Assembly: GCA_039621445.1 (NCBI GenBank)
Contig: CP154954.1
Coordinates: forward strand, 11,071,229 to 11,135,228
Direction of reading: 5' to 3'
Length of the DNA stretch: 64,000 nt
DNA from: Euglena gracilis
Lineage: Eukaryota
The translations under genes were made by a program, and so were the position numbers. Positions 1 through 64,000 of this stretch are shown one piece after another (within the stretch, counting starts at the first letter, position 1; each line of letters begins with the position of its first letter). The notes beneath the pieces are model-generated. The model was not told where the DNA came from. It saw only the letters and a program-made list of their open reading frames with translations, and made no database searches.

Positions 1-1298
1 CAGGAACGGCTGTATCCTTCGTCTCTGCCCCGCGAGCGGAAGGGGAACGATCGGTTTCCCCGGCTCCCGCGGCGGCTTCCGTCTGTCCACCGGTAGGTGG
101 AGACCAGAAACTTCCTGAGGAGGAAGGTGAGAACGTGGAGGATATCCTCTACGCTGCTCTGCCTGCTCCGGCACAGCCTGGGCCAGACGGAGCACCCACA
201 GGGGATATACCTGTGGCTGCTACGCCTGTTCCAACGGCTGAGCCTCCAGCCGAGGTGACTGGTATGGTCGTCGAGGACAACCTCGAAGAACCTGCCAGTC
301 CCACAGCACGCACCTCATTAGGAGGCCGTGTGCTCGGCGCCGTAGTCACCGGCATTACTGCCGTGGCTGCTGCACTAACGCCACGACGTGGAGGCGTAGC
401 ATCAAGCTCCGCCGATGAGGTCGTGGACACGCCGGATGTCGGCGTTCCCTCACCCCCATCTCCGGCAGCAGTGCAACCACCATCACGGGATGAACCCCAG
501 CCGACAGAGCCAACTGTCGCACCAGCTACAGCGGAGGATCAACCTCCCGTAGCACCTGCGCCAGCGGTTGTGGATGATCAACCTCCTAGACCGGATGTCG
601 AAATGGAAGTGGAGGAGATACCCCCACGACCACCGACACCGCGCGAGGCCCCTGCCGTCCCGAGGACAATGGCAGAGTTTCTGGGAGTGCCAGCACCTGT
701 GGAAGCACCGATTCTGGTGACGACCACAGTGCCACGCCTCGTCGGACAGGATGAACCTGCTCGGCGACGGCCGGCTGAACAACCCCCGGAACATGTGCCG
801 ACCCCTCGCAGCGTCATGCGCAACCCAGCGGTCAGTACGCCCGCTTCGCCCAGACGGCAAGCTTCTACTCCGACACCACCGGCTCCTGATACCAGGAGCA
901 AGCCGCAGGCGTCTCCTCCTGACTCTGGGAGTGCGAAGCCGAAAGGAGGCAAACCGGGTGCTGCACCCTGTAAGCCCCCTGCCAAAGGCGGTGATGGGAA
1001 ACCACCACCGAAAGGTGGCGCTGGAGGTCAGACTGGCGGACAGCCGAAAGGCCCTACGATAATGCACGACTATTCGGCCGTTGCATCGTCCGGGTACGGC
1101 CAGAGCAAACCGAAAGGTAAGGCTCGTGGTCGACAGGCCCAGTCTTCCGCCGGATCGACGGATGAGGAAGAGGATGAACCTGCTTCACCTCCTGTGTCTG
1201 CGGATGCCCAGCTCTGGACTCAGGATATCCTGACCAGACTAGGCACCGTCGAAGAGAGGACGAAGAAACTGGCTGCTATTAGGCACCAGAAAGGGTCA
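1..1298 (+). pseudogene. Fragment of family-B accessory ORF3 (Pro/acidic low-complexity part), cut by the window start and an assembly gap
   Basis: ORF 135..1349 closely matches the minus-strand ORFs 61233..62195 and 58195..59415 (RTSLGGRVLGAVVTG, KPGAAPCKPPAK, HDYSAVASSGYG). Confidence 0.75.
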
Positions 1299-1311
1299 NN
1301 NNNNNNNNNNN
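1299..1311. other. Assembly gap (13 N)
   Basis: Run of N; sequence character changes across it. A second short gap lies at 2480-2482. Confidence 0.98.
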
Positions 1312-1655
1312 TTTTTGGTCACCCAGACCCCGGAAACCTGTTTTTTTGAGCCAAAATGAGCGTTTTTCGACCGCGCGATGTATGAAGCTGTTCGAGTGCC
1401 GGGGGGGGGGCTCCCGCCCCCCCCCGGACCCCCCCGGGGGGGTCCCCTGGAGGGGGGTGGGATATACTTTTCTGCGCTGCAGGCGCCGAAAAAATTGTAT
1501 TTTTAGCACTTTTCGCGATTTTTCGGCCATTTTTTGTGGGTCCCCCGGACCCCCCTCCCCCCGGCCCCCCCCCAGGGGGTGGGTGGGTGGGGGACCCCAC
1601 CTCCCCCCCGGTCTTAAACCTCTGGTGCATTCCTCTTGGGGCCAGGTGCATGCTG

Positions 1656-1716
1656 CCCCCCCATTATGTACCTCCCCCTCAGGGGTACATGATGGGGGGG
1701 GTACATAATGGGGGGG
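1656..1716. repeat. Perfect 17-bp inverted repeat/hairpin
   Basis: CCCCCCCATTATGTACC (1656-1672) pairs with GGTACATAATGGGGGGG (1700-1716); a degenerate third copy sits in the loop. Confidence 0.8.
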
Positions 1717-3764
1717 TGGATGGTATTTGTACATATATGGATGTACACATATTTGTCTGTGCATATTGTGTGTGTACATGAACATCAACAAAAAAACAAA
1801 ACTCCATTGAATACTTCCAAAATGAGAAAGTCATAAAATTGCATTTTTTACATTTTTTTGATGTTTTTCCCCCCTTTTTTGGCAGCTCTTGAACTTATTG
1901 GCATATTGGCAAGTGTGGACTGAGAAAACAAATTGCAAACTACCTGGGCCCCCCTTTTTCATCTTTCACCACTTTGCACTTTTCACGCCAGCCTGGTGCA
2001 CCAACTTTGTTTCAATCTCGAAACCCAGGGGCCACCCACCAACCTTCAAAAAAATCCCTGCACATGTCGATTTGCAAAAATACGTCCAAAAAAGCGTGTT
2101 TCAAAAACTTGCTCCTGCTCCTTCAAATATTTTTGTATAATTATTAAATTATATTAATTAATTGCACACTGCTGTTTTTCATGGCGCCACCCACCATTGG
2201 CGGGTTTGGGATTCCAGGTTGTTTTTTGAAAGTTTGTGGGGATCCCTGCAGCTGACGTATTTATTCAGCACGTCACCACCTTGTATTCACCGTGACGAAT
2301 ATTTAAGGACTTTCACGTCAGCCTTGCTTAGTGCATCAGTGTTATTTTTGCCAGCAGGGTGGTATTTGCCATTTTCTTTCATTCTTCCAGCCCTGTCTTC
2401 ATTGGAGTGAAACAACGCGGAAACATCGTGCCCATTTTGGTGGTGAGCACATCAGCTTCCGGGAGCACCAATCTTTTTTNNNACTGCCCGTTTGTTCTGG
2501 TGGAACCAATTTTCCACCCCAAAAGTTTTTCTGTCACCTTTGGAGCGGGTGCATTTTGAATCATTTGGGACCCAAGCCCCTTTTTTTTCACACCGTCCGA
2601 AATTTCAACATTTTTCTCAAAATTTCATTTTTAGAGGTTTTGGAAGGGAAAATTGCCATTGAAAATCCCAAAACACAAGAAAGTACCAGCAATGTTCGAC
2701 GACCCAGTTGCGCAATTTTTCAGATTCGTTTATCTCTAACCCGATATGCAAGGTACTTTTGCGACTGTTTTTTATCGGTAAAAACACTCGTTTCGAGTGA
2801 AGCTTGCAAAAAAATTTCAACGCTCAAAAATCTCACAAGACTCAAAAAAAACGGGCCATATAATCTGTGGAGCGTGGACGGACCGGATGACAGGGGGTCT
2901 GTTGCTGACACCTCGGGCTCCGCACTTTGCCATTGTGAGGCCATGCCTTGCTCGCCGGCGGTTTGTTGTGCGATTGTTCGCTGCGCTGGGTTAGGAGGTC
3001 CCGCTTAGTGCCTTTTTCCGCCGGAGTTGGCTGACTCCTAACTTGACCTTTGACACCCAGAAGACAGGAAAAGAGTTCACGATCGAAGACGAACCGAGAG
3101 AAGAAGTCAACATCAATTCAATATCCAGAAGGACACGATCCAGACGAACAGCAATTGAGTGTAGAATGCAGTGGAGAAGAAATTGCGATTACATGGCCAC
3201 GGACGTCCTGGAGAAGTTTTCCGCACCAGCAGGAGAGCTTGGAGATGCGGTCGAAACGCGGCGAACCGTGGCCGTTCCCCCCCCCAGACCCCCACCCCAG
3301 AAATTTCCCAGCCCAAACCCCCCCCCCCCCAGTGACGGCCACGGTCCTTGGACCACTATGGCCAGAAGGCCCAGAAGAAAAAAGTCTTCCCCAGCCCCTG
3401 ATGGGCAAAGGATTGGCCAGGGGGGCCCAAAATGCTCCACAATTGAACAACCACAGCCCACACATGCGCCTATAAAGCAATTGGCCAATGGATGGGGAGA
3501 TGGAATCAAGGCAAAGGAGGACAACACTACAGGGGCCATGGGGGCCAGTTTTACAAGCAAATCCCCTCAGGAAGGGGCAGAAAAGGACTGTACAACCCCC
3601 CCCAATTCATCCATCACAACAGCCCCTCTCAAGGGGAAAAGGGGAGGCCACAGCAGCCCCCCCAGATTTCAAGTGGGGTTGGAAGCCAAATCAAGGCCTG
3701 GAAGACCTACAGAAGGATTATGGAAAAAAAAATTACACATGGAGACCTTGGAGACCAGCAGGGT

Positions 3765-4060
3765 GGACCCACAGTGGCCACCAAGAAGCTAAGGGGCATC
3801 ATGCCCAACCAGCAGGGTAGACCCACAATGGCCACCAAGAAGTTAAGACAGCTGCTGGAGAAATCCCCCGAGGGACCCACAGAGGCCCTCTGCCAAAAAA
3901 AGGGGGAAAAGGGAACCCACAGTGGCCCCTTTAATGATCCAACCTCAGGAGGAAAAGGGACCCACAGTGGCCCTTTTGGAGGGAGGGGCAGGAACCCCTC
4001 CTACATTTATTTCTCAATTCCTGATCAATCAATCAAGGGGGGACCCACAGAGGCCCCCCT
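3765..4060 (+). repeat. Degenerate tandem repeat with core GGACCCACAG(T/A)GGCC, about 6 copies
   Basis: Copies near 3765, 3820, 3873, 3913, 3958 and 4041. Confidence 0.7.
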
Positions 4061-4654
4061 ATGGTATGTCAACCAACCACATCAACATGGAAAAGACCAG
4101 ATAGGCCAAACAGGGGCCTTAAGCCCTATGGTGCGTCTCCCAACAACAAGATCATCCAGAGAGATGAGGAATCAGCCAACTCCGGCGAAAAAAGGCACTA
4201 AGCGGGACCTCCTAACTCAGCGCAGCGAACAATCACACAACAAACCGCCGGCGAGCAAGGCATGGCCTCACAATGTCTTTGTGCTTCGCCCTCGGTGTCC
4301 CTTCCTCCCTTTTCGGCTTACCTCGAGGGAGTACGATACCCTCCTCCCAAGAAGAAGGCGGGGGGTGCGAGCCAGAGGGTCCTCGCAAGGGGACCGTCGG
4401 AAAAAGAAGAGGCAGCGAATATTCTGCCGGCGGCTGCGCGCCGGAAAATGAGCCATTGGATCACTTTTGAATATATTGCCTATTTCGTGATGAGTCGGCG
4501 CTCTCCAAATAAAATATTGAAGTCCTATCAAAAACTGAGCATTTTTGGATCGACTTGCAGATTGGAGAACTTTGGGAAAGGGATTGCGACAGCTGGACGG
4601 TCCGTAAGCCCCGTGCGGGTTGTAAAAGATCGTCAATTTGCTTACCGCACACGG

Positions 4655-5166
4655 TGAAAACCCTTCCTTGGTTCGGTTTTTTTGCGGATCCTTCGGCCTC
4701 GGCTTTTTCTTGAGGCGGCCGCCGGGCTTCGAAGCCAAAATCTTCAATGTTTTCTTCTTTGTCCTTTGGCTTTTTCAGCTGCACCTTGAAATTCATTTTT
4801 TTTTCAAATTCTGTATCTTGCATGCACAATCAATTGATATTTTTTTGTAGTCTTGTCCAGTGCATTGGTATGGGCTAAGAACCCTGTGTGTGAGATTGGT
4901 TTGTAATTGGTGGGTTCGAGTGGGGACTTTCTTAGGCTAATTAGGGAAATATGGCAAATCCTACTGTGGAAAATTGGTCGGCCGGTCTTGAAAATTTCAA
5001 AGAATCGACCCAGCAAGGTCAAACATTGAGTTCAGGCTTTCAAGCCGAACCTTAATAATCTTTTCCCTAGGTTAAATTCGACTGAAAACCAAAAAGTGGT
5101 ATTTCAGTGATTTTCGGCCCCACTCAGGCAAATTTTTCCCAATTTTTGGGTTAGGACCCCTTTACA
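4655..5166 (-). repeat. Family C 3' LTR
   Basis: Direct repeat of 10570-11081, preceded on minus by PPT AGTGGGGGAG (5167-5176). Confidence 0.92.
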
Positions 5167-5890
5167 CTCCCCCACTTAGAAAAATCTCGGGGAGATTTCA
5201 AAAACGAAAGTAAAAAAGAAGGGGTCCGCGTGAAAGAAACAATTTGGTTTGCAAAAAAAAGAAGTAGTATGTCTGCGGTTGGTAAGAGCAACGGGGGGGG
5301 GGCAGCCCAAAAGGCCACCCCGCGTAAGTAACGGCGGGGGGGGGGGGGGCAGCCCAACGGGCCACACCGCACCCCGGGGGGAGATGGTGCAACGGTGCAA
5401 CAACAGGTGGTGCGGAAAATCGGTGTGGGGCAACGGTGCGTGGGCAACGGTGCGGCGCAACTCAGCTGCGTACGCCGCCGCCGCAACCGCCGCCTCCCAC
5501 TCGAGGTGGTTGCCACGGTACCGCGTATGTGTGAGTCGTGTGTTCACAATCACAATATGGTATGCGGTTTTTATCCCCACACACCACACGACACTCATGC
5601 TTCGGATGACACTTTGCGGGCACCCAAGGCGGGTCGGGTTGCAACTACGAAAGTTGCACGCCGAGCCACAATGGGGCCTAGGCATGGTTTCGCGTTTCCA
5701 ACCCTTGCGAACCACTTTTTGACCAACCGTCATTCAAGAAATCTGGTTGTTAGGCTTCAGGGTTTTTTTTTTGATTGTTAGGCTGGCCTTCCGTTAGGGA
5801 TTCTTTCTCACAAGGAGCAAATTCCCTTTTTTTGCTTGGTTGGGCCCTTTTTTGTTGGGGTTTCTGCTTAGTCCCTTTTTAAGGAGCAAA

Positions 5891-6871
5891 TTACCCTCTT
5901 TTTTTTGAATGTAGCGCGCTTTTTTGTTGGGGGGATTGTTGCATTTCGTGATCTGTTGCTTGTCGCGACCAAACACCAAAAATCAGAATCAACGAAAACA
6001 ACCCCGCAAACCGCGGGATTGGTTCCCCGCAATGATAATTCATCACTTTTCCCACAAACGTAACGGGAATGTGACTTACGGCCGTTTTTGTGGGGGGGGT
6101 CACATCAACCCGTGCCCTCCCGGGCCATCTCTCAAATCTTGGCCCAAAATTTCCACCTCTTAGAGAAAAAACGTGCTTGGAAAATCTGTCCACCTTTTGC
6201 TTTTCAAAAAGCAAATCCAAATCTGTGAAATTCTCACCTCCTTGCCTTTCCAAAAATTGTTCCTCCGAACCCAAAGTTCCTTGGGGGGTACCTACGGGAG
6301 CCTCACCGACAAAATCGTCGGCCATGTCCCATGCCTGGGCAAGTTTCTTTCCCAAAATTCTCTGAAAATTCTGCATACCGTCCTTTACGGGGGGTTTGGG
6401 CTCCACCTCCTCTCCGTAAATAACACCTTTAAATTCCCTGAAATTATGTCGGTACAACACATCGACTTTTCGTTGGAACGCCCCCCGCTCACTCGCCTCC
6501 GAATGAGTGGGGCTCATCCCCATTTTGTTCATTCCAACGTTATTCCTTTCTTCCACACAACACAACCCGTAAAATTGAACAGATCCCACCTCCCACACTT
6601 GCCCAATAAAAACGTTAGATTTTGTGCCTTGGGTAAAATCGGCAGACTCAAAATTTTCATTGGTCAACCGTTCAACCCATTTTTTCTTCTCTTTCCCCAA
6701 ACGGGCGGAAGAAAATTGAAATAATTCACTTTTTTCCACTTGGGAAAAATGAGGGGGTTCAAAATGCGTTTCAACCCTCCCCTCTTCCTTTTCCACCTGT
6801 AAATTGTCCACTTCCACCACCGTTTCCCAAAATCTGGGGTTCATCCAAATCCAAAAATTCCCTTTCGTCAT
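5891..6871 (-). pseudogene. Eroded Dam-remnant / protease / RT-start region of family C
   Basis: WIWMNPRFW resembles family A LWMNPPW; NKMGMSPTHS resembles AKLGIFPHHK; FREFKGVIYGEEVEPKPP resembles EDYRGTVFRSSPFPDPP. No DTG or YxDD motif remains. Confidence 0.55.
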
Positions 6872-7943
6872 GGGTCATTCGTGGGGGGGTACCTTGGGGG
6901 ACCAACACCAAACACTCCCCCTTTGGAATATGCCTTTCCTCCTTCCCGCCAACCTGAAAAATGACCAAATCTGGGACTCGGAATTTTTTATTTGATGTCC
7001 CACCAAAAATGTTTCCACCAGAACGGTGAAAATGTCTTTTGGGCCCGGGGATGGTGAACTTGCACCAAAAACCCGGCCACAAACGGTTTGGCAAACCCTC
7101 CACCACTCCCCAAATACGAGTGGGCTTTTTGTAGTCAAAAGGACAACATTGAGAAAAATCAACGTTCAAAAAAATCAGCCCTTTCAAAAATTCACGGTCT
7201 TTCCTAAGGCCGTTTCGGGGAATTTTTATAAAAATTCTGGGGGGCTGTAAAAATTGGGTGTAGGAAAGTGTCATTTTTGTGCGAGAATCGGCATACTCCA
7301 AATTTCTTTCACACATGGTGGGGTCTTGACCATATTTCGTATGTAGCACGGATGCAAAAGTCAAGTCCGCCCCCCCTCCTGATTTTGCGCCCGTAAAAAG
7401 CTTCAAAACCTTTGGTACTTTTGACCCAAAAAATCGCTGGACTTTGTCCACAAAAGTGTTTGACTGTGGCGCAAATATTTTCTGAAACAAATTTTGCGCT
7501 GGGGGCACTTGAACAAAAGTGTTGCCCCTGAAACGTTGGCCACCACTTTTTCCTTGGGCAGTTTCCGAACCTTTGTCATTAAAATTGGTCGTCCCGCCCC
7601 CCATGCCTCGTCCTCCCCCCCCATGGGCATGGGGCCCAAAACTGGGTGCGGGGGGAGCTTGTTTTGCATCCAGAATTTTTGTCCAACAGTTAGAGGCATT
7701 ATTCCCAACCTTACCACAACACTTACACGGTGCTCTGATTACACAGGTTGTGTGGTTGGGGTTTGGGAGCGGTGCTTCTTTCACCTCTGAAGAATTTTTT
7801 GACAACACCCCCCCTTCTTGAGGATTTCTGGCAAAATTCTGAGAAAAATTCTCGTTTCGCGTTTTCTGAATGCATTTGGTCCCCCCCATCCAATCGGGGG
7901 GTTGACTCGTTTCAGGGGGGGCACCTGGCCCTTTAAATTCCAT
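6771..7943 (-). pseudogene. Gag C-terminus (Zn-knuckle-like CKCCGKVGNNASNC) fused to a degenerate C5-cytosine methyltransferase
   Basis: VLKLFTGAKS (motif I-like). IKIPRNGLRKDREFLKGLIFLNVDFSQCCPFDYKKPTRIWG aligns to family A IENPRHGLLRKRPCVQNLTFVDVDYCQFSDWGYQKPTRIWG. The catalytic PC is absent. Confidence 0.75.
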
Positions 7944-10744
7944 CCCCCCTCCGTTTGTTCAAGACATCCCTGTGTCATTCCCATGATTTGAGCGGGGGGG
8001 ATATGAAAATCGCTGGGGGAAAACAGCAATTTTTGTCCAAATGACCACCCATTGAGTGAAAGAAGCGAAATTTTGTCCCTTGTCAACTCCTTTCTGATTA
8101 CTTCTTCGTTCTGGCTTTCATTCCTCCTTTCTTTGTGAAAAATATGGGGAAATTCCTGTCTTAGCACATGACAGGTGTCCGCATGAGATGGAGATTTGAC
8201 AAAATTCTGAATTGTCAAAAATTCTGTCTCGAAATGTTTCCAATCTTCCCCAAAAAACGTTGTTGAAACTCTGGACAGTTTTGGTGTAAAATTCTGCCAA
8301 AATTCAGGCCCGTGACCTGAAAATCTGTTGATTTTTGCCTCTTCTTCCACCATGTCCCAAAACGGGATACCAACAAAAATTGAAATCTGGCAACCAAAAA
8401 TGGTGCCTTCCCCCATCATCCCCACCCCTGCCCCCATCCCTGTGAGCAAAATTTGTACCGGGACCATGACAGATGGAAATTTTTCATGCGTTTCAACGGG
8501 AAATTCCAACACGCTTCGCTGGGGGGCATTCAAAAGGGGTATTGTTTGTGAGGCTGTTACTTCCAAACTTACGGAAGGAAAATCCACCATTCTGGGGGAA
8601 ACAAAAAACTGAGTGAGGGGGGTAAAAACTGTTGTGGGTTGGGTAACGGGAACATGCAAAGTGTGGCTTTGCCAACAGGGGGTAGAGACCACCGTATGGT
8701 GCTCCTCCCCTTTGGGCAAGACCAACACTCCAGCACTGTTGCCCAAAAAGGCCGCTCCCCCTACCTCTGGGCCTAGGTTGCCCGAGTAGGGAGCGACGGG
8801 GGGGAAAATTTGAAAAATTTGAAAAACCAACCCACTCACTCTCTCTGGGCTTCTCCTTCTCATTCCTTCAGGTCCCAACCCAGAGCTTGGTCCCAACCCA
8901 GGCCTTCTCGTCATTTCAGGTCCCAACCGTGCTCCCAACCCATAGCTTGGTCCCAACCCATAGCTCCTGGGTGGGGCTGTCCTCCGTGTGCTGGCTGCTG
9001 CTGGGCCCCCCTGCACCGCCACCACAGCGGTGCGGGGGAGTGGGCCCCCAGACGCCGCCACCACAGCGACGCTGGGGTTGGGGGTCTCACTTCCCAGGGT
9101 GTGAAAACAAAATTTGCGGCCAGTGATCTGGGCAGGGGGAAAAAACTGTCCACGTTGACCCCCTTCCGCAATAAACTGGGATAGTGTCCGGTTGAAAATC
9201 CTGAGACCCTCCAATTGAGAAAAGCTTCGCTCAATCCCAATCACCAAAGTAGAAATTGCTACAAATCCTTCAATTTTCAGCAAAAATGCCTGAAACGGCG
9301 TTTGATTTGAGTTTTCCAAACCCAAAACTGGTAATTTCTCGTCAAAAAGTTCTTGCCTTTTGGCGCTGTTGTCCAAAGTTAAATTGGGCTGGAATCCCGC
9401 TGAAATTTGATCACTTTTGACCAAAGCGGTTTCCATTTTTGAATCTGGGGGATCTGCAGTTTTTTCCAAATTTGCCCAGGGAAATTGAAAACATTCTTCG
9501 CCCAGCACCTTAAACTGAATCATTTCGTGCACTCTCCTCCTTGCACGTTCTTCCCAAGGATCTTTGTTTCCCCCCTCCATCTCCATTTCCACAGGGGGGA
9601 CTGAAATTTGTGTGAGGGGGACAATTCCCGTTCCTCCTCCACCAGCCAAAAAGGCTGATCCGTGCCCACTCCCAGCCTGGGGCAAAGGGGAAAAATTTAC
9701 TGTACGGAGGCTTCCACCCATCTCCGACAAGATTGGCTGAAAAAATATGAAAACCACAGCAAAAATCTGTGGCACCAGGGAAAGTTGTCCCGTACGGAGG
9801 ATATCACCCATCTCCGACCGTTTTGGCTGAAAATCTGCCAAATGCACAGGAAATTTCTGTGACGAGGAAAGGGAAAATTCACTTTTTTCACTTGAAAACT
9901 GAAAGATCCTTGGGTGAGACAACGCCTGGGTTTTTTTGTGGGGGAAAATACGTGCCACTTTGTAAATGGGACCCTGCCCCCCACAACAAATCTTGCTGAA
10001 AATGGATGCCGTTGGCAAAAACTGTGGGGAGACTTCAGAAAATTCCAGAAAATTCTGGGTCATCGTCGTAATTCGTGCTGAAATTGGACAAGTTGATTGT
10101 GAAAAATCTTCTCGGGTCTGAAAATTCAGTGGTAACCCATGAAAATCTGCTGGGAATTCAGTTTTCTGAAAAATCTGTGGTGATGCGACAAGTAAATTTG
10201 GCAAGAATGATCTTTCTGAAAAATCTGCAGATGAAATGTAATGTGGCACCAAAATTTCCCCACATGACACTTTTGAATGCCTACAATTCTTCGGGTTCTT
10301 TAGCAGCCTCAGGGCTGTGGTTGGGGGTTGTATGCTGGCACACCACAGTCGTGTGTTGTATGTGTCCGCCTGCTGAGCTTCTGCAGCTTCAATACTGCGC
10401 GCTGGGGGGCCATTGCAGGGCCCCCCTCCACCAGCTGCAGCTTTCAATGTGAACAATGTGTTTGGGGTTTCAGCTTCAATCTTCTTTCTTGTCATTCTTC
10501 TTTGACTTTCTTGTGCTTCAGCTGCCTGGCGCGCCTCGCTCTGGCCGGAGGGTCCGGGTAGGACCTCCATGAAAACCCTTCCTTGGTTCGGTTTTTTTGC
10601 GGATCCTTCGGCCTCGGCTTTTTCTTGAGGCGGCCGCCGGGCTTCGAAGCCAAAATCTTCAATGTTTTCTTTTTTGTCCTTTGGCTTTTTCAGCTGCACC
10701 TTGAAATTCATTTTTTTTTCAAATTCTGTATCTTGCATGCACAA
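7781..10744 (-). CDS. Long (987 aa) degenerate Gag-like ORF of family C, starting inside the 5' LTR
   Basis: Open frame in the gag position. Only weak capsid-like remnants (e.g. FFGEDWKHF). Confidence 0.45.
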   Translation of the reverse strand: MCMQDTEFEKKMNFKVQLKKPKDKKENIEDFGFEARRPPQEKAEAEGSAKKPNQGRVFMEVLPGPSGQSEARQAAEAQESQRRMTRKKIEAETPNTLFTLKAAAGGGGPCNGPPARSIEAAEAQQADTYNTRLWCASIQPPTTALRLLKNPKNCRHSKVSCGEILVPHYISSADFSERSFLPNLLVASPQIFQKTEFPADFHGLPLNFQTREDFSQSTCPISARITTMTQNFLEFSEVSPQFLPTASIFSKICCGGQGPIYKVARIFPHKKTQALSHPRIFQFSSEKSEFSLSSSQKFPVHLADFQPKRSEMGDILRTGQLSLVPQIFAVVFIFFQPILSEMGGSLRTVNFSPLPQAGSGHGSAFLAGGGGTGIVPLTQISVPPVEMEMEGGNKDPWEERARRRVHEMIQFKVLGEECFQFPWANLEKTADPPDSKMETALVKSDQISAGFQPNLTLDNSAKRQELFDEKLPVLGLENSNQTPFQAFLLKIEGFVAISTLVIGIERSFSQLEGLRIFNRTLSQFIAEGGQRGQFFPPAQITGRKFCFHTLGSETPNPSVAVVAASGGPLPRTAVVAVQGGPAAASTRRTAPPRSYGLGPSYGLGARLGPEMTRRPGLGPSSGLGPEGMRRRSPERVSGLVFQIFQIFPPVAPYSGNLGPEVGGAAFLGNSAGVLVLPKGEEHHTVVSTPCWQSHTLHVPVTQPTTVFTPLTQFFVSPRMVDFPSVSLEVTASQTIPLLNAPQRSVLEFPVETHEKFPSVMVPVQILLTGMGAGVGMMGEGTIFGCQISIFVGIPFWDMVEEEAKINRFSGHGPEFWQNFTPKLSRVSTTFFGEDWKHFETEFLTIQNFVKSPSHADTCHVLRQEFPHIFHKERRNESQNEEVIRKELTRDKISLLSLNGWSFGQKLLFSPSDFHIPPAQIMGMTQGCLEQTEGGWNLKGQVPPLKRVNPPIGWGGPNAFRKRETRIFLRILPEILKKGGCCQKILQR
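10553..10569 (-). promoter_or_regulatory. Primer-binding site, tRNA-Gln type
   Basis: TGGAGGTCCTACCCGGA directly after the LTR's CA; complementary to the ...GGTAGGACCT-CCA type of eukaryotic tRNA-Gln 3' end. Confidence 0.75.
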
Positions 10745-11081
10745 TCAATTGATATTTTTTTGTAGTCTTGTCCAGTGCATTGGTATGGGCTAAGAACCCT
10801 GTGTGTGAGATTGGTTTGTAATTGGTGGGTTCGAGTGGGGACTTTCTTAGGCTAATTAGGGAAATATGGCAAATCCTACTGTGGAAAATTGGTCGGCCGG
10901 TCTTGAAAATTTCAAAGAATCGACCCAGCAAGGTCAAACATTGAGTTCAGGCTTTCAAGCCGAACCTTAATAATCTTTTCCCTAGGTTAAATTCGACTGA
11001 AAACCAAAAAGTGGTATTTCAGTGATTTTCGGCCCCACTCAGGCAAATTTTTGCCAATTTTTGGGTTAGGACCCCTTTACA
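10570..11081 (-). repeat. Family C 5' LTR
   Basis: TGTAAAGGGG...GGTTTTCA on minus; only about two differences from 4655-5166 seen by eye. Confidence 0.92.
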
Positions 11082-11317
11082 ACGGCATTGAGTTGGAACG
11101 AGAAGTCCTGAGAATGCATAAAAAAGTTGCCCTTTCCTACTCCCGCAAACGTGAACTAAATGGGGAGAACCTGGGATTAACCTCCGGCGGCGGAGGATCT
11201 CTATTTCCCTCCTCATTTTCAGAAGATCCAACACAAAATCGAATCCCTTCGGGCTCTATGAATACCCCCCCCCCCCATGCATATCCCTAAACATACTTGG
11301 GTCACAATTCTTCGCCC

Positions 11318-12169
11318 TGTCGGCCGCCGGCTTTCGCCGGCAGCCAAAAATGGCCAGAAAGCACAAATTTCAAAGTCGCGGGTAACAGCCAACCAGTTAA
11401 AAAAACCCGCGACTTAAATTGGAAGCGGGTCAAATTAGTTTGCGCTTTCAAATTCGTCATTTTTCACAGAACTTGAGGGGTTTTCCCCAATATTTGGCAA
11501 GAAGGAATACTATTGTATTGAATTTGGCAATTGGACTTTGATTTGGAATTGCAAGCTGAGTTTCATTGTTGGTCATTGATCCATTGAAGACATTGTATTG
11601 AAGGAGCCTTAAACACCACCGCCCACTCCTCTATATCACCGTCTTCGCCACCTTCACCGAACGCTCCTTGCCCCAAGGTTTGCACATTTCATACATTCAC
11701 ATTTCACAGTTTCAGTTTCAAGTGTCTTCTCATTCAAGTTTCGGAGTTTCAGAATTCAAGTTTCTTTCAGTTTTGGCTTCAAAGTTCCAAGTTTCAGTGG
11801 GTTGGTTTTGCAAGGTGTGCAAGAGAGTGTGAGAGTGAGTGAGTGAGTGAGAGAGAGAGAGAGAGAGGAGAGAAGTGAGATTTGCAATCAAAATGGCAGA
11901 TTTTTCGTTTTTCACCAAAGTTTCGGAAACCCTTGAAAAAACGATCCTACGCACCGGCTGGGGTTGGGGAAACCACCTGGGTGAAAAAATGGGGGTTGGC
12001 TTGAGCCCACCAATTCCCCGAGAAAGCGCAGGCCCCACCCCGCAAACACCCACCCCCCTGCTGTCGGTGGTTATCCACGACGGCGAGGACCCCCCCGGGC
12101 CCTCGGCCCACCGGGACTCGCCGGTCGCAGGGGCGACCGGCGGCGCACAGGGGGAGGGGCCGGTCAACA
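11318..12169 (+). repeat. Family A 5' LTR (852 bp, TGT...ACA)
   Basis: Homologous to 38454-39300 and followed by PBS-like TGGTTAGCAGAGG. Confidence 0.88.
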
Positions 12170-15100
12170 TGGTTAGCAGAGGTTGGCTCACTGACTTCGT
12201 CAGTGAGGATTTTTCAGATCCGGTGAACATGGTAAGCAGAGGCAGTTTCACTGACTCTGTCAGTGAAAATTTTTCAGAGACGGTCAACACGGTCACAGAG
12301 GATTGTTCTGTTGGCTGTGTCAGCAGAATGGTACACGAGGGCAGTTTCACCAACCCAGTTGTCTGTGAATTTTCAGAAGAATCTGCATAAATCTGCTCTT
12401 TTTCAGGTCAATCTGTCCGAGTTTCAGATTGTGGTGAAAATTTTCTGAGATCTGTGGCAGAAATCTATTTTCAGAACGAAAAGGAAACGGAGTTTTTTGC
12501 AGCCCAGTTTTCAGAACCTGTGGCATCATTGCAAATCGTGACGGAATCTGTGGCAGAAAACAATTTTCAGGCTGCAGAAACTTTATCGTCTTCAGAATTT
12601 TCAGAAACGACACAGGAATCAGAATCTGATTCTGATTCGGGGAGGGGGTCAATTACATGCATAAGGCCCATCACGGTGGCAGGGCCAGAAAATTTTCAGC
12701 TGGTTCCACTTCACAGCAGTGATGAGGAACCAGACCCCCCAGCTTACAAAAGCGAAACAGAGGAAGAAAAACAGGCTGAAAACGCAATAATTCAGCAAAT
12801 GGTTATGCAAAGAATGAAAGCTGCTGGCATGTGGCCAGAAAATATTGCAGGTTTTCAGCAAATTTCTGTGTCGTCACGAGACAGCAGCCCAGGGCCAGAA
12901 CAAAAAATGTTGTGTTTAACAGCCCAGCCAGAACCATTGCTGTTAACACAGAGTTCAGAAACGCAGTCAGCACAGCCAGCTGCAGCCCAGCTGCAGGTTT
13001 TTCAGCCAGCCCAGCAGTTTTCGGCTGGGTCATCTGTTTCAGCAATCATGGGGCCATCCCAGATGACTTCACAGGTTTTTCAGCCAACCCAGCAGTTTTC
13101 GGCTGGGTCATCTGCCCCAGCAATCATGGGTCCAGCCCAGATGAGTGGGCAGGTTTTTCAGCCAACGTTAACAATGTCTTCAAACACAGGCCCAGCCCAG
13201 GTTTTTCGACCAATTCAGCCAGATTTTTCACAGACCCAGCCACAAAATTTACAGCCAAACACCAGTTTTTCTGCAGAAACTGGGTCTGAAAACCCTGAAA
13301 ATCAGCATGATGTGGAAATGGAATCGGGCTATGGCCAATGATGATGATTGGATGATTGGATGATTGGAACAATTGGGGTGAAGAAATCAGTTGTAAAATT
13401 GAATGTTTACATGGCAGACTTTTGGTGCAGGAAGGAAAAAACCCTGAAAAAACGGCTGAAATTCTGGTGGGTGAGGCAGAAAACAGGCTAAATCGGGCAT
13501 TGGCCATGTCACAGGGGCAGACATTGGATCTGGTCAATGAGGCATTGGGCATGCATGATCGACGAATGGCTGATCACATTGCCATGGTGAAACGTGAAAT
13601 TCAGGCTGAACTGAGTGCAACCATAAACGACTTGCTTTTGCAGTTTCAGCAAAATGGTGAAATGGTGCAAAATCTGGCCCAATGCCAAAGGCATTTGTTG
13701 AGTGTGGAAATGGAACGGCGGTTTGCTGAAAAAGTGAAGAAAGTGGAGGATGGAGTTAACTCGTTTTTTGAGGCCCAGGTTGAGGGGTTGAGAAAAAATG
13801 AGAGGGATTTTTCTCAGAAGCTGTCTTTTTTGGAAAAATCTGTGGGGGAGATGCACGTGGCGGTGCAACAAGTGGGGGAGAAGGAAAAACAGCAGGAAAT
13901 TGCTGTTAATCAGGTCAAATCTGCAGTTGGTGAGCTAAGCTCTGGTGTGGAGGGACGTTTTGGGATCATTTTTCAGCAATGTAAAAGTTTGGGGGAGACT
14001 GAGTGTGCCAAATTTCAGGCACAGGCTGAGAAATTGAAGGAATTTTCACAGTCCCTGGAGCGAGAGAGCAAAGCTCTGAATGATCGTTTGGGGAGGTTGG
14101 AGAATTTTCTGGGTCGGAAAGATTTTCCCATTGAGAAAGTCTCTGACTTGATTAACAAGAGTGAGGAAACAATTCGGTTGGAGGTGCAAAGGGAATTGGG
14201 GCTGCAAACGAGAAAGAATTTGGAGGTGATTATCAGTGAAATGTTGCAGGAAAGGTTGAGGCTGAGTGAAAGGGAGGGGCAGTTTGAGAAAGTTCGGGCT
14301 GAAATGGAAAATTCGATGAAACAGCAGGTTGGAGTTTTACTGCAACAGCAGTGCGTTGAACTTCGAAAAGAACAGCAGGAACGGAAAAAATTGCAACAAA
14401 AGCTGGATTTATTTCAGGCTGAGTTTTTGGTGATGAAAAATCAGCAAGCTGAATCTGCCAAATCTGCAACAGTGGATATGACAAAGGAAACGGGAGAAAA
14501 ATCAGCTGGAAATTGAGAAATCGAGGAGTTTGATCTTTTTGGTTACAACGATTTACCTGCGATTGAGAAAAATCCGGTTGAAATTGAAGGCTATGAATAC
14601 GCTGAACCAGGGTCACATGCGGCACATGCCAGACAGGTTTGTGTACGACCTGTGGGGGCAGTGCCTGCAGGTGCAGGGCTAGTTTCATCAAATGCAGTGG
14701 CAACGCATCAATTGATGAAAAACCTGGTAGCTCCAAATTTTTCTGGACAGCCAAAAGACTGGTCGTCCTTTGTGCGGGATTGGGATCAATATTTCAGGAC
14801 GGTGGTTATTTTGCAAAATGGACATGTGTCTGATTCACTCAAGCTTCAGCTTTTTGCAATGACGCTGGACGACACAAATAAAAAGGAATTGCAATTCCGA
14901 CTGGAATTGAACGGAAAAACATCTTTCGAGGAGGAATTTGACAGGCTTGAAGGGAAATATGCTGGAACTCAATCCGAGTGTGCCAGAAAAAAATGGTATG
15001 ATGTGAACCTCGTGAACCAAGGGAAAATTACCGTACAGGAATGGCGAGATTTTGTCATAAATTTCAGAATAGCCTGGAGACAGGTGAAAAGCGCCACTGA

Positions 15101-15999
15101 CGATGAGGCAGAAAGACTGGTCAAGGGAAAACTGCCAAATTTCATTTTGCATTGGGTCGCCGATGAGGAGGAAAGGAAATCAACGTGTGGACCGAAAGTC
15201 AAAATGTACCCTGGAGTGCCTGCAACCGAGGAAAACATTATTTGTGCTGTGGAACGTGTCACTGGGGAAAAGCCCTGCAAGGTTTCGAAAGTTTCACCGC
15301 TGGAGTTCGAAGTCTTTTTGCCCAACACTACGATTTGCGACAAACTGAAAGAGGTCAGTGGGAAACCAATCACAGGCACGGATAAAAGGATCAAAATTGT
15401 GGAGGAACAGCCAAAAATGGGAGTTGAAGAAATTTTCCGTTTTGTTGAGCGAAAATTGTCTTCCAGGGATTCTCAAGACATGATACACAGTTCCAGGGAG
15501 CCAAATGCATTTGGAAACCGGAGGGCCAGGTCTGCTAAGGCAGATCGGGCCAAGGGGTCCAGGACACCCTCCCCAACACGGTCAGCCAAGGGGGGCGAAA
15601 CGGTGGCAAAACCGTCCGTTGGAAAATCAGATTCACAGGTGGCAGCTCCTGCGACCAATGCAAACGTGAACCCCCCCGTACAAAATCCAGTGCCAGTGGT
15701 TCGATCACAGTCATTACCACCCCCCCCAGCAATCTCAATTTGGCAATGGGGGGGGATGGAGAAATGATTCTGGGTGGAATTCCAATGCCAATGCCAATTT
15801 TCAGGGAAATCAGTGGTGGCACTCAAATCAACAGAATTTTGATTCACAGTCTGGTGGTGGCAAAGGCAAAGGCAAAGGCAAAGGCAAAGGAAACAATTCT
15901 TGGGGGAAAGGAAACAATGGAAATGACTGGTCTAGGGGAAAGGGCCAGGACGGTGGAAAAGGCAAAGGCAAAGGGAGGGGGAAAGGAAACCGTTGCTAG
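11875..15999 (+). pseudogene. gag: Family A gag (ORF1), disrupted by stops and frameshifts
   Basis: ORF pieces 11875-12390, 12454-13341, 13356-14516 and 14652-15767 match the intact 1380-aa ORF at 27776-31918. Confidence 0.85.
12161..12301 (+). repeat. PBS (tRNA-iMet-like) within 60-bp tandem repeats of the LTR-end/PBS junction
   Basis: CGGT(C/G)AACA(T/C)GGT..CAGAGG at 12161, 12221 and 12281; CACTGAC-GTCAGTG hairpins lie between them. Confidence 0.7.
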
Positions 16000-17926
16000 G
16001 ATAGCCGGGGTGGACCGTTGGGGGCGGGAGGCGCCCCGGGCTCGCATACCCAGCCCCACACAAAGACATACACAAATCCCAGGTGGCAAGAAAAATCTCG
16101 TGTGAGTGAAAACACGATGAAAAATCTGCCATCCCAGGAGACTTCTGCGCAAGGTGTGCCCAGTGTGTCGGGTGCGTGCGTGCGTGACGTGCAAATCTGT
16201 GACTCGGCCCAAATCTGTAAAGAATCAGATCCCATAAGGGATCGTGCACAGCCTTCCGTAAAGAAAAGAGCTTTAGACATTTTTTGCGGTAAAGGCTCGG
16301 TTGGGGATTGCCTGAGAGAGCAGGGGTTTAAGGTTGTGTCAGTGGACATAAACCCCAGATTTAACCCAACCCACTGTGCAAATATTTTGGAGTGGAGATA
16401 TTGGAGGTAACCCCCCGGATATTTTCAGATCATCGCTGCGGGGGTGCCCTGTACAGAATATAGCTTGGCCAAAACATTGGGAATCAGAAATTTGGAGGGG
16501 GCAGATCGGCTGGTCAAAAAAACTTTGGAGATTGTCGAATATTTCAAACCAATATTGTGGTGGATTGAAAATCCCCGTCATGGACTTTTGCGGAAAAGAC
16601 CCTGTGTTCAAAATCTGACTTTTGTCGATGTTGACTATTGTCAGTTTTCAGATTGGGGATATCAAAAGCCCACCCGAATCTGGGGGAGCGAAAATCTGAG
16701 TAAGCTACAAAACAAACTTTGTGATGGCCAGACCTGCCCGAATTTGATTCCTGGGGGGAGGAGTCACCGAGAAAAGTTGGGAGGATATGGAATGACAGTT
16801 GGTACTCAGAAAAAATGGAGGATGCCCAAACAACTGGTGGAGTATTTGTTAACCGTGTTGGAACGAAAAAGCGGATATCGTAGGGAGGATTATGCGGTTA
16901 GGAAAGTTTGCATGGAGGAAATTGAGAAGGAATTTCGGGTTAAGGCGGAACGGGATTGTTTTGCAACCAGCCAAAATGCCAGGTGTGAAAAGTTTTACGG
17001 GGAGGATGATGATGCCATGAAAAAGGATTGGGGGGCGGAGGAAACGTTGTGGATGAACCCCCCTTGGACTTTGTGGCCTGAGGTGGCTGAAAAACTGCAA
17101 AATTCCAATTGTCGGGCAATTTGTATTTGCCCAGACTGGAATAGGAGGTGGGTGAAAAACCTGGTGGCTATGGCTGTCAAAAAGATTTATTTTCCCAAGG
17201 GGACAAAGTTGTTTGAGGCTGATGGGAGGATTTTGAGGGGTACCCGTTGGGCGGTGTGGGCCTTGTTGATCGATAGAAGGCAACTCTCCCAGGGGGGGGG
17301 GCAACCCCAGGGAAGAAAAAATTGGTTCGGCTGAAAAAAAGAATGTTGAGGGGGACAAAAACTCGGGGAGGAGCAAAGAAACTCGGGGAGGACAGACAAC
17401 TGCTGTTAAAAACCCAGATTAAGTTGGCAAATGGGGAGGAAAAAAAGGCCAGTATTTTGATTGACACGGGGGCGGAGGCAAACCTCATTCGACAAGGGTT
17501 GATAGGGACCACCTAATGTATCCTGCTAAGGACCCGTTAAGGTTTGAAACTGCCAATGGGCAAACTTTGGCGGGGGGGAGCAGATGTGCTAAGGTGAAAA
17601 TGATCCTTCAACAAAATTGGAATCAGGAAAGGGAGATTGAGTGTGTGGAATATGAGCTTGAATTTTATGAGGCAAACATCAAAGTTGATGCCATTCTTTC
17701 TTATCCATGGTTGGCGGAGGCAAAATTGGGAATTTTTCCACACCACAAGGCGTTGGTGAAAGACAGCCCCGACCTGATTTTTTTGCGGGGTGTTGAAAGA
17801 CGGAGGGGTCCACAAAAATTCAGGGATGACACAAATTTTTCAGTGGACAATGTGACTGTGGCGGATGGGTCTTCGTTTGGGTTGCAAAAACTTGGTCTCT
17901 GTTTGCCATTGGAGGGGTTGGACCAG
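16000..17926 (+). pseudogene. pol: pol N-terminus: C5-MTase (~16266-16853), Dam-like N6A-MTase (~16890-17273), aspartic protease (~17395-17720)
   Basis: LDIFCGKGS, GVPCTEYS, IENP, KPTRIWG; DCFA...WMNPPW; LIDTGA. In-frame TAA at 16408-16410 and homopolymer frameshifts. Confidence 0.88.
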
Positions 17927-18597
17927 GGATGTTGCATTGAGTTTGGATGAGATTCATGCAAAATCGTGCACCCCCCCGCACTTTGCCCCTCAAAACCGTG
18001 TTTTCGGTGGTCAAAATGCAACTTCCAGCTCACAACGCGCTTTTCACACACCAACCGAAGCATCTTCGGATGCCCGCCATCCAACTCGCAATTTTGTGCA
18101 TCAAATTCGCGATTCGTTGGATGCCAATCCTTCCAAAAGCGCAGTACGCGCACCCCTACAAGCATCTTCGGATGCGCATGTCCTACAAGCATCCACGGAT
18201 GCACATGATCATGAACATGCCTAAAATCGCGATTACAATCGCCCGTTTATACCACAACTTAAGATTCCCCCCCCTACGGGTGAATCCTTGGACGAGGAAC
18301 CGGTTTTTACTACAAAAACCGCAAATCCTCAGGTTTTACAACAAGAAATTTGCGAATCTGGACTGATTCGCGGTATGAGCCATACCCCTACCCCGGGGAT
18401 TGGCCATGAAGCGCTAATGCGAATCACGGAATTTACCGCGATTCCTCGATTTGCGGGTGAACAACGGGATTCCTACTCCCCTGGTATGTTACCACACCCC
18501 GAATCGCGGAATCACGACCCTTTACAATCCGAATCGCGGAATCGCGAAACACAACCATATAATTCGCGAAACGGCGATGTACCAGATACCCATGGTA
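17927..18597 (+). pseudogene. Internal fragment of a family-B gag
   Basis: LIRGMSHTPTPGIGHE matches LVRGMSQHPTPGIG in 41083..42903(-) and the start of 44565-44790. Confidence 0.7.
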
Positions 18598-21500
18598 CCT
18601 GTCGAGGAGCGGGATTTTCCCTGCCCCTTTGACGGAGGTTTCGGCTGTGAGGTTTTCCCATAGCCGGATGAGTACGACGTGCGTGAATCCTTGTCCCGAG
18701 GTTGATCCCCGAGAAGAGGATGCAGCACTCTGGCCGCCAGCACCACTACCGCCTTTTGGTGGGGGCTGATCACCAGATTTCGGTGTGGGCTTGCAAGGGG
18801 CGGGGCCCGGCTTTGTTTTTGCCGGGGCCTTCGGACTTCCGGTTTCCGGAGTATTCGAGGGCCGCCGTTCGGCGTCGCGCTTGCTTGTCCAGGTGCGTGG
18901 TAACGCCTGGGACGGGGGTTTTTTCCCCGAAGCCGAACGTCGTTGACCTTCAGCAGGGGTTTCCCGAGCTGAGGGTCTTCCTGCACGTTCCTCCGCGGCA
19001 CCCGTGGATTTCCCAGGGGTAGCCGTGGGGGACAGTATGGGTGCAGGCTTGGCCGGCGCACTTCGCTCTGGTTGAGCCTGTGGCGGGGGCATGGACGACC
19101 GCTCGGCCTGTTTTTCAGGCGCCGGTGTCCGTGTGCCTTGATGCTTTGGTGCAGTGGCTGTGGACGTGCGCTGAGGTGCGGGTTCATCCCGTGCCTCGGA
19201 TGGCGCTACAGGTGTTGATACAGGTTCATCCTGTACCGGCCCGGTGGGTGTTGTTTCCACTACCATTGCTGTCTGTTCGTCTTCCGTCCGTGTTGCTTCC
19301 GACACTGGCGGTGGCGCCGCCGTTGGGGGAGGTTCATCCTCCACCATGGCTGTAGTGCTAGGTGTTTCTTCCATCTGCTGGGCAGTTTCCGCCGCAGCTG
19401 TGGAAGAGCTCGCCGCAGTGCCACGTGGAGTGACAACTGCGATCAGTGACCGCAAACCACCGAGTACGCGTCCGCCCAGCGAGGTGCGCCGTTCAGGTCC
19501 CTCACCTGAAGTGGGCTCCTCCGCTGGCTCCTCTGTCGACGGGGTTTCCCCGGAAACAGGGAGTTTGAGGCGTAATACCTCAGGCGTGTGAGGTACCGTC
19601 TCCGGCGGGTTTTCCCGCGGACGGGTCGGTACCCCTGTCGTACTCAGTGAGGTGGGTAAGGTTGGAACAGGTGACATTTCACCTGCCGGCGATCCTGGGC
19701 GCTGGGCAGTTTCTGCCACAGTGTCCAGCATCAGGACAGATGGGCTACGGGTTTCCCGTGCCGGAGGTTCCGCTGGCTGAGGTTCATCCTCGGCCATTGG
19801 GGCCGTCTCCTCCTCCTCATCCGCTTCCGGAGGGGATTCCTCTGTGTGTAGTTGTGCTGCAGTACGCGGGTCTTTTCCGCTCCTGTAGCACCCTTGTGCG
19901 TCTGACAGGCGGTAAAAGCTTATACTTTCACTCCTATCAGAGTTGGGGTATGGGGGCGGCCACGACGCTCTCGCCCAGCTTCCGGGTGGAAGTTGCGGCT
20001 CGTCGTCGTCGATCAGGCAGAGGTCTTCCCACTGCTGTTGATGCATGCTGTATTCTCCTGTGTCTTCCAGGAAAGCGGGCAGCGGCAACGCATAACGAGG
20101 TTCTTTCCCCTCGTGTGCCGCGAAAAACATCTGAAAATCTTCCCAGATCAGGATCTTCCCGAACTGGGTGTCCAGGTGCTCCTGGAGGCCGATTTCAGAC
20201 TCTTCCCAGTCCGGTCGCAAGTTCATCCTGCGTTGGTCTGGATCATTGGGTCTGACGTCCAACTCGGAGTATCTCCGAGGTAACCACCTTCTGTGGATAT
20301 TCACATCAGCGGTCATGTATTCCAGGAAATATATGTAAGCCTCCAGGACGTAGGTAATCCACGCCCTATGCCAGTATTGTTGTAGCAGAAATATTTTCTG
20401 CCGGTGCTGTTTCAGCACCTTTCGGTCTTGCGTTCCGATATTAGGATTCCGGCACTGATGCAGGAGGAATCTACTGGTCGGCTGGCTGCCGGCATTCTCA
20501 GCAGTCGGAGGCGGTTTTCCGCGTTCTCCGAAACCCCAGAAGTCAACAATGTGTACTTCTTTGCAAAACTGGCATTCCAGTTTGTACCGCTGGGGGTACG
20601 CGAGGTCGACGTCCAGTACCTTGAACAGCGTGCCATGCATGCTGTCCAAGTATAACTGCAGATTGCAGGTGAACATTACCGCGGCCTGCGCCTGGAGTTT
20701 CTCCGGCAGGGGGTAATACTTCCACTGTATTCCCAGTGCTCCAACGGAATACAGGTGCATGAGGATTTCCTTCAGCTGTGCGACGAATGTTCGTCGTCTT
20801 CACAAGTATTCATACAATCGATATACGTCAGACCGTTTCGGTCGGTAAAAATGCCGAAATTAGGGCAGGGGTATCCCAACCAGAACCACAGCTCCCAGAA
20901 ACCGGACATCCGGTCCAGGACAACTTCACTCGAATGAGGGTATCCCTCAAAAGCGTGAAGTTCGGAACTGTAGAAAAAACGTTTGCAGTGATCGCTCATA
21001 CGATTCTGCACCACTTCGAGCGCCGCATCCGGTGGTCGGTGGATCACGTTGCCCGCTTTCGTGAACTTTTGGCGATCTTCGGCGATTTTCGGCCAGATCT
21101 CCTCAAGTTACTTGAAGACCGAGGCAACGTCATTGTCCTTCGTTTTCGAATGATCGGCGGCTTTTCCGCCTTTTCCTGCTGGGGGTCCGGCAGATTTTCC
21201 GCCTTTGCCTGGAGATGGCCAAGCGGCTTTTCCGCCTTTGCCAGGTGGGGCTTTTCCACCTTTCTCCTGGCCTTTTCCCTTTCCCTTACCATTGCCTTTA
21301 CCTTTACCCTTACCCTTTGTGTTAGACAGCCATTCGAATGTTGCCCAGTAATCCCAGTATTCTGGGTCTTCTATTGTAAACACAGGGTAAGTCACGGTTT
21401 CTGTGCTGGGCGTTCGAGCAAATTCCTGCTCAGCGTCACCACGGTTCGAGTAAACCGGCGCGACCGGGGGTGGTCGGGTTTCCCGACGTGCTCGTCGCTG

Positions 21501-22779
21501 GCGGAGCTTCCTCCTCAGCGTCGACGTGCATCGCCGCAGGCGGATTTTCCGACCTCTGCGAGCGGCGCTGTGGCTGCGGCGTCGGATTTTCCGGGCCGCG
21601 GTCACGCTTGCCGGCGGCAGAGCTCGTGGGTCGTGCTGATGTCGCTTCCGCCACAGCAACTTCCTGCTGTCGTGCTGGTTGACTTGATCGTGATGGAGCT
21701 GGGACTCCTGTGAGAGCCGACACTACAGCATCATACTGCTGGCGCTCTTCTCTCGTCATTTCCGCCCGGGCAGGTTATCCCTGGCCAGCGGAAACAGGGG
21801 GGCGACGTGCGATTTGTCGTTGGATCGTCACAGCATATTCCTACTGTTGACGCTCCTCCTCGGACTCGAACGGCCGGCCAGTCCACGGGTTAACGGGTTC
21901 ATCCCGAACCTGAGGGACTGGCACCGCACGACGCGCTGCCGCGGCTTCCCGCGGATGAGCGCTTCGGGCGGTGTCAGACGTCGGGGGAGGGTTTCCCCCC
22001 ACAGGACGTCGTGGCACAGGGTCAGGTATGGTTGGGTGGGGTTGAGGTGGATACACGTACTGATCCTGGGGCATTGGTGCCTCCTGGGGGTAATCCCCAG
22101 GGACGGCGTACTGAGGTACATGCTCCTGCGCAGGGTAATCCCGCCGGGGCATGAGCTCAGGGGATCGAAAAATACTTTCTTTCACGCGTGGGTGTTCACT
22201 CCGGACAGGTGCTTCCACTGTCCTTTCCTCGGGTAATCCGTGGGAGTGAGCGCGAAAGTGTGCGGTGTAAGTGCCAACTGGTGGTACCTGCCGTGCTACA
22301 TGTGGCGGGACTTCCACGCCCAGGTCACGCATGGTAATGTTTGCCGCGAATCCCGACGTGTCCGGGTCGGTGTAATACACCAAACCAGCCATCGTCGCCT
22401 GGGCGCACATACACCACAGGGATGGAGTGGTATTCGCTATGGTCAAAATTTTACGCCAGTGATCATCCCACAATGCCTGGGTGAGGTGGTCTGGTGCCGG
22501 GTTTGCGCTCATACGCATAACCAGGTTCATCGTCTCCGCCGTGCGGTGGATCATCACACCCGCATACGGTGGGAGGCGACGAGAGCCTGATGGCTGAGAT
22601 GGCCGCGCTTCCGCGGACATCCGCGTCATCCTGCTACTGCTGCTTGCTTCAGGGTTTCCCTGAGCCGCAGTCCGTGCAGGTGGCTGCGTACCGTATCGGT
22701 ACGCATACTGGTCAGTTTGATGGTGAGTGGTGGGGTGGTAAGGCGGGCCTCCGCCTGACTCCCTTCCACCGGGCAGCAT
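18598..22779 (-). pseudogene. Family B accessory ORF3 (unknown function), copy 1, fragmented
   Basis: ORFs 21841-22779, 21108-21659, 20772-21047 and 18433-20760 are homologous to 51700-55920 and 57670-64000. Confidence 0.75.
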
Positions 22780-22951
22780 GATACCCCCAGAGGTCGGTAC
22801 GGTTGGATGGTTGTGTTGTTGGTTGTAAGTTGGTAAGGGTATCCGCTTGAGTATTATTTGCTAAAAAGTCTGCGGAAAGAAAGAATGATAAGAATCAATT
22901 ATAAAAAGAAGATAAAACAACATGGGTTTCCCATGCGGTCTCAAAAACTTG

Positions 22952-25189
22952 TCATGGAAACATCAATGTTATGCTTCTTGTTCCACAGCTTCCAATCCTG
23001 CTGGACATACCCAACAAAACTGGTCGTTGGCTCCAAGTGTCCTCCTCGGGCCCATACCCTTTCCAGCGGACCTTCCAAAGGCGCATACCTTTGTCGATTT
23101 TGTTATCGATAATTATATCGACTACAAAGTCGTCCGTCTCAGGTAATCTGGAACGGGGTTTGAAGTGCAAACACGGGATGGGTTTCCCATCCGGTGGCGA
23201 CAGGTATGGCCTGAAGTCGTCCATATGAACGCCCTTAACACCATTCGGTAATGCGACCTTGTAACGCCTGCTGGTACCTAGTCTTTCTAGGATTTCACAG
23301 GGGCCGAGCCAGAGGAGGTCCAGCTTGGAAGACTGCATGCGAGTACGGCTATTCCGTACCCACACGCGGTCACCGGGACCATACACAGGTGACTTGAAAT
23401 TCTGCAAAAACGATTTCCGTTTAGTTCCTTGAACTTCAGTGACTCGCTTCTGGACTGCAGAACGTAGATTTTCTACTTCCGCAAACCAGGTCTCGCAACT
23501 GACACTCGTTCGGGCGGGTCTCTTCGAAGGGACATCCCCTATGGCCGGAGGGTCCCGTCCGAAAACTAATTTATAGGGGGAGTGAGGCAAAACCAACCCT
23601 GGTAAGGTATTGATATAAAACAAAGACCATGGTGGCACTGATATCCAGTTGCTGCACGAGTCAGCCAGTGAAAGGCGAAGCATATTCACGACGGATTTGA
23701 CGGCTGCCTCGGCTCTACCACTGCCTTTGGGTCGGTATACAATGGAAAAATGTTGCTCGATTCCGAGTAAACCGCACAAAGTGGTGAAAAACCTTGAAGA
23801 AATCAAATGGTCTTGATCACTCACGATTTCATTCAGTAAACCCATTAAGCAAATACATCTCTCCTAAAATATAACCGCCAAATTTTGAGCAGTCAACCCT
23901 GACTTCTGGCATGGAATGGCTACAATGTACCCACTCAGCCTGCAGACGACAACAAAAACGTAATCGTAAATTTTTTCGTCCGTTCCTTTGCACAGTTCTA
24001 ATTCCGGAAAATCCATGCAGAGGGATGTAAAAATGTCAGGGGGTACGGGGAAAAAATCCATCGTACCAGGGGGGGTACCTCTGCGGGGTTTTACCGCTTG
24101 ACAAATTTGACACCGTTGCGCTATTCGCAAACAGCGTGAGTAAAGCTCTTTCTCGCGCAGGGTTGTGCAATACCTGCGGCCCACCAACGAAAGAAGTTTG
24201 GGGGCCCAAGGGTGACCGTGGTTGTGATAGCACAAAATAACGTCATCAACCAGGTCCTGGGGGATACAATATTTGTAACCCGATTCATTGCGAAAAACCA
24301 ACCGTAAATGTGAAAGAGTGTAATTCTCCAGCACTTCGCCACTACGAAGTCTGGTGACTATGGTGTCATACACAGTATCACGACTATAATCCCATTCGCG
24401 AAAGAACAGTGGGGAAGGGGACTCTGTGCGTGTAATACGCCGGGGTCCGAACGTGCTTCCACGTCGGCGCCTCCCGCGCACTGGTGCGACCAGGAGTAGT
24501 TGTGAAACGGGAAAAGAATCCAAAAGATTATCCGCAGCGTCGTTTCGACGTGCGTATTCGTCAGCTTCCTGACTTCCATGAAAAGTCGCGTGTCCCTCAT
24601 CCGGGTTCCCAGGGTAATACCAAGGGGCCCGACTGAGCGGATCCGCTACTTTTTGTGTGTGACCAGGGGTATAAATAACTACAAGGTTGAATTGACTCAA
24701 GAACTCATACCATCTGCATCGCCTTCCGACCGATGACATGGCCTTGTTCAAATCCTCGGTGTACCAGTGTTGGGGATTCTCATGGTCGGTCTTGACGAGG
24801 ATCTGGACGAGGCTGCTGGGAACCCAGCTTCGGAATTTCTGGAGTATAAGCACGACTGCGTAGGTTTCCTTCTCTCGTATAGTCCACTTGACTTGATCTT
24901 TACCGTCGTCGCCCTGTAGCTTTCTGCTGAAGAAAGCCACAGGCCGGAGTTCATTCGCCGCGTTTTGCTGGCTAAGAACTCCGCCAACAGCGTAATCGCT
25001 GCTGTCGACTTCCAACACGTATGGTTTGCACGGGTCCGCGATTTCGAGGACAACATTCTCCAAAAGCAAAACCTTGATTTTCTCAAGGGCCTCGCGCATG
25101 TGGTCATCCCAAATGACTTTGGTGTTGTGATCAGCCCGGTTTTTGAGCTGTTTGGGGAGGGGCACCGCGATTTTTGCGAAGTCCTTCAT
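22952..25189 (-). pseudogene. pol: Family B RNase H, integrase and chromodomain
   Basis: LEVDSSDYAVGG, EKETYA, TDH, ADPLSR; HNHGH...CQIC; LCMDF, VSDQD, GRAE; WLGP; WKVRWKGYGPEEDTW. Confidence 0.9.
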
Positions 25190-26080
25190 ATATCGCGTAA
25201 TATTAAGCTAATCCCAAAAATCCTTTGATGTGTGTAATCGTTTTGATTACCTCAGGGGTCCATTTCCTGATGGCTTCGAGTTTACTCTGAGCGGCTTTCC
25301 GCTGTCAATTGCTGAGAATGTGACCGCAAAATTTAATAAGTATCCGAAACAAATGCATTTTCGCGCCTTCGCGAAAAGCACATGTTTTTGAAAAGCAGTT
25401 AATACCGCGCAAACATGGTGGACGTGTGTGACGAGAATGAGAATATCTTCGCTCGATTTTGCGGATGGTGGCGGTGTTCCCACCAGCACATCATCAATAT
25501 ACACAATGGCAAACGGTAAATCGCGTAGAACCCATTGTATCATGCGTTGAAACATGGCTGGGCAATTCTTAACACCCATGGGGAGCACCGTCCATTGGTA
25601 CACACCCTTGGATGTCACGAATGCCGTGTATGGTTAGGAGTCAGGGTGCAAGTGCATTTGGTGAAAACCGTCCTCCAGATCGAAAATTGACCACAACCGG
25701 TTTTCCGATTGTTTGGTGATCAAATCCTCGATCAGGGGGAGCGGGAAGGGATCATCCCTTGTCTGGGAGTTCAGGCACCGGTAATCCAGCACCAGTCTCC
25801 ATTTCATCTGACCTGAGGGGTCTGGAGGTTTAGGAACAACAAATGCCTGGGATGCCCACTCGCTTTTCGAGGGTACGATCCACTTGCGCCGGATAAGCTT
25901 CTCAATCATGTCATTGAGAGCTTGTTCGCGTTCTCCCGAACAACGAAAGACTTTCCGGTGCATCGGTTTAGCTCCTTCCTTAAGCTCGGTCTTACAAACA
26001 CCGAACGGACCGCGTATCGCGGGGTCGATGTCGCACGCGTATACTGGATTTTCCAGCACACCGTGAAATTCGCGGGTGAT
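25190..26080 (-). pseudogene. pol: Family B reverse transcriptase
   Basis: WRLVLDYRCLN, IFDLEDGFHQ, LPMGVKNCP, VYIDDVLV; interrupted by stops and frameshifts. Confidence 0.92.
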
Positions 26081-26199
26081 CCGCGAACAGAATTCGGCTG
26101 CCTTGGGATGCTGCCCTGCACTCTCAATGACTGCGGAAACCACCAGGGTATCCCTGGGGCTACCGAGCTTCCTCGGCACCGCGAATTCGGACATTTCGA

Positions 26200-26600
26200 A
26201 TGCATCGAAGAAACATACGCGAAAAATGATTTCTTGCAAGGGTGGTAATATTTTACCACAAAAATCTTCAAAAATTGGTACATTAGTGGGTAAATCCCAC
26301 CAATGAAAACATACACACGATAGTTGGGTGAACCATTCCGCTTCCGGAATGATGGGTATGAGAATAACTCCACGGGCTTCATCCCGCAGAGTTTTGTCAA
26401 CCGCACATTCGATAAGTTTTGAGGGAGGGTGCATCCATAACACCGTATCACCCCAAAATTTATCAAATGCGTTGGAGTGTTGTGACCAATGACGTGGCAA
26501 ACGGGCATGTGCATTGGATGAAAAGGCATCGATTTCCAATGCCAAATCAAATGAATCAGCCAATGTCGCGATTTTGGAAAACCGTTGTTCCAAAATGCGA
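26200..26600 (-). pseudogene. Dam-like N6-adenine MTase domain between PR and RT (catalytic motif reads HPPS)
   Basis: LEIDAFSS...NAFDKFW...LWMHPPS...GVILIP...EWF is colinear with the NPPF/NPPW domains at 59732-60427 and 32810-33193. Confidence 0.8.
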
Positions 26601-27466
26601 TATTGACCAAAATTTAAAGCATTCCATACGCGTTTCGCGTATACATGCACCCGATTCCCGGGTTGGGGTGACGAAACACAATGAATGGATCCACAAACAT
26701 GCGGGCAGTCTTCCACTTCCTCAAGGGTTAACCCAGGGGAGTTTGGACAGGTTGGGGTTTTCTCCATTCCGCATCAAATCCGTACCAAGTTTGATTGCGA
26801 TTAAAATTAGGAATGACGCTTTTCGCGTTTCTAAACGAGGCTAATCCGCGTTGTTGGAGTGCTCGGTGTATCTCCGCGCATTGCGGGCTACAACCAAGTG
26901 TATCATGGCGTGTGTATTCCGTCTTCGGAATTGTGATTAGTGTCGGATTTTGAACTAGACATCCACAATCGAAATCCGATTGGGTGGATATTCTCCTGCA
27001 GTGCACACATTGGAAGGACGTGTGTTGGTGTGACAGGTGTGCGTGTAAGTGGGTGTCGATGGCATTAGCCGGTGAGTCTTGTACAGGTGTTCCTGGGTTC
27101 GGCACAATTGGTGGGAATCGGCGTGGTGGTGTAGCTGGGCGACTACTCGACACCGTGATCCCTGCAGGCCTTTGGGCTTTCGTCTTGTAACCCAGTGGAA
27201 CGGTGTGGGTACCGCTACCCGCTTGCCCTACCTCATTTGGAACGCATGTAGGTGTGTCATTGGGTAGGAGTGAGGCTTTCTACGTAGCCCGAGTGTGGAA
27301 AACGGTTGTTGGTGTGGTGGATAACGGTGTTGCCACTGTGTGTAACGGTGTTGGAAAACTGGTGGTCATCATAGTGGATGTCAACGGTGATGGTGGTTTG
27401 GGTGGCATTGCAGTGTTGGGTGCTGTGCGCAAACCGTGGGAGTCGTAATCCACAACCAATCGGTAC

Positions 27467-27956
27467 TGTTCACCGGCCCCACCCCCTGTGCGCCGCCGGT
27501 CGCCCCTGCGACCGGCGAGTCCCGGTGGGCCGAGGGCCCGGGGGGGTTCTCGCCGTCGTGGATAACCACCGACAGCAGGGGGGTGGGTGTTTCCGGGGTG
27601 GGGCCTGCGCTTTCTCGGGAAATTGGTGGGCTCAAGCCAACCCCCATTTTTTCACCCAGGTGATTTCCCCAACCCCAGCCGGCGCGTAGGATCGTTTTTT
27701 CAAAGTTTTCCGAAATTTTAGTGAAAAACGATCCTACGCGCCGGCTGGGGTTGGGGAAATCACCTGGGTGAAAAAATGGGGGTTGGCTTGAGCCCACCAA
27801 TTCCCCGAGAAAGCGCAGGCCCCACCCCGGAAACACCCACCCCCCTGCTGTCGGTGGTTATCCACGACGGCGAGAACCCCCCCGGGCCCTCGGCCCACCG
27901 GGACTCGCCGGTCGCAGGGGCGACCGGCGGCGCACAGGGGGTGGGGCCGGTGAACA
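27467..27956. repeat. ~230-bp-arm inverted repeat made of two head-to-head copies of the LTR 3' (U5) end
   Basis: 27467-~27698 is the reverse complement of ~27724-27956, with one mismatch seen and a short spacer. Confidence 0.9.
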
Positions 27957-30900
27957 TGGTTAGCAGAGGTCGGCTCACTGACTTCGTCAGTGAGGTTTTT
28001 TCAGATTCGGTGAACGTTGTTGCAGAGATTTGTTCCGCTGCCTCTGCCAGCAGAATCAGTGCAAAGTTTTCAGATTCGGCTGACATCACAAGCAAAGGTT
28101 GTTTCACTGACCCAGTCAGTGAAAATTTTTCAGAGACGGTCAACACGGTCACAGAGGATTGTTCTGTTGGCTGTGTCAACAGAATGGTACACGAGGGCAG
28201 TTTCACCAACTCAGTTGTCTGTGAATATTCAGAAGAATCTGCAGAAATCTGCTCGTTTTCAGGTCAATCTGTCCGAGTTTCAGATTGTGGTGAAAATTTT
28301 CTGAGATCTGTGGCAGAAATCTATTTTCAGAACGAAAAGGAAACTGAGTTTTCTGCAGCCCAGTTTTCAGAACCTGTGGCATCATTGCAAATCGTGACGG
28401 AATCTGTGGCAGAAAACAATTTTCAGGCTGCAGAAACTTTATCGTCTTCAGAATTTTCAGAAACGACACAGGAATCAGAATCTGATTCTGATTCGGGGAG
28501 GGGGGCAATTACACGCATAAGGCCCATCACGGTGGCAGGGCCAGAAAATTTTCAGCTGGTTCCACTGCACAGCAGTGATGAGGAACCAGACCCCCCAGCT
28601 TACGAAAGTGAAACAGAGGAAGAAAAACAGGCTGAAAACGCAATAATTCAGGAAATGGTTATGCAAAGAATGAAAGCGGCTGGCATGTGGCCAGTAAATT
28701 TTTCAGGTTTTCAGCAAATTTCTGTGTCGTCACGAGACAGCAGCCCAGGGCCAGAACAAAAAATGTTGTGTTTAACAGCCCAGCCAGAACCATTGCTGTT
28801 AACACAGAGTTCAGAAACGCAGTCAGCACAGCCAGCTGCAGCCCAGCTGCAGGTTTTTCAGCCAGCCCAGCAGTTTTCGGCTGAGTCATCTGTTTCAGCA
28901 ATCATGGAGCCAGCCCAGATGACTTCACAGGTTTTTCACCCAGCCCAGCAGTTTTCGGCTGGGTCATCTGTCCCAGCAATCACGGGGCCAGCCCAGATGA
29001 CTTCACAGGTTTTTCAGCCAGCCCAGCAGTTTTCGGCTGAGTCATCTGTTCCAGCAATCATGGGGCCAGCCCAGATGCATGGGCAGGGTTTTCAGCCAGA
29101 GTTAACAATGTCTTCAAACACAGGCCCAGCCCAGGTTTTTCAGCCAATTCAGCCAGATTTTCCACAGACCCAGTCACAGAATTTACAGCCAAACACCAGT
29201 TTTTCTGCAGAAACTGGGTCCGAAAACCCTGAAAATCAGCATGATGTGGAAATGGAATCGGGCTATGGCCAATCTGATGATGATTGGAACAATTGGGGTG
29301 AAGAAATCAGTTGCAAAATTGAATGTTTACATGGCAGACTTTTGGTGCAGGAAGGAAAAAATCCTGAGAAAACGGCTGAAAATCTGGTGGGGGAGGCAGA
29401 AAACAGGCTAAATCGGGCATTGGCCATGTCACATGGGCAGACATTGAATCTGGTCAACGAGGCATTGGGCATGCATGATGGGCGAATGGCTGATCACATT
29501 GCCATGGTGAAACGTGAAATTCAGGCTGAACTGAGTGCAACTGTAAACGACTTGCTTTTGCAGTTTCAGCAAAATGGTGAAATGGTGCAAAATCTGGCCC
29601 AATGCCAAAGGCATTTGTTGGGTGTGGAAATGGAACGGCAGTTTGCTGAAAAAGTGAAGAAAGTGGAGGATGGAGTAAACACGTTTTTTGAGGCCCAGGT
29701 TGAGGGGTTGAGAAAAAATGAGAGGGATTTTTCTCAGAAGCTGTCGTTTTTGGAAAAATCTGTGGGGGAGATGCACGTGGTGGTGCAACAAGTGGGGGAG
29801 AAGGAAAAACAGCAGGGAATTGCTGTTAATCAGGTCAAATCTGCAGTCGGTGAGCTAAGATCTAGTCTGGAGGGACGCTTTGGAGTCATTTTTCAGCAAT
29901 GCAAAGGTTTGGGGGAGACTGAGTGTGCCAAATTTCAGGCACAGGCTGAGAAATTGAAGGAATTTTCACAGTCCCTGGAGCGAGAGAGCAAAGCTCTGAA
30001 TGATCGTTTGGGGAGGTTGGAGAATTTTCTGGGTCGGAAAGATTTTCCCATTGAGAAAGTCTGTGACCTGATTAACAAGAGTGAGGAAACAATTCGGTTG
30101 GAGGTGCAAAGGGAGTTGGGGCTGCAAACGAGAAGGAATTTGGAGGTCATTATCAGTGAAATGTTGCAGGAAAAGTTGAGGCTAAGTGAAAGGGAGGGGC
30201 AGTTTGAAAAAGTGCGGGCTGAAATGGAAAACTCGATGAAACAACAGGTTGGAGTTTTACTGCAACAGCAGTGCGTTGAACTTCAAAAAGAACAGCAGGA
30301 ACGGAAAAAATTGCAACAAAAGCTGGATTTATTTCAGGCTGAGTTTTTGGTGATGAAAAATCAGCAAGCTGAATCTGCCAAATCTGCGACAGTGGATCTG
30401 ACAAAGGAAACGAGAGAAAAATCAGCTGGAAATTCAGAAATCGAGGAGTTTGATCTTTTTGGTTACAACGATTTCCCTGCGATCGAGAAAAATCCGGTTG
30501 AAATTGAAGACTATGAATACGCTGAACCAGGATCACATGCGACACATGTCAGGCAGGTTTGTGCACGACCTGTGGGGGCAGTACCTGCAGGTGCAGGGCT
30601 GGTTTCATCGAATGCAGTGGCAACACATCAATTGATGAAAAACCTGGTAGCTCCAAATTTTTCTGGACAGCCAAAAGACTGGTCGTCCTTTGTGAGGGAT
30701 TGGGATCAATATTTCAGGACGGTGGTTATTTTACAAAATGGAAATGTGTCTGATCCACTCAAACTTCGGCTTTTTGCAATGACTCTGGACGACACGAATC
30801 AGAAGGAATTGCAATTCCGACTGGAATTGAACGGAAAAACATCTTTCGAGGAGGAATTTGACAGGCTTGAAGGGAAATATGCTGGAACTCAATCCGAGTG

Positions 30901-31918
30901 TGCCAGAAAAAAATGGTATGATGTGAACCTCGTGAACCAAGGGAAAATTACCGTACAGGAATGGCGAGATTTTGTCATAAATTTCAGAATAGCCTGGAGA
31001 CAGGTGAAAAGCGCCACTGACGATGAGGCAGAAAGACTGGTCAAGGGAAAACTGCCAAATTTCATTTTGCATTGGGTCGCCGATGAGGAGGAAAGGAAAT
31101 CAACGTGTGGACCGAAAGTCAAAATGTACCCTGGAGTGCCTGCAACCGAGGAAAACATTATTTGTGCTGTGGAACGTGTCACTGGGGAAAAGCCCTGCAA
31201 GGTTTCGAAAGTTTCACCGCTGGAGTTCGAAGTCTTTTTGCCCAACACTACGATTTGCGACAAACTGAAGGAGGTCAGTGGGAAACCAATCACAGGCACG
31301 GATAAAAGGATCAAAATTGTGGAGGAACAGCCAAAAATGGGAGTTGAAGAAATTTTCCGTTTTGTTGAGCGAAAATTGTCTTCCAGGAATTCTCAAGACA
31401 TGATACACAGTTCCAGGGAGCCAAATGCATTTGGAAACCAGAGGGCCAGGTCTGCTAGGGCAGATCGGGCCAAGGGGTCCAGGACACCCTCCCCAGCACG
31501 GTCAGCAAAGGGGGGCGAAGCGGTGGCAAAACCGTCCGTTGGAAAATCAGATTCACAGGTGGCAGCCCCTGCGACCAATGCAAACATGAACCCCCCCGTG
31601 CAAAATCCAGTGCCAGTGGTTCGATCACAGTCATTGCCACCCCCCCAGCAATCTCAATTTGGCAATCGGGGGGGATGGAGAAATGATTCTGCGTGGAATT
31701 CCAATGCCAATGCCAATTTTCAGGGAAATCAGTGGTGGCACTCAAATCAACAGAATTTTGATTCACAGTCTGGTGGTGGCAAAGGCAAAGGCAAAGGAAA
31801 GGGCAAAGGAAACAATTCTTGGGGGAAAGGAAACAATGGAAATGACTGGTCTAGGGGAAAGGGCCAGGATGGTGGAAAAGGCAAAGGAAAAGGAAGGGGG
31901 AAAGGAAACCGTTGCTAG
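27776..31918 (+). CDS. gag: Family A Gag/ORF1, 1380 aa: acidic N-term, 26-aa Gln-rich repeats, long coiled coil, capsid-like region, GK/N/W-rich tail
   Basis: Intact ORF in the gag position with an FSGQPKDWSSFVRDW capsid-like motif. No CCHC knuckle; the true start codon is uncertain. Confidence 0.82.
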   Translation: MGVGLSPPIPRESAGPTPETPTPLLSVVIHDGENPPGPSAHRDSPVAGATGGAQGVGPVNMVSRGRLTDFVSEVFSDSVNVVAEICSAASASRISAKFSDSADITSKGCFTDPVSENFSETVNTVTEDCSVGCVNRMVHEGSFTNSVVCEYSEESAEICSFSGQSVRVSDCGENFLRSVAEIYFQNEKETEFSAAQFSEPVASLQIVTESVAENNFQAAETLSSSEFSETTQESESDSDSGRGAITRIRPITVAGPENFQLVPLHSSDEEPDPPAYESETEEEKQAENAIIQEMVMQRMKAAGMWPVNFSGFQQISVSSRDSSPGPEQKMLCLTAQPEPLLLTQSSETQSAQPAAAQLQVFQPAQQFSAESSVSAIMEPAQMTSQVFHPAQQFSAGSSVPAITGPAQMTSQVFQPAQQFSAESSVPAIMGPAQMHGQGFQPELTMSSNTGPAQVFQPIQPDFPQTQSQNLQPNTSFSAETGSENPENQHDVEMESGYGQSDDDWNNWGEEISCKIECLHGRLLVQEGKNPEKTAENLVGEAENRLNRALAMSHGQTLNLVNEALGMHDGRMADHIAMVKREIQAELSATVNDLLLQFQQNGEMVQNLAQCQRHLLGVEMERQFAEKVKKVEDGVNTFFEAQVEGLRKNERDFSQKLSFLEKSVGEMHVVVQQVGEKEKQQGIAVNQVKSAVGELRSSLEGRFGVIFQQCKGLGETECAKFQAQAEKLKEFSQSLERESKALNDRLGRLENFLGRKDFPIEKVCDLINKSEETIRLEVQRELGLQTRRNLEVIISEMLQEKLRLSEREGQFEKVRAEMENSMKQQVGVLLQQQCVELQKEQQERKKLQQKLDLFQAEFLVMKNQQAESAKSATVDLTKETREKSAGNSEIEEFDLFGYNDFPAIEKNPVEIEDYEYAEPGSHATHVRQVCARPVGAVPAGAGLVSSNAVATHQLMKNLVAPNFSGQPKDWSSFVRDWDQYFRTVVILQNGNVSDPLKLRLFAMTLDDTNQKELQFRLELNGKTSFEEEFDRLEGKYAGTQSECARKKWYDVNLVNQGKITVQEWRDFVINFRIAWRQVKSATDDEAERLVKGKLPNFILHWVADEEERKSTCGPKVKMYPGVPATEENIICAVERVTGEKPCKVSKVSPLEFEVFLPNTTICDKLKEVSGKPITGTDKRIKIVEEQPKMGVEEIFRFVERKLSSRNSQDMIHSSREPNAFGNQRARSARADRAKGSRTPSPARSAKGGEAVAKPSVGKSDSQVAAPATNANMNPPVQNPVPVVRSQSLPPPQQSQFGNRGGWRNDSAWNSNANANFQGNQWWHSNQQNFDSQSGGGKGKGKGKGKGNNSWGKGNNGNDWSRGKGQDGGKGKGKGRGKGNRC
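28850..29100 (+). repeat. 78-bp coding tandem repeat (QVFQPAQQFSAxSSVxAIxGPAQMTS)
   Basis: Three full units here versus two in copy 1 (12994-13149). Confidence 0.85.
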
Positions 31919-32185
31919 GATAGCCGGGGTGGACCGTTGGGGGCGGGAGCCGCCCCGGGCTCGCATACCCAGCCCCACACAAAGACATACACAACTCCCA
32001 GGTGGCAAGAAAAATCTCGTGTGAGTGAAAACACGATGAAAAATCTGCCATCCAAGGAGACTTCTGTGCAAGGTGTGTCCAATGTGTCGGGTGCGTGCGT
32101 GCGTGACGTGCAAATCTGTGACTCGGCCCAAATCTGTAAAAAATCAGATCTCGTAAGAGATCGTGCACAGCCTTCCGTAAAGAAA

Positions 32186-32773
32186 AGAGCTTTAGACCTT
32201 TTTTGCGGTAAAGGCTCGGTTGGGGATTGCCTGAGAGAGCAGGGGTTTAAAGTGATTTCAGTGGATATAAACCCCAGATTTAACCCAACCCACTGTGCAA
32301 ATATTTTGGAGTGGAGATATTGGAGGTACCCCCCCGGATATTTTCAGATCATCGCTGCGGGGGTGCCCTGTACAGAATATAGCTTGGCCAAAACATTGGG
32401 AGTCAGAAATTTGGAGGGGGCAGATCGGCTGGTCAAAAAAACTTTGGAGATTGTCGAATATTTCAAACCAAAGTTGTGGTGGATTGAAAATCCCCGTCAT
32501 GGACTTTTACGCAAAAGACCCTGTGTTCAAAATCTGACTTTTGTCGATTGTGACTAGTGTCAGTTTTCAGATTGGGGATATCAAAAGCCCACCCGAATCT
32601 GGGGGAGCGAAAATCTGAGCAAGCTACAAAACAAACTTTGTGATGGCCAGACCTGCCCGAATTTGATTCCTGGGGGGAGGAGTCACCGAGAAAAGTTGGG
32701 AGGATATGGAATGACAGTTGGCACCCAGAAAAAATGGAGGATGCCCAAACAACTGGTGGAGTATTTGTTAACC
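32186..32773 (+). other. C5-cytosine DNA methyltransferase domain
   Basis: Motif I LDLFCGKGS, II-III VDIN..CANIL, IV GVPCTEYS (catalytic PC), VI IENP, VIII-like QKPTRIW, X-like MPKQLV. Confidence 0.88.
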
Positions 32774-32809
32774 GTGTTGGAACGAAAAAGCGGATATCGT
32801 AGGGAGGAT

Positions 32810-33193
32810 TATGCTGTTAGGAAAGTTTGTATGGAGGAAATTGAGAAGGAATTTCGGGTTAAGGCGGAACGGGATTGTTTTGCAACCAGCCAAAATACCA
32901 GGTGTGAAAAGTTTTACGGGGAGGATGATGATGCCATGAAAAAGGATTGGGGGGCGGAGGAAACGTTGTGGATGAACCCCCCCTGGACTTTGTGGCCTGA
33001 GGTGGCTGAAAAATTGCAAAATTCCAATTGTCGGGCGATTTGCATATGCCCAGACTGGAATAGGAGGTGGGTGAAAAATCTGGTGGAGATGGCTGTCAAA
33101 AAGATTTATCTTCCCAAGGGGACAAAGTTGTTTGAGGCTGATGGGAGGATTTTGAGGGGTACCCGTTGGGGGGTGTGGGCCTTGTTGATTGAT
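32810..33193 (+). other. Dam-like N6-adenine DNA methyltransferase domain
   Basis: DCFATSQN..FY...DAMKKDW....WMNPPW..ICICPDW: the phage-Dam/DIRS-MT type pattern. Confidence 0.85.
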
Positions 33194-36100
33194 AGAAGGC
33201 AACCCTCCCAGGGGGGGGCAGCCCCAGGGAAGAAAAAATTGGTGCGGCTGAAAAAAAGAATGTTGAGGGGGACAAAAACTCGGGGAGGATCGAAGAAACT
33301 TGGGGAGGACAGACAACTGCTGTTAAAAACCCAGATTAAGTTGGCAAATGGGGAGGAAAAAACGGTTAGAATTTTGATTGACACGGGAGCTGAAGCAAAC
33401 CTCATTCGACAAGGGTTGATAGGGGACCACCTAATGTATCCTGCTAAGGACCCGTTAAGGTTTGAAACTGCCAATGGGCAAACTTTGGCGGGGGGGGAGC
33501 AGATGTGCTAAGGTGAAAATGATCCTACAACAAAATTGGAATGAGGAAAGGGAAATTGAGAGGGTGGAATATGAGGTTGAATTTTATGAGGCAAATATCA
33601 AAGTGGATGCAATTCTTTCTTATCCATGGTTGGCAGAAGCAAAACTGGGAATTTTTCCACACCACAAGGCGTTGGTAAAAGACAGCCCCGACCTGATTTT
33701 TTTGCGGGGTGTTGAAAGACGGAGGGGTCCGCAAAAATTCAGGGATGACACAAATTTTTCAGTGGACAATGTGACTGTGGCGGACGGGTCTTCGTTTGGG
33801 TTGCAAAAATTTGGTCTTTGTTTGCCTTTGGAGGGGTTGGACCAGGAATTGCAATTTTTGAGCGATGAGGACCTGGGGGAGGTTGCCACAAATTTGGAGG
33901 GAAGTGACCCCCCAGTGCAAGTTATCAACCGAATGATAATTGCAAGGGAGGGGGAGGACAAAAAAGAGGAGGAAAGGGTAGTCAAGTTGAGGGAACAAGT
34001 TTTGGAAGATTACAGGGGGACGGTATTTCGGTCATCGCCATTTCCAGACCCCCCCGAAAGAGGACAATATGGTTATGCATACATACCTTTGAAGGAGGGG
34101 GCGAAGCCAACCAGACAGAAGCCTTTTTTCATGCACGGTGAGCGGAAAGAGGCACTTGAAAAAATCACCCAAGACTGGCTCGACAAAAAATACATTGAGC
34201 CAGCCACAGCCAAAAATTCTGAATGGCTGTCCCAGACTTTTCCAGTTCCAAAAAAATCCAACGATTTTCCTTGGAGGGGGGTGGTGGACCTCAGGGGCCC
34301 AAACAGCCAAACAAGGCGATGCAACTACCCCCTACCCAAAATTGAAGACATTTTGGTCAAACATGGTGCAAACCAAATGTTTTCGATTATCGATTTGAAG
34401 CAAGCTTTTCACCAACAACCCTTACACCCAGAAAGTCGACCCATAACGTGTTGTTTTACCCCCAAAGGCATTTTTCAGTGGAGGGTGAACGTAATGGGTT
34501 TGACAAATGCCCCCCAGCAATTTCAGCAAATGATCGATGACCGTTTGACACCAGTAAGGGATATCGCCACAGGGTACATAGACGACATACTGGTGGGGAC
34601 AACGGTCGGGGAAGGGGAGGACCTGGTGGGGGCACACGAAAAAGATTGGAGGGTGTTGGAGGTGCTGAAAACAGAACTTTTGGTGGCTGATGAATTCAAA
34701 GCCAAACTTTTCGTTGAGGAGGTCGAATTTTGTGGACAGATTTTAGGAAACGGGACTAGGAGGCCTGCACCGGGTAAGTTACGAGCGATCGAAAAGTGGG
34801 AGGTTCCAAAAACAATTACGGCTTTGAGAGCCTTTTTGGGATTCACAAATTATTACAATGCATACATTCACATGTATGCGGAAGTAGCTGCCCGGCTGCA
34901 AGACAAATTGAAAGTCCCCAGGGAGGTGGGAAAGAAAGGAAGTCGAAAACCTGTGGAATTTGATGGGGAGGATTTAAAAGCTTTTGAGGAGCTGAAAAAA
35001 AGGTTGTGTTCGGGCCTAATGTTGCAACGGGTAGACCCAGATAAACCCTTTGTGCTAAGGGTTGATGCCAGTGGGTACGCCGTGGGGGCAACGTTAGAAC
35101 AAATGAAGGAGGGGGGAGGAAGACCCACAGCCCAGGATGTGATTGAGAAAAAAACTGTGCCAGTGGCTTTTATGTCTCGAAAATTGACCGAGGGGCAAAG
35201 AAAATGGACCCCCAGGGAGTTGGAGACGTACGCCATAATTTTGGCACTACAAAAATGGGAAAGTTGGATTGGATTGCAACCCGTTTTGGTTTTAACCGAC
35301 CACCAAAGTTTGGAGTCTTGGACAAGGGAAGTCCTAGACACCCCCAGTGGTCCGGTTGGGAGGAGGGCGAGATGGCATCAAATTTTCTCCAAGTATGATT
35401 TGACGGTGGGATATATCCCGGGTAAAGAAAATACCATAGCGGATATCCTTAGTCGGTGGGCATACCCAGCTTCACAGGCCTTAAGGGATATAAGTAAGCA
35501 CGGGTCAGCCGAAGACAAGGATGAAATGGAAAATTTTATCCGGGAGGAAAAAGAAGAGGAAAAACAGTGTTTGGAGATAAGAATCAAAAACCAGCCCAAT
35601 TTACGTAATGCCTGGATACGGGGGGTGACAACCCGTAGTGGCAAAAACGTAACCCCTGAGGAGGAAAAAGGAGAGTGCACAAGGAGGGGAACCGAGGGTG
35701 GGGTAGACCCAGGAGGAAAAGACACCCCTGTGGACACCCACTCACAAGGGCCCAGGAAAGAAAAGAAACGAGTTCATTTTTGGGATGAGAAAGTGGGGGG
35801 GGAGACGACCCCTGTCCCGGGGACGGCTGAAAGTTCGAGGGGGGACACTCGTATGGAAGTGGGGGACGCCCTGCCAAGTACGACCCCTAAGGATATTAAG
35901 CCCGTATGGGAGCGTGATTGGGGGGAAGCATATTCCCGATGCCCCACATGGAAAGAAAAATGGGAGGCTACCAAAGGTGGTTCAGTTTGGCCCAAAAGCT
36001 ATAAAGTCTTGAACGGTCAACTGTTTTTCGAGGAAAAGTTGTGTGTGCCTGAAAGTTTTCAACACTTGGTGATTCAAGAAAATCACGAGTTTTTGGGGCA

Positions 36101-37840
36101 CGTTGGCCCTGAAAAAAGTTTGGAAACACATGACAATCCGTTTTGTTTGGGCTGATGAAAAGGCTGCAAAGCAACTCAACCAAAATTGCAGCAAAAATTG
36201 TTACACATGCCAAGCGAGTGTGAGGGGGGAGAGTTTGAAAGGACCGATCGAGTCCACACCCATACCCCCTGCACTAATGACAAGTGTTGCCATTGATTTG
36301 TTTCGGATGCCAAGGGTTTTACACGATGGGGGGGAGTATGACACCCTAGCCCTTTGTGTGGATAGGCATTCGGGTTGGATTGTGGGGGTTGCATGCAAGG
36401 ACAAGGGATTAACCGGAGCCAAGTTGGCTAAGGAAATGGTGAAAAATCAGTGGAGGCCTTTTGGGGTTCCCTCGGTCATCTCAAGTGACCAAGGGAGCCA
36501 TTTCACAAGCACTTGGTGGAAAAACATGTGTGCGCTTTTGGGGATTAGGCAAGCATATTCCCAAGCATACCACCACCAAGCAAACGGGAGGGTTGAGAGA
36601 GCCGGACAACAGGTGATGGAGGTGTTGAGAAAATTGTACGTGGAGGAAAAAATTAATTGGGTTGAAGCTTTACCCCAAGTTTTGGACCGAATTCATGACG
36701 TAAAGGGGGAAAGCGGATTGAGCCCATATGAAATTGTGACCGGTAGGGAAAGACCATTGGCAGGGGTACCCTACCAACCACCCAAAGAATGTGAGGATTC
36801 GGTGGAGTTTTTCCGAAGGATGCAAGACATTGATGGGAGGGTGGCTAGGATACTCAACAAAAAGCATGAGGAGGAGGTGGCAAGGATAAATAAGGGGAGG
36901 AAAGAAATGGAACCCCTAAAGGTGGGGACGACAGTTTGGTATAAGAGACCCGAGGGGTCGGGTGAGAAGCTTGACTCTAGGTGGGTGGGACCTGGGGTCG
37001 TGAAGGGAAGAGAGGGGGAACGGAGTTATGTAATTGAGATGAAATCTGGGGTGGAGACGAAAGCTCATAGGAGTTTTTTGAAGAAGTATCGGGAACCCCA
37101 AGTGGAAGGTAAGGGGGTGCCTCTTTTTTATTATAAACGAACCGAAAAAGAAGAAGAGGCATTACCTGATGAGTGGGAGGTGGAAAAAATCGTAAGGCAC
37201 CGGAAAGGAAAAGATGGAAAGTGGGAATTTTTAACAAAGTGGGTCGGATATGAGGACGGGGAGGAGACCTGGGAACCGGCAGGAAATTTCATTCACCGTT
37301 TCAGTGGAGAGTTTGTAAAGTATTGTCGTGAGAAAAAAGTGAAAATGGACATAATGTCCGAACTTAAAATTGACGGTGGGCCGTAGGCTCTAAGGTGAGC
37401 CATAAGGCCCTGTCCAAAGGCTCTACGGTGAGCCTAATGGGAAGGCAAAGTGCTGTTTTTAAAATTCAAAAACCCGATTTGCACGTCCGTGTGGGTGTGA
37501 GTGCACGCACACACGCGTGAGCGTGTAAAGGAGAGAATGTACAAATGCAAGGATTTGCAAGGAGAATGGAGAAAGGTAAAAAAAAAAAAAAGGCCCCGCA
37601 AGGGGGCCGGGGCACCTCAGCATATTCGCCGCCGCATTGCTGTTGTACTCGCCCCACTGCGCTTATATTTGCCCCACCGCACTTATATTTGTACTTGTAC
37701 TCGCCCCACTGCGCCTATATTTGCCGTCCTCCCCTCTTCCCTCCCGGTGTTGTAGGTTTGGAGATTGATTCTTTGAGATGATGGATTACATTACGGTTGG
37801 GAGCTTTTGGTCATATTATGAGCCCCCCCTTCGGTTTTGC

Positions 37841-38175
37841 AAAATCCCCCCGGCCCGAGGAGGGGGGGGGGGGCTTGAATTTTTTAAAAATCCCCCCGGC
37901 CCGAGGAGGGGGGGGGGGCGCTTGAATTTTTGACAAAAATCCCCCCGGCCCGAGGAGGGGGGGGGGGGCGCTTGATTTTTGGACAAAAATCCCCCCGCCC
38001 CGGGGAGGGGGGGGGGGGGCGCTCGTTTTTTTGAAAAAATTCCCCCCGGCCCGAGGGGGGGGGGGGGGGCGCTCGATTTTTTGACAAAAATCCCCCCGGC
38101 CCGAGGAGGGGGGGGGGCGCCAACCGAATTTTTACCAAAAATCCCCCGACCCGGTGGAAAGGGGGGGGGGGCAGA
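37841..38175 (+). repeat. ~50-bp G/C-run tandem repeat, about 7 units, in the family A 3' UTR
   Basis: AAAATCCCCCCGGCCCGAGGAG(G)nCGCTTGA(A)TTTTT recurs near 37841, 37887, 37937, 37986, 38037, 38087 and 38137. Confidence 0.88.
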
Positions 38176-38442
38176 TCTTGGTGAAGACCCTCATTCCACC
38201 CGTGAGAAGCGGGGGGAGGGGGGGGGGGGGGCAGCCAAATATCCATTGGTTGGTGAACCGAATCTTTCCCAAGGGTTCGAAGGCACTTGAAAGCCATAGT
38301 CCCTGAATTTTGTTTCCCGTTTGGTTGGTTCAAGGGATCATGTGTGGGACATAGGCTTTGGGTGAAGGAGTGCCAATTGGAGGAGTTCCCCCCTCTTTGG
38401 TGAGGGGGGGGGGGCGAGTTTTTGGTGTCCGACTAAGGTCGC

Positions 38443-38453
38443 AAGGGAGGGGG
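38443..38453 (+). promoter_or_regulatory. Polypurine tract
   Basis: AAGGGAGGGGG immediately before the TGT of the 3' LTR. Confidence 0.85.
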
Positions 38454-39300
38454 TGTCGGCCGCCGGCTTTCGCCGGCAGCCAAAAATTGCCAGAAAGCAC
38501 AAATTCCAAAGTCGCGGGTAACAGCCAATCAGTTACAAAAACCCGCGACACAAATTGGAAGCGGGTCAAATTACTTTCCACCTTCAAATTCTGTTTTTTC
38601 ACAGAACTTGAGGGGTTTTCCCCATTATCCCCATTATTTGGCAAAGCGGAAATACATTGAAGTGGATTTGATCAATCACATTGTTGAATTGGAATTGACA
38701 GTTACCTTGTTGGTCATTGCATTGTTGGTGGAGTCATTGAAGTCAATTTGGTATTGAAATCAAGAAGGAGAACCCTACAACACCGCCAACCTCACCGCTG
38801 CCCTTACCCCCTTCCCCCTTCACCTCCTTGCCCCAAGGTTTGCACATTTCATACATTCACATTTCACAGTTTCAGTTTCAAGTGTCTTCTCATTCAAGTT
38901 TCGGAGTTTCAGAATTCAAGTTTCTTTCAGTTTTGGCTTCAAAGTTCCAAGTTTCAGTGGGTTGGTTTTTGCCTACAAGGTGTGTGAGAGAGAGAGAGGA
39001 GAGAAGTGAGATTTGCACACCAAATGGCAGATTTTTTGTTTTTCACAAAAATTTCGGAAAACATTGAAAAAACGATCCTACGCGCTGGCTGGGGTTGGGG
39101 AAACCACCTGGGTGAAAAAATGGGGGTTGGCTTGAGCCCACCAATTCCCCGAGAAAGCGCAGGCCCCACCCTGGAAACACCCACCCCCCTGCTGTCGGTG
39201 GTTATCCACGACGGCGAGGACCCCCCCGGGCCTTCGGCCCACCGGGACTCGCCGGTCGCGGGGGCGACCGGCGGCGCACAGGGGGTGGGGCCGGCGAACA
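38454..39300 (+). repeat. Family A 3' LTR (847 bp)
   Basis: TGTCGGCC...GGCGAACA; homologous to 11318-12169. Confidence 0.9.
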
Positions 39301-39304
39301 GTAC

Positions 39305-39660
39305 TGGCGTAAAATGGGTATCCCAAAATTACGTCAGACCCGTGATTTCCGGACTCGTAACCGAAAATATTGGTGAAATGTTGCAATTGTGGGGGGGGTG
39401 AGTGATGCTTGGGGATGATGGGCAAGAGTATCTCGAGCACACATCCCAAATTACCACGGACACATGGGGGTGTTATCCGCGGCTGTAATTTTGATCGGTT
39501 TCTTGGCGCTTACCAAGAGCGGGGTCGGTATCAACCCGAACCGAAAGAGCAGTGCAATGCGACAACCAGTGTCAACGAGAATTTTAACTTTAGTGGAGAA
39601 ATTTTGAATGCGGATTTTCCATTGGTGGTACGCAAAGTGAAGGTTCTGGCGGAAATACAT
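39305..39660 (-). pseudogene. Family B aspartic protease
   Basis: KILVDTGCRIALL...DVILGYPF. Confidence 0.82.
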
Positions 39661-40021
39661 TTGCCTGCCAGCTTTCCTATGAACCGTTTCCTACTTTGCT
39701 CAGCATTCCGAGCGGAAATGTGGAGTGGGGGGTAGGGGACCCGAAATAATTCCGGGTACTGACCGTGAAGGTGGATGGGCAGGGGGGGCAAGGTTGATCA
39801 GGTCTTACCTCCATCTGTTCATCAGCCCAGAGGTCCGAGCCCTCGGACCTCGGGCTCCCCTACTCCAAGTCCGAACCCGCCGCATAGCCGGAAACGGACT
39901 TTTTGGTGGAATAGATGTAATTCAATGAGCGCACCGCCATTCGGGCCTCATTAAATTCTCCGTCCGAGGTCTCATCCCCCTCCCTGCCCGAAGCCGGGGT
40001 GTCCTCCTCCAAACAACAAAG

Positions 40022-43000
40022 CTAGAAACCTACTTTTTGCCGGTTGGAGGAGTTACCACGGTCCTCGCAGCGCTTACCGCGATTTCTGTAGCCGGGCCGG
40101 GGGGAACGAGACCTGGGACATTTGGATGAGTGATGGTCTTTGGAACCGCAAAGTGAACAACGGGATTTGTGGCGGGATTCCGCATAACGGGGGGAACGGT
40201 ATTCCGTTCTTCCATCAAACCGTCGTGGTGAACGGGTTTCCTGTCGACCATGACCGGTGTATCGGGGTTTCCCCGATGACTCGCGCCGAAGAGGATGATC
40301 CACTTCGCGAACGAGATCGTGAAGAGTCGCGATTGAAATCTTGTTTTCGGGTAGGGGGACCAGGTGACCGACCGCGAGAAGGACGGGTTTCCCGACCATT
40401 AAGCGATGGTGACTTAGGCCTACCACCGCAAAAGCGGTTCTCCGAAGAACGTGAAACTCCCGATTGACGTGAAAACGCCGAGGAACCCGATCCCCGTGAG
40501 GAGGGCGAGCCCCTTGGGCTTCCAATACGCTTTCGCGCATCGGGATTCGGGCACTCCCGAGACATGTGACCAGATTTGTTACACAAAAAGCACAGTTTAT
40601 CCGTGCCTTGGTCCGAAGAACGCTGATTCCGCGTTTTCGGTCCCGTGGTGGGTGATCTTGGTGACTTGGGTGATTTGTACAACGCATTAACCGCACCCGC
40701 AGGGATTCCCGCGGTGGGATGCGTTTGGAAAGCGGACTGCATTTGTCCCAAAACTTGTGTGAGCTTGAGTTGCTTTGACGCATAATTCCAACGTTGGGCA
40801 AGAGTCATCTCATGCCCTGCCAACTCCTCGCGATGGATATCCTTCACGAGGGATGGTGTGAAATGCAACAAAACCGCATCGAATTGTTTGCGCATTTGCC
40901 TCTCGCTAAGTTCATCAACTTCGGAAGCAAGTGCTAACCATTTGGCATACCAAAGGTCAACGGATTTCCATTTGCGATCCGATGGCGCGCATTGTCGCCA
41001 TTTCTTCTCCAGGGTAATCCTGGTGACCAAGCTTGAATTGGTTGAAGCGTGTTGCTCAACCAGATCATCAAATGATACGCCATTACGTATCACCAAATTG
41101 CGTGCGCGTTCTCGCTCCTGACTCGGTAGGCAATCGATGAATTACATCTTGACTACCTCGGGATTCGGGTCTTGGGTGGGTCCTTTTAGTGCCCAGTAGT
41201 ACTCCCAGTACCGAAAAAAATTGTCTCCATGTGGTTGGATCCCAGTCCCATTGGGGCTTCACCTTGTTCGCGATTGCGATGGTGCCCTTGAAGTCTCTCT
41301 GAGTAACCCGTTGACCCTCGGTGGTATTCCAGGGGTTTGGCTCCGGGTAATTCTTAACACCAAACGCGTTTCGCGGATTTTCCGTTCCAAGTGTGACCTG
41401 TGCAGGATTTCCCTCACCAAGTGTAAGGTTGGCAGGATTTTCCTGCGGGAATTGCGAAAAATGTGGTAAAATTCTCCTGGTGGGGCGGGTTTCCCGCCGA
41501 AAACCCGATGGCGGTTGGTATGATCGCGAATGCGACACAACACCAATACCAGGTGTGGGGTGTTGGCTCATTCCTCGTACAAGGTTGGAATGTTGAATTT
41601 CTTCGTGGAGACTCGAAGTTTCGAGCGGTGGATCAATTTCCTCATCGGAAATGTCGTGTGAAAAGTGGGTTTGTGCATTGGGCAAATGCAAAGGTGGTAC
41701 AATTAGCGTTTTCGCAGGTGGCTGTACCAAATTCGCGGTGGATGTAGGGATTCCTACTCCAGAAACGGTAATTTGAGAACACGATTCAGGGACATTTGGA
41801 ATACCAACCCCAGCGCTTACCGCGGTGGGTGGTGGCATAACCGGTACCGGAGTGGACATTTTATCCAAACTCGCGGACAAGTCATGCACCGTTTCTTCCA
41901 AATGTTCCACCAACTGGAGTTGGCCGCAAATACGGTCAACCACAGTCTCCAAATGCCTAATGCGTTTGCGGTAACGGGAAAAATCGTCCAAGTTTGGTAA
42001 CTTTTCAGAAACCAAGTGTAAATCTTGGACAAGTTGTCCTTGGGACTCCTCCACATTCTGGAGTTGACCCGCAAGCGCTTTTACTGCATTTGCGACAATT
42101 TGCAATTGGTGGGGTGAATTGGTGTGGGTTTCCGCGGTGGTGCGCGAATTTTCCGCGGTTGGCTTTTCCAACGACGCATAAATTCGCCCATCCAACCGTG
42201 AAACCTCATCTTGCATGGATCGGGCATTCCGATTCACAGATTCCTCAAGTTGAATCAAACTCGTGCAAAATGCTTGCAAGGTTTCCTTGTTGTCACCAAG
42301 CATTTTGATATAAAATGAGTGAAATTCTGGTGACTCGGATATCCGAGCGCGCGAGATATTGGGGAGTGCACGAATTTCCGCTATTGTGGTGGACAACAAT
42401 ATGCAACAGGTTTGCAACTCCCCAATAGCGGCTTGAATACCACTAATGTCGGGGATTCGCTTGGAAAGTGCGGAAACATGCTCCTGCAAACCGACAACGG
42501 TGGCATTAATACCGCCAATGTCCGTTTGCATTTGTTGTTGCGTGAAATCCAACCGTTGTGCGCAATCCGCGATTTTCGCGTTCAAGGAGGGTAATCCATC
42601 CTGGTTAGCGGCACAATTGCAGGATTTTTGCTCTAACTGTGAAATTCGTTCCTCCAAAAGCTGGATTTGCGTACGGGGAACAACATTTTCTTGCACTTTC
42701 GCTTGAAGTTGCTTCAAATGTTCGATTTCCGAGCAAAGATGCAAAATCCGTTGTTGGGCTTCTTGGAAAGAAGTGGTGAGTGCGGCAAAATGCTCAACCG
42801 CAACAAAGTTACCGATTTCCGGCATTTTTGGGGGTGGCATTTTGCGCTTGTAACTGGTGCTGCAATTGCAGTAGCATGTTTGAACAGGATTCCACCTTGG
42901 CAAAAAGATGGCTCATACCATCTTGCACATGCAGAAACTTGGAATCATTCCGCGTTTCTGCTTCATGCAGTGTTTCACTGATTTGTTGGAACTTTTGTGG

Positions 43001-43912
43001 AAGTTGGATGAGCAAAATACTGTCCACACTTTCTCGAAAATGCTGAAGGTGTTTCCCCGCATTTTCAAAATTGTGTTGGCAATATTTGCCCATTTCCTGC
43101 AAATAATTCCAGCAATATTCCAGCTTGGTGTTGACAACCCTTTGATTGTCCTCATCAAACTGCAAAACCTTGTTAAGCATGGTTGCACATTCCGCAACGC
43201 ATTGGTGGACATGCAAAATTTGCTTGCTTAGCGGGTGATCTGCTGGGAGTTGACCGAGAATCCGGTAAACATCACCGGGGGTGAGGTTATCCCTCAAATC
43301 ATCACCATAGTCCTCCACAACGGAAACGGCACCAGAGATTTCCGGTACCACCAGACGCATATCTGGATTCCATGGCAAAGCAGGGAAAACCGCAGTTTCC
43401 GCGGGTAATCCCGGCAATTCGTGAAATGGTGTGGGGGGTGGAAATTGAGGGGGGGGTTGGAAAAAACACGGTGTTTCCACCGAGTTGCACTCCAAATTGC
43501 CCACCGGTGCTTCTACTGGGGATCTTTTGGGTGTGAACAGAGCAAAGGGCAAATACCCCTCACTTTGTTCATGGGTAACATGAGTAACCAAGTGTAAAGG
43601 TGCAAGGGGTTCATCCCCTCGCCCACTTAATGATTGGTGAACCAGGATGGAGGAAGGCATTTTGCCACCTACATCCCGCACAATCAATGACAATGATGAT
43701 GAGGAAGGCTTATTGCCCCCTTGCAACAATAAATGCGTTTCGCCTTGTGACAATGACAATTCACGCAATGTGTCTTCTTGTTGCTTGGCGAGTCGGGAAT
43801 TGGAACTTGTTTCACTCGAACCGTTCCAATCCCCGCAATCTTCATCAAGATTGGTCAATGAACTCATCAACAAGTCATAATCAAATTTGTGGTTGGGGCT
43901 TGTGCTCTGCAT
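40022..43912 (-). pseudogene. gag: Family B gag with coiled coil, two CCHC zinc knuckles and an RS-rich tail; frameshifted
   Basis: ORFs 42809-43936, 41083-42903, 40215-41096 and 40022-40801; CFLCNKSGHMSREC and CSLCGSKDHHSSKC. Confidence 0.85.
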
Positions 43913-44137
43913 CTTTTGAGATGGATAAAAAGGCAAAAACCCAAAAATTCACACAAATAAGCAGAGAAACAGGGAGCAGAAAGGTTGTATCGGCGAATAC
44001 CGAACAGAGCCTTCTGAGACCTGTATCTTTGCTTAAAGGTTGGCTAAGGGCCAGGAACAGTACTTTCACCGTGTTTCACGGCTCAGTACGATCCTCACCA
44101 CCAGTCAACCACAGAGTTTCTCTGTGTAGGACCGTAA

Positions 44138-44564
44138 CCTAATTCTGCTACCAAGTGTACGTCCAAGGACTTCCCTTTGACCCCTTTTGTCCCGGAAAAG
44201 CCTGTTTTGCTTTCTCCTGGTGCGCACCTACTTAGGTGAGTAAAAATCCTTGGAGTAACAAAACCCTTTTTCCCAATTCCCCTACGCTAAGGCAGAGCAC
44301 AAAGCAAGTCAATGTGAAAGGATTTTCCTTCACAGTCGTGTTCAGTCCTTTCAGAGGTTTATCCTCTTACTTCAAAACAATCAGAATGGGAAGAATAGAA
44401 TACCACCTGTGAGGAAAAGAGATCACGCGAGCACGTGTGATACGTGTCGCTAATTCCCATAGGATCTGCCACGATCGTCAGGCTGTGTTCACCACAGCCG
44501 TCAGATTGTGACGGATCCAGACTCTGCAGGTATCCTACAGAGCTGGGATCGTGCCTGGTACACA
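44138..44564 (-). repeat. Family B 5' LTR (44156-44564) plus PBS TGGTAGCAGA (iMet-type)
   Basis: Minus strand TGTGTACCAGGC...GACGTACA-CT-TGGTAGCAGA; the same termini as the LTRs at 46600, 50505 and 56540. Confidence 0.85.
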
Positions 44565-45935
44565 CCATATACCTACCCTGGGGATTGGCCATGAATCGCT
44601 AATGCGAAACACGGAACTTACCGCGATCCCTCGATTTGCGGGTGAACAACGGTATTCCTACTCCCCTGGTATGTTACCACACCCCGAATTGCGGAATCGC
44701 GACCCTTTACAATCCGAATCGCGGAATCGCGTAACACAACCATATAAGTCGCGGAACTGCGATGTACCAAATACCCATGGTACCTACGGTACCATGTGTA
44801 CCATCCCGGATGCGCATTCGCGCATGCCACCACAACAACCCTATAACAACAATTACGATGGAAATCGCGGCCCACAACGCGATTTCAAAGGCACCATTAC
44901 ATGTGCCAACACGGTGAAACCACAATGGGACGGAGATCCCACAACTTGGAAACAATTTTGGCGCGATTGGACATACTGTTGGGACTTGAAGGGTCCAACC
45001 CAAGACGGGAGCCCAAAGGTAATCAAGATGGAATTCATTGATTGCTTTCCCAAGGAAGAAAAAGATCGCGCCCGACAACTTGTGATCCGGAACCGGATTA
45101 CGTTTGATGAACTGGTTGACCAATATGCGTCAACCTGTTCAAGCCCAATTTCGCGAATTACGCTGGATAAATAATGGCGGCAATTCGCACCAACTGACCG
45201 AAAATGGAAGTCAATCGACCTTTGGTATTCCAAATGGTTGGGATTGGCTTCTGAGGTTGACGAACTGGGAGAGAATCAAATGAAAGAACAATTCGATGCG
45301 GTTCTCCTCCATTTCATTCCTTAAATTATCAAGGACATCCACCGCGAGGAACTGGCGGACAACAAACTCACACTTGAACAACGATGAAAAAACGTTTCCA
45401 AACAAATGAAACTCTCACAACTTTTGGGACAGATACAATCGGCTTACACCAGCCACCCTACCGCTGGTCTCCCTAGCAGTACAGTAAGTGCCCTACAAAA
45501 GACTTCTTCTCCAAAATCCCCACGGGGATACCGTAAACATACAAACCCCCCAAGGGGCGATACAAAAACGCGCTATGTGCGCTCACCTGACCAATCTTCT
45601 GACAAAATTTGCTTTTTGTGCAACAAATCGGGGCATACGTCCCGGGACTGCCCCCACCCTTGTACGCGAAAGCGGTATCAGAGTCCAAGGGGTTCTCAAT
45701 CCTCGCGGAGCTCTCGCTCCTCTGGATGTTCGCACAAATCTGGACAATCACAATCTTCGGGTTATCAAACAAAGGTCCTGATCACCGTTCCGCGACCGCG
45801 GACGCGATCGCGCACCACATGGTCGATCTCCCGGAACCCCCTTACAAACGTGACACAAGTCGCGATTCATCGCGATCACGTTCGCGAAGTGGATCATCTT
45901 CTTCAGGATCGTCATCCGGGAAACCGGATAACTAT
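44565..45935 (+). pseudogene. gag: Family B gag fragment (capsid-like + CCHC knuckle)
   Basis: QRDFKGTI..VKPQWDGDPTTWKQFW and CFLCNKSGHTSRDC; homologous to 40300-41560(-). Confidence 0.82.
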
Positions 45936-46599
45936 GAGAGGTGCTTGGGGATGATAGGGAGGAGTATGTCCAAAAAGCATCCCAAGTCATCACCACACAT
46001 GGGGCTGTTGTCAGCAGTCATAATTTTGATGGGGTACTTGGCTTTCACCAAGAGGGAGTTAGGAATTAATCCCGTTCGAAAGAGAAGGGGGATTCGCCAC
46101 CCTGTGTCGACCAAAATTTGGCATTTGGTGGAAACATTTTGTGTTTGGATTTCCGCTTGGACGAAAAGTTCCATGGGTGGTACGCAAAGTGCAGGATCCG
46201 GTGTAAAACTGTTGTCTCTCCAACTATTCCAGGATCCCGTTCCTACTTTGCTCAGCATTCCAGGCAGAAATTTGGAGTGGGGGGTGGGGGACCCGAAAAT
46301 TTTCCGGGTACGCACCAAAAAGGCAGATGGGCAGGGAAAGTAAGGTTGATCAGGTCCTACTTCCGTCTGTTCATCAGCCCAGAGGTCCGTTCCCACAGAC
46401 CTCGGGCTCCCCTACTCCAAGTCCGATTCAGCACTTCGGCTGTCTCTCGTTTTCTTGTGTGAGTAGATAGCGCGCAATGCGCGGACCGCATTGCGGTCAT
46501 CCTCCAATGAGGATTCGGAGTTCTCATCCCCCTCCCTGCCCGAAGCCGGGGTTCCCTCCTCTAAAGACGAGATTTTGAACCCGACCTTGTGTTTTCTAT
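45935..46599 (-). pseudogene. Family B gag-PR junction/protease fragment
   Basis: ILVDTGWRIPLLF; homologous to 39400-40040. Confidence 0.8.
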
Positions 46600-49215
46600 T
46601 GTGTACCAGGCGTATGCTTCTGTCCCCTCCCGTTGAAGAAGTTAGGATGGAAGCAGATCTTATTAGGATTTCCTAATGGGTGCCCGTTCTCTCTCCACAG
46701 GTGGTATTCTTCTTTATGCCTTTTCCTTCCTTTCCATCGGACCGGACTTGGTTATCCAGTCCGTCCTCCCCGCATTGCTCCGTGCTTTGCTTCTTGGGAA
46801 GTGGGAAAAGGGATTTTCTGTTACTCTGATTTTCAGTTGCCAAGTAGGTGCGCCAAGGCGAAAGCGAAGGCTTTTGGGAATTGAGAAAGGAGAATTGGGA
46901 ATCAGACGTACACTTGGTAGCAGATTAGGTCACGATCCTACACATACAGCCCATACAGAAAGAAACGCTATCAAGTATTACACTTGGTAGCAGATTGGTT
47001 ACGATCCTATACACACTTCACAAACAGAAAGGCTACCAGGTATTATACTTATTAGCAGATTAGGTCACGATCCTACACATACAGCCCATACAGAAAAAAA
47101 AGGCTACCAGGTATTACACTTGGTAGCAGATTGGTTCGATCCTACGCTGACTGGCAGAGGAGAGCCCCTGCACCGTTATTACACGGTCGCAGCGTCAGCT
47201 CCCGGCTTCTAGTCAACGTCTAAGCAGACGAGCAGGCTCCGGAAGGCTCTGTGCGGTATTACCCGTTACAGCCCCTCTGGTGCCAGCACAACTGCTTAGT
47301 TTTGTGGGTTTTTGCTGTTTTTGTCATCAGAAAGATGCAAAGCACAGGCCCCAACCATCAATTCAATTATGCCTTATTACAGGCATCATTGCAAGACATT
47401 GACCAAGAAACAGGGGATTGGAAGCTTTTATGTGAAAGTGCTTCCAGTTCCCACGCCGATGAGGCACAATTGGTTCAATTGTCAAGATTGCAACATTTGT
47501 CATCATTGACAGTGGTCGGCGATGAGCCCTCCACTTCATTGGCTTCAGAGGCTAATGCGGCCTCTTCCGCACTCACCTTGCCACAACGGGGGTATTCGCC
47601 TCTGTCTGCGGCAATGACACCCCGGCTTCGGGCAGGGATGGGGATGAGACCACGGATACCGATTTCGACGAGGCCCGCATGGCGGTGCACGCGTTGAAAT
47701 CCGTTTATACCTTTAAAAGGCCCATAGCCGGCTATTCGGCCGGTTCAGACCTGGAGTAGGGGAGCCCGAGATTCGAGGGCACGGACCTCTGGGCTGATGA
47801 ACAGACGGAGGTAGGACCTGATCAACCCTGCCCCCTCCCTGCCCATCTGCCTTTCTGGTCAGTACCCGGAAAATTTTCGGGTCCCCCCACTCCAACTTTC
47901 CGCTCGGAATGTTGTGCAAAGTAGGAAAGGGTTCATGGGAAGGCTGGCAAGAAATTGTATTTTCGCTAGACCCTTCACATTTTGCTTACCCCCCATGGAA
48001 CTTTTCGTCGAAGCGGAAATCAAAATACAAAATTTTTGTGCAAAAGTGAAATTTCTCATTGACACTGGTTGTCACATTGCACTGCTTTCTCGGTTCGGGT
48101 TGATACCAACACCCCTCTTGGTGCAAGCCAAGAAGCCGATCAAAATTACGACGGCTGACAACACCCCCACGTGCGGTGGTGACTTTGGATGCCTTTTGCA
48201 TATAGTCCTACACCTCATCCCCAAGCACCACTCACACCCCCCCAACCGCAGAATTCTCTGGATACCTGGGGATATGAGTCCAGAATCCATGGTTGTGACG
48301 TAATTCTGGGATACCCCTTTTTTACGTCAGCTGGATTGCCACTCCCACGGTTTGCGCACATCACCATTCTTTTTCTTACCCCCCAAACCTTCATCACCTG
48401 TTGCGTCAACCGCGACGAACACCAATTTTTCCACACCGTTTTCGAAAAACTTTTACCCCGTTACCAACCACACCAACCAACGTTTTCCACACCGTGTGTA
48501 CCGAGAAAGTTCACCCCCTGCCCATTGACACACCAACTTCCGTTCCCCATGAGGCAGGGCAAGCGAGTAGCGGTACCCCCCTCGTTTCACTGGGTAACAA
48601 GACGAAAGCCCAAAGACCTGAAGTGATCACGGTGTCGAGTGGTCGGCCAGCTGCATTAATATCCCGTTTTCCACCAGATGTATCGCTGTCAGATACATCT
48701 GTACACCCCCCAGCAGCTTCAAAGTGCATCCCAACTTTTACACACACCCTCACCAGACCAACATGCGCGACCAGGACCACTACTCTGACACTTCCTTCCA
48801 ATGTGTGCACTGTAGGTGAATTTCCGCCCAGCCAGATTTCGATTGTGGATGTTTAGTCCAAACTCCAACACTCATCCCGATTTCGCTCACCCATACACTT
48901 GGTTGCGGATCGCAATGCGCGACCGTACACCAAGTGATCCAACAACGAGGTATTGCCTTGTTGTCTGGGACCGCGAAATCCGTGTCACACACCTCCCCCA
49001 CCTCCATCTGGCACGGTATGGACTGGGTATGCACCCATCCAACCCCTCAACCCTTCTTGGGAATGCCCCTAGGGAGTGTGGATGACACACCCTTGACCTA
49101 TGTTTGCGGATCCCTGAATTTTGTTACCGCTCTTCAACCCGCGAACCAGGTCGACACCTACGCGACGCGCGTACGGAACGCATTTAATTTTGGTCAATAC
49201 CGCATTTTGGACCAA
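46600..49215 (+). mobile_element. Deleted family B copy: 5' LTR (46600-46912), repeated PBS, gag start, protease; truncated just before the Dam domain
   Basis: LTR matches 56540-56854(-); MQSTGPNHQFNYALL; FLIDTGC; ends at NAFNFGQYRILDQ, homologous to the pre-Dam segment at ~26600. Confidence 0.82.
46909..47145 (+). repeat. Four tandem 65-71-bp units, each beginning with the LTR end and PBS
   Basis: TACACTTGGTAGCAGATT..G..CGATCCTA near 46909, 46979, 47044 (degenerate) and 47115. Confidence 0.88.
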
Positions 49216-50504
49216 AAGCCGAGAACGCTCTCCGGACGTCCACCATGGAGGTGCAGAAGTCACACACAATCGAAGGGGGGTTGAACCCCCGTGAGGTTCC
49301 TCAAGCCAAGTGCCAGCCAGGTCCACCATACAACCTCTTGAAGCGCACCTACTGACCCGAGCCTGGTGCAGTAGGAAACGAAGGGCCCGTCCACCCAATC
49401 CAGATCTCAACGACCAATCAGAATTGCGGTGATCGAGAACAGGATTACAAATCGCCTGTGCACCAGCAGCATGTCGAGATCTTTTCGCCAAGCTCACCCC
49501 TCTTACCTGTCCCCGCACCTCTCACGGACTCTTTCTTCTGTATTTAGCCTCACTCCCCTGAACTCGTCAAATCCAGTATGCTGTGCCACTGGTCGGTGGA
49601 CTCGGATCGCCCCACCACCGTTGTCAAAATGCTGCTGTCTCTTTTGCACACAATGTCCGTATTTTGGCATTGACAGCTTTACAGTTGCTCAAGTTTGACG
49701 ATTGTGTATTACGCCTGTGGCTGTGAACTATCTGCGCCGTCGACTTGGTCTATCACGTCACTCCACACTTTACAACCATTTCTGAGAGTTAGCCTACCAG
49801 TGGGAGGAGTCGGGGGTATTCCCCGTCACACTTGGCTTCTGTTTGGCCTCATCACTGCCTGCAACTCCGGTCTCCGGCAGTGCCAGCTGCCACACCAGTT
49901 TTCACTGTGGAGTTATTTTTTCTCTACTGGTGCCAATGGCTGTGCTGTGGTTGGCCCTGGCCCCCTCATGGTCCACGACGGTCATACACCGGTGGCCTGG
50001 GGATGTGCGCCTGGACGGGCCTTTTACTGGACCACTACTCCTACATGGTCATACACCACAGCTGTAGCAGTAAATGTCAGTGGCCTACGTATTTTTTGTT
50101 TTGTGCATTGTGCTGTGTTCTTTTCCCAGTGTTGTAAAACCCCGTTCATACATGGGGGGACGTGGTCCTGCCACAAACCCTCCCCATTGGGCAGTGGGGA
50201 ACCACGGGAACACTGGCTCTACTTTTTATCTTCTTCCCATCTGCCCCGCCCAATTTCCCCCAGATTTGGGACCCTCCAACTCTGAGAGGTGTGTGGCCAC
50301 AAACAAAGACCTGCATCTGTGGTAGATGCCCCCATTGTGGGACAAGGCTCTCAGAAAACTAAATGCCCCACTCCTGCCACCCATGCAGGGAAACGCGGTT
50401 TTGGCACCCCCCTGGCGACTTCCCACAGACTTCCGGACGGTTCGGTGGGGTGCGGACACTGTTGCTCGCAACCTGCTTTTCTCGGAAGAGACACCAAACC
50501 CTGG

Positions 50505-51660
50505 TGTGTACCAGGCAGCCATTCTGCCATGGCACTGTGTACCAGCTTCAATGGGCTACGGCCTAAAATTTGGCTACGGCCGGGCTGTACACAGTGACAC
50601 GGTTAAACCATAAGACAAAGAGAGAATCTCAGAGCTAGCGAAAGCTTAGCGAAAGTAACTGGTTCCTAATTCAAAGGTTACAGGGTTTGGTGCTTTGCAA
50701 TTCTTTTTTAGAATTCTGAGGGCGAAGTCCCATTTGAATAGAAGTTTTAGTTCTTTCTTTTACAAAGCTCGAAAGAGCAAATATCACTTTCATATAATGG
50801 ATTGCGGTCCCAACATTTTTATTTTCCTTTGTGCTTTGCAATCAAATGGAAAAATGGAAACAAATGTTACTGTTACTCCCCCCTCGCGCTTTTCAGGAGG
50901 AAACCTTAAGTAGAAAAGCCGGGGTGGGACGTACACTTGGTAGCAGAGTAGGTTTAACGGTCGAACGACCAAACAAAAACTCAGAAAAAGGCGTCTAAGC
51001 ACGGGCGAGGTGTCTCAGTAGCACAAGTGGCTACGGCTGCATCACAAAGCCTGTGAGCCCCCACCTTTGCTTACCTTTTTGGGTGTGTTCACACAAAGTT
51101 TTGTTATTTTTACAGTTTTTACGATTTTCACAAAAAATTTCCCAACTTTTCATCAAAAATGCAAAGCGCAAATGCGAACAATGGAAACGCACCTATTAAC
51201 TGTGATTTGTTAATAGGTTCGCATCGTGGACTGCAGAATGCAGACGAAGTCGCTACGGCGACAGAAAAATTTTCCTTACAAGGGACGAATGCCCAAGTCG
51301 CTTTAGCGACACAAAATTTTTATTCACAAGGGGGGGATGCCCAAGCCGCTTCTGCGGTGGATTTTTTCCGTACAAGGGGCGGACGCCCTAGCCGCTTCGG
51401 CGGTGCCCCCCCACAACCCCCCCCCCACAACTGGGTTTTCGAACCCAAACCGCATTAGGGGTGCCCCCCCCCCTACAACAAGCCGCTTCGGCGGTGCCCC
51501 CCCCTCCAAGGGTCTTTGGACCCAAGCCGCGTCGGCGGTGACCCCCCCTCCAAGGGTCTTCGGACCCAAGCCGCTTCGGCAGTGCCCCCCCCCCGCTCCA
51601 AGGGTCTTCGGACCCAAGCCGCTTCGGCGGTCCCCCCCCCCAAGGGTCTTCGGACCCAGG
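50505..51660 (+). mobile_element. 5' end of a third family-B-like element: LTR 50505-50935, PBS TGGTAGCAGAG at 50938, gag-like start at 51159
   Basis: Same LTR termini (TGTGTACCAGGC...GACGTACA-CT). MQSANANN...DLL resembles the other gag starts. Confidence 0.75.
51385..51660 (+). repeat. ~42-45-bp tandem repeats containing C(TTCG)G hairpins
   Basis: CCAAGCCGCTTCGGCGGT(C)nCCAAGGGTCTTCGGAC units. Confidence 0.85.
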
Positions 51661-51699
51661 CTGTAGTTTAGCCTTAGGCTTTCTGCCTTTCTCTTTCCG

Positions 51700-54600
51700 C
51701 TGTGGCGGAGGCGGCGTTCTGCAGGCGATTTTGGAGCAGGTTTGGCAGTTGGTGCGGTGGTATGTGGTACGTCAGGAGCTGTTGGTACCACCCGTTCAGG
51801 TGTGTGTACCACTACGGGTGTTGTCACCACTTCGGGTGTTTGGACGTCAGAAGCAGAACCAGCAGCGTCTGCTGTCAGTGCTGTGGTGGAAGCCGTAGCT
51901 TCTTGTGTGGGTTCTTCGCCAAGTCCCGTGTCACGGGGACTTCGCGTTGAAGAGGAAGACCTCGATCGCACCATTGCAACCATCGAGGCTACGCCACTCC
52001 GGACGCTTCCGAGGACACGTTCTGCAGCGCGTCCGACTTGTGGTGGTATGAGTATGAAGTCGTCTGGATCTGGATATCCACGGCTGTGAATACCGAGTGG
52101 GTATTCTCGACGTATTTGTTCACGCTCTGCACGTAGTGCTTCCATTTCTTCGTCAGTGATTGCTCGGTCACCTTCCGCACGTGCGGAGGTGGGTGGAAGC
52201 GTGTCTGACGAAGGCACTGCGGCCATTGTAGAGTCTACAGACACTTCGGCCATCGTAGGTGCTGTAGGCTCTTCGGCCACTGGAAGTTCTGTAAGTGCGT
52301 TGGGTTCCACGTCTGGTAATGGTGTTTGTGGTCTTGTCTGAGCAGGCATTGTAGCTGGCGTTTCGGCCCTTAGAGCATGTTGTACGTCGGCATCTGCGGG
52401 TTCAGACTCCACGGATGCGGAGGAGACGGAGCGTGTACTGTGTTCATTGTCTGTCCCTTCCTCCATTTCCTCATCGCTGGATGACGCAGAAGAGGAAACG
52501 GACGAAGAGTCTTAAGAGTGTACGGGAGTGTGTTCCACAGACATTGTAGGTGTAGGTGGAGGTTGTGTCAAACGTTCTTCCGAACGTTTGGTTGCAGGAT
52601 TCGCTGCTGCTTTGGCTGTTGTCGTTGTACATGATGCAGCCGTTGGAGGTTGTTCAACTGTAGACTGCGCTGCCTCGGACTCCGCCGGCTGTGGTTCAGG
52701 GAGTTTTATACGTGGTCGCAGACGGAAGTTTTGCCATCCGACAAATTTGTTTCCTCCCGATCCGCGAGGAAGCCAGTCCAGTATTGGGATGGCCAACCCA
52801 TCCTTATTTGTACGTTTGCCCTTGAAAAATGGGGCAAAGTCCTCTCTTCGGAGGGTTTCGCCAAACAGGCGTTTGATATACTTCCGTTTTCCGTCTTCGT
52901 CCCATGCAGGTCGAAGAGGGAGGTATTCTTGTGGGAGTGGTTGTTTCGGGTTGAATAAATTGTAGATTTCCAGAGCATAGCATACCCGTGCTCTCCATTG
53001 GAACGTCTGCATGTGCAGAAGCATTTGTCGGTGGTTTCGTCTGGCGTATCCGATTTCCCTGACTTAGAGGGGATTGTGGCAAATGTGTCCGAGTAGTCTT
53101 CGTTGTAGTTGGGCTTCCGCCAATTCTCGTTGGTGGGGCTGCACCCTGGTGCGTTTGGGCGGTCGGTTGTCCGACCGCGTACCCCAAAGCCCCAGAAGTC
53201 CACGGGGAACTTGTGGAGGCAGTGGGTGCACCAAACGACGAATCTTTGTGGGTAAGTCAGGTCGATTCCGACCACTTGGAAGTGGGGGCCATAGTGTTCG
53301 TTGAAGAAAATTTGGTAGTTGTAACAGAACATTTCGTGTGTCACCAGTTGTATTTCCTTTGCAAGTGGGAATACTTCCCATTGTATGCCGTGTGGTCCGA
53401 TTTCGCGGATGTTGTCGAACATTGTCTTCAGTGTGTCAAGGGATGACTCCCATCCGTATTGTAGTTTTGGATGTGGCAAGTAGTGTGCCTTGCTCGCGGG
53501 CATTGGAAATGAAACGAAGTTCAAGCAATGGAATCCGAGCCAGAAAAGTAGTTGCCAGAAACCTGGCAATTTGTCGATGCAATCCTGGCTTTCGTAACAC
53601 GAAATTGTACCATCGAAGAAAAAGCCACGGGCTTTTTCCTTGTAGAGTTTGACCATGTGGTGATGTACTTCAGGAGCTACAAACCAAGGGTGTTGTTCCT
53701 CATAGTACTGGTGCAAAATTTTATCACATCCGTCTGAGATGCAGAACAGATGGTCAACCATGAATTGTACGTCCAGGTCGTAACGCGGTTGTGAGCCTTC
53801 GCTCTTTCCTTTGCCTTTCTGGCCTTTCTGTCCTTTTGCGGCTTCGCGCTCTTGTTCATTCCAACGGTATGCACCATCTTTTCGGAATGCTAGTGTTTTT
53901 CTTCACATTGTAACGGTTACACCAGCGGTGTAATGTCCAGCAATGTCATGGGATGGTTTGTCTGGATACATTTGGTGATATATTTCGTAAAAAGATCGTT
54001 GTACGTTGGGCGGGATCGGCAGTCATCGCTTTCCTGACGATCACGTTGCACCTGCACGCTTTGTGGCTCGTCGTCCAAACGACGACGTTGTGTATCTGGC
54101 GTTGGACGTGTTTGTGGTGGTGTTGCAAACTCCGGTCCACGCGGACGTTTGCGCGCGTCAACGTTGTATGGTTTTGCTGGGGCGGTCAAATGTTGTAGAG
54201 CTTCCTTGTAGGTGGCGCGTTGTGCCGGCGACTCAAACCTGGGTTGACCCGAGAAAGGGTGTCCCGGTTCAACAGGTGGTTGTGTCTGTCCAGCCGAGGC
54301 CGGTTGTGAAGGTGTCGTAACAGGAGGTGCTCGAACAGGAATTTGTAGTTTTTGCGGGTGCTTTTGTACGTGCCGACCGCGCGGCTTGAGCAGGGGGTCC
54401 TGTTCTTTGTATAGGTACAGGTTGGTTTGAACCTGCTGCTGATGCGGCAGGCTGAATAGATGTTGATTGTGCAGTCGAAACTGCTTGTACAGGCTTTGTT
54501 TGTGGTGCCGGAGTAGGTTGAGCTACCAGCGGCACAAGGTGCGACACCGAAGCGAGTTGTTCCATTGGACCAGGTTGATGTGGTGGTGCATTCACACGCA

Positions 54601-56539
54601 AAACTTCGGGTAGTGCCCAGGTGGGTATACCGAAAGTTTTGGAGTTTGGACCAATGCCATCCATTATCACTCCCTTTACGTTGATGGCTCCCAAATGGGA
54701 TCCAAGTTCGTAAATTTTGTCAAGGGGAAGGTATTGTTCGCCTTTGTTTGTGTAAGCGAAATCCAGAGATTGTGGCACTCGTTCATAGTGAATATTGTCC
54801 TCTACGGGACGCAGGGGGTTTTCTCCGACAACCCGTATCGCTGTCGGTTCCAGCAGCGGTACGGAGGGGGTTGTCGGTGGTTGTGGTTGAGATTGTACAG
54901 ATGGTTGAGTTTGTACGGGTTGTGGTGGTTGGGGTGCTTGAGGTGGTTCGTCTGTTTCCATGGTATACTGCGGCTCAGGGTCTGCCGTTGAATACTCGTC
55001 GTAAGGCTCTTCGGCCATGTCGTCGGTATAATTTTCATCGTATGGCTCTTCGGCCTCCATAGCGTACTGTGATGGCATACTAGCCTCCCAGTTCCGTGCA
55101 GGCGGCATGCGTGGGGGAGAGGAAAAACGTTGTTGTGGTAAGTATACTGGTTCTTGCATTTGGACTTCACCCATCTCACTTTCTGTGAGTCCAGGAGTAT
55201 AGCGGCGCACGTGTTCCACGTAAGCACCCACAGGATGCACTCCGCGGAGCACAGGCGGGACCAGGACTCCCAGATCCCGGAGAGTTACATTGTCTGGAAA
55301 TACGGATTCTCCGGGTTGGAAGAAGATTCTACCTGCTATCGTACTCTGGGACCACATGTCTCAGGTGGCGATAGGTTTGTTGGCGATTGCAAGCAGTTGT
55401 CGGCAGTACGAATCCCACATCACTCGGATGAAGGGATCCGGTCTGTCCTCTGTGCACATGCGCAGAGCGTTACGAATTGTATCTGTTGATGCCGTTGTCA
55501 GTTCGCCCATGTACTTGGGGAACCGAGGCATCACAAGACCGCCTCAAAAGCAGCGCGTTGGCTACTGCTACTTGCCAGATCGTATCTCCTTGGGGGCCGC
55601 GGTTGCGGCACCGCAAACTGTTCATAGGCAGATTCCGTTTGTTGTGGAACCATTGTTTGAGATTGTAAGCCACCAAGTGTAGTTTGTTCTGGAGCAACAT
55701 GCAGAACCGCATGTTGAGTCACAGGGGAATTTGCCTCTACGGGCCTTGCTGCCGAAGCAGCTTGTACATGCCGAACGGGGACTTGCCCTCCACGAGGGAG
55801 TGCAAGTCCTCGTCCTCCCGAAGGAGGTTGTGGGTGAGGGGGTCCTCCCGTACGAGGTTGTCCAGGGGGAACATACGGTTGGGAGGATGGGGGACCAGGT
55901 CCCTTTCCTCCTGCGTCCATCTTAAAAAAGAGCAGATAGTAGCAAGTGCTGAGCTGTGTGGAAACAGAGAAATAAGGCATTGTACGGTAACATTGGACGC
56001 ATGCGAGCAAATGTGTGCACACACAAAATATTTGTATGTTTGCACTAATTGTAAAATCAAAATTGTAGCACCAAGTGTAAAAATGTATCGCTCAAAACCA
56101 TAGTCATTTGACGAAAAGTCCTTCGGTAGGGACAAAATGGTTTGGCATCCGCCCGTTGTTTATTTTGGCAGCCTCCCATTATACGTTTTGTCGAAAGTCC
56201 ACGCTATGGACAACTCTTGGACATCTTTGTACATCCTCTCTTAGAAGGTATTTACAGAAATGTCTATGTTATTTCGTTTGTTCCATAATTACCAGTCCTG
56301 TTGGATATAACCAACAAAACTAGTTGCAGGTTCCCAATTGTCCTTTTCGGGACCATAGCCTTTCCACCTCACCTTCCAGTAATGTATACCCCTGTCTACT
56401 TTGTGGTTGAGGTATTTCAACGACAACCTCATCTGTTTCAGGCAGTTTTAACCGTGGTTTGAAGTGAAAGGCAGGGTATTGCTTTACCGTTTGGTGGAGT
56501 CCGGTATGGTTTGAAGTCATCCGTGTGCACATCCTCGAG
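51700..56539 (-). pseudogene. 3' half of a family-B element: integrase tail/chromodomain remnant (~56300-56539) followed by divergent ORF3 copy 2 (~55920-51700)
   Basis: LPETDEVVVE plus frameshifted WKGYGPEKDNWEP; then WSQSTIAGRIFF..TLRDLGV, GFWQLLFWLG and YPQR..CTHC..VDFWGFG. Confidence 0.78.
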
Positions 56540-56864
56540 TGTACGTCTGATTCCAAATTTCCCTTTCCCAATTCCAAAAAAGCCTTCGCTTTCGCCTTGG
56601 CGCACCTACTTGGGAACTGAAAATCAGAGTAATAGAAAATCCCTTTTTCCCACTTCCCAAGAAGCAAAGCACAGAGCAATGCAGGGAGGACGGACTGGAT
56701 ATCCAAGTCCGGTCCAGAGAAAAGGAAGGACAAAGGGAAAAACAGAATACCACCTGTGGAGAGAGAAGGGGCACCCATTAGGAGATCCTAATAGGATCTG
56801 CTTCCATCCTAACTTCCTCACCGGAAGGGGACAGAAGCATACGCCTGGTATACATCCTCCTCCC
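56540..56864 (-). repeat. Family B 3' LTR (56540-56854) with PPT GGGAGGAGGA (56855-56864)
   Basis: Reverse complement of 46600-46912; TG...CA termini. Confidence 0.87.
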
Positions 56865-59427
56865 AGGGCTATGCCCGATTTCCCCTTTGGACCAGGCATT
56901 CTGGCCACAGGGATTTCGGACACAGACCTGGTCTGTGGGAGGTGCACCCTGGCGCATCCACAGGGGCCCTTTCCGTCGCACAGGGGTCAACTCAAAGGGG
57001 GGGGGAAAGGAGGGGACCCAAAAAGCCCAAAACGCGCAAAATGGTTTCACCTATTCTGCGGTGGCTTATGGGTATATAGTATATTATAGCCCACTGGGGA
57101 AAATGGGGCTGGCAGGTTTCCTTGCCAAGCAAACCCATCCACCCAGTTTAGGTGTGCCCAAGGCACTTGGGGTTGGGTCCATGGGCGTTCCAGGAAAACC
57201 CATGGGGAGGGTGTGGAAGGAGGGGGCCTCTGACCAGTCAAACCTGGGCAGGGCGAATGGCCAGTCAAACCTGACCACGTAAAAGGAAATCCTACTATAC
57301 AAAACCAACTGCCGGCGACAGCATTTGGGGGGAGAGTAGAGAGGAGTGGGGGGTTGGCTTAGGCCAGAAAAGTTGAGCTGTCTGGCAGCCTTATGGCCTC
57401 AAACGGGCCGAGAAGAAAATAAAGGGAAAGGAAAGAGGCCGTCAGCCCTGTGCGCTGCGTGTCGCACGCCCGCGAGAGGGGAGAGGGGAGAGGGGTGTGC
57501 ATGCATGCGCACGGAATCCTGCACATGGCAGCATCCCGGTGGGAACTTACTAGCGGCGAATACCGCAAAGGGTCTTCGAAGGGGTTGTTCGGGCGAATAC
57601 CCAAAAAGGGTGTCAGGCGAATACCTGACGAGGGTTCTGAAAGCCGCCGCATTGGCGCTCACAGACACCTCACCTGCCTTTATCGGCTGGACGTTCGCGC
57701 ACCTCACGCCAGTAGTCGTGTTGGGGGTCCCCTAATGGGTCCTCAACCAACTCCAGTTGGCGTGGGGAACACGGCATAGCTGATTCACTCCGAATGGTGT
57801 TGAGCTCCGGATCGTTGGCATCAAAGGAAGGGGTCTCCCAGTCCTTGATCCAATTATCCGGCAGCTTCTCCCTGGTACGTTCAGCATGATGCTGAAGGTA
57901 CCGTTGGAGCTGCTCCCAGAAAATTGTGGGCAGCATCACCGGCCAGATGATGTAATTCATCTGGGGGTGATTCGCAGGCACCTGCGGGGGCATCCCCGGG
58001 GTCTGCTTGAAGTTGATGTCATGTATCCACCTCGCTGTCCGAGCTCTTGCGGTATGGGGCCGTAATACAGCCGCCAACCAACCTCTGAAGTCCACCAAAT
58101 CGTGTTCTTCAGGAGGCCACAGTGGCAAGGCGTATCTTCCATGCTGACGCTTGGAGAACAGGGGGTAAACCTGTGTCTCCCAGTCCCCATCGGTTCAGAG
58201 GTAAGGCATTCTTACCTTGGCGTGTTCCTCGACGGCGAGGCGCATTGCCCCAGCGTCGATCTGGAACTCAGGGGCCATTCCCGTGTGGCGGTAGCTTTCT
58301 ACCTTGCGGAAGTCGGAGTGCTTCAGGCGGCCTTCCACCTGTTCGTACTCCTTCTTCCACTTCTCCATTGTCTCCCAGTGGTGGAGGACAATGGTGGTGA
58401 CTGCTCCATCAGCAGTCTGCACGAACCTGGCCCCTATACAGTTGATGCTCAAGGCAGGGATATCCCTGTCGTGAGCATTCTCACTGTAGGAGTAGTTCAA
58501 GCTGTGCTTCGAGGCGTTCAGGCACTCGCCACATACGAGCGCCACACAGTTCGGCACATATGCCCTGTGATGGAACCACGAGGATTGCACCTGCCGCTTG
58601 CACACATGCACAAGCGGTTGGTTGTGCCGCACATGGTGGCACACGGTGCACGTCCAGGCAAAGGACGTGCCGTGCTGGAAATCCAACACGCAGTCCTCAC
58701 CAAAGTACTGTGCCAGTACTCTGGGTGAGCGCCTATTCCAGAATGTCCAGGTATGTTCCGGGACATAGTGGAAAGGTTCTCCTCGGACGAAGAGGGGCTG
58801 AATCCATCGATTCAGTGACCCTTTCTGGTGCCTAATAGCAGCCAGTTTCTTCGTCCTCTCTTCCACGGTGCCTAGTCTGGTCAGGATATCCTGAGTCCAG
58901 AGCTGGGCATCCGCAGACACAGGAAGTGAAGCAGGTTCATCCTGCTCCTCATCCGTCGATCCGGCGGAAGACTGGGCCTGTCGACCACGAGCCTTACCTT
59001 TCGGTTTGCTCTGGCCGTACCCGGACGATGCAACGGCCGAATAGTCGTGCATTGTCGTAGGGCCTTTCGGCTGTCCGCCAGTCTGACCTCCAGCGCCACC
59101 TTTCGGTGGTGGTTTCCCATCACCGCCTTTGGCAGGGGGCTTACAGGGTGCAGCACCCAGTTTGCCTCCTTTCGGCTTCGCACTCCCGGAATCAGGAGGC
59201 GATGCCTGCGGCTTACTCCTGGTATCAGGAGCCGATGGTGCCGGAGTAGACGCTTGCCGTCTGGGCGAAGCGGGCATGATGGCCGCTGCGTCACGCGTGA
59301 CGCCCCGAGGAGTGGGCACTCGTTCCTGGGGTTGTTCAGTCTGCCGCCGCCGAGCAGGTTCATCCCGTCCGACGGGGCGTGGCACTGTGGTCGTTACCGG
59401 AATCGGTGCTTCCACAGGTGCTGATAC

Positions 59428-61094
59428 TGTGGGCGGCGCCAGGTTTAAAATTTAAAAACCCAAAATTGAATTAGGAGGCGCCTATCCTAATTACAAAATT
59501 TCTGTTTTTGCAGCTGCAACTGTCCTGAACTCTTTGACTCAAGGAAGGCCTGAGCGCCAGATGAAGATTTCAAGTCTTGGTTTGTGCCATGCTGAAGGAA
59601 AGTGAGTGCTGGAAAGGAAAAGTTTTCAAGTTTGACCACCAGTGGGTACAAGGAGACACTCAGAAAACACAAAGAGTTCAATTGTTGCTCAAGGCCTGGA
59701 GGCCAAAAGTCAGCCAGTTTGGCCAGAAGAAATGGACATTTCAGAAAGTGTCAAGTCAGTGATTGTCAATGATGAAAAAATCTGGGAAGATCAATGCTGC
59801 AGAAAACTGGGCTGGAAATCTGAGCTGTATGCAGTAAAATTTCAGTATGTTGTTGAAATCATTGACAGATTGGGATTGAAGACCCCCAACATTGATGCAT
59901 TCAGTTTGGAAGAAAGCAAGAGATTCAAATGCTGGTGGGGACCTGGGTCACAATTTGTGGAAGATTCCTTCACAGTGAAGTGGACACATTCCATTGTTGG
60001 ATTGTTGTGGGCAAATCCCCCCTTCAGCCTCATTGCAAATGTCATCCGCAAGCTGAAGAAGGATCATGGTCATGCGGTGTTGGTTGTCCCAAAGTGGGTT
60101 ACTGCCCCCTGGTGGGAAGATCTTCAAGACATTGTTGTCAGAATGCTGGAGTATCCTTGTGCCACGCCGTTGTTTGAGTTGGTTGGGGCAGGGTTCACAG
60201 TCCCCCCCACAAAATGGCCAGTACAAGTGGCATTTGTCTGTGGAACGATAAGTCAATGTTTCAAATTGGCAAAAGTTCCCAATTCAATTTCAAGTTCAGC
60301 AAAAAGGAGAGTGAGGAGGCAAAAGATGAAAGGAGGGTCCTCCCCACAAGTGCCCCTTAGGCTCCAGGTCGGCACAGGGGACAGCCCAAATTTCAGTGAT
60401 TCAAGTGGTGAAGTCTCTTTGCAATGATTGTGTGTTCAATCTGAGCCCCCTCCTTGCAAAGTGGGCTTTGAGTTTGTGCTGGCCAGTGGCCCAGGCCCAG
60501 GGCCCAGGTCGGAGAACCGCTACAAGGGGGCCTACCCACAGGCCCTGGGACTCCCCCTGGCAGCCCCCCACTGGCCCCCTCATCCCAGGAGTGCCCTGGG
60601 GAAGGTTGGGAGGGGGACCAACCTTTCCCAGGGTGCCCCAAGGGCTCTGGGGTGGGCTGGTGGCCCTGTGGCCCCCCTACTTGTGCTGGACATTTTTGGA
60701 CTAAATCCCTGTCAGCTGTATTATATCCCTGACTCAGCGTTCAAAAATTTAAAAAAAACAAATTTCAGCCGCCCCCCCCAAAAAAGGCCAATTTTGGCGC
60801 CGCAAAAAATTGCCGAAGGCAGTGGGCACGAAGTGTCCAGAGAGGGGTGTGTGGGCGGCGCCAGGTTTAAAATTTAAAAACCCAAAATTGAATTGGGAGG
60901 CGCCTATCCTAATTACAAAATTTCTGTTTTTGCAGCTGAAACTGTCCTGAACTCTTTGACTCAAGGAAGGCCTGAGCGCCAGATGAAGATTTCAAGTCTT
61001 GGATTGTGCTATGCTGAAGGAAAGTGGGTGCTGCTGGAAAGGAAAAGTTTTCAAGTTTGACCCCCAGTGGGTACAAGGAGACACTCAGAAAACA
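59428..61094 (+). mobile_element. TRIM-like mini LTR element (1667 bp), TSD ATAC
   Basis: Direct repeats 59428-59669 and 60850-61094 (TGT...ACA); ATAC at 59424-59427 and 61095-61098; PPT AGAGAGGGG at 60839-60847. The empty site is visible in the paralogue near 680-700. Confidence 0.9.
59732..60427 (+). CDS. Stand-alone Dam-like N6-adenine DNA methyltransferase (231 aa from the first ATG; frame open from 59642)
   Basis: IDAFS...DSFTVKW...LWANPPFSLI..VIRKL...AVLVVPKW..APWW, followed by a basic NLS-like KRRVRRQKMK. Confidence 0.85.
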   Translation: MDISESVKSVIVNDEKIWEDQCCRKLGWKSELYAVKFQYVVEIIDRLGLKTPNIDAFSLEESKRFKCWWGPGSQFVEDSFTVKWTHSIVGLLWANPPFSLIANVIRKLKKDHGHAVLVVPKWVTAPWWEDLQDIVVRMLEYPCATPLFELVGAGFTVPPTKWPVQVAFVCGTISQCFKLAKVPNSISSSAKRRVRRQKMKGGSSPQVPLRLQVGTGDSPNFSDSSGEVSLQ

Positions 61095-64000
61095 ATACAC
61101 CCGGAAACTCTCCCATTGTCCGTGGGACGGCAGGGATCCTGCGGGGTGTCGGTGGTCGTGGGGGTATTTCTTCCACTTCCATTTTGACATCCGGTCGAGG
61201 AGGTTGATCCTCCACAACCGCTGGCGCAGGTGCTACGGCAGGTTGATCCTCCGTTGTAGCCGTTGCGACAGATGTCTCTGTCGGTTGGGGTTCATCCCCT
61301 GAAGATGGTTGCGCTGCTGCCGGAGGTGGGGTGCCGGGACACCGATATCCGGCGTCTCCACAACCTCAGTGGCAGAGCTTGATACTACGCCTCCACCTCG
61401 TGGCGTCAGTGCAGAAGCCACGGCAGTAATGCCAGTGACGACGGCGCCGAGCACACGGCCTCCTAATGAGGTGCGTGCTGTGGGGCTGGCAGGTTCTTCG
61501 AGGGTATCCTCGATGACCATACCAGTCACCTCAGCTTCAGGCTCAGCCTCCGGGAGAGGCGTTGCAGCCACAGGTATATCCCCTGTGGGTGCTTCGTCTG
61601 GCCGAGGCTGTGCCGGGGCAGGCAGAGAAGCGTAGAGGATAGCCTCCACGTTCTCGCCTTCCTCCTGAGGGAGTTCCTCGTCTCCACCTGCCGGTGGACA
61701 GACGGGAGCCGCCGCCGCGGGGGCCGGGGAGACTGATCGTTCCCCTGCCGCCCGTGGGACAGAGACGAAGGATACAGCCGTCCCTGTCGGAGACAGCGGC
61801 GCTGCCTCCAGGATAGTGACGGAGGTGCTGCGGTCGCGATCCTCTCGCCGCGTAATCGCGGTGGTGGAAGCGACTGAAGCCTCACGTCTCCTTCGCGCCA
61901 GAGGTTCATCCTCCGGGGCGATGAAGGCGCGCAGATCCTCGGGCGAACGCGGATCGTCGGGGTGCCATCGGCATCCCTGAGCATCCGCCAGCCTGTAAAA
62001 GGCCAGCGTACTGCTGCGGGGCTGTTGGGCCAGGGTGGCGGCCATGATGGCTGCACCCAGGCGTTGGCAGGCCTTTTTGGGCCCAGAACACCGCGGTAAC
62101 GCGTGTTTTCCCAGACGTTGAAAACGCCCTCCTCGAACTCCTGAACGCATGCCAGAATCGGCATACGCTGTTCGAGGATGGCCTCCGGGTGACACATCAG
62201 CGGGAGGAATACCTCCCGGTCGAGGGTACCGCCAAACTGTCGCCGCAAATGTTCCTCCATGCTGATATCAGCCAGGTGCCAGTTGGGGCGCAGGTGGCCG
62301 AGAATCCGACGACGAGGACCCTCGATGGCGTCACCGTAATTCGGTGGCAGGCTTTCCATACCAGGCCTATCGTCCTGGGGGTCACGGAGATGTATATACA
62401 CCTCCATGACATGGGTGGTCCAGGCTCGCCACCAGAACTGCTGCAGCATAAAAATACGCTGCTTTTGGACGCGGCGACTTTTGCCCTGGACATCCGGGGC
62501 GTCGCGGCACACATGCATATAAGCATGCGGCGTCCCATCTGCAGGCCCGGGTTTTCCCGAGGCGGTGGAGGACTTCCGCGCACGCCTAATCCCCAGAAGT
62601 CGACAGGAAATTACTGCCGGCAGTACTTACAGCAGAGGTCTTACCTCTGCGGGTAAGCCAGGGAAACGCGCTTAACGCGGAAGGTGGAGTCGTAATGGCT
62701 CACCAGCCACACCTGGAGGTTGTTGCACCACAACACCTCGATCAGGCGTTCGATGTCGGGGTGTAGTGGGTAGAATTCCTACTGCACGCCGAGGGGTCCG
62801 ACTGTATGAATACAGTCGTAGATTGCCTTCAGCCTTCGGGCCAACACACGCTGGTCCCGAAATCTCAACTGGTGCAGGTAACTGCGACCAGTGGAGTCGC
62901 TGAAGAGACCCCAGTTCTGGCAGGGGTATCCCAGCCAAAACCAGAGCTCCCAGAAACCTGGCTGGGTTTCCAGCAAGGGTCTGCGACCTTCACCTTCGAA
63001 GGCGTACAGATCTATCCCGTAATGGAATAGTCTGACTCGGTTCTCGCTGTGGCGTAATACCACATCGATGACTGCTTGTGGAGGGGTGACGGGGCGGTTT
63101 CCTGCAATATGGTAACCATGCTGCATTCGCCAGCCTTCGTCCTCCAGCTCCTCCTTGAACCTGAGCATATGCTCAAAGTCCGAGAGGACTTCTGCTGGTT
63201 CCTCTTCCTCCTCACGTGCTGTTCCCTTACCTTTACCCTCACCCTTCCCTTTGCCGGCCACGTCTTTGCCTTCTCCCTTGCCTTTGCCCTCAGCCCTGCC
63301 TGTGTCCTTTCCCGTCTGGGGAATACCAGAGGGTCGGGCGCTCGGTGCCGCCGGAGTCGGTTCGGTTCCTTCCCATTCCATCTCTGGGGAGGGACCTGGC
63401 CGACCCGCTGCACGTCGCGGTGACGGCGTGGCTGGGGGTTGGCTAGGAGTCTGGCGTGGGCTTGGCTTCGGCGCAGGTGGTCGCGGCTCCTTCCATACCG
63501 GAGGGAGCGGCGGTGGTGGTATTGCGGCAACAGGACGGCTCATCGCCACCTGTGCCTCTGCCGGTGGTTTTCCAGCCGGGGTATCCTGGCTGGCTTCCAC
63601 CTGCATCGCCACACCGCCTTCCGCGTCCCGTGGGCTGGGTCGCCTGGGCTGTGGGGTAAGGTTCTCCGTAGTCCTGTCGCGCTGCAGGGTGGCAGGTAAT
63701 ACTGCCACACCTGCCGGGGGCTAGCCGGGTAATACCGGGGTTGCCACCCGCAGCTGCGGCTGGTACGGATGGCATGGGGTGTATCCACGGCCTGAAGGGC
63801 AGCCAGAGAGGAGTAATACCTCGACCGGTGCTCTTCAGACACGAATACTGGCTCCTGCAGGAAGTGCCGAGCAAGCTCATCCTGCTCGGTTTCCGGAGGT
63901 GCCATGTGATAGTAGGGAGTCTCCTGCCGACGGATGATATCCGCAGTCTGGACAGGAGCTGCACTGGGCGGTCGGGCTGCCACACGGTGGGGAGGTTCAT

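Follow-up and report, generated by a model that had tools for sequence, protein, structure and literature searches.

Results

The locus and its carrier element

The window analysed here, a stretch of 64,000 nucleotides of Euglena gracilis contig CP154954.1 (positions 11,071,229 to 11,135,228), harbours a chromodomain-bearing Ty3/gypsy LTR retrotransposon with a large coding region, ORF3, downstream of pol (Table 1). In copy 1, Pfam places RT, RNase H, integrase and a C-terminal chromodomain in this order, and pol and ORF3 both lie on the minus strand, where 'sense' for ORF3 means sense to pol. The minus-strand frames and the Pfam matches in pol bear out the preliminary description, in that the element has a third coding region with the orientation of pol.

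Table 1. Features of the window, with positions counted from its first nucleotide
Feature	Position	Strand	Basis or details
ORF3 copy 4: linker, RVLG motif, basic tract, start of C-terminal domain	3-1297	+	88-94% identical to copy 3
Unrelated gag fragment outside ORF3	18225-18620	+	18380-18600 matches 44565-44785 (93%); translations
Copy 1, acidic Pro/Thr/Ala-rich linker, then second basic Lys/Gly/Pro tract	18691-19844	-	Translation; partial match to copy 4
Copy 1, core part 2 (frame 0): GIQW, YPQR, CxxC, VDFWGFGERG, HQC, helical islands to ...SFYRLSDAQGC	19845-20799	-	tblastn, alignment
Copy 1, core part 1 (frame 2), aromatic motif GFWELWFWLGYPCPN	20772-21107	-	tblastn to copies 3 and 2; alignment
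Copy 1, disordered linker in frame 0 (21774-21436) and, in frame 2, a basic tract rich in lysine and glycine	21111-21774	-	Translation
Copy 1, N-terminal piece: Pro/Gly/Tyr-rich start MLPGGRESGGGPPYHP..., island A ~22216-22578	21841-22779	-	35-38% identity to copy 2
Copy 1, pol-ORF3 spacer; pyrimidine-rich tract ending in AG ~22871-22895	22780-22951	-	Sequence read
Copy 1, pol: Dam-like, RT, RNase H, integrase, SH3-like, chromodomain	22952-26773	-	Pfam and reading frames
ORF3 copy 2: ATG ~55920; island A 55525-55034; core 53902-52709 and 53063-52515; tail to ~51700	51700-56091	-	
3' LTR end of copy 3	56538-56854	-	91% match to plus-strand 46600-46914
ORF3 copy 3: enters the window past island A; core 63720-61529; linker 62267-61054	57673-64000	-	

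The copy-1 pol is a single frame with four internal in-frame stops and no frameshifts that ends at a stop at ~22952; contigs of run X4 differ at two of its stop codons (25636 A>G, 23865 T>A). Its Pfam matches include RVT_1 (E 8.6e-12), RT_RNaseH_2 (E 3.8e-23) and Chromo (E 1.2e-6, 28.8 bits, above the cut-off of 25.1), while Integrase_H2C2 (E 4.7e-5, 23.9 bits), SH3_Tf2-1 (E 1.7e-6, 28.5 bits) and Dam (E 1.8e-4, 21.7 bits) lie below their cut-offs of 25.5, 30 and 28.1 bits; no rve core match was reported by Pfam for this pol. A (M/N)PP(W/S) motif region is readable in copy 1, and the Dam domain of the neighbouring family A in the window scores above the cut-off with 42.3 bits. Family A additionally carries a C5-DNMT.

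The order of the element is gag (coiled coil and CCHC knuckle), protease, Dam-like domain, RT, RNase H, integrase, chromodomain, ORF3 and 3' LTR, and within the window no copy contains both LTRs. As had been proposed, ORF3 follows pol directly after the chromodomain in both lineages with a pol end in the window (copies 1 and 2) and precedes the 3' LTR in copy 3. An integrase/chromodomain remnant (56560-56307) lies just upstream of the copy-2 ORF3. The LTR behind the copy-3 ORF3 has a sharply defined 3' end, and downstream of its plus-strand counterpart at 46600-46914 lie a TGG... sequence resembling a primer-binding site and the start of gag.

State of the ORF3 copies

The ORF3 start codons lie ~170 nt (copy 1) and ~370 nt (copy 2) past the pol stop. 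Position 22779, the upper limit of the interval 18598-22779 that had been described as one large ORF, is the start of the next ATG-initiated frame after pol in copy 1. A coding region of ~4.1 kb beginning with this ATG is indeed present, but it is not intact: with at least four stops, two frameshifts and a 3' truncation, its path runs in frame 0 from 22860 to 21841 (in-frame stops 21841-21843, 21775-21777 and 21436-21438), in frame 2 from 21722 to 20772 (stop 21108-21110), and from ~20790 again in frame 0 (20799-18433). The 3' break at ~18620-18690 abuts the antisense gag fragment and cuts the coding region off near 18.6-18.7 kb. In two contigs of run X4 (988 of 2,678 depth) one extra T behind 20789 brings core parts 1 and 2 into one frame.

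Copy 3 contains a nested insert with two 245-bp direct repeats (59428-59669 and 60850-61094); its C-terminal Cys/His-rich domain extends from 59451 to 58198 and, past a single in-frame stop, continues from 58194 to 57673. A fourth, plus-strand copy, in addition to the three described before, ends in an assembly gap at 1297. Intact ORF3 is found in none of the four copies, each of which carries stops, frameshifts, truncations or insertions. All four are pseudogenes, and ORF3 as a single frame of ~1,800 aa is pieced together from several copies and observed in no single one.

The element family is abundant in its host, since 25,591 contig pieces of run X4 match the 10.1-kb pol and ORF3 stretch at 90% identity or more, covering 30 of 30 bins. 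The mean word depth of ORF3 in this run is, by arithmetic, ~0.4 of that of pol, depth not being equal to copy number.

Architecture of the reconstructed protein

Joining the overlapping copies yields an ORF3 of ~5.5 kb, corresponding to ~1,800-1,900 aa. The earlier estimate, on the order of 2000 aa, is about right, as the ~1,363 aa that copy 1 retains before its break and the ~467 aa of copy 3 beyond the matching point add up to ~1,830 aa. At the N-terminus the protein has a Pro/Gly-rich start and island A (~110 aa). A Lys-Gly basic tract then leads into the core, which spans ~300-450 aa and holds a CxxC...(C/H)xxC module. Behind the core come a long linker, acidic and rich in Pro/Thr, in which the short RVLG motif lies, and another basic tract; the C-terminal part, of ~450 aa, has a Cys/His-rich module containing several CxxC pairs. 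Overall, long disordered linkers lie between the small islands that fold, the lysine-glycine tracts and the two Cys/His modules. The N-termini of copies 1 and 2 resemble each other in their Pro/Gly-rich composition after the initial M. The Lys-Gly basic tract of copy 1 includes a 33-nt tandem repeat (21157-21242), and KG tracts preceding the core are also found in copies 2 and 3 and in the related protein P0003.

Open frames of considerable length connect these parts: linker to core in copy 3 (313 aa), core to second basic tract in copy 1 (788 aa), and RVLG motif and linker to the start of the C-terminal domain in copies 4 and 3 (448 and 418 aa); in copy 3 the last 174 codons of ORF3 are open after a single stop. 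The model of the core has a mean pLDDT of 57, with only residues ~126-215 reaching 74-85. The core CxxC is located in a three-stranded region of this AF2 model with such values. The model of the C-terminal domain has a pLDDT of 31.

Conservation between lineages

The three minus-strand ORF3 lineages share islands with 24-44% amino-acid identity and protein-level E values from 1e-6 to 1e-37, while at the DNA level a self-blastn of the window finds copies 1, 2 and 3 without any match to one another. For island A, copies 1 and 2 (55525-55034) are 35% identical over 174 aa (E 1.4e-22, and 2e-14 in a second comparison). Part 1 of the copy-1 core matches copy 3 (63105-62875) with 44% (E 3.3e-20) and copy 2 (53629-53507) with 37% (E 7.6e-7), and part 2 matches copy 3 (62853-62207) with 37-42% (E 1.1e-37) and copy 2 (53431-53129) with 37% (E 2.7e-18), all by tblastn. 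Copies 2 and 3 are 24% identical over 136 aa (E 7e-9), and a linker/tail piece of copy 1 (residues 427-682) matches copy 4 with 34% (tblastn, E 7e-6). The likeness is limited to the islands, and the linkers between them are not alignable. Between the two copies with a pol end in the window, the integrase C-terminus and the chromodomain are 47-62% identical.

All five motifs of the preliminary description could be read directly. Island A contains WDDHWRKILTIAN ... NITMRDLGV in copy 1 and WDSYCRQLLAIAN ... NVTLRDLGV in copy 2. The aromatic core motif occurs as GFWELWFWLGYPCPN, GFWQLLFWLGFHCLN and GFWELWFWLGYPCQN, the GIQW-type motif as GALGIQW, GPHGIQW and GPLGVQ, and the YPQR motif as YPQRY..CQFC..VDFWGFGERG and YPQRF..CTHC..VDFWGFGVRG. 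The RVLG motif reads GGRVLGG...TPRG; within the copy-1 linker it forms a short conserved SLGGRVLG...TPRG element at 19420-19482. Copies 1 and 2 and the related proteins P0001, P0003 and P0004 have a conserved CxxC ... (C/H)xxC in common. The islands are still alike as proteins after their DNA similarity has vanished, and therefore appear to have been kept by selection on the protein during divergence of the lineages. The DNA alignment of copies 3 and 4 is uneven (~30 differences in the first 240 nt, five in the last 367) and offers no clean test of selection.

Relatives and known folds

Consistent with the earlier view of ORF3 as uncharacterised and not a typical Env, no known Env or TE domain was matched: Pfam returned no family for four of four copy-1 ORF3 pieces at E<=0.01 and none for eight of eight further pieces of the window at E<=1. 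There was no sequence match in the PDB, and a Foldseek search of the modelled core against PDB and BFVD gave no match at E<=0.001; the best VIA Z was 4.8. The catalytic domains of enzymatic ORF3 types (GDSL lipase, DEDDy exonuclease, dUTPase) were not found by Pfam, and the CxxC...(C/H)xxC module was matched to no zinc-ribbon or treble-clef module in Pfam or PDB.

Among 1.84 billion protein representatives the relatives are four unnamed fragments (E 1.2e-5 to 1.1e-4), which share the FW..F, GIQW, YPQ, CxxC, FWG and HxC motifs with the ORF3 core. Two of the core relatives, P0001 (332 aa) and P0003 (419 aa), are short stand-alone predicted proteins on ~2 kb contigs from environmental or read-assembly sources, and metagenome scans found no loci for them. 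Over 230 aa, the C-terminal domain of copy 3 (59052-58363) shares 97% identity with the transcript fragment P0006 (EG_transcript_25142); therefore at least this part of ORF3 appears in a transcriptome assembly.

Expression signals

No ATG occurs between the AG of the pyrimidine-rich spacer tract in copy 1 and the ORF3 start codon, and in copy 2 analogous tracts directly precede the ATG at ~55920. A pyrimidine tract with AG upstream of the ATG is a weak signal that is seen in both ORF3 copies and in both gag copies with a readable start. The spacer tract of copy 1 is a possible 3' splice or trans-splice acceptor, as judged from the nucleotide sequence. The preliminary description suggested looking for a subgenomic or spliced transcript. 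RNA reads from the element are almost absent: in three RNA runs of ~1.9, 1.9 and 1.8 billion letters, 29, 22 and 34 reads fall on the 10.1 kb, and the putative acceptor shows neither a joint nor a loose end. Between 82 and 86% of the placed RNA sequence runs on into unlike sequence. Expression of E. gracilis LTR elements is low or undetectable in the passages of Fernandez-Moreno et al. (10.64898/2026.05.21.726589) that deal with it, and P0006 could stem from read-through or pervasive transcription.

Discussion

ORF3 is likely to be a real, conserved accessory gene. As the best explanation of the data we favour, with somewhat less assurance, a lineage-specific, non-envelope accessory gene that would be expressed from a separate RNA and whose product would bind zinc and act inside the cell.

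A chance or compositional similarity in GC-rich, low-complexity DNA without any gene has practically no probability left: there is much low-complexity sequence, and either strand has spurious ORFs of great length, but E values down to 1e-37 fall in islands that are free of repeats and marked by specific aromatic and Cys motifs, and these motifs recur in sequences from other sources. The tblastn matches of the islands together with the outside relatives effectively refute such an origin. ORF3 could alternatively descend from host or foreign gene fragments that were captured once by the lineage ancestor and are carried without serving the element, the islands being remains of captured domains. 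The presence of the core in the stand-alone proteins P0001 and P0003, the modular make-up of unrelated islands and low-complexity linkers, which resembles accretion, and the broken state of every copy seen would fit such a capture. However, P0001 and P0003 may be element fragments themselves, and the identity that the islands keep after loss of the DNA signal is close to that of integrase C-terminus and chromodomain, which is hard to explain without constraint; we consider this origin unlikely.

An improbable arrangement, too, is a set of several separate genes (ORF3, ORF4 and so on), e.g. with island A, the core and the C-terminal Cys/His region each encoded as a protein of its own. Island A and core share one unbroken frame in no copy, the core relatives are just 330-420 aa long and start with M, and P0006 starts with M inside the ORF3 region. 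Yet the open frames of copies 3, 1 and 3/4 overlap in a chain, no stop-plus-ATG boundary is common to the lineages, and P0006, as a transcript fragment, probably has its M simply at the point where ORF-calling started. We regard as very improbable an envelope-like or transmission protein expressed from spliced RNA, as in errantiviruses and retroviruses. Its position between pol and 3' LTR and the acceptor-like signal upstream of the ATG agree with this, and two segments could contact membranes: the Trp/Phe-rich GFWELWFWLGY and, in copies 3 and 4, an uncharged stretch of 17 residues within the RVLG motif. This RVLG stretch is the best anchor candidate but carries Arg in copies 1 and 2. The protein is mostly Pro- and acid-rich linker, with no Pfam match and, for the modelled core, no fold match in BFVD or PDB at E<=0.001. 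Inspection by eye, in agreement with the preliminary description, reveals no signal peptide at either N-terminus (Pro/Gly-rich, hydrophilic MLPGGRESGGGPPYHP... and MDAGGKGPGPPSS...) and no conserved run of ~19 or more hydrophobic residues in any piece.

Under the favoured reading as an accessory gene, ORF3 would be the third gene of a chromodomain-bearing Ty3/gypsy family with a Dam-like adenine methyltransferase. We infer translation from a separate spliced or spliced-leader trans-spliced subgenomic RNA, because stops block readthrough from pol and a pyrimidine tract with AG shortly precedes the ATG; trans-splicing as such is a possible route, with the chances somewhat against it. The product would be mostly disordered, zinc-binding and associated with nucleic acid or chromatin inside the cell, and might, for example, take part in particle assembly or in the handling of host chromatin or silencing. 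Zinc binding and function are read from the motifs, because the structure models are poor (pLDDT 57 and 31), and a scaffold or nucleic-acid-binding role is a tentative and rather doubtful assignment. The anti-silencing, targeting and transmission roles put forward in the preliminary description are each conjectural. It is unlikely, although it would be the most far-reaching case, that ORF3 is a functional euglenid-specific protein of ~1,850 aa with new folds, made from a trans-spliced mRNA, that shares its zinc-binding core with small proteins of uncultured eukaryotes and manipulates host chromatin or silencing alongside Dam and chromodomain. If true, these elements would be 'complex' retrotransposons comparable to complex retroviruses.

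Extra genes of LTR retrotransposons are a way in which mobile elements gain abilities, and known examples include envelope, nuclease, lipase and methyltransferase. The env genes of errantiviruses and retroviruses and the env-like ORFs of plant Athila/Tat elements lie 3' of pol and are expressed from a subgenomic spliced RNA. ORF3 resembles them in its position and in the separate expression expected for it, but differs in that no signal peptide, anchor or fusion-protein homology is seen. Accessory genes of complex retroviruses and the caulimovirus inclusion-body protein P6 are lineage-specific and intracellular, some being largely disordered scaffolds; the parallel to ORF3 is one of analogy, with no relation in sequence or fold.

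Ty3/gypsy-like elements of bdelloid rotifers are described, in the relevant passages of Rodriguez, Kenefick & Arkhipova 2017 (PMC5408684), as carrying ORF3s of non-env type, with GDSL esterase/lipase or DEDDy exonuclease, or env-like ones. As in these, the Euglena ORF3 is an extra ORF between pol and 3' LTR, is not a canonical env and is a module of whole lineages; unlike these, with their enzymatic homology or env-like nature, it has no family match and is mostly disordered. With ~1,800-1,900 aa it would also appear to be several times longer than the rotifer ORF3s. The carrier resembles the Euglena DAM-LTR or 'EpiLTR' elements (Fernandez-Moreno et al., 10.64898/2026.05.21.726589) in its Dam-like domain, RT, integrase and chromodomain, and family A with its C5-DNMT matches an architecture reported there for E. 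gracilis. In main-text passages of that work we found no mention of a large ORF after the chromodomain.

An element family that already has a Dam-like adenine methyltransferase and a chromodomain gives ~5.5 kb more to a protein without recognisable relative. If every copy proves dead, ORF3 is a lineage-specific accessory ORF surviving as an unremarkable fossil. With intact copies under selection, ORF3 would be a new protein family, probably with new folds, for retroelement biology. It would then also offer a concrete case in which to test whether mobile elements of trans-splicing hosts express their downstream genes through the spliced leader, and a further gene for which work on DAM-LTR elements would have to account.

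Position of ORF3 in its retrotransposon

The interval 18598-22779 falls within a minus-strand LTR retrotransposon, copy 1 of family B, whose pol reads in a single frame and carries the domains compiled in the table. ORF3, the large third coding region of this family, opens in copy 1 at an ATG at 22779, after a spacer 3′ of the pol stop. The preliminary description had called it a sense ORF, which is right relative to pol, as both lie on the minus strand. The distance from the chromodomain to the start of ORF3 is about 170 nt in copy 1 and about 370 nt in copy 2; no other lineage has its pol end within the window. In copy 3 the final ORF3 codon is at 57673, and a segment farther down (56854-56538) matches 46600-46914 on the plus strand with 91% identity, the match ending abruptly. 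On the plus strand a TGG... primer-binding-like sequence comes next, and a gag start codon lies about 420 nt farther on; in copy 3 the segment adjoins what is left of the copy 2 integrase. Such a junction looks like the 3′ LTR end of an element inserted into an older one. Within the window the proposed linkage of ORF3 to pol and the 3′ LTR is supported: ORF3 comes after the chromodomain in both lineages with a pol end, and before the apparent LTR end in copy 3.

The 5′ half of family B was read from fragments at 47224-49284 (+) and 43948-39311 (-), which encode, in this order, a gag that contains a coiled coil and a CCHC knuckle (Pfam zf-CCHC, E 1.6e-5), a protease whose motif is LVDTG or LIDTG, a linker and the Dam-like domain. 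Together with the evidence from copies 1-3, these fragments give the order gag, protease, Dam-like domain, RT, RNase H, integrase, chromodomain, ORF3, LTR. Repeats of about 700 bp at 39311-40003, 45935-46565 and 47616-48321 were considered as LTRs and rejected, being protease-coding (LVDTG, LIDTG motifs). The family-B-like gag/protease fragments at 43948-39311 (-), 44512-45954 (+) and 47224-49284 (+) also have a tail rich in Arg and Ser and a protease with D-T-G, and their coiled-coil region matches baculovirus P10 below threshold (E 6.3e-6).

Features of family B pol and of ORF3 in the window
Feature	Copy	Position or length	Strand	Remarks
pol	1	26773-22952	-	one frame; stop at ~22952; 4 internal in-frame stops, 0 frameshifts
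Dam-like domain of pol	1		-	Pfam E 1.8e-4, below cut-off
RT (RVT_1) of pol	1		-	Pfam E 8.6e-12
RNase H (RT_RNaseH_2) of pol	1		-	Pfam E 3.8e-23
Integrase zinc-binding domain and SH3-like domain of pol	1		-	Pfam, both slightly under cut-offs
Chromodomain of pol	1		-	Pfam E 1.2e-6, above cut-off
ORF3	1	18598-22779	-
ORF3	2	51700-56091	-
ORF3	3	57673-64000	-
ORF3	4	3-1297	+
ORF3 part 1				Pro/Gly/Tyr-rich N-terminus
ORF3 part 2		~110 aa		island A
ORF3 part 3				Lys-Gly tract, in part a 33-nt tandem repeat
ORF3 part 4		300-450 aa		core; FW..F..G(Y/F/W)...N, G(I/V)QW, YPQR, CxxC, (D/N)FWG..RG, (C/H)xxC, then conserved helices
ORF3 part 5				long acidic Pro/Thr/Ala linker with SLGGRVLG...TPRG
ORF3 part 6				second Lys/Gly/Pro tract
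ORF3 part 7				C-terminal part with Cys/His-rich module, several CxxC pairs
ATG to island A	1	312 aa from ATG		open piece
Linker to core	3	313 aa		open piece
Linker to core	2	398 aa		open piece
Core to second basic tract	1	788 aa		open piece
RVLG motif to C-terminal domain	4	448 aa		open piece
RVLG motif to C-terminal domain	3	418 aa		open piece
End of ORF3	3	last 174 codons		open, after one stop

ORF3 is conserved at the protein level

Minus-strand tblastn matches within the window confirm that ORF3 homologues lie at the two further sites named in the preliminary description, and all five motifs listed there are readable in the translations. Island A of copy 1 aligns with 55525-55034 (35% over 174 aa, E 1.4e-22). 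The piece with the aromatic motif matches 63105-62875 (44%, E 3.3e-20) and 53629-53507 (37%, E 7.6e-7), and the next part of the core matches 62853-62207 (37-42%, E 1.1e-37) and 53431-53129 (37%, E 2.7e-18). Later islands match 62018-61371 with 27% identity (E 1.4e-6), a further helical island links copies 1 and 2 (27%, E 2e-8), and copies 2 and 3 share 24% over 136 aa (E 7e-9). In self-blastn with a word size of 11, copies 1, 2 and 3 do not match one another as DNA, so that the ORF3 signal among them is confined to the protein level.

Copy 4 is 88-94% identical to copy 3 in DNA and stops at an assembly gap, a run of N at about 1298-1315 that cuts it at the start of the C-terminal domain. When 691-1297 (+) of copy 4 is compared with 59423-58817 (-) of copy 3, the first 240 nt contain about 30 differences and the last 367 nt only 5; recombination, gene conversion or strong local constraint could underlie this uneven divergence.

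Chaining the overlapping open pieces yields a protein of about 1,800-1,900 aa, in line with the suggested order of 2000 aa. Inspection by eye revealed neither a signal peptide nor a conserved membrane span in ORF3, and we agree with the earlier impression that no obvious signal peptide or TM anchor is present.

All copies in the window are decayed

While the coding homology at 18598-22779 stands, the open frame described there does not: copy 1 contains four in-frame stops (21841-21843, 21775-21777, 21436-21438 and 21108-21110) and two frameshifts, near 21.4 kb and at about 20790. It is cut off at about 18.62-18.69 kb against an unrelated gag fragment. Copies 2, 3 and 4 are likewise broken, and copy 3 also contains a nested insert with 245-bp direct repeats at 59428-59669 and 60850-61094. 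This insert (59428-61094, minus strand, about 1.7 kb), whose direct repeats are 96% identical, carries a Dam-like fragment at 59837-60214 (+) with 26% identity to the Dam region of copy 1 (E 2.3e-7).

The 10.1-kb stretch of pol and ORF3 was matched to the contigs of a sequencing run, X4, which gave 25,591 pieces at 90% identity or more and covered 30 of 30 bins. The mean word depth over ORF3 is about 0.4 of that over pol, depth not being equal to copy number. Coverage and depth indicate a highly repeated family in which ORF3 is regularly present. Two of the contigs (988 of 2,678 depth) have an extra T behind 20789, exactly at the core frameshift of copy 1, and in copies with this T the two halves of the core share one frame. 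The contigs also have other letters at two pol stop codons of copy 1 (25636 A>G and 23865 T>A). Most differences between copies are transitions (C>T at 65, G>A at 60, A>G at 65 and T>C at 69 places), with 12-41 places per transversion class.

Relatives and fold of ORF3

No Pfam family was found in any of four copy-1 pieces of ORF3 (E ≤ 0.01) or in any of eight other pieces from the window (E ≤ 1), and PDB sequence searches gave no match at E ≤ 1. When the contiguous copy-2 core was compared exhaustively with 1.84 billion representatives by HMMER, four weak matches emerged (E 1.2e-5 to 1.1e-4), none of them named; they derive from contigs of 0.9-2.2 kb in ENA or Logan and have core motifs in common with ORF3. 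In a word-based protein search the copy-1 core (433-1379 aa range) gave 1,424 candidates, none at E ≤ 0.001, and the same kind of search with the core alignment A2 recovered only the proteins P0001, already a row of A2, and P0002, so that such searches contributed nothing further on the core. The C-terminal domain found one protein, P0006, with 97% identity over 230 aa; its source name, EG_transcript_25142, bears a prefix used in Euglena gracilis papers. In the ESM Atlas the best score for the core was 0.77 (a glypican cluster, chance level), and the C-terminal domain had no usable match. Pattern scans with A3, an alignment narrower than A2, gave 91 and 250 matches in metagenomes and 32 in IMG/VR viral contigs, none of which was confirmed. 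Rfam had no match in the whole window.

Since the core is unbroken in no window copy, P0001 was placed as the first row of A2 for an AlphaFold2 model of the core. The mean pLDDT is 57; residues 126-215 form a predicted alpha-beta-beta-alpha-beta-beta-beta unit with pLDDT 74-85 and CxxC within strands. Foldseek returned no match to this model at E ≤ 0.001 in either PDB or BFVD, and in a wide search with VIA the best Z was 4.8, in a range that the tool describes as common. The model of the C-terminal domain (pLDDT 31) was left out of the fold searches. The modelled folds are too weak as evidence for ORF3 folds to be named new. The islands thus match no known Env or TE domain in Pfam, PDB, BFVD or the other searches.

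Family A lacks ORF3

The neighbouring family A (27.7-39.3 kb) has gag, C5-DNMT, Dam, protease, RT, RNase H, integrase and chromodomain, and ORF3 is absent from it. This large LTR element occurs at 27724-39300 (+) and 11318-17930 (+); the two copies share 95-96% identity across about 5.9 kb, and the one at 11318-17930 is cut off at 17930. Besides an open ORF1 of 1,380 aa, RT, RNase H and an integrase core, the element encodes a C5 cytosine methyltransferase (Pfam DNA_methylase, E 2.6e-5), Dam (E 8.3e-11) and a chromodomain (E 9e-10), and it corresponds to the 'EpiLTR' architecture that a preprint (10.64898/2026.05.21.726589) reports for Euglena gracilis. Its 5′ edge is flanked by its own initial 265 bp or so in inverted orientation, at 96% identity (27463-27731 against 27692-28074, 11905-12278 and 39038-39304), and this palindromic junction adjoins the truncated 5′ end of family B copy 1. 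ORF1 contains 78-nt tandem repeats at 28850-29099 (+), seen as three overlapping 94-nt copies of 90-93% identity, and a proline-rich tandem repeat lies at 37811-38290, between the chromodomain and the 3′ LTR.

Expression of ORF3

Between pol and ORF3 every frame is closed by stops, so that ORF3 could not be produced by readthrough or a simple frameshift. A separate spliced RNA may therefore serve as its template, and the simplest route in a euglenid would be spliced-leader trans-splicing. Extensive trans-splicing in euglenids is established knowledge, noted also in the preprint (10.64898/2026.05.21.726589). The candidate acceptor is a weak signal, a stretch rich in pyrimidines that closes with AG and lies about 90 nt 5′ of the ORF3 ATG in copy 1 and 0-40 nt 5′ of it in copy 2; similar tracts stand ahead of the gag ATG in two copies. 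Three RNA runs of the same organism gave 29, 22 and 34 reads on the 10.1 kb, most of them fitting in part only, and the proposed acceptor shows neither a joint nor a loose end. This near-absence of reads speaks neither for nor against a subgenomic RNA, and agrees with the preprint, which describes LTR expression in E. gracilis as low or undetectable (10.64898/2026.05.21.726589). The transcript fragment P0006 is the only support for ORF3 expression.

Discussion

An additional ORF located 3′ of pol and before the 3′ LTR is a known feature of some LTR retrotransposons. Env-bearing errantiviruses have such an ORF, and non-env ORF3 types in this position are described for bdelloid rotifer elements (PMC5408684). 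The ORF3 product of family B may act within the cell as a scaffold binding nucleic acid or chromatin, an assignment to which we give a fairly low probability. It is favoured over an envelope protein because ORF3 combines basic Lys-Gly tracts and two Cys/His modules with long disordered linkers and lacks secretion signals.

An architecture of DNMT, Dam and chromodomain, as in family A, has been reported for E. gracilis (10.64898/2026.05.21.726589); with the source name of P0006 it points to E. gracilis or a close relative as the likely host. DNMT-bearing retrotransposons are known from Symbiodinium (PMC5890265), and a dinoflagellate host was considered on that ground but rejected in view of the P0006 match and the Euglena architecture. 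A description of ORF3 was not found in full-text literature searches or in the accessible part of the preprint (10.64898/2026.05.21.726589). The significance of ORF3 is tempered by every window copy being dead. What is new here is the host lineage, the size of ORF3, its lack of a recognisable domain and its occurrence alongside both a Dam-like domain and a chromodomain.

Follow-up and report, generated by a model that had tools for sequence, protein, structure and literature searches.

A Dam-like domain with a non-canonical catalytic motif between protease and reverse transcriptase in a high-copy Ty3/gypsy retrotransposon family of Euglena gracilis

The 64-kb stretch of Euglena gracilis contig CP154954.1 analyzed here (the window) consists of eukaryotic retroelements nested in one another, based on stop-to-stop open reading frames (ORFs) and Pfam matches. 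Its minus strand carries an element of family B, the main subject of this study, and the plus strand carries two elements of family A (A2 and the truncated A1), a second, truncated family-B-like copy (B') and a mini-element. The features of these elements, with strand in brackets, are as follows.

16819-17319 (+), Dam-like domain of the truncated element A1, the second family A copy (PF05869, 7.1e-11, 42.5 bits)
18380-18600, candidate LTR remnant of family B, pairing with 44565-44785 (93% over 221 bp)
22952-23863 (-), integrase C-terminal SH3-like domain and chromodomain (Chromo 1.2e-6; SH3_Tf2-1 1.7e-6)
23864-25207 (-), RNase H and integrase zinc-binding domain (RT_RNaseH_2 3.8e-23; Integrase_H2C2 4.7e-5)
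25247-25834 (-), RVT_1 in the same frame, broken by an in-frame stop (Pfam E=3.6e-5 and 8.6e-12)
25634-26773 (-), ORF of 379 aa with the family B Dam-like domain and the N-terminal part of the reverse transcriptase, closing at an in-frame stop
26420-26431 (-), motif IV position of the Dam-like domain, H-P-P-S (CAC CCT CCC TCA), directly after the predicted strand VLWM
26774-27468 (-), linker between protease and Dam-like domain, about 230 aa, in broken frames
26929-27015 (-), Cys-rich motif in the linker, C-x2-C ... C-x-C then C-x2-C (B' counterpart at 48796-48885 (+))
about 27467-39306 (+), A2, 11.8 kb: gag, C5-DNMT, Dam-like domain, protease, reverse transcriptase, RNase H, integrase, chromodomain
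32738-33247 (+), family A Dam-like domain, NPPW, between C5-DNMT and protease (PF05869, 5.4e-11, 42.9 bits)
39312-39690 (-), probable family B aspartic protease, D-T-G then ILGYPF, frameshifted
40218-41141 (-), family B gag with CCHC zinc knuckle (zf-CCHC 1.6e-5)
47616-49220 (+), B', in which protease and linker are contiguous
59801-60223 (+), stand-alone Dam-like domain, NPPF, in the 1.67-kb mini-element

Family B is a chromodomain Ty3/gypsy family with the order gag, protease (PR), Cys-rich linker, Dam-like domain, reverse transcriptase (RT), RNase H (RH), integrase (INT) and chromodomain. The full Ty3/gypsy set of PR, RT, RNase H, integrase and chromodomain is present, the PR being weak by Pfam (caulimovirus-type Peptidase_A3, E=0.04, and 0.0025 in B'). 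The minus-strand pol runs in one frame from 26773 to 22952 (1,274 codons) with in-frame stops at codons 380, 509, 522 and 970. RVT_1 starts at residue 314 of the ORF that carries the Dam-like domain, and this sharing of one ORF by a Dam domain and RVT_1 is one arrangement by which DAM-LTR elements are recognized.

The family B protease lies 12 kb from the domain because A2 is nested between the PR and the Dam linker. This nesting follows from two observations. B' (47616-48652) runs through the A2 site unbroken, its positions 48652-48332 matching 27133-27452 and 48321-47616 matching 39311-40003, and contigs from all four sequencing runs that reach 27468 carry on with the sequence of 39307 onward. 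The hexamer GTACTG is found at both A2 junctions. B' itself stops 24 aa into the Dam region, short of the motif; its PR-region segment is also present as an inverted duplicate (45935-46565 (+) vs 47616-48321 (+), 78% identity). The ORF at 26728-27279 (-) was considered as a protease and rejected, having neither a Pfam match nor a D-T/S-G motif.

The placement of the Dam-like domain between PR and RT, already proposed in the first-pass annotation of this DNA, is borne out by uninterrupted database proteins of the same order. In the 923-aa protein P0002, residues 2-190 align to the PR segment (39841-39312), 355-383 to the linker (27015-26929) and 478-890 to the Dam-like domain and RT (26635-25454, 58.8% identity over 413 aa). 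P0003, P0005, P0006, P0008 and P0019 align in the same way, and the family B protease segment aligns to the N-termini of all six proteins. The Cys-rich motif of the linker is common to P0002, P0004, P0005 and P0008, with residues 355-383 of P0002 and 333-368 of P0005 aligning, and may be a small zinc-binding module.

The window copy of family B is dead, with four internal stops, a frameshifted PR and linker, and a nested 11.8-kb element. A sensitive blastn search for longer family B LTRs found only the 221-bp direct repeat. Downstream of the chromodomain lie two Pro/Thr/Glu-rich ORFs of 788 and 339 aa without a Pfam match (18433-20799 (-) and 21841-22860 (-)). Contigs related to family B are present in the RNA-labelled runs X15-X17, which is not proof of transcription. 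Word-indexed protein searches gave at most a single 35-aa overlap, with P0094, and Rfam gave no match within the 64-kb window.

The other Dam-like domains of the window belong to two further lineages. A2 and A1 are about 96% identical in DNA over 4.9 kb (11905-17927 in A1, by self-comparison), and their Dam-like domains (32738-33247 and 16819-17319), both before the PR, are 94% identical. The first-pass annotation distinguished three contexts for such domains, before PR (assigned to two families, A and C), between PR and RT, and stand-alone. The three contexts stand, but the pre-PR copies belong to one family, so that the window contains three Dam lineages rather than four. The low mutual identity reported for the contexts is likewise seen here, at 21-29% among the family A, family B and mini-element domains.

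Several structural details of these elements were also recorded. Family A (A2 and A1, the latter at 11318-17927 (+)) has a 1,397-aa gag ORF and a C5 cytosine methyltransferase with motifs DLFCGKG, GVPCTEYS and ENP (Pfam DNA_methylase, E=2.9e-5) in addition to the NPPW Dam-like domain. The full LTR of about 850 bp is found at 11318-12163 and 38454-39304 and is absent from the 5' side of A2, where 27467-27956 forms a palindrome with a perfect center, in which about 245 bp of the LTR end, in inverted orientation, abut the direct copy at 97% identity. The mini-element (59424-61096 (+)) is bounded by 245-bp direct terminal repeats (59428-59669 and 60850-61094, 96% identical), and its only coding sequences are a 263-aa ORF with the NPPF Dam-like domain and a 149-aa ORF. 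The first 1.3 kb of the window is an inverted paralogue of the mini-element flanks with an empty site at 688|691, and because these paralogous flanks lack the insertion the mini-element is a true mobile insertion.

The family B Dam-like domain occupies 26192-26608 (-), residues 56-194 of the ORF 25634-26773, as delimited with a profile of database matches. Against Pfam PF05869 (Dam) this ORF scores E=1.8e-4 and 21.7 bits over residues 71-150, spanning profile positions 22-105 of 169 and falling short of the gathering score of 28.1 bits, and independent support for homology was therefore sought. By tblastn, the family A domain recovers family B at 26572-26246 (-) (E=3.6e-6, 24.5% over 110 aa) and the family B domain recovers the mini-element copy (E=7.2e-8). 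A four-way alignment reveals a common framework over the whole domain, comprising D-x-F, W, LW-x-[N/H]-P-P, a conserved Pro and F-E. A phmmer search of 1.84 billion representatives with the 175-aa family B domain returned 306 at E<=1e-3 (78 at <=1e-10 and nine at <=1e-30). PF05869 was recognized at E<=1e-3 in 52 of the 66 different representatives scanned with Pfam (27/31 and 26/36 in two scans with P0034 in common), several of which exceed the gathering score (P0015, P0016, P0018 and P0019, 31.6-37.9 bits). Atlas look-alike clusters of the domain are all eukaryotic. Together with the fold model described below, these searches confirm the segment as a true but diverged PF05869 "Dam"-like domain, and the first-pass placement of such a domain at 26200-26600 falls within its limits. 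Phage and bacterial PF05869 N6-adenine methyltransferases share the framework D-x-F ... W ... LW-x-[N]PP-x with family B, which differs from them in its sub-threshold score, its lack of the Asn and the aromatic residue, and its setting as a polyprotein domain of a eukaryotic retroelement.

In N6-adenine methyltransferases the (D/N)PP(Y/F/W) loop binds the flipped adenine, with the N6 amino group held by the Asn or Asp and by the backbone carbonyl of the first Pro, and with the aromatic residue stacking on the base. Family B has no such tetrad after strand 4, reading LWM-H-P-P-S in the window copy (and HPPP in most copies) where canonical relatives read N-P-P-F/W/Y; the codons at 26420-26431 agree with the first-pass reading of HPPS in place of NPPF/W. 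Family B is a high-copy family, with 13,076 contig pieces of run X1 aligning to 25600-27470 at a likeness of at least 80% (2,692 at 99% or more, 4,202 at 95-99%, 4,154 at 90-95% and 2,028 below 90%, giving 6,894 at 95% or more). At 26422 a Pro-giving letter accounts for 966,779 of 970,537 summed depth in 91 contigs of run X1 and is present in all contigs of three other sequencing runs, and Ser at the fourth motif position is private to the window copy among the sequencing-run contigs. For the His codon, no majority change appears among the differences listed for run contigs on 25600-27470, and His as the family-majority state rests on this absence together with the two nearest database fragments spanning the motif, P0014 (HPPP, 63% identical) and P0126 (HPPQ). 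The first-pass annotation had asked whether the family consensus would restore NPPx; the majority form, HPPP, retains the two prolines and lacks the Asn.

The non-canonical state extends beyond the family. In a tree of 108 Dam domains (a quick IQ-TREE run with many unresolved forks and no prokaryotic outgroup), family B sits in a 12-row clade (SH-aLRT 97) whose members read NPPI, NPPV, NPPL, HPPF, YPPI, NPHY and HPMF, alongside HPPS of family B itself, and groups neighboring this clade read CPPF, NPPH and NPPQ. The domains of family A (NPPW) and the mini-element (NPPF) are far from family B in the Dam tree. A separate 13-row clade (support 98) reads mostly L-W-x-H-P-P-[D/N/E]-x-x-W and includes P0050, P0052, P0056, P0069, P0082, P0086, P0089, P0096 and P0123. 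Pfam recognized none of the six members of this clade that were scanned; P0086 runs on into RT, indicating that the domains of this clade are retroelement-borne too. In an alignment of 143 domains, 97 have N at the first motif position, 27 have H, 12 have C and seven have another residue; canonical NPP[FWY] is found in 62. The 108 tree rows comprise 51 canonical and 57 non-canonical motifs, with at least eight state changes on the tree. These tallies are biased toward the neighborhood of family B because the sample consists of the best 150 matches to it plus the window's own copies, and may include decayed copies.

We consider the odd motif a feature of the lineage rather than of copy decay, since other copies read Pro, His is not listed as changed and the nearest clusters are non-canonical as well. 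As the non-canonical motif is common to the family and its nearest clusters, this very successful family proliferated while lacking both the Asn and the aromatic residue. Around the motif, L72, W73, P76 and P77 are near-invariant in the domain alignment. Family B and P0002 are 80-83% identical in RT and 44% identical in the Dam-like domain, indicating much weaker constraint on the latter.

An AlphaFold2 model of the family B domain built from a 40-row alignment (pLDDT 89.5, pTM 0.83) has the class I SAM-methyltransferase (Rossmann) fold, and its strong structural matches are all Rossmann-fold methyltransferases. The top six PDB matches with Foldseek are all PCIF1/CAPAM (best E=1.4e-5, TMq 0.58; next 6.6e-3). 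PCIF1 also ranks first of 48,161 chains in a wide VIA-align search (Z 10.2, rmsd 3.4, 130 residues aligned), level with PH1948 (Z 10.0). Next come METTL5, KsgA/Erm, M.BseCI, E. coli Dam and T4 Dam (Z 8.3), and M.TaqI. By this model, PCIF1/CAPAM (PDB 6IRV-6IS0) would be the closest solved fold to the family B domain. The two are only 10-12% identical with no sequence-profile match, and PCIF1/CAPAM, unlike the family B domain, is a large enzyme of the cell that also contains helical and WW domains. PCIF1_WW had no Pfam match in family B or in any of the 66 relatives scanned. Searches of PDB sequences with the family A domain, and of all PDB sequences with the 40-row profile, gave no match, and the top rank of PCIF1 may therefore reflect the absence of a solved PF05869 member.

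The position of the domain within Pol varies among database relatives. The Dam domain is followed by RVT_1 some 130-190 residues on in P0002, P0022, P0030, P0033, P0038, P0051, P0060, P0085, P0133 and P0144, and PR precedes Dam in P0088. The PR-Dam-RT slot is thus common and no peculiarity of this host. The order RT-RH-Dam-INT is found in P0097, P0114 and P0087. Two further proteins, P0108 and P0131, have integrase, Dam and RVT_2, a copia-type reverse transcriptase. The first-pass annotation read the several contexts as repeated capture or shuffling and proposed comparing Dam and RT trees. For eight elements with both domains, family B and P0002 group with P0033 and P0051 in the Dam tree (96/95) and with P0085, P0030 and P0060 in the RT tree (69/78 with eight rows, 91/89 with ten). 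AU tests on the eight elements did not reject the alternative grouping (p=0.106 on the RT data, p=0.144 on the Dam data). Congruence is accordingly not rejected and we do not claim independent capture from the difference between the trees; the data show neither repeated capture nor a single co-diverging acquisition.

Dam-carrying LTR elements with the domain in several slots, including dual DNMT and Dam elements, are known from Fernandez-Moreno et al. (bioRxiv 10.64898/2026.05.21.726589, May 2026), who hypothesize that retroelements repeatedly acquire Dam domains and exploit host 6mA chromatin. In the available text they argue for one ancestral eukaryotic acquisition followed by repeated transfer from DIRS to LTR elements. 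They report that almost all DAMs keep the Asn-Pro-Pro triplet, that DAM-LTR insertions are enriched for 6mA in three species, and that expressing eukaryotic DAMs in dam-deficient E. coli gave no gain of 6mA. The text names Ty3/gypsy-like, DIRS and L1-like RTs and leaves copia unmentioned, and the words "protease", "inactive" and "PCIF1" are absent from it, figures and supplements aside. Family B resembles their DAM-LTRs in having a PF05869-type domain inside a Ty3/gypsy-like pol, often chromodomain-bearing; DAM-LTRs are described in several slots and lineages, with domains proposed to be exchanged between element classes. In contrast to the mostly Asn-Pro-Pro DAM-LTRs described there, family B and its clade read H/N/Y-PP followed by a non-aromatic residue.

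The same preprint describes EpiLTRs, elements with DAM, DNMT and chromodomain, in Euglena gracilis and Cymbomonas tetramitiformis. As presented in its available text, they resemble nested A2 and A1, which combine C5-DNMT, Dam-like domain, PR, RT, RH, INT and chromodomain. In the Cymbomonas EpiLTR the 3' end of pol carries the DNMT, whereas the DNMT of family A lies upstream of Dam and PR. This likeness belongs to family A; no DNMT occurs in family B. The DIRS1 methyltransferase domain was judged likely inactive and PCIF1-derived by Iyer et al. 2016 (PMC4738411), who cite Poulter and Goodwin 2005, and theirs was the only report in the literature searched to link PCIF1 to methyltransferase domains of retrotransposons. 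Like that of family B, the DIRS1-type domain they describe is a small, methyltransferase-like domain in a retroelement polyprotein, and the fold search suggests a relation to PCIF1 for the family B domain as well. DIRS elements, however, have a tyrosine recombinase and carry the domain after RT/RNase H, whereas family B combines a DDE-type integrase region with a chromodomain and has the domain between PR and RT.

We think it rather likely that family B carries a diverged retroelement Dam/DIRS-type domain in Pol that has kept the methyltransferase fold, has lost adenine methylation or performs it very poorly, and is retained non-catalytically. Both side chains are missing in family B, and at least the aromatic one in its sisters, from which we infer a dead or strongly impaired domain, and family B probably no longer methylates adenine. 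In the proposed mechanism, the domain would be translated as part of the Pol polyprotein with a lineage tetrad that varies from H-P-P-S in the window copy and H-P-P-P in the majority of copies to N/H/Y-P-P-aliphatic in the nearest clusters, and would be unable, or barely able, to methylate adenine. It may then have been retained under relaxed constraint for nucleic-acid, cap or cofactor binding, for partner recruitment or for polyprotein architecture, and the family would have reached its very high copy number in this catalytically impaired state. Such inactivity agrees with the available parts of Iyer et al. and with the negative E. coli assays of Fernandez-Moreno et al.

Against inactivity, hydrogen bonding of the target amino group by the His is conceivable in principle, and a loop that is still constrained, with intact long ORFs in relatives and the near-invariant residues around the motif, could equally signify changed catalytic activity. 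Family B might instead encode a DNA adenine methyltransferase that works with a variant motif, marking cDNA or new insertions with 6mA for permissive chromatin, a reading in line with the first-pass proposal and with the model of Fernandez-Moreno et al. The retained fold and most framework residues, the in-frame position of the domain in long intact relative ORFs and the great success of the family speak for such an enzyme, as does the higher 6mA on DAM-LTR insertions in the available text of Fernandez-Moreno et al., an enrichment that would fit active enzymes in other lineages. We nevertheless regard it as unlikely, given that Asn and aromatic residue are both replaced family-wide, that the nearest clusters vary freely at both motif positions and that the Dam-like domain diverges far faster than RT (44% vs 80-83%); in the preprint's assays even canonical eukaryotic DAMs gave no 6mA in E. 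coli. The proposal of the first-pass annotation that these elements are selected to write adenine methylation is thus supported only in part, domain and slot being as described, while the family B motif is non-canonical, congruence is not rejected and the slot is common.

Methylation of RNA instead of DNA is a further alternative. PCIF1 itself has the motif NPPF, and canonical copies of the retroelement domain read NPPF/W. With PCIF1/CAPAM the nearest solved structure by two aligners, and with the derivation of the DIRS1 domain from PCIF1 given in the available part of Iyer et al., the family B domain might methylate or bind the cap-adjacent adenosine of its own transcript. We consider this quite unlikely, however, because the sequence matches PF05869 with PCIF1_WW absent from every Pfam scan, the profile search of the PDB is empty so that the rank of PCIF1 may reflect the lack of a solved PF05869 member, other methyltransferases tie with PCIF1 in VIA-align (10.2 vs 10.0), and the residues needed for the cap reaction are missing from family B too. 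Decay of a single dead copy, with a canonical functional form elsewhere in the family, would account for the Ser found in the window copy alone and is in keeping with the four stops and frameshifts, at least one of the stops falling where nearly all other copies read another letter. It is very unlikely, and as a sufficient explanation of HPPS it is largely refuted, in view of the Pro rather than an aromatic residue at the fourth position of other copies, the lack of a majority difference at the His codon among those listed, the independent HPPP and HPPQ fragments and the sister clusters that likewise lack the aromatic residue. A chance likeness of a segment unrelated to methyltransferases could appeal only to the sub-threshold Pfam score (21.7 vs 28.1 bits) and can be practically dismissed, being refuted by the chain of phmmer and Pfam homologues that reaches above-threshold PF05869 members, the alignment of the whole domain with those of family A and the mini-element, and the confident AlphaFold model of a methyltransferase fold with its Foldseek matches.

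Dam-carrying Ty3/gypsy elements in several architectures, and the combination of DAM, DNMT and chromodomain, are already described in the available text of Fernandez-Moreno et al. To these the present study adds a non-canonical motif that runs through the lineage of a high-copy family, contrasting with Asn-Pro-Pro in almost all DAMs, a Dam-like domain that evolves faster than RT and, from the structural model, PCIF1 as the apparent nearest solved fold. Iyer et al. and Fernandez-Moreno et al. disagree on origin and substrate, and the structural link to PCIF1 reopens the questions of whether RNA or DNA is the substrate and whether the domain stems from cellular PCIF1 or from prokaryotic Dam.

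In the current model, Dam-carrying retrotransposons write 6mA and sit in permissive chromatin. It is possible, and we offer this tentatively, that a Pol-embedded sub-lineage comprising the B clade and the CPPF and HPP[D/N/E] groups gave up the catalytic tetrad while the domain was kept in frame in intact, proliferative LTR elements, its selected job being non-catalytic. If true, that job would be to bind element RNA, cap or cDNA, or to recruit a host adenine methyltransferase, and any excess of 6mA on DAM-LTRs would be the work of the host and not of the element. A high-copy family B with H-P-P-P/S beside family A with NPPW and a C5-DNMT in the same genome would provide a natural test of whether catalysis is needed.

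Follow-up and report, generated by a model that had tools for sequence, protein, structure and literature searches.

We consider it likely that the locus at ~27453-39310 (copy B) of the 64,000-nt stretch of Euglena gracilis DNA analyzed here (the window) is a defective copy of a high-copy Ty3/Gypsy chromovirus-type LTR retrotransposon of the EpiLTR kind, and this assessment includes the mechanism predicted below. EpiLTRs are LTR retrotransposons of E. gracilis and Cymbomonas that combine DAM, DNMT and chromodomain (Fernandez-Moreno et al., bioRxiv 10.64898/2026.05.21.726589, May 2026). The layout of copy B is LTR, PBS, long gag, in-frame TAG, Pol, PPT and LTR, with Pol running from a leader through a compact C5-MTase, a Dam-like MTase, PR, RT, RNase H and IN to a chromodomain according to Pfam and the ORFs (Table 1). 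A chromovirus-like element with this Pol (C5-MTase, amino-MTase, PR-RT-RH-IN-CHD) had been described in the first-pass annotation, and Pfam, PHROGs, fold models, selection and relatives all back that description.

Table 1. Features of copy B and extent of the second copy (positions within the window).
Feature	Position	Strand	Remarks
Copy A	11318..17927	+	5' LTR 11318-12169, gag, TAG 15997-15999, C5, Dam, start of PR
Inverted duplicate of last ~267 bp of LTR	27463..27729	-	vs 39304-39038, 96.3%; left arm of palindrome
5' LTR remnant of copy B	27724..27956	+	last 233 bp, ends ...AACA; 97.0% identity to 39068-39300
Gag-like ORF	27956..31915	+	1320 codons; ATG spans LTR/PBS border; acidic repeats, long helical middle, G/K-rich tail
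Putative PBS	27957..27969	+	TGGTTAGCAGAGG, directly 3' of LTR; tRNA unmatched
In-frame TAG between gag and pol	31916..31918	+	proposed readthrough site; identical in both copies
Pol leader/linker	31919..32161	+	poorly conserved; 9 non-synonymous vs 1 synonymous differences in 81 codons between copies
Compact C5 cytosine methyltransferase module	32162..32806	+	FCGKGS 32201-32218, VPCTEYS 32363-32383, IENP 32483-32494, KPTR, Cys/His cluster; TAG 32555-32557 breaks copy B
Dam-like (PF05869) N6-adenine methyltransferase module	32807..33193	+	DCFAT 32873-32887, NPPW 32975-32986
Aspartic protease	33347..33650	+	DTGA 33380-33391; extra G in G-run at 33490, frameshift in copy B
Reverse transcriptase	34248..34742	+	YIDD 34575-34586
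RNase H	35034..35396	+	Pfam
Integrase	36084..36573	+	HHCC zinc part and rve core; extra nt in A-run near 36112, frameshift in copy B
Chromodomain	37174..37290	+	Pol C-terminus; Pfam; pol stop codon 37384-37386
~50-bp tandem repeats	37835..38172	+	between pol and 3' LTR
Putative polypurine tract	38443..38453	+	AAGGGAGGGGG, directly 5' of 3' LTR
3' LTR of copy B	38454..39300	+	TG...CA; 84% identity to copy A 5' LTR (11318-12163)

The single Pol frame at 31919-37386 is interrupted by one TAG and two 1-nt insertions. The profile searches proposed earlier for the two methyltransferases were borne out, with both families scoring above their cut-offs: PF00145 (DNA_methylase) matched ORF 31919-32554 (E 2.9e-5, 24.1 bits, cut-off 22) and PF05869 (Dam) matched ORF 32558-33508 (5.4e-11, 42.9 bits, cut-off 28.1), which also holds the aspartyl protease. 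RVT_1 and RNase H were found within ORF 33459-36152, and rve and Chromo (PF00385, E 9.3e-10, residues 368-406 of the last ORF) within 36073-37383. Pfam thus gave the chromovirus order PR-RT-RH-IN with a DDE integrase and the chromodomain C-terminal to it, and PF05869, PF00145 and PF00385 lie together in one LTR element, as in EpiLTRs, although in one broken frame.

The 5' LTR of copy A and the 3' LTR of copy B both start with TG and end with CA. TGG... follows directly after the 5' LTR, and copy A at 12169 and copy B at 27956 share an identical 14-mer where the LTR ends. Immediately before the 3' LTR lies a run of purines. Neither copy retains two intact LTRs: all that is left of the 5' LTR in copy B is a 233-bp remnant, and the palindrome at 27467-27956, self-complementary at 97.4%, represents the rearranged 5' end of this copy. 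Copy B sits inserted within another element.

Both window copies are dead. They share 96% identity over 4.9 kb, up to position 17927 of copy A, and carry different lesions, as had been noted in the first-pass annotation; both stops and the indels were confirmed. TAG 32555-32557 of copy B is TAT in copy A, and TAA 16408-16410 in the C5 module of copy A is TAC in copy B. Among the G-run indels, copy B has the extra G at 33490, and copy A has GG in excess at 17292 and lacks one G near 17504. Copy B has an additional 1-nt excess in the A-run near 36112. In DNA run X1, 81738 of 82172 depth units carried T instead of G at 32557, giving TAT for TAG, and all contigs of runs X15, X17 and X20 likewise had TAT. 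The extra base at 33490 was missing from all RNA-type contigs and that near 36112 from X15, X20 and approximately half of X1. All domains are encoded without interruption in two environmental ORFs, P0105 and P0106 (1763 and 1911 aa). Judged from these reads and relatives, the family consensus is open where copy B is broken. This agrees with the earlier claim of a consensus open through the methyltransferases and PR with catalytic residues intact, the lesions being private to each copy, the two environmental ORFs uninterrupted and the residues invariant.

The C5 module contains motif I (FCGKGS), motif IV (VPC) and motif VI (IENP), and C70 of the PC motif, E109 of ENP, G16, D35 and R145 were invariant across 37 sequences sharing 34-65% identity with the window. 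Its model (pLDDT 92.1) gave DNMT3B/3A, DIM-2, DNMT1 and M.HhaI as leading Foldseek matches (E 2e-8 to 3e-7, probability 1.00). Fernandez-Moreno et al. place the EpiLTR DNMT as sister to DNMT4; DIM-2, match 2 of our model, does not discriminate for or against this placement. At ~200 aa the module is compact and has no normal target-recognition domain (TRD): in place of motif VIII QxRxR and a TRD between motifs VIII and IX, only Q-K-P-T-R is present, in which K142, T144 and R145 are invariant, and the TRD position holds ~35 Cys-rich residues with C133, C160 and C165 invariant and H175 near-invariant. Binding of duplex DNA by the C5 module is therefore uncertain, and the Cys/His cluster may bind zinc. 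Another LTR-bounded element of the window holds, at 6774-7958 (-), a degenerate C5 relic lacking PC and ENP, so the module can decay.

In the Dam-like module, N61-P62-P63 of the NPPW motif were invariant across 17 sequences. The segment also matched TIGR01712 (phage N6A methylase, 3e-10, 39.9 bits, below the 97-bit cut-off) and phrog_111. Top Foldseek matches of its model (pLDDT 88.3) were N6-adenine MTases, the best solved structure being PCIF1/CAPAM (E 4e-5, TMq 0.63), followed by KsgA, Erm, RlmJ and METTL16. No chain was matched when the PDB was searched by sequence with this segment, and the Foldseek ranking may thus only mirror which structures have been solved. Methylation of adenine in DNA is a prediction: the fold is shared with N6-adenine MTases, but the nearest solved ones act on RNA.

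Per-domain dN/dS, which the first-pass annotation had proposed alongside a genome-wide consensus, was calculated from the two window copies instead and reflects selection on active ancestors only. It showed purifying selection on C5 (0.21, 213 codons), Dam (0.13), PR (0.09) and the gag core (0.24), compared with 1.67 and 2.02 for off-frame controls. Among database relatives, 26 of 140 have the arrangement with C5 before Dam, and a methyltransferase module is retained in 138 of the 140, in three different domain orders, which argues for selection on the module itself. From dN/dS, the invariant catalytic residues and the confident models, both methyltransferase modules look functional at the family level. 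The element is present in RNA-type libraries. The EukProt transcript protein P0116 (EP00667_Euglena_gracilis_P000113, 1540 aa) is 98% identical to copy B from Dam to chromodomain, across three frames, which identifies E. gracilis as the host, and P0064 is a second E. gracilis transcript protein with the same order. A single 1113-nt contig of run X15 covers C5 and Dam (32161-33273) gap-free and metatranscriptome run X20 covers the region too, although X15 and X17 are only presumed to be RNA and DNA carry-over is possible in X20. According to the preprint, LTRs are expressed in E. gracilis at low or undetectable levels.

The gag-like ORF matched no family in the Pfam search. It shares one frame with pol, from which a single stop codon separates it. 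Gag-Pol of the gammaretrovirus type is made by stop-codon readthrough. The Euglena element is like this type in having gag and pol in one frame, a single stop and then a purine and a G+C-rich stretch, but it is a Ty3/Gypsy chromovirus of a protist, and as to a stimulatory structure, the sequence 3' of the TAG folded no better than shuffles (z -0.03). Among seven metagenome relatives with upstream sequence, four have one in-frame TAG or TGA at this position, after a G/K-rich tail, followed by a purine and then a G+C-rich, hairpin-forming stretch, while the upstream ORF is in a different frame in two and open to the contig end in one. The recurrence of the in-frame stop in these environmental sequences suggests that it is a readthrough site.

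In the mechanism we propose, occasional readthrough of the gag-pol TAG would yield Gag-Pol, so that both methyltransferases, being N-terminal in Pol, would be carried into the virus-like particle and freed by the protease. Once released, they may act on the element's own nucleic acid, be it nascent cDNA, the RNA:DNA hybrid or the newly integrated copy. The chromodomain meanwhile would steer integration. The preprint reports that CpG methylation is the default in E. gracilis and that 6mA marks a subset of active promoters; in such a host a new copy with 5mC and/or 6mA could resemble self and remain transcribable. Pre-marking of the cDNA or insertion site by the element's methyltransferases, as hypothesized in the first-pass annotation, has to be read beside the report in the same preprint that heterologous eukaryotic DAMs caused no rise in 6mA in E. 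coli; its authors suggest an RNA:DNA hybrid as the DAM substrate.

The modules might be genuine methyltransferases of which at least one has RNA, not DNA, as its substrate, which we regard as unlikely. The Dam-like module could then place m6A or cap-adjacent m6Am on transcripts of the element and the TRD-less C5 module m5C on RNA, a mark that DNMT2 writes on tRNA, and the outcome would be a change in how stable the genomic RNA is or how it is translated or packaged, instead of DNA marking. Such a target would fit the RNA adenine methyltransferases that head the solved-structure matches of the Dam model, the C5 module without its normal target-recognition domain, and the E. coli assays together with the RNA:DNA hybrid put forward by Fernandez-Moreno et al. 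However, the profiles matched are DNA methyltransferase families (PF05869, TIGR01712, phrog_111; PF00145, phrog_363, phrog_757 'DNA methyltransferase'), the top structural matches of the C5 model are all DNA C5-MTases, and the Dam ranking is subject to the bias in solved structures described above.

It is quite improbable that the modules are catalytically dead passengers or structural or binding domains (SAM-independent nucleic-acid binders, spacers) writing no mark. Their activity is a prediction, the heterologous DAM assays were negative and the relic on the minus strand has lost its motifs, but relatives down to 34% identity keep the nucleophile Cys, the ENP Glu, the SAM-loop Gly and the NPP triplet without exception, dN/dS of the two modules is 0.13-0.21, and nearly all relatives retain the module irrespective of domain order. 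That nested insertions or assembly chimeras brought unrelated methyltransferase genes beside a chromovirus pol is extremely unlikely, even though the preprint warns of nested insertions, chimeric TEs or assembly artefacts in E. gracilis and copy B, whose 5' end is palindromic, lies within another element. Order and frame are alike in both window copies, and the order recurs in P0105 and P0106, which come from other assemblies and are uninterrupted, in the 26 relatives and in P0116 and P0064. The single X15 contig bridges C5 and Dam.

The preferred reading, a defective chromovirus of the EpiLTR kind, can be compared with several known systems. By sequence, the C5 module is closest to ~213-aa phage-type MTases (phrog_363, phrog_757; IMG/VR contigs), which have the same length of ~200 aa, motif order and Cys/His cluster and show 39% identity to the whole module. 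Its N-half scored 9.5e-13 against phrog_363, yet only 2.9e-5 against PF00145, and in the ESM-Atlas the clusters nearest to the module consist of viral PF00145 proteins of 212-219 aa. The phage forms, however, stand alone on viral contigs whereas the retroelement modules are fused into Pol, and one well-supported branch of the tree separates the two. DIRS elements likewise carry a Dam-like PF05869 domain in a retroelement Pol, and LTR-borne DAMs derive from DIRS according to the preprint. The Euglena element differs from DIRS in its direct LTRs and its DDE integrase: in its ORFs Pfam found rve (PF00665) and no phage-type integrase or tyrosine recombinase, which speaks against a DIRS retrotransposon. 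A retrotransposon-encoded C5-MTase is also found in SymbioDIRS-Dnmt3, SymbioLINE-Dnmt and charophyte Dnmt3 retrotransposons, for which self-methylation of cDNA has been proposed (de Mendoza et al. 2018, PMC5890265), but as described there these belong to DIRS and LINE classes, carry Dnmt3 or an orphan lineage and are without the Dam or chromodomain combination.

For the fusion of both methyltransferases before a Gypsy protease, the first-pass annotation knew of no precedent, but EpiLTRs with DAM, DNMT and chromodomain had already been described, so the combination is not new. The EpiLTRs of Cymbomonas tetramitiformis are likewise chromoviruses with these three domains, but their DNMT is appended at the 3' end of pol, whereas both Euglena methyltransferases are N-terminal in Pol, before PR. 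The main text of the preprint is silent on how the domains are ordered in Euglena, on the in-frame stop between gag and pol, on the compact phage-like C5 module and on the domain-order shuffling in relatives. The E. gracilis EpiLTRs share the host and the DAM (PF05869), DNMT (PF00145) and chromodomain content with the window element, nothing in the preprint's account shows the two to differ, and they are most likely the same family.

The first-pass annotation had read 31919-37386, the pol region of a plus-strand, defective retrotransposon at approximately 27453-39310 (copy B), as part of a chromovirus-like element whose pol opens with tandem C5 and Dam-like methyltransferase (MTase) modules and continues through PR, RT, RH and IN to a chromodomain. 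This structural reading was correct. The Pfam domains follow that order along a chain of plus-strand stop-to-stop ORFs (see table), both MTase modules score over their cut-offs in the profile search suggested as a check, the motifs listed (FCGKGS, VPCTEYS, IENP, DCFAT, NPPW, DTGA and YIDD) were all found in the sequence, and a second copy (copy A) corroborates the core observation. DIRS membership was ruled out, as the integrase that Pfam detected in the ORFs is of the DDE type and a tyrosine recombinase was not among the hits. The LTR is approximately 850 bp long and bounded by TG...CA; AAGGGAGGGGG precedes the 3' LTR of copy B, TGGTTAGCAGAGG lies directly after the LTR, and the first gag ATG straddles the LTR/PBS border. 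In copy B the 5' LTR is cut down to 233 bp (97.0% identity with its own 3' LTR), and an inverted duplicate ahead of this remnant creates a palindrome of 490 bp (97.4%), built from the LTR 3' end and standing in place of most of the 5' LTR. The palindrome could have arisen by foldback rearrangement or be an artefact of assembly, and because the 5' end of copy B is rearranged, its target-site duplication is not definable. Rfam at gathering thresholds gave no match in the whole 64 kb.

Features of the MTase-bearing retroelements in window coordinates
Feature	Coordinates	Strand	Evidence
LTR-bounded unit	4655-11081	-	512-bp repeats 4655-5166 and 10570-11081, 99.6% identical
Degenerate C5 in that unit	ORF 6774-7958	-	C5 HMM E 1.2e-22
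Copy A (5' LTR, gag, C5, Dam, start of PR)	11318-17927	+	
5' LTR of copy A	11318-12169		
Chromovirus, apparent host of copy B	22955-27452 and 39311 to ~43948	-	
SH3 and Chromo of that chromovirus	22955-23863	-	
RNase H and integrase zinc part of that chromovirus	23867-25207	-	
Dam-like domain ahead of RT in that chromovirus	ORF 25637-26773	-	Dam HMM E 1.1e-17; Pfam 1.8e-4
Palindrome of copy B	27467-27956		
Long gag-like frame	27725-31918	+	Stop-to-stop ORF
PF00145 DNA_methylase	31919-32557	+	Pfam E 2.9e-5, 24.1 bits (cut-off 22), N-terminal third of model only
PF05869 Dam and aspartic protease	32558-33511	+	Pfam, Dam E 5.4e-11
RVT_1 and two RNase H models	33459-36155	+	Pfam
rve and Chromo	36073-37386	+	Pfam, Chromo E 9.3e-10
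3' LTR of copy B	38454-39300		
Further Dam-like module	59636-60424	+	Dam HMM E 2e-31; nothing in Pfam at 0.001

The two copies are approximately 96% identical (27724-33846 in copy B, 11937-17927 in copy A) and, as the first-pass annotation had claimed, carry different lesions: a TAG at 32555-32557 in copy B where copy A has TAT, a TAA at 16408-16410 in copy A where copy B has TAC, and indels in homopolymer runs that are not common to both. The per-domain dN/dS analysis it had proposed (Nei-Gojobori, copy A vs copy B) yielded non-neutral values of 0.21 for C5 and 0.13 for Dam with its linker, next to 0.24 for the gag core and 0.09 for PR; the pol leader reached 2.85 on 10 differences only, and the off-frame controls 1.67 and 2.02. 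Most of the divergence between the copies therefore built up while their ancestors were under protein-level constraint. The CpG observed/expected ratio was 0.56-0.59 in the copies vs 0.96-0.97 in two neighbouring stretches, and CpG-context transitions accounted for 29 of the 198 A-B differences, with CpG sites making up about 5.5% of positions. This depletion and the excess of CpG transitions fit what would be expected of methylated CpGs.

The element family is large, open-framed and present in RNA-type libraries. P0116 (EP00667_Euglena_gracilis_P000113), a 1540-aa protein from a public E. gracilis transcriptome, spans Dam to the chromodomain and maps on copy B in three successive frames, its first two segments being 98% and its third 87% identical; copy B therefore has two 1-nt insertions, in the G-run at 33490 and the A-run near 36112. 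The match further identifies E. gracilis as the host. When contigs from four public runs were placed on 31000-37500, the DNA run X1 contributed 20,668 fitting contigs, and position 32557 was T (TAT) in 81738 of its 82172 depth units as well as in all contigs of X15, X17 (both taken as RNA) and X20 (a metatranscriptome). The extra base at 33490 is missing in all contigs of the latter three runs, and that at 36112 in X15, X20 and about half of X1. C5 and Dam are covered together by a single X15 contig of 1113 nt (32161-33273; 19 differences, no gap). The RNA nature of X15 and X17 is a guess, DNA carry-over is possible, and contigs cannot reveal transcript ends. In X15, X17 and X20 alike, contigs start at 32154-32161, no more than 8 nt from where the conserved C5 module begins, while the DNA run continues there; this may be only an assembly-graph branch point between diverged copies and is a weak hint at most.

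Gag and pol share one frame and are separated by one TAG (31916-31918), which is identical in copy A (15997-15999). Among the best seven metagenome relatives of the C5 module (from 80 loci kept, 141 confirmed), four share this layout: a G/K-rich gag tail with 91-213 open codons leads up to one in-frame TAG or TGA, after which C5 continues the frame; in two the upstream ORF lies in another frame, and one shows no stop before its contig begins. Each of the six stops (those of the four relatives and of copies A and B) has a purine directly after it and then a G+C-rich (0.60-0.78), hairpin-forming stretch. The 81-nt stretch at and beyond the gag TAG folded no more stably than shuffled sequences (z -0.03), and we claim no stimulatory structure. 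From the shared layout we infer that the gag-pol TAG is probably subject to programmed readthrough. The gag ORF itself is unusually long (1320 codons), with no Pfam family and no zinc knuckle detected in it; its N-terminal part (27956-29300) contains acidic FS(D/E)xV-type and QVFQPAQQFSA-type repeats, and indels of 69 and 78 nt give the two copies unequal numbers of them.

A protein search returned 140 relatives, 101 of them similar in length and the other 39 longer, and a C5 module of about 200 aa was present in 138. Across 37 aligned sequences (34-65% identity to the window), the invariant positions include the SAM loop, D35, C70 (PC), E109 (ENP), K142, T144 and R145. C133, C160 and C165 are also invariant and H175 nearly so; these four lie within approximately 35 residues that stand in place of a target-recognition domain (TRD), and the cluster constitutes a putative zinc site. 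The alignment profile matched DNMT1 motifs IV-VI in PDB at E 2e-4, and the AlphaFold model (pLDDT 92.1) gave DNA C5-MTases as leading Foldseek matches (DNMT3B/3A, DIM-2, DNMT1, M.HhaI and M.HaeIII; E 2e-8 to 3e-7).

As to the origin of this module, its N-terminal half matched the PHROG models phrog_363 (9.5e-13) and phrog_757 (1.6e-7) far better than Pfam. The nearest ESM-Atlas clusters of the natural homologue P0003 are viral PF00145 proteins of 212-219 aa (score 0.95; a lead only), and P0142, a stand-alone protein of 213 aa, shares 39% identity with P0003 across the whole module, Cys/His cluster included. Relatives of P0142 are carried by 63 IMG/VR contigs. Around the two loci scanned, L013 and L052, PHROGs assigned neighbouring ORFs to replication proteins, with a weak large terminase match, and Pfam on the neighbours of viral homologues identified Prim-Pol alone; by gene content these contigs appear phage-like, not proven phages. 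In marine metagenomes the compact C5 module occurs as stand-alone proteins of 212-213 aa and also, doubled in tandem, in a protein of 423 aa (P0023, P0142, P0143, P0146 and P0147). A FastTree analysis of 138 complete modules (covering model positions <=12 through >=198, which kept 33 of 63 viral loci) placed compact and element C5 modules on opposite sides of one branch (SH-like support 97), with 39 stand-alone or viral and 99 retroelement rows. This tree is unrooted and so gives no direction of transfer, and, covering only these compact modules, it neither confirms nor contradicts a placement as sister to DNMT4. A minimal, phage-like enzyme in place of a host DNMT is a lead bearing on the source of retrotransposon DNMTs.

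The Dam-like module is well over the PF05869 cut-off and matched TIGR01712 (phage N6A methylase, 3e-10, under its cut-off) and phrog_111 (6.2e-11). N-P-P and several tryptophans are invariant among 17 aligned sequences. Structural matches of its model (pLDDT 88.3) were N6-adenine methyltransferases, the best being the RNA enzymes PCIF1 (E 4e-5), then KsgA and Erm; phmmer with the Dam segment matched no chain among PDB sequences, even at E 10.

The arrangement of the two modules varies among the 140 relatives, with C5 then Dam in 26, Dam then C5 in 15, Dam alone in 2 and C5 with no Dam detected in 97, many of the latter on short contigs. Pfam on five long ORFs gave C5-Dam-RT-RH-IN-Chromo for P0105 and P0106, Dam-C5-RT... 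for P0110 and a wide C5...Dam spacing for P0113. The full-length environmental P0117 (1965 aa) carries SLBP_RNA_bind (PF15247, E 6.4e-23) between C5 and Dam; this histone-mRNA stem-loop-binding domain adds to the nucleic-acid-related domains that the lineage has captured.

Copy B itself appears to be nested inside another element, since the two sequences that flank it (26935-27452 and 39311-40003) join without a break in a further copy of the repeat at 47616-48876. The apparent host, a different chromovirus, carries a Dam-like domain, and the C5 HMM detected no C5 module in it. The LTR-bounded unit upstream of copy A, in which no RT was detected, contains a C5 that has lost PC and ENP, and may represent either a non-autonomous derivative of young age or a recombinant. 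A further Dam-like module adjoins 184-bp direct repeats (59428-59611 and 60850-61033), which brings the retroelement pieces with MTase modules in the 64-kb window to five.

The first-pass annotation had also regarded the fusion as novel, a claim now superseded. Our literature search returned one paper covering the design, a 2026 preprint (bioRxiv 10.64898/2026.05.21.726589), and the discovery itself is to its credit. Its accessible text describes DAM-bearing LTR elements in several eukaryotes, among them 'EpiLTRs' with DAM, DNMT and chromodomain in C. tetramitiformis and E. gracilis; according to its authors, DAM-LTRs carry more 6mA, LTRs are expressed at low levels in E. gracilis, eukaryotic DAMs produced no increase of 6mA in E. 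coli, and the Euglena EpiLTR DNMT is placed as sister to DNMT4. The window element is almost certainly this Euglena EpiLTR. To that account the window adds an anatomically resolved example with exact borders and lesions of two copies, purifying-selection evidence for both MTase modules, and a likely readthrough Gag-Pol, which would package both enzymes.

Four of the details given here are to be taken as leads rather than as established facts, namely the stop codon in frame between gag and pol, the phage-like minimal C5, the variable domain order and the nested surroundings rich in MTase modules. In the boldest reading, both writers would be compact and phage-derived, would enter the virus-like particle via readthrough Gag-Pol and would modify single-stranded cDNA or an RNA:DNA hybrid, so that a new copy arrives with host-default 5mC and an 'active' 6mA mark; we consider this scenario improbable as a whole. 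If true, a C5 of about 200 aa with a Cys3-His cluster for the TRD would represent a novel, minimal type of 5mC writer in eukaryotes, with its specificity set by substrate structure or partner domains, and the DNMT4-sister placement in the accessible text of the preprint would have to be revised towards a viral origin.

A mobile element that encodes writers for both 5mC and 6mA-type marks, together with a reader of histone marks, has a DNA-methylation toolkit wider than that of some model eukaryotes, and could show parasites manipulating host epigenomes, beyond mere evasion. Among known systems, the accessible part of de Mendoza et al. 2018 (PMC5890265) describes Symbiodinium DIRS and LINE elements with DNMT and charophyte elements with Dnmt3. 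The Cymbomonas EpiLTR carries its DNMT at the pol 3' end, whereas the Euglena layout is termed 'structurally distinct' in the accessible text of bioRxiv 10.64898/2026.05.21.726589.

Follow-up and report, generated by a model that had tools for sequence, protein, structure and literature searches.

A 1,667-bp LTR element in Euglena gracilis with a Dam-like methyltransferase ORF as its sole domain-bearing gene

An LTR element of 1,667 bp occupies positions 59428-61094 of a 64-kb stretch of Euglena gracilis DNA (the whole stretch is called the window below), and its one domain-bearing ORF encodes a Dam-like methyltransferase. We lean toward the interpretation that it is a non-autonomous LTR retrotransposon that has kept the cis signals for replication together with a single gene, the gene being retained for the benefit of the family, and that a helper acts on it in trans. 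The parts of the element, and an unoccupied copy of its insertion site, are as follows.

59424..59427, no strand: left copy of the target-site duplication (TSD), ATAC; one tetramer in the empty paralog, and four ambiguous letters at the joint in run X1
59428..59669, plus strand: 5' LTR, 242 bp, TG..CA; repeat alignment
59500..59513, plus strand: pyrimidine tract and AG, spliced-leader acceptor, with the exon starting at 59514; contig 18 of run X15
59526..59536, plus strand: LTR segment complementary to the primer-binding site (PBS), putative self-primer, also in the 3' LTR; exact 11-mer and fold
59670..59680, plus strand: putative self-priming PBS, directly after the 5' LTR and without a TGG start; complementarity and fold
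59732..60427, plus strand: ORF of 231 aa, Dam-like methyltransferase, stop included; homology and structure model
59801..60259, plus strand: methyltransferase domain, residues 24-176, with NPPF at 60014-60025; range matched in relatives
60302..60331, plus strand: basic tail K191-K200 (KRRVRRQKMK); sequence, and a similar patch in stand-alone relatives
60428..60838, plus strand: non-coding 3' internal region with a hairpin; ORF scan and fold
60839..60847, plus strand: polypurine tract (PPT); read from the sequence
60850..61094, plus strand: 3' LTR, 245 bp; repeat alignment
61095..61098, no strand: right copy of the TSD, ATAC; empty sites in the window and in X1
1..1298, minus strand: unoccupied host-repeat paralog, empty site at 688-691; reverse-complement alignment

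The LTRs have the TG start and CA end of LTR retrotransposons. In a blastn comparison, 59428-59669 and 60850-61094 are direct repeats with 96.3% identity over 245 columns, and global alignment of the pair (242 vs. 245 bp) gives 6 mismatches and one 3-nt indel (K2P 0.025). The tetramer ATAC is present on both sides of the element, at 59424-59427 and 61095-61098. An empty paralog of the surrounding host repeat lies in the same window, where 1-688 matches 61786-61097 (88%) and 691-1298 matches 59423-58816 (94%), both in reverse complement. This paralog has the single tetramer GCAC where the filled site reads ATAC, element, ATAC. Two contigs of a public sequencing run (X1) also connect 59423 to 61095, skipping 1,671 bases (1,667 plus 4), and four letters at the joint could belong to either side. 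The ATAC duplication is not a chance match, as the unoccupied host-repeat copies in the window and in X1 demonstrate, and the element was inserted into this very abundant repeat as a single 1,667-bp unit, with a short duplication of the kind that integrases produce. Removal of the element and one ATAC leaves a 499-aa frame that spans the junction, compared with 418 aa beforehand; the ORF of the host repeat had no usable match in the ESM Atlas. A preliminary description of this DNA had proposed a genuine LTR mini-element with ~243-bp LTRs, a 4-bp TSD, and a PPT, and the LTR alignment, the ATAC pair, and the empty sites bear this out.

The same data bear on whether an integrase made the insertion at all. 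The unit might instead be a DIRS-type or other element, a host Dam gene flanked by a pair of solo LTRs, or an artefact of assembly. DIRS elements typically have Dam domains (10.64898/2026.05.21.726589), and one relative of the ORF, P0004, is a protein in which RT, RNase H, and Dam follow in this order (39% identity across 35% of the query). However, all 1,667 bp are missing as one unit from the empty sites, leaving a single tetramer, and contigs from independent runs show the identical order of parts. The element also has neither a tyrosine recombinase nor the inverted or split repeats of DIRS elements, and DIRS elements are not known to make a target duplication on insertion. An origin of this kind is highly improbable.

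A candidate PPT, the purine run 60839-60847 at AGAGAGGGG, is located 2 nt upstream of the 3' LTR, and the element has a predicted PBS beside its 5' LTR and a predicted PPT beside its 3' LTR. The Dam-like ORF fills 59% of the internal region (696 of 1,180 nt). Among 31 frames of at least 45 aa that overlap the element, the eight largest stop-to-stop frames besides this ORF (80-149 aa) were scanned, and these had no Pfam match at E <= 0.1. The blast comparison detected no similarity to the RT, IN, or pol genes of the window. Thus, the element has no gag, RT, or IN, and lacks the set of genes that characterizes autonomous Ty3/gypsy chromoviruses (gag, PR, RT, RNase H, IN, and chromodomain). The absence of gag, RT, and IN had been proposed earlier, along with an intact NPPF-type methyltransferase ORF with a basic tail, and this also holds, given the uninterrupted 231-aa frame and the patch K191-K200. 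The 3' internal region (60428-60838) is non-coding and includes a 19-bp perfect hairpin at 60591-60636. The predicted fold of the hairpin region is no more stable than those of shuffled sequences (z -0.53), and an Rfam search with the hairpin gave only sub-threshold, miRNA-like matches (best 27.8 bits vs. a gathering score of 87). An apparent internal repeat of the LTR start region was rejected, as it amounts to a 21-nt, 81% match at 60744.

The first 11 bases past the 5' LTR (offset 0) are the exact reverse complement of the LTR segment at 59526-59536. Complementarity of at least 11 nt occurred in 11 of 20,000 shuffles of the LTR. The PBS and the putative self-primer are paired in both the minimum-energy and the centroid folds, which include an extra GCAAC/GUUGC stem. 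The overall fold of the 5' region is not more stable than shuffles (z 0.29), and the fold evidence for priming is restricted to the specific PBS pairing. No tRNA genes were detected in the 64-kb window. Self-priming has been documented for Tf1/Tj1, Tf1/Sushi, and Tcn1 chromoviruses (PMC4600332, PMC6317226). On the basis of its complementarity, we predict that the PBS of the element pairs with its own 11-nt LTR segment instead of with a tRNA.

One contig bears on expression. In contig 18 of run X15, the loose letters TTTTTTTTC precede G 59513, part of an AG acceptor site within the 5' LTR, and the Euglena gracilis spliced leader ends, on its 3' side, with TTTTTTTTCG (PMC2663770, PMC4778363). 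The element or a near copy is thus seen as a spliced-leader mRNA, joined inside the 5' LTR, in this one contig (depth 14) of one run that is only presumed to be RNA; none of the sequencing runs that contain the stretch is listed as an RNA run. Contigs of X15 leave 59420-59503 and 60680-61099 uncovered, gaps that carry no information on where the transcript starts or ends. LTR expression in E. gracilis is described as low or undetectable (10.64898/2026.05.21.726589).

The Dam-like ORF (59732-60427) is uninterrupted, and its frame is open stop-to-stop from 59636. A phmmer search found 1,560 relatives at E <= 0.001 and 237 at E <= 1e-10. Several relatives carry PF05869, and through them the ORF falls, by sequence similarity, in the eukaryotic DAM (PF05869-like) family, although its own score against Pfam Dam is below threshold (15.4 vs. 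28.1 bits). The Asn-Pro-Pro-aromatic motif of that family is present as NPPF. All family-invariant residues (F57, N95, P120, and W122) are retained, as are all near-invariant ones (P52, D55, G70, W84, W93, P96, P97, K107, F148, and W162). The structure model has a pLDDT of 82.8, with 10-residue blocks in residues 31-150 averaging 95-98. Its best match among solved folds is PCIF1/CAPAM (6irx; Z 11.5, rmsd 3.2, 146 aligned, Foldseek E 9e-5), and other matches are T4 Dam (Z 7.9) and E. coli Dam (Z 7.5). Judging from the model, the ORF encodes a protein folded like class I methyltransferases of the N6-adenine type.

The family profile, searched against the sequences of PDB chains, found nothing meaningful (E 0.58), and neither the ORF nor a 9-sequence alignment found relatives in metagenome contigs. 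ESM Atlas matches were confined to unnamed eukaryotic clusters, one of which has PF05869 on 11% of its members. Among 151 proteins examined, 138 bear the NPP motif; 123 of these 138 have at most 150 residues between the motif and the protein end, and 59 have a basic patch after the domain. Diverged relatives with 36-50% identity keep one layout, in which a start, the Dam domain, a basic patch, and a stop follow one another, and occur on contigs of 1.0-2.4 kb. A search for longer proteins returned only P0004, and no close polyprotein was found.

The element is not alone. A sequence from another data set, P0001, is 96% identical to its ORF across all 231 residues and lies on a 1,460-bp contig, where the frame is open with the same start and stop and extends upstream into LTR sequence. 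Individual ORF positions are covered by up to 13 sequence-distinct contigs in one run, and six contigs have unlike flanks before the LTR start at 59428 (agreement 0.47). Overlapping contigs of three runs, whose organisms are labelled A, B, and C, together give the order 5' LTR - ORF - spacer - 3' LTR. Part of the stretch is present in 20 of the 24 listed runs, from 16 studies; contig-level alignments cover four runs, and copies were judged by distinct contigs rather than by summed depth. The family therefore consists of many sequence-distinct copies, which disposes of the concern, raised in the preliminary description, that the element might be a single copy.

Among the differences listed, beyond which the table has 93 further rows, the ORF differs from the majority form at eight bases, and all eight are non-synonymous. 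With 149 synonymous and 544 non-synonymous sites, this count fits neutrality (P about 0.14) and does not match strong purifying selection; dN/dS, as estimated from these sequences, carries no sign of such selection. A credible alternative, which we rate as distinctly possible but not probable, is that the ORF is a neutral passenger. In an LTR element that carried Dam, an internal deletion or a template switch would by chance have spared the Dam region between PBS and PPT, a helper would have amplified the resulting short RNA efficiently, and the ORF of this copy would be open only because few mutations have built up since insertion. In addition to the eight non-synonymous differences, the LTR divergence is consistent with this scenario, in that ~1.25% change per LTR since insertion (K2P 0.025) gives an estimate of only ~9 changes in 693 nt, and so the frame is likely to have stayed open by chance. 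X1 also contains copies with 7-10% divergence, one of them interrupted by a gap in the ORF, which makes it probable that many copies are decaying. In the preprint on Dam-carrying LTR elements, Dam-only sequences are mostly interpreted as decayed TE remnants, and no activity was found in E. coli (10.64898/2026.05.21.726589).

However, other observations are not those expected of a passenger. Seven of the eight differences are outside residues 24-176, although this range covers 66% of the ORF (binomial about 0.003; the test was chosen post hoc and uses eight changes among the differences listed). Against constraint, one of the eight changes replaces an Arg shared by the closest relatives (T172). 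The avoidance of the domain only suggests constraint on the ORF. Moreover, the conserved residues are all intact, the second copy (P0001) is likewise open with identical start and stop, distant relatives share the compact stand-alone architecture with its basic tail, and the spliced-leader mRNA, in one contig of a presumed RNA run, spans the ORF.

The spliced-leader junction and the conserved catalytic core would also suit a host gene in the making, in which one or more Dam-only copies have been domesticated, the LTR serves only as promoter and trans-splice acceptor, and the copy number reflects old bursts. Trans-splicing at the AG of the LTR resembles the processing of ordinary Euglena messages. 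Yet this copy is nested in another high-copy repeat and shows the LTR decay typical of a dead insertion, there are many variant copies, and the PBS, PPT, and LTR ends are intact even though a domesticated gene has no need of them. Domestication is therefore quite unlikely.

Three methyltransferase-bearing chromoviruses lie in the window, whose large elements include DNMT-like, Dam, PR, RT, RNase H, IN, and chromodomain regions. The ORF is only 22-26% identical to their Dam sequences, and nothing else in the element matches them. Two of these chromoviruses (A and B) have LTRs unrelated to those of the element, and a PBS that starts with TGG. A deletion derivative of the window chromoviruses was consequently rejected, given the low Dam identity, the unrelated LTRs, and the TGG-type PBS where this could be read. 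The element had been described as a parasite of autonomous chromoviruses; the non-autonomous part stands, since gag, RT, and IN are absent, but descent from chromoviruses in the window is contradicted by LTR, PBS, and priming mode. A search for an autonomous partner with the same LTR had also been suggested; A and B are not that partner. Neither the three chromoviruses nor the search for longer proteins yielded one.

In the proposed mechanism, gag, RT/RNase H, and IN would be supplied by an autonomous self-priming (Tf1/Sushi-like) Ty3/gypsy element elsewhere in the genome. In self-priming, the 5' end of the RNA becomes the primer and is itself not copied, and thus the trans-spliced RNA could double as messenger and template. 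The Dam-like ORF would be retained because it benefits persistence of the family. According to the model in the preprint, the enzyme of Dam-LTRs places 6mA on cDNA or new insertions, leading to permissive chromatin (10.64898/2026.05.21.726589). The basic tail may act as a nuclear-import or nucleic-acid-binding signal. A bolder version, which we consider rather unlikely, is that the element is a satellite retroelement selected to keep an adenine methylase that marks its own RNA, RNA:DNA intermediates, or insertions, that self-priming is what lets the spliced-leader messenger be the template, and that proteins consisting only of Dam and a basic tail represent a wider, as yet unrecognized class of such elements. 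If so, a helper-dependent element would itself set how it is marked at the epigenetic or epitranscriptomic level.

Recognition that retrotransposons can carry Dam-like methyltransferases is recent, and the sole direct assay in print was negative (10.64898/2026.05.21.726589). The element has shed gag, RT, and IN and has kept the Dam ORF, replication signals, and expression, and thereby uncouples the enzyme from the other parts of a retrotransposon. It offers a natural comparison within one genome, in which 6mA, transcription, and copy-number history could be followed across elements with an intact Dam, elements with a dead Dam, solo LTRs, and Dam-less families, and the 231-aa protein is a small natural construct for biochemistry. 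At least some "orphan" Dam-only sequences, as this element demonstrates, are complete mobile units and not debris. For hosts whose mRNAs are trans-spliced, the element raises the further issue of how their LTR retroelements are replicated.

The view that methyltransferases are unheard of in LTR elements is outdated, because Dam-LTRs and "EpiLTRs" (Dam, DNMT, and chromodomain in Ty3/gypsy elements) have been described, Euglena included (10.64898/2026.05.21.726589). Like the element, they have a eukaryotic Dam (NPP motif, PF05869-like) between LTRs and occur in the same host group (10.64898/2026.05.21.726589). They combine Dam with a Ty3/gypsy RT in one element, which is true of the large elements in the window and not of the 1,667-bp element, which has no RT, IN, PR, gag, DNMT, or chromodomain and has a self-priming PBS. 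In the main text of that preprint, the term "non-autonomous" is absent and Dam-only sequences are treated as degenerate remnants; such "orphans" make up 46.1% of eukaryotic DAM proteins, and eukaryotic DAMs expressed in E. coli yielded no 6mA (10.64898/2026.05.21.726589).

TRIMs and other non-autonomous LTR elements resemble the element in having short LTRs (~240 bp here), a PBS, a PPT, a TSD, no replication genes, and dependence on a helper, but TRIMs have a short internal domain, unlike this 1.67-kb element with an intact enzyme ORF (PMC6934838). At 1,667 bp and with a 696-nt intact ORF, it departs from the very small size and short non-coding internal domain that define TRIMs. LARDs are further non-autonomous LTR retrotransposons. 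DIRS elements share the Dam/MT domain family, with Dam usually at the end of an ORF, but the 1,667-bp element is bounded by LTRs and a target duplication and lacks a tyrosine recombinase. PCIF1/CAPAM, the closest structural match, is a cap-specific adenosine N6-methyltransferase and also has an NPPF motif; however, it is a large enzyme that acts on RNA caps and contains additional domains, and it has 13-15% identity to the protein, and the resemblance, judged from the model, is limited to the fold and does not indicate the substrate.

Tf1/Sushi chromoviruses have a PBS that matches their own transcript near its 5' end, and not a tRNA (PMC4600332, PMC6317226). The predicted PBS of the element is likewise complementary to the 5' part of its own transcript, with the complement beginning 13 nt past the spliced-leader junction, and there is no RT by which to place it in a clade. 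In Tf1, by contrast, the PBS is complementary to the initial 11 nt of the mRNA. We found no literature on a non-autonomous LTR element with only a Dam or other methyltransferase, and the supplementary tables of the preprint may include this family among the "orphans". Dam in LTR elements is thus already known, whereas the Dam-only, non-autonomous form is new, as are the predicted self-priming PBS, the spliced-leader junction in the 5' LTR, and the multi-copy family.

The 1,667-bp mini element at 59428-61094 is a genuine LTR retrotransposon, multi-copy and non-autonomous, with a putative self-priming PBS; one contig of a probable RNA run indicates that it is expressed. Its sole gene is an intact ORF for a Dam-like methyltransferase. 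The element includes the following features.

59428-59669, 5' LTR, direct repeat beginning with TG and ending with CA
60850-61094, 3' LTR, direct repeat beginning with TG and ending with CA
ATAC directly outside the element on both sides, target-site duplication
60839-60847, polypurine tract, purine run ending 2 nt upstream of the 3' LTR
59732-60427, Dam-like ORF of 231 aa, the only ORF of the element with any family match
K191-K200 of this ORF, basic tail C-terminal to the methyltransferase domain

The two LTRs are 96.3% identical over 245 columns (blastn), and in global alignment differ by 6 mismatches and one 3-nt indel (K2P 0.025). The abundant host repeat into which the element inserted recurs in reverse orientation at window 1-1298, where 1-688 matches 61786-61097 (88%) and 691-1298 matches 59423-58816 (94%). 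The junction of this empty paralog carries one tetramer (GCAC), versus ATAC on each side of the element at the occupied site. Two contigs of the public sequencing run X1 link 59423 straight to 61095, leaving out 1,671 bases, the length of the element and a single ATAC together; at the joint, 4 letters fit either side. Further X1 contigs bridge nearby positions with 5-38 unlike letters in between and represent host-repeat copies of greater divergence. When the element is excised in silico together with one ATAC, a minus-strand frame lengthens from 418 to 499 aa across the junction. The empty sites prove the insertion and, together with the frame restored on excision, establish that the LTRs, target-site duplication, polypurine tract and coordinates in the preliminary description were correct.

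The host repeat extends over 58195-59427 and 61099-62600 on the minus strand and over 1-1349 on the plus strand. Its long frame, of 499 aa once the site is restored and 448 aa in the paralog, has no Pfam or Atlas match, and parts of the repeat are also covered by contigs of the probable RNA run. Runs of N, which are assembly gaps, occur at 1299-1311 (13 bases), adjoining the empty-site paralog, and at 2480-2482 (3 bases).

Searched against the whole window with blastn and tblastn, the element hits nothing besides itself and three Dam domains, all distant. No Pfam match at E <= 0.1 was found in eight other frames of 80-149 aa, drawn from the 31 frames of at least 45 aa that overlap the element. 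The element is thus non-autonomous with the Dam ORF as its only cargo among the frames scanned, as had been proposed. Its 3' non-coding region also contains a perfect 19-bp GC-rich hairpin (60591-60636), for which Rfam gives sub-threshold miRNA-like matches only; one X1 contig leaves out 64 bases (60580 to 60645) that include this hairpin.

Pfam assigns the ORF to Dam (PF05869) below threshold (E 0.015, 15.4 versus 28.1 bits). With HMMER, a full search through 1.84 billion representatives gave 1,560 relatives at E <= 0.001, of which 237 reach E <= 1e-10; several carry PF05869. The four residues invariant in a 66-sequence alignment (F57, N95, P120 and W122) are present in the ORF, as are the near-invariant P52, D55, G70, W84, W93, P96, P97, K107, F148 and W162. 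The AlphaFold2 model has a Rossmann-type methyltransferase fold with a pLDDT of 82.8, and 10-residue blocks within residues 31-150 average 95-98. Two methods place PCIF1/CAPAM, a cap-specific adenosine N6-methyltransferase, first among solved structures: Foldseek (E 9e-5, TM 0.45) and VIA-align (Z 11.5, rmsd 3.2, 146 residues; the next row is 2.5 Z lower). VIA-align then lists rRNA adenine methylases (Z 8-9), and also T4 Dam (Z 7.9), E. coli Dam (Z 7.5) and M.TaqI (Z 7.5). The modelled fold is therefore predicted to be that of an amino-methyltransferase of the N6-adenine kind, a fold that does not tell a DNA from an RNA substrate.

The basic tail is not confined to this copy: stand-alone relatives of 190-260 aa with 36-50% identity end in a similar basic patch. 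We examined 151 proteins (P0001-P0151), comprising 150 listed of the 1,560 relatives plus P0004, an RT - RNase H - Dam protein. NPP followed by an aromatic residue occurs in 138 of the 151; among these 138, the protein ends at most 150 residues past the motif in 123 and has a basic patch 60-160 residues past it in 59. Lengths of at most 300 aa were found for 105 of the 151, and every one of the closest relatives lies on a contig of 1.0-2.4 kb. In two relatives from outside the window, P0009 and P0038, the chain runs on past the Dam domain into a segment reading LDLFSGTGS.., which we take to resemble motif I of C5 cytosine methyltransferases. If so, their order would be Dam then DNMT, the reverse of that in the window's elements.

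Several lines of evidence bear on copy number. The relative P0001 comes from a different data set; it shares 96% identity across the full 231 residues, with start and stop unchanged, and its frame continues upstream into LTR-derived sequence, which is joined in frame to the Dam ORF. Its contig of 1,460 bp is close to one LTR-to-LTR period (1,422-1,425 bp) plus a k-mer overlap, the size that an assembler would yield from such an LTR element. Overlapping contigs of runs X15, X9 and X12 (organisms A, B and C) jointly cover 5' LTR, ORF, spacer and 3' LTR. Up to 13 distinct X1 contigs cover single ORF positions, and six match from 59428 on, preceded by mutually unlike sequence (agreement 0.47). Some X1 copies are 7-10% diverged, one of them gapped within the ORF, and a diverged X9 contig matches the LTR to 59670 and then continues for 78 letters that were not placed on the window past the LTR end. 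The 13 contigs, the six unlike flanks and P0001 set aside the single-copy case considered in the preliminary description. Part of the stretch is present in 20 of 24 listed runs, from 16 studies; four (X1, X9, X12 and X15) were aligned to the window, with depths not turned into copy numbers, and in all DNA runs the host repeat far exceeds the element in abundance.

X15 (49 million letters) is a run whose kind was guessed to be RNA. Its 827-nt contig spans 59513-60326 with 19 differences from the window, and a second spans 60330-60679, where the coverage of the element by this run ends. The first begins with 9 letters that do not fit the window, TTTTTTTTC, and these with G 59513 read TTTTTTTTCG, the sequence in which the Euglena gracilis spliced leader ends at its 3' side, according to two reports (PMC2663770, PMC4778363). 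The junction lies directly after a pyrimidine tract and AG (59500-59513). We read this one contig, from a run of guessed RNA kind, as probably an mRNA from a near copy of the element, trans-spliced to the leader, and the junction suggests a euglenid host. Two upstream ATGs precede the Dam start on such an mRNA, opening a 14-codon uORF (59552-59596) and a 57-codon frame (59589-59762); most other copies have G, not A, at 59589, and the second ATG is lost.

All four aligned runs differ from the window at ORF positions 59754, 59755, 59760, 59777, 60246, 60284, 60311 and 60354; the ORF-covering contigs of X9 and X12 have no further differences, and P0001 agrees with the runs at all eight. Every one is non-synonymous: six give V10G, K16E, T172R, S185P, V194M and P208H, and the two in codon 8, first classified singly, jointly give Ser, as in P0001. 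With 149 synonymous and 544 non-synonymous sites, this fits neutrality (P about 0.14) and not strong purifying selection. Residues 24-176 account for 66% of the ORF, but seven of the eight fall outside them (binomial about 0.003, post hoc); at the eighth, the window residue replaces an Arg common to the nearest relatives. Compared with the majority form of the family, several LTR differences are confined to a single LTR (5' LTR: 59588 and 59638; 3' LTR: 60895, 61003 and 61027), and the pair can therefore be used to date the insertion, giving an age of roughly 1.25% change per site. At that age, about 6 changes would be predicted for the 459-nt domain, which shows no more than 1 (Poisson P about 0.02). 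Taken together, constraint is hinted at for the catalytic core but not for the tails, and the overall case for selection is suggestive at best.

The window also holds three large chromoviruses.

About 11.9-17.9 kb (11905-17930), plus strand, truncated chromovirus
27.7-39.3 kb (27724-39300), plus strand, chromovirus
27.7-22.9 kb (27729-22952), minus strand, chromovirus

Their frames jointly match C5-DNMT (E 2.9e-5), Dam (E 5e-11), a weak aspartic protease, RT, RNase H, integrase and chromodomain. The Dam of the mini element is 22-26% identical to theirs and its LTRs have nothing in common with theirs, and it is therefore not a deletion product of these elements. The preliminary description had cast it as a parasite of autonomous chromoviruses; non-autonomy holds, but its presumed helper is not one of the neighbouring chromoviruses. 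Protein searches found no close polyprotein.

Two in-frame stops (31916-31918 and 32555-32557) interrupt a frame of the 27724-39300 chromovirus that runs from a 1,397-aa region without Pfam match through a C5-DNMT-like segment to Dam and the weak protease; DNMT thus lies upstream of Dam, and RT/RNase H and integrase/chromodomain frames follow it. Its LTRs (27724-27956 and 39068-39300) are about 233 bp and 97% alike, and its PBS starts with TGG. A tandem array at 37858-38159 with a period of about 50 nt (5 copies, 101-nt register, 71-100% alike) sits between the integrase/chromodomain frame and the 3' LTR. At 27463-27956, two LTRs of the same family stand head to head: 39038-39304 recurs inverted at 27463-27729, and 39068-39300 recurs in direct orientation at 27724-27956. 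Two chromoviruses of opposite orientation therefore abut or overlap by a few bases. A 6.4-kb minus-strand element at 4655-11081 carries LTRs of 512 bp sharing 99.6% identity, a 4-bp target-site duplication (ACGG), a TGG-type PBS, and long frames of 987, 395 and 327 aa without Pfam match; it is a young LTR element without recognised coding content.

The sequence that follows the 5' LTR of the mini element lacks an initial TGG, and its first 11 bases (59670-59680) form a perfect reverse complement to the LTR segment 59526-59536. The 11-mer of that LTR segment recurs in the 3' LTR; complements of at least 11 nt arose in 11 of 20,000 LTR shuffles with six offsets allowed. Minimum-energy and centroid folds of 59514-59700 both pair these segments and add a GCAAC/GUUGC stem, although the total fold energy is not better than that of shuffles. 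The PBS is thus a candidate for the self-priming type. In Tf1 self-priming, the primer is formed by the RNA 5' end through the last base of the complement, a part that is left uncopied. Because this part is not copied, the spliced leader and the 12 nt upstream of the complement would leave strand transfer undisturbed, and a single RNA species could act as both messenger and template.

Dam-carrying LTR elements are an established class on which 6mA is enriched, according to the consulted portion of a 2026 preprint (10.64898/2026.05.21.726589), and the mini element would add a variant of them, not a new kind. The same portion reports that expressing such DAMs in E. coli brought no gain in 6mA, and holds that the 46.1% of DAM proteins without TE features are mostly degenerate remnants; the terms "non-autonomous" and "solo" are absent from its main text as consulted. 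The domain set of the window's chromoviruses is the "EpiLTR" combination that it describes for Euglena gracilis and Cymbomonas. Chromoviruses A and B, large Dam-bearing elements of the window, have a TGG-type PBS and lack a complement of the kind found in the mini element. The layout of the latter is instead that described for self-priming elements: Tf1, Tj1, and the Tf1/Sushi and Tcn1 chromoviruses prime from the 5' segment of their own mRNA and not from a tRNA, according to the sections consulted (PMC4600332, PMC6317226).
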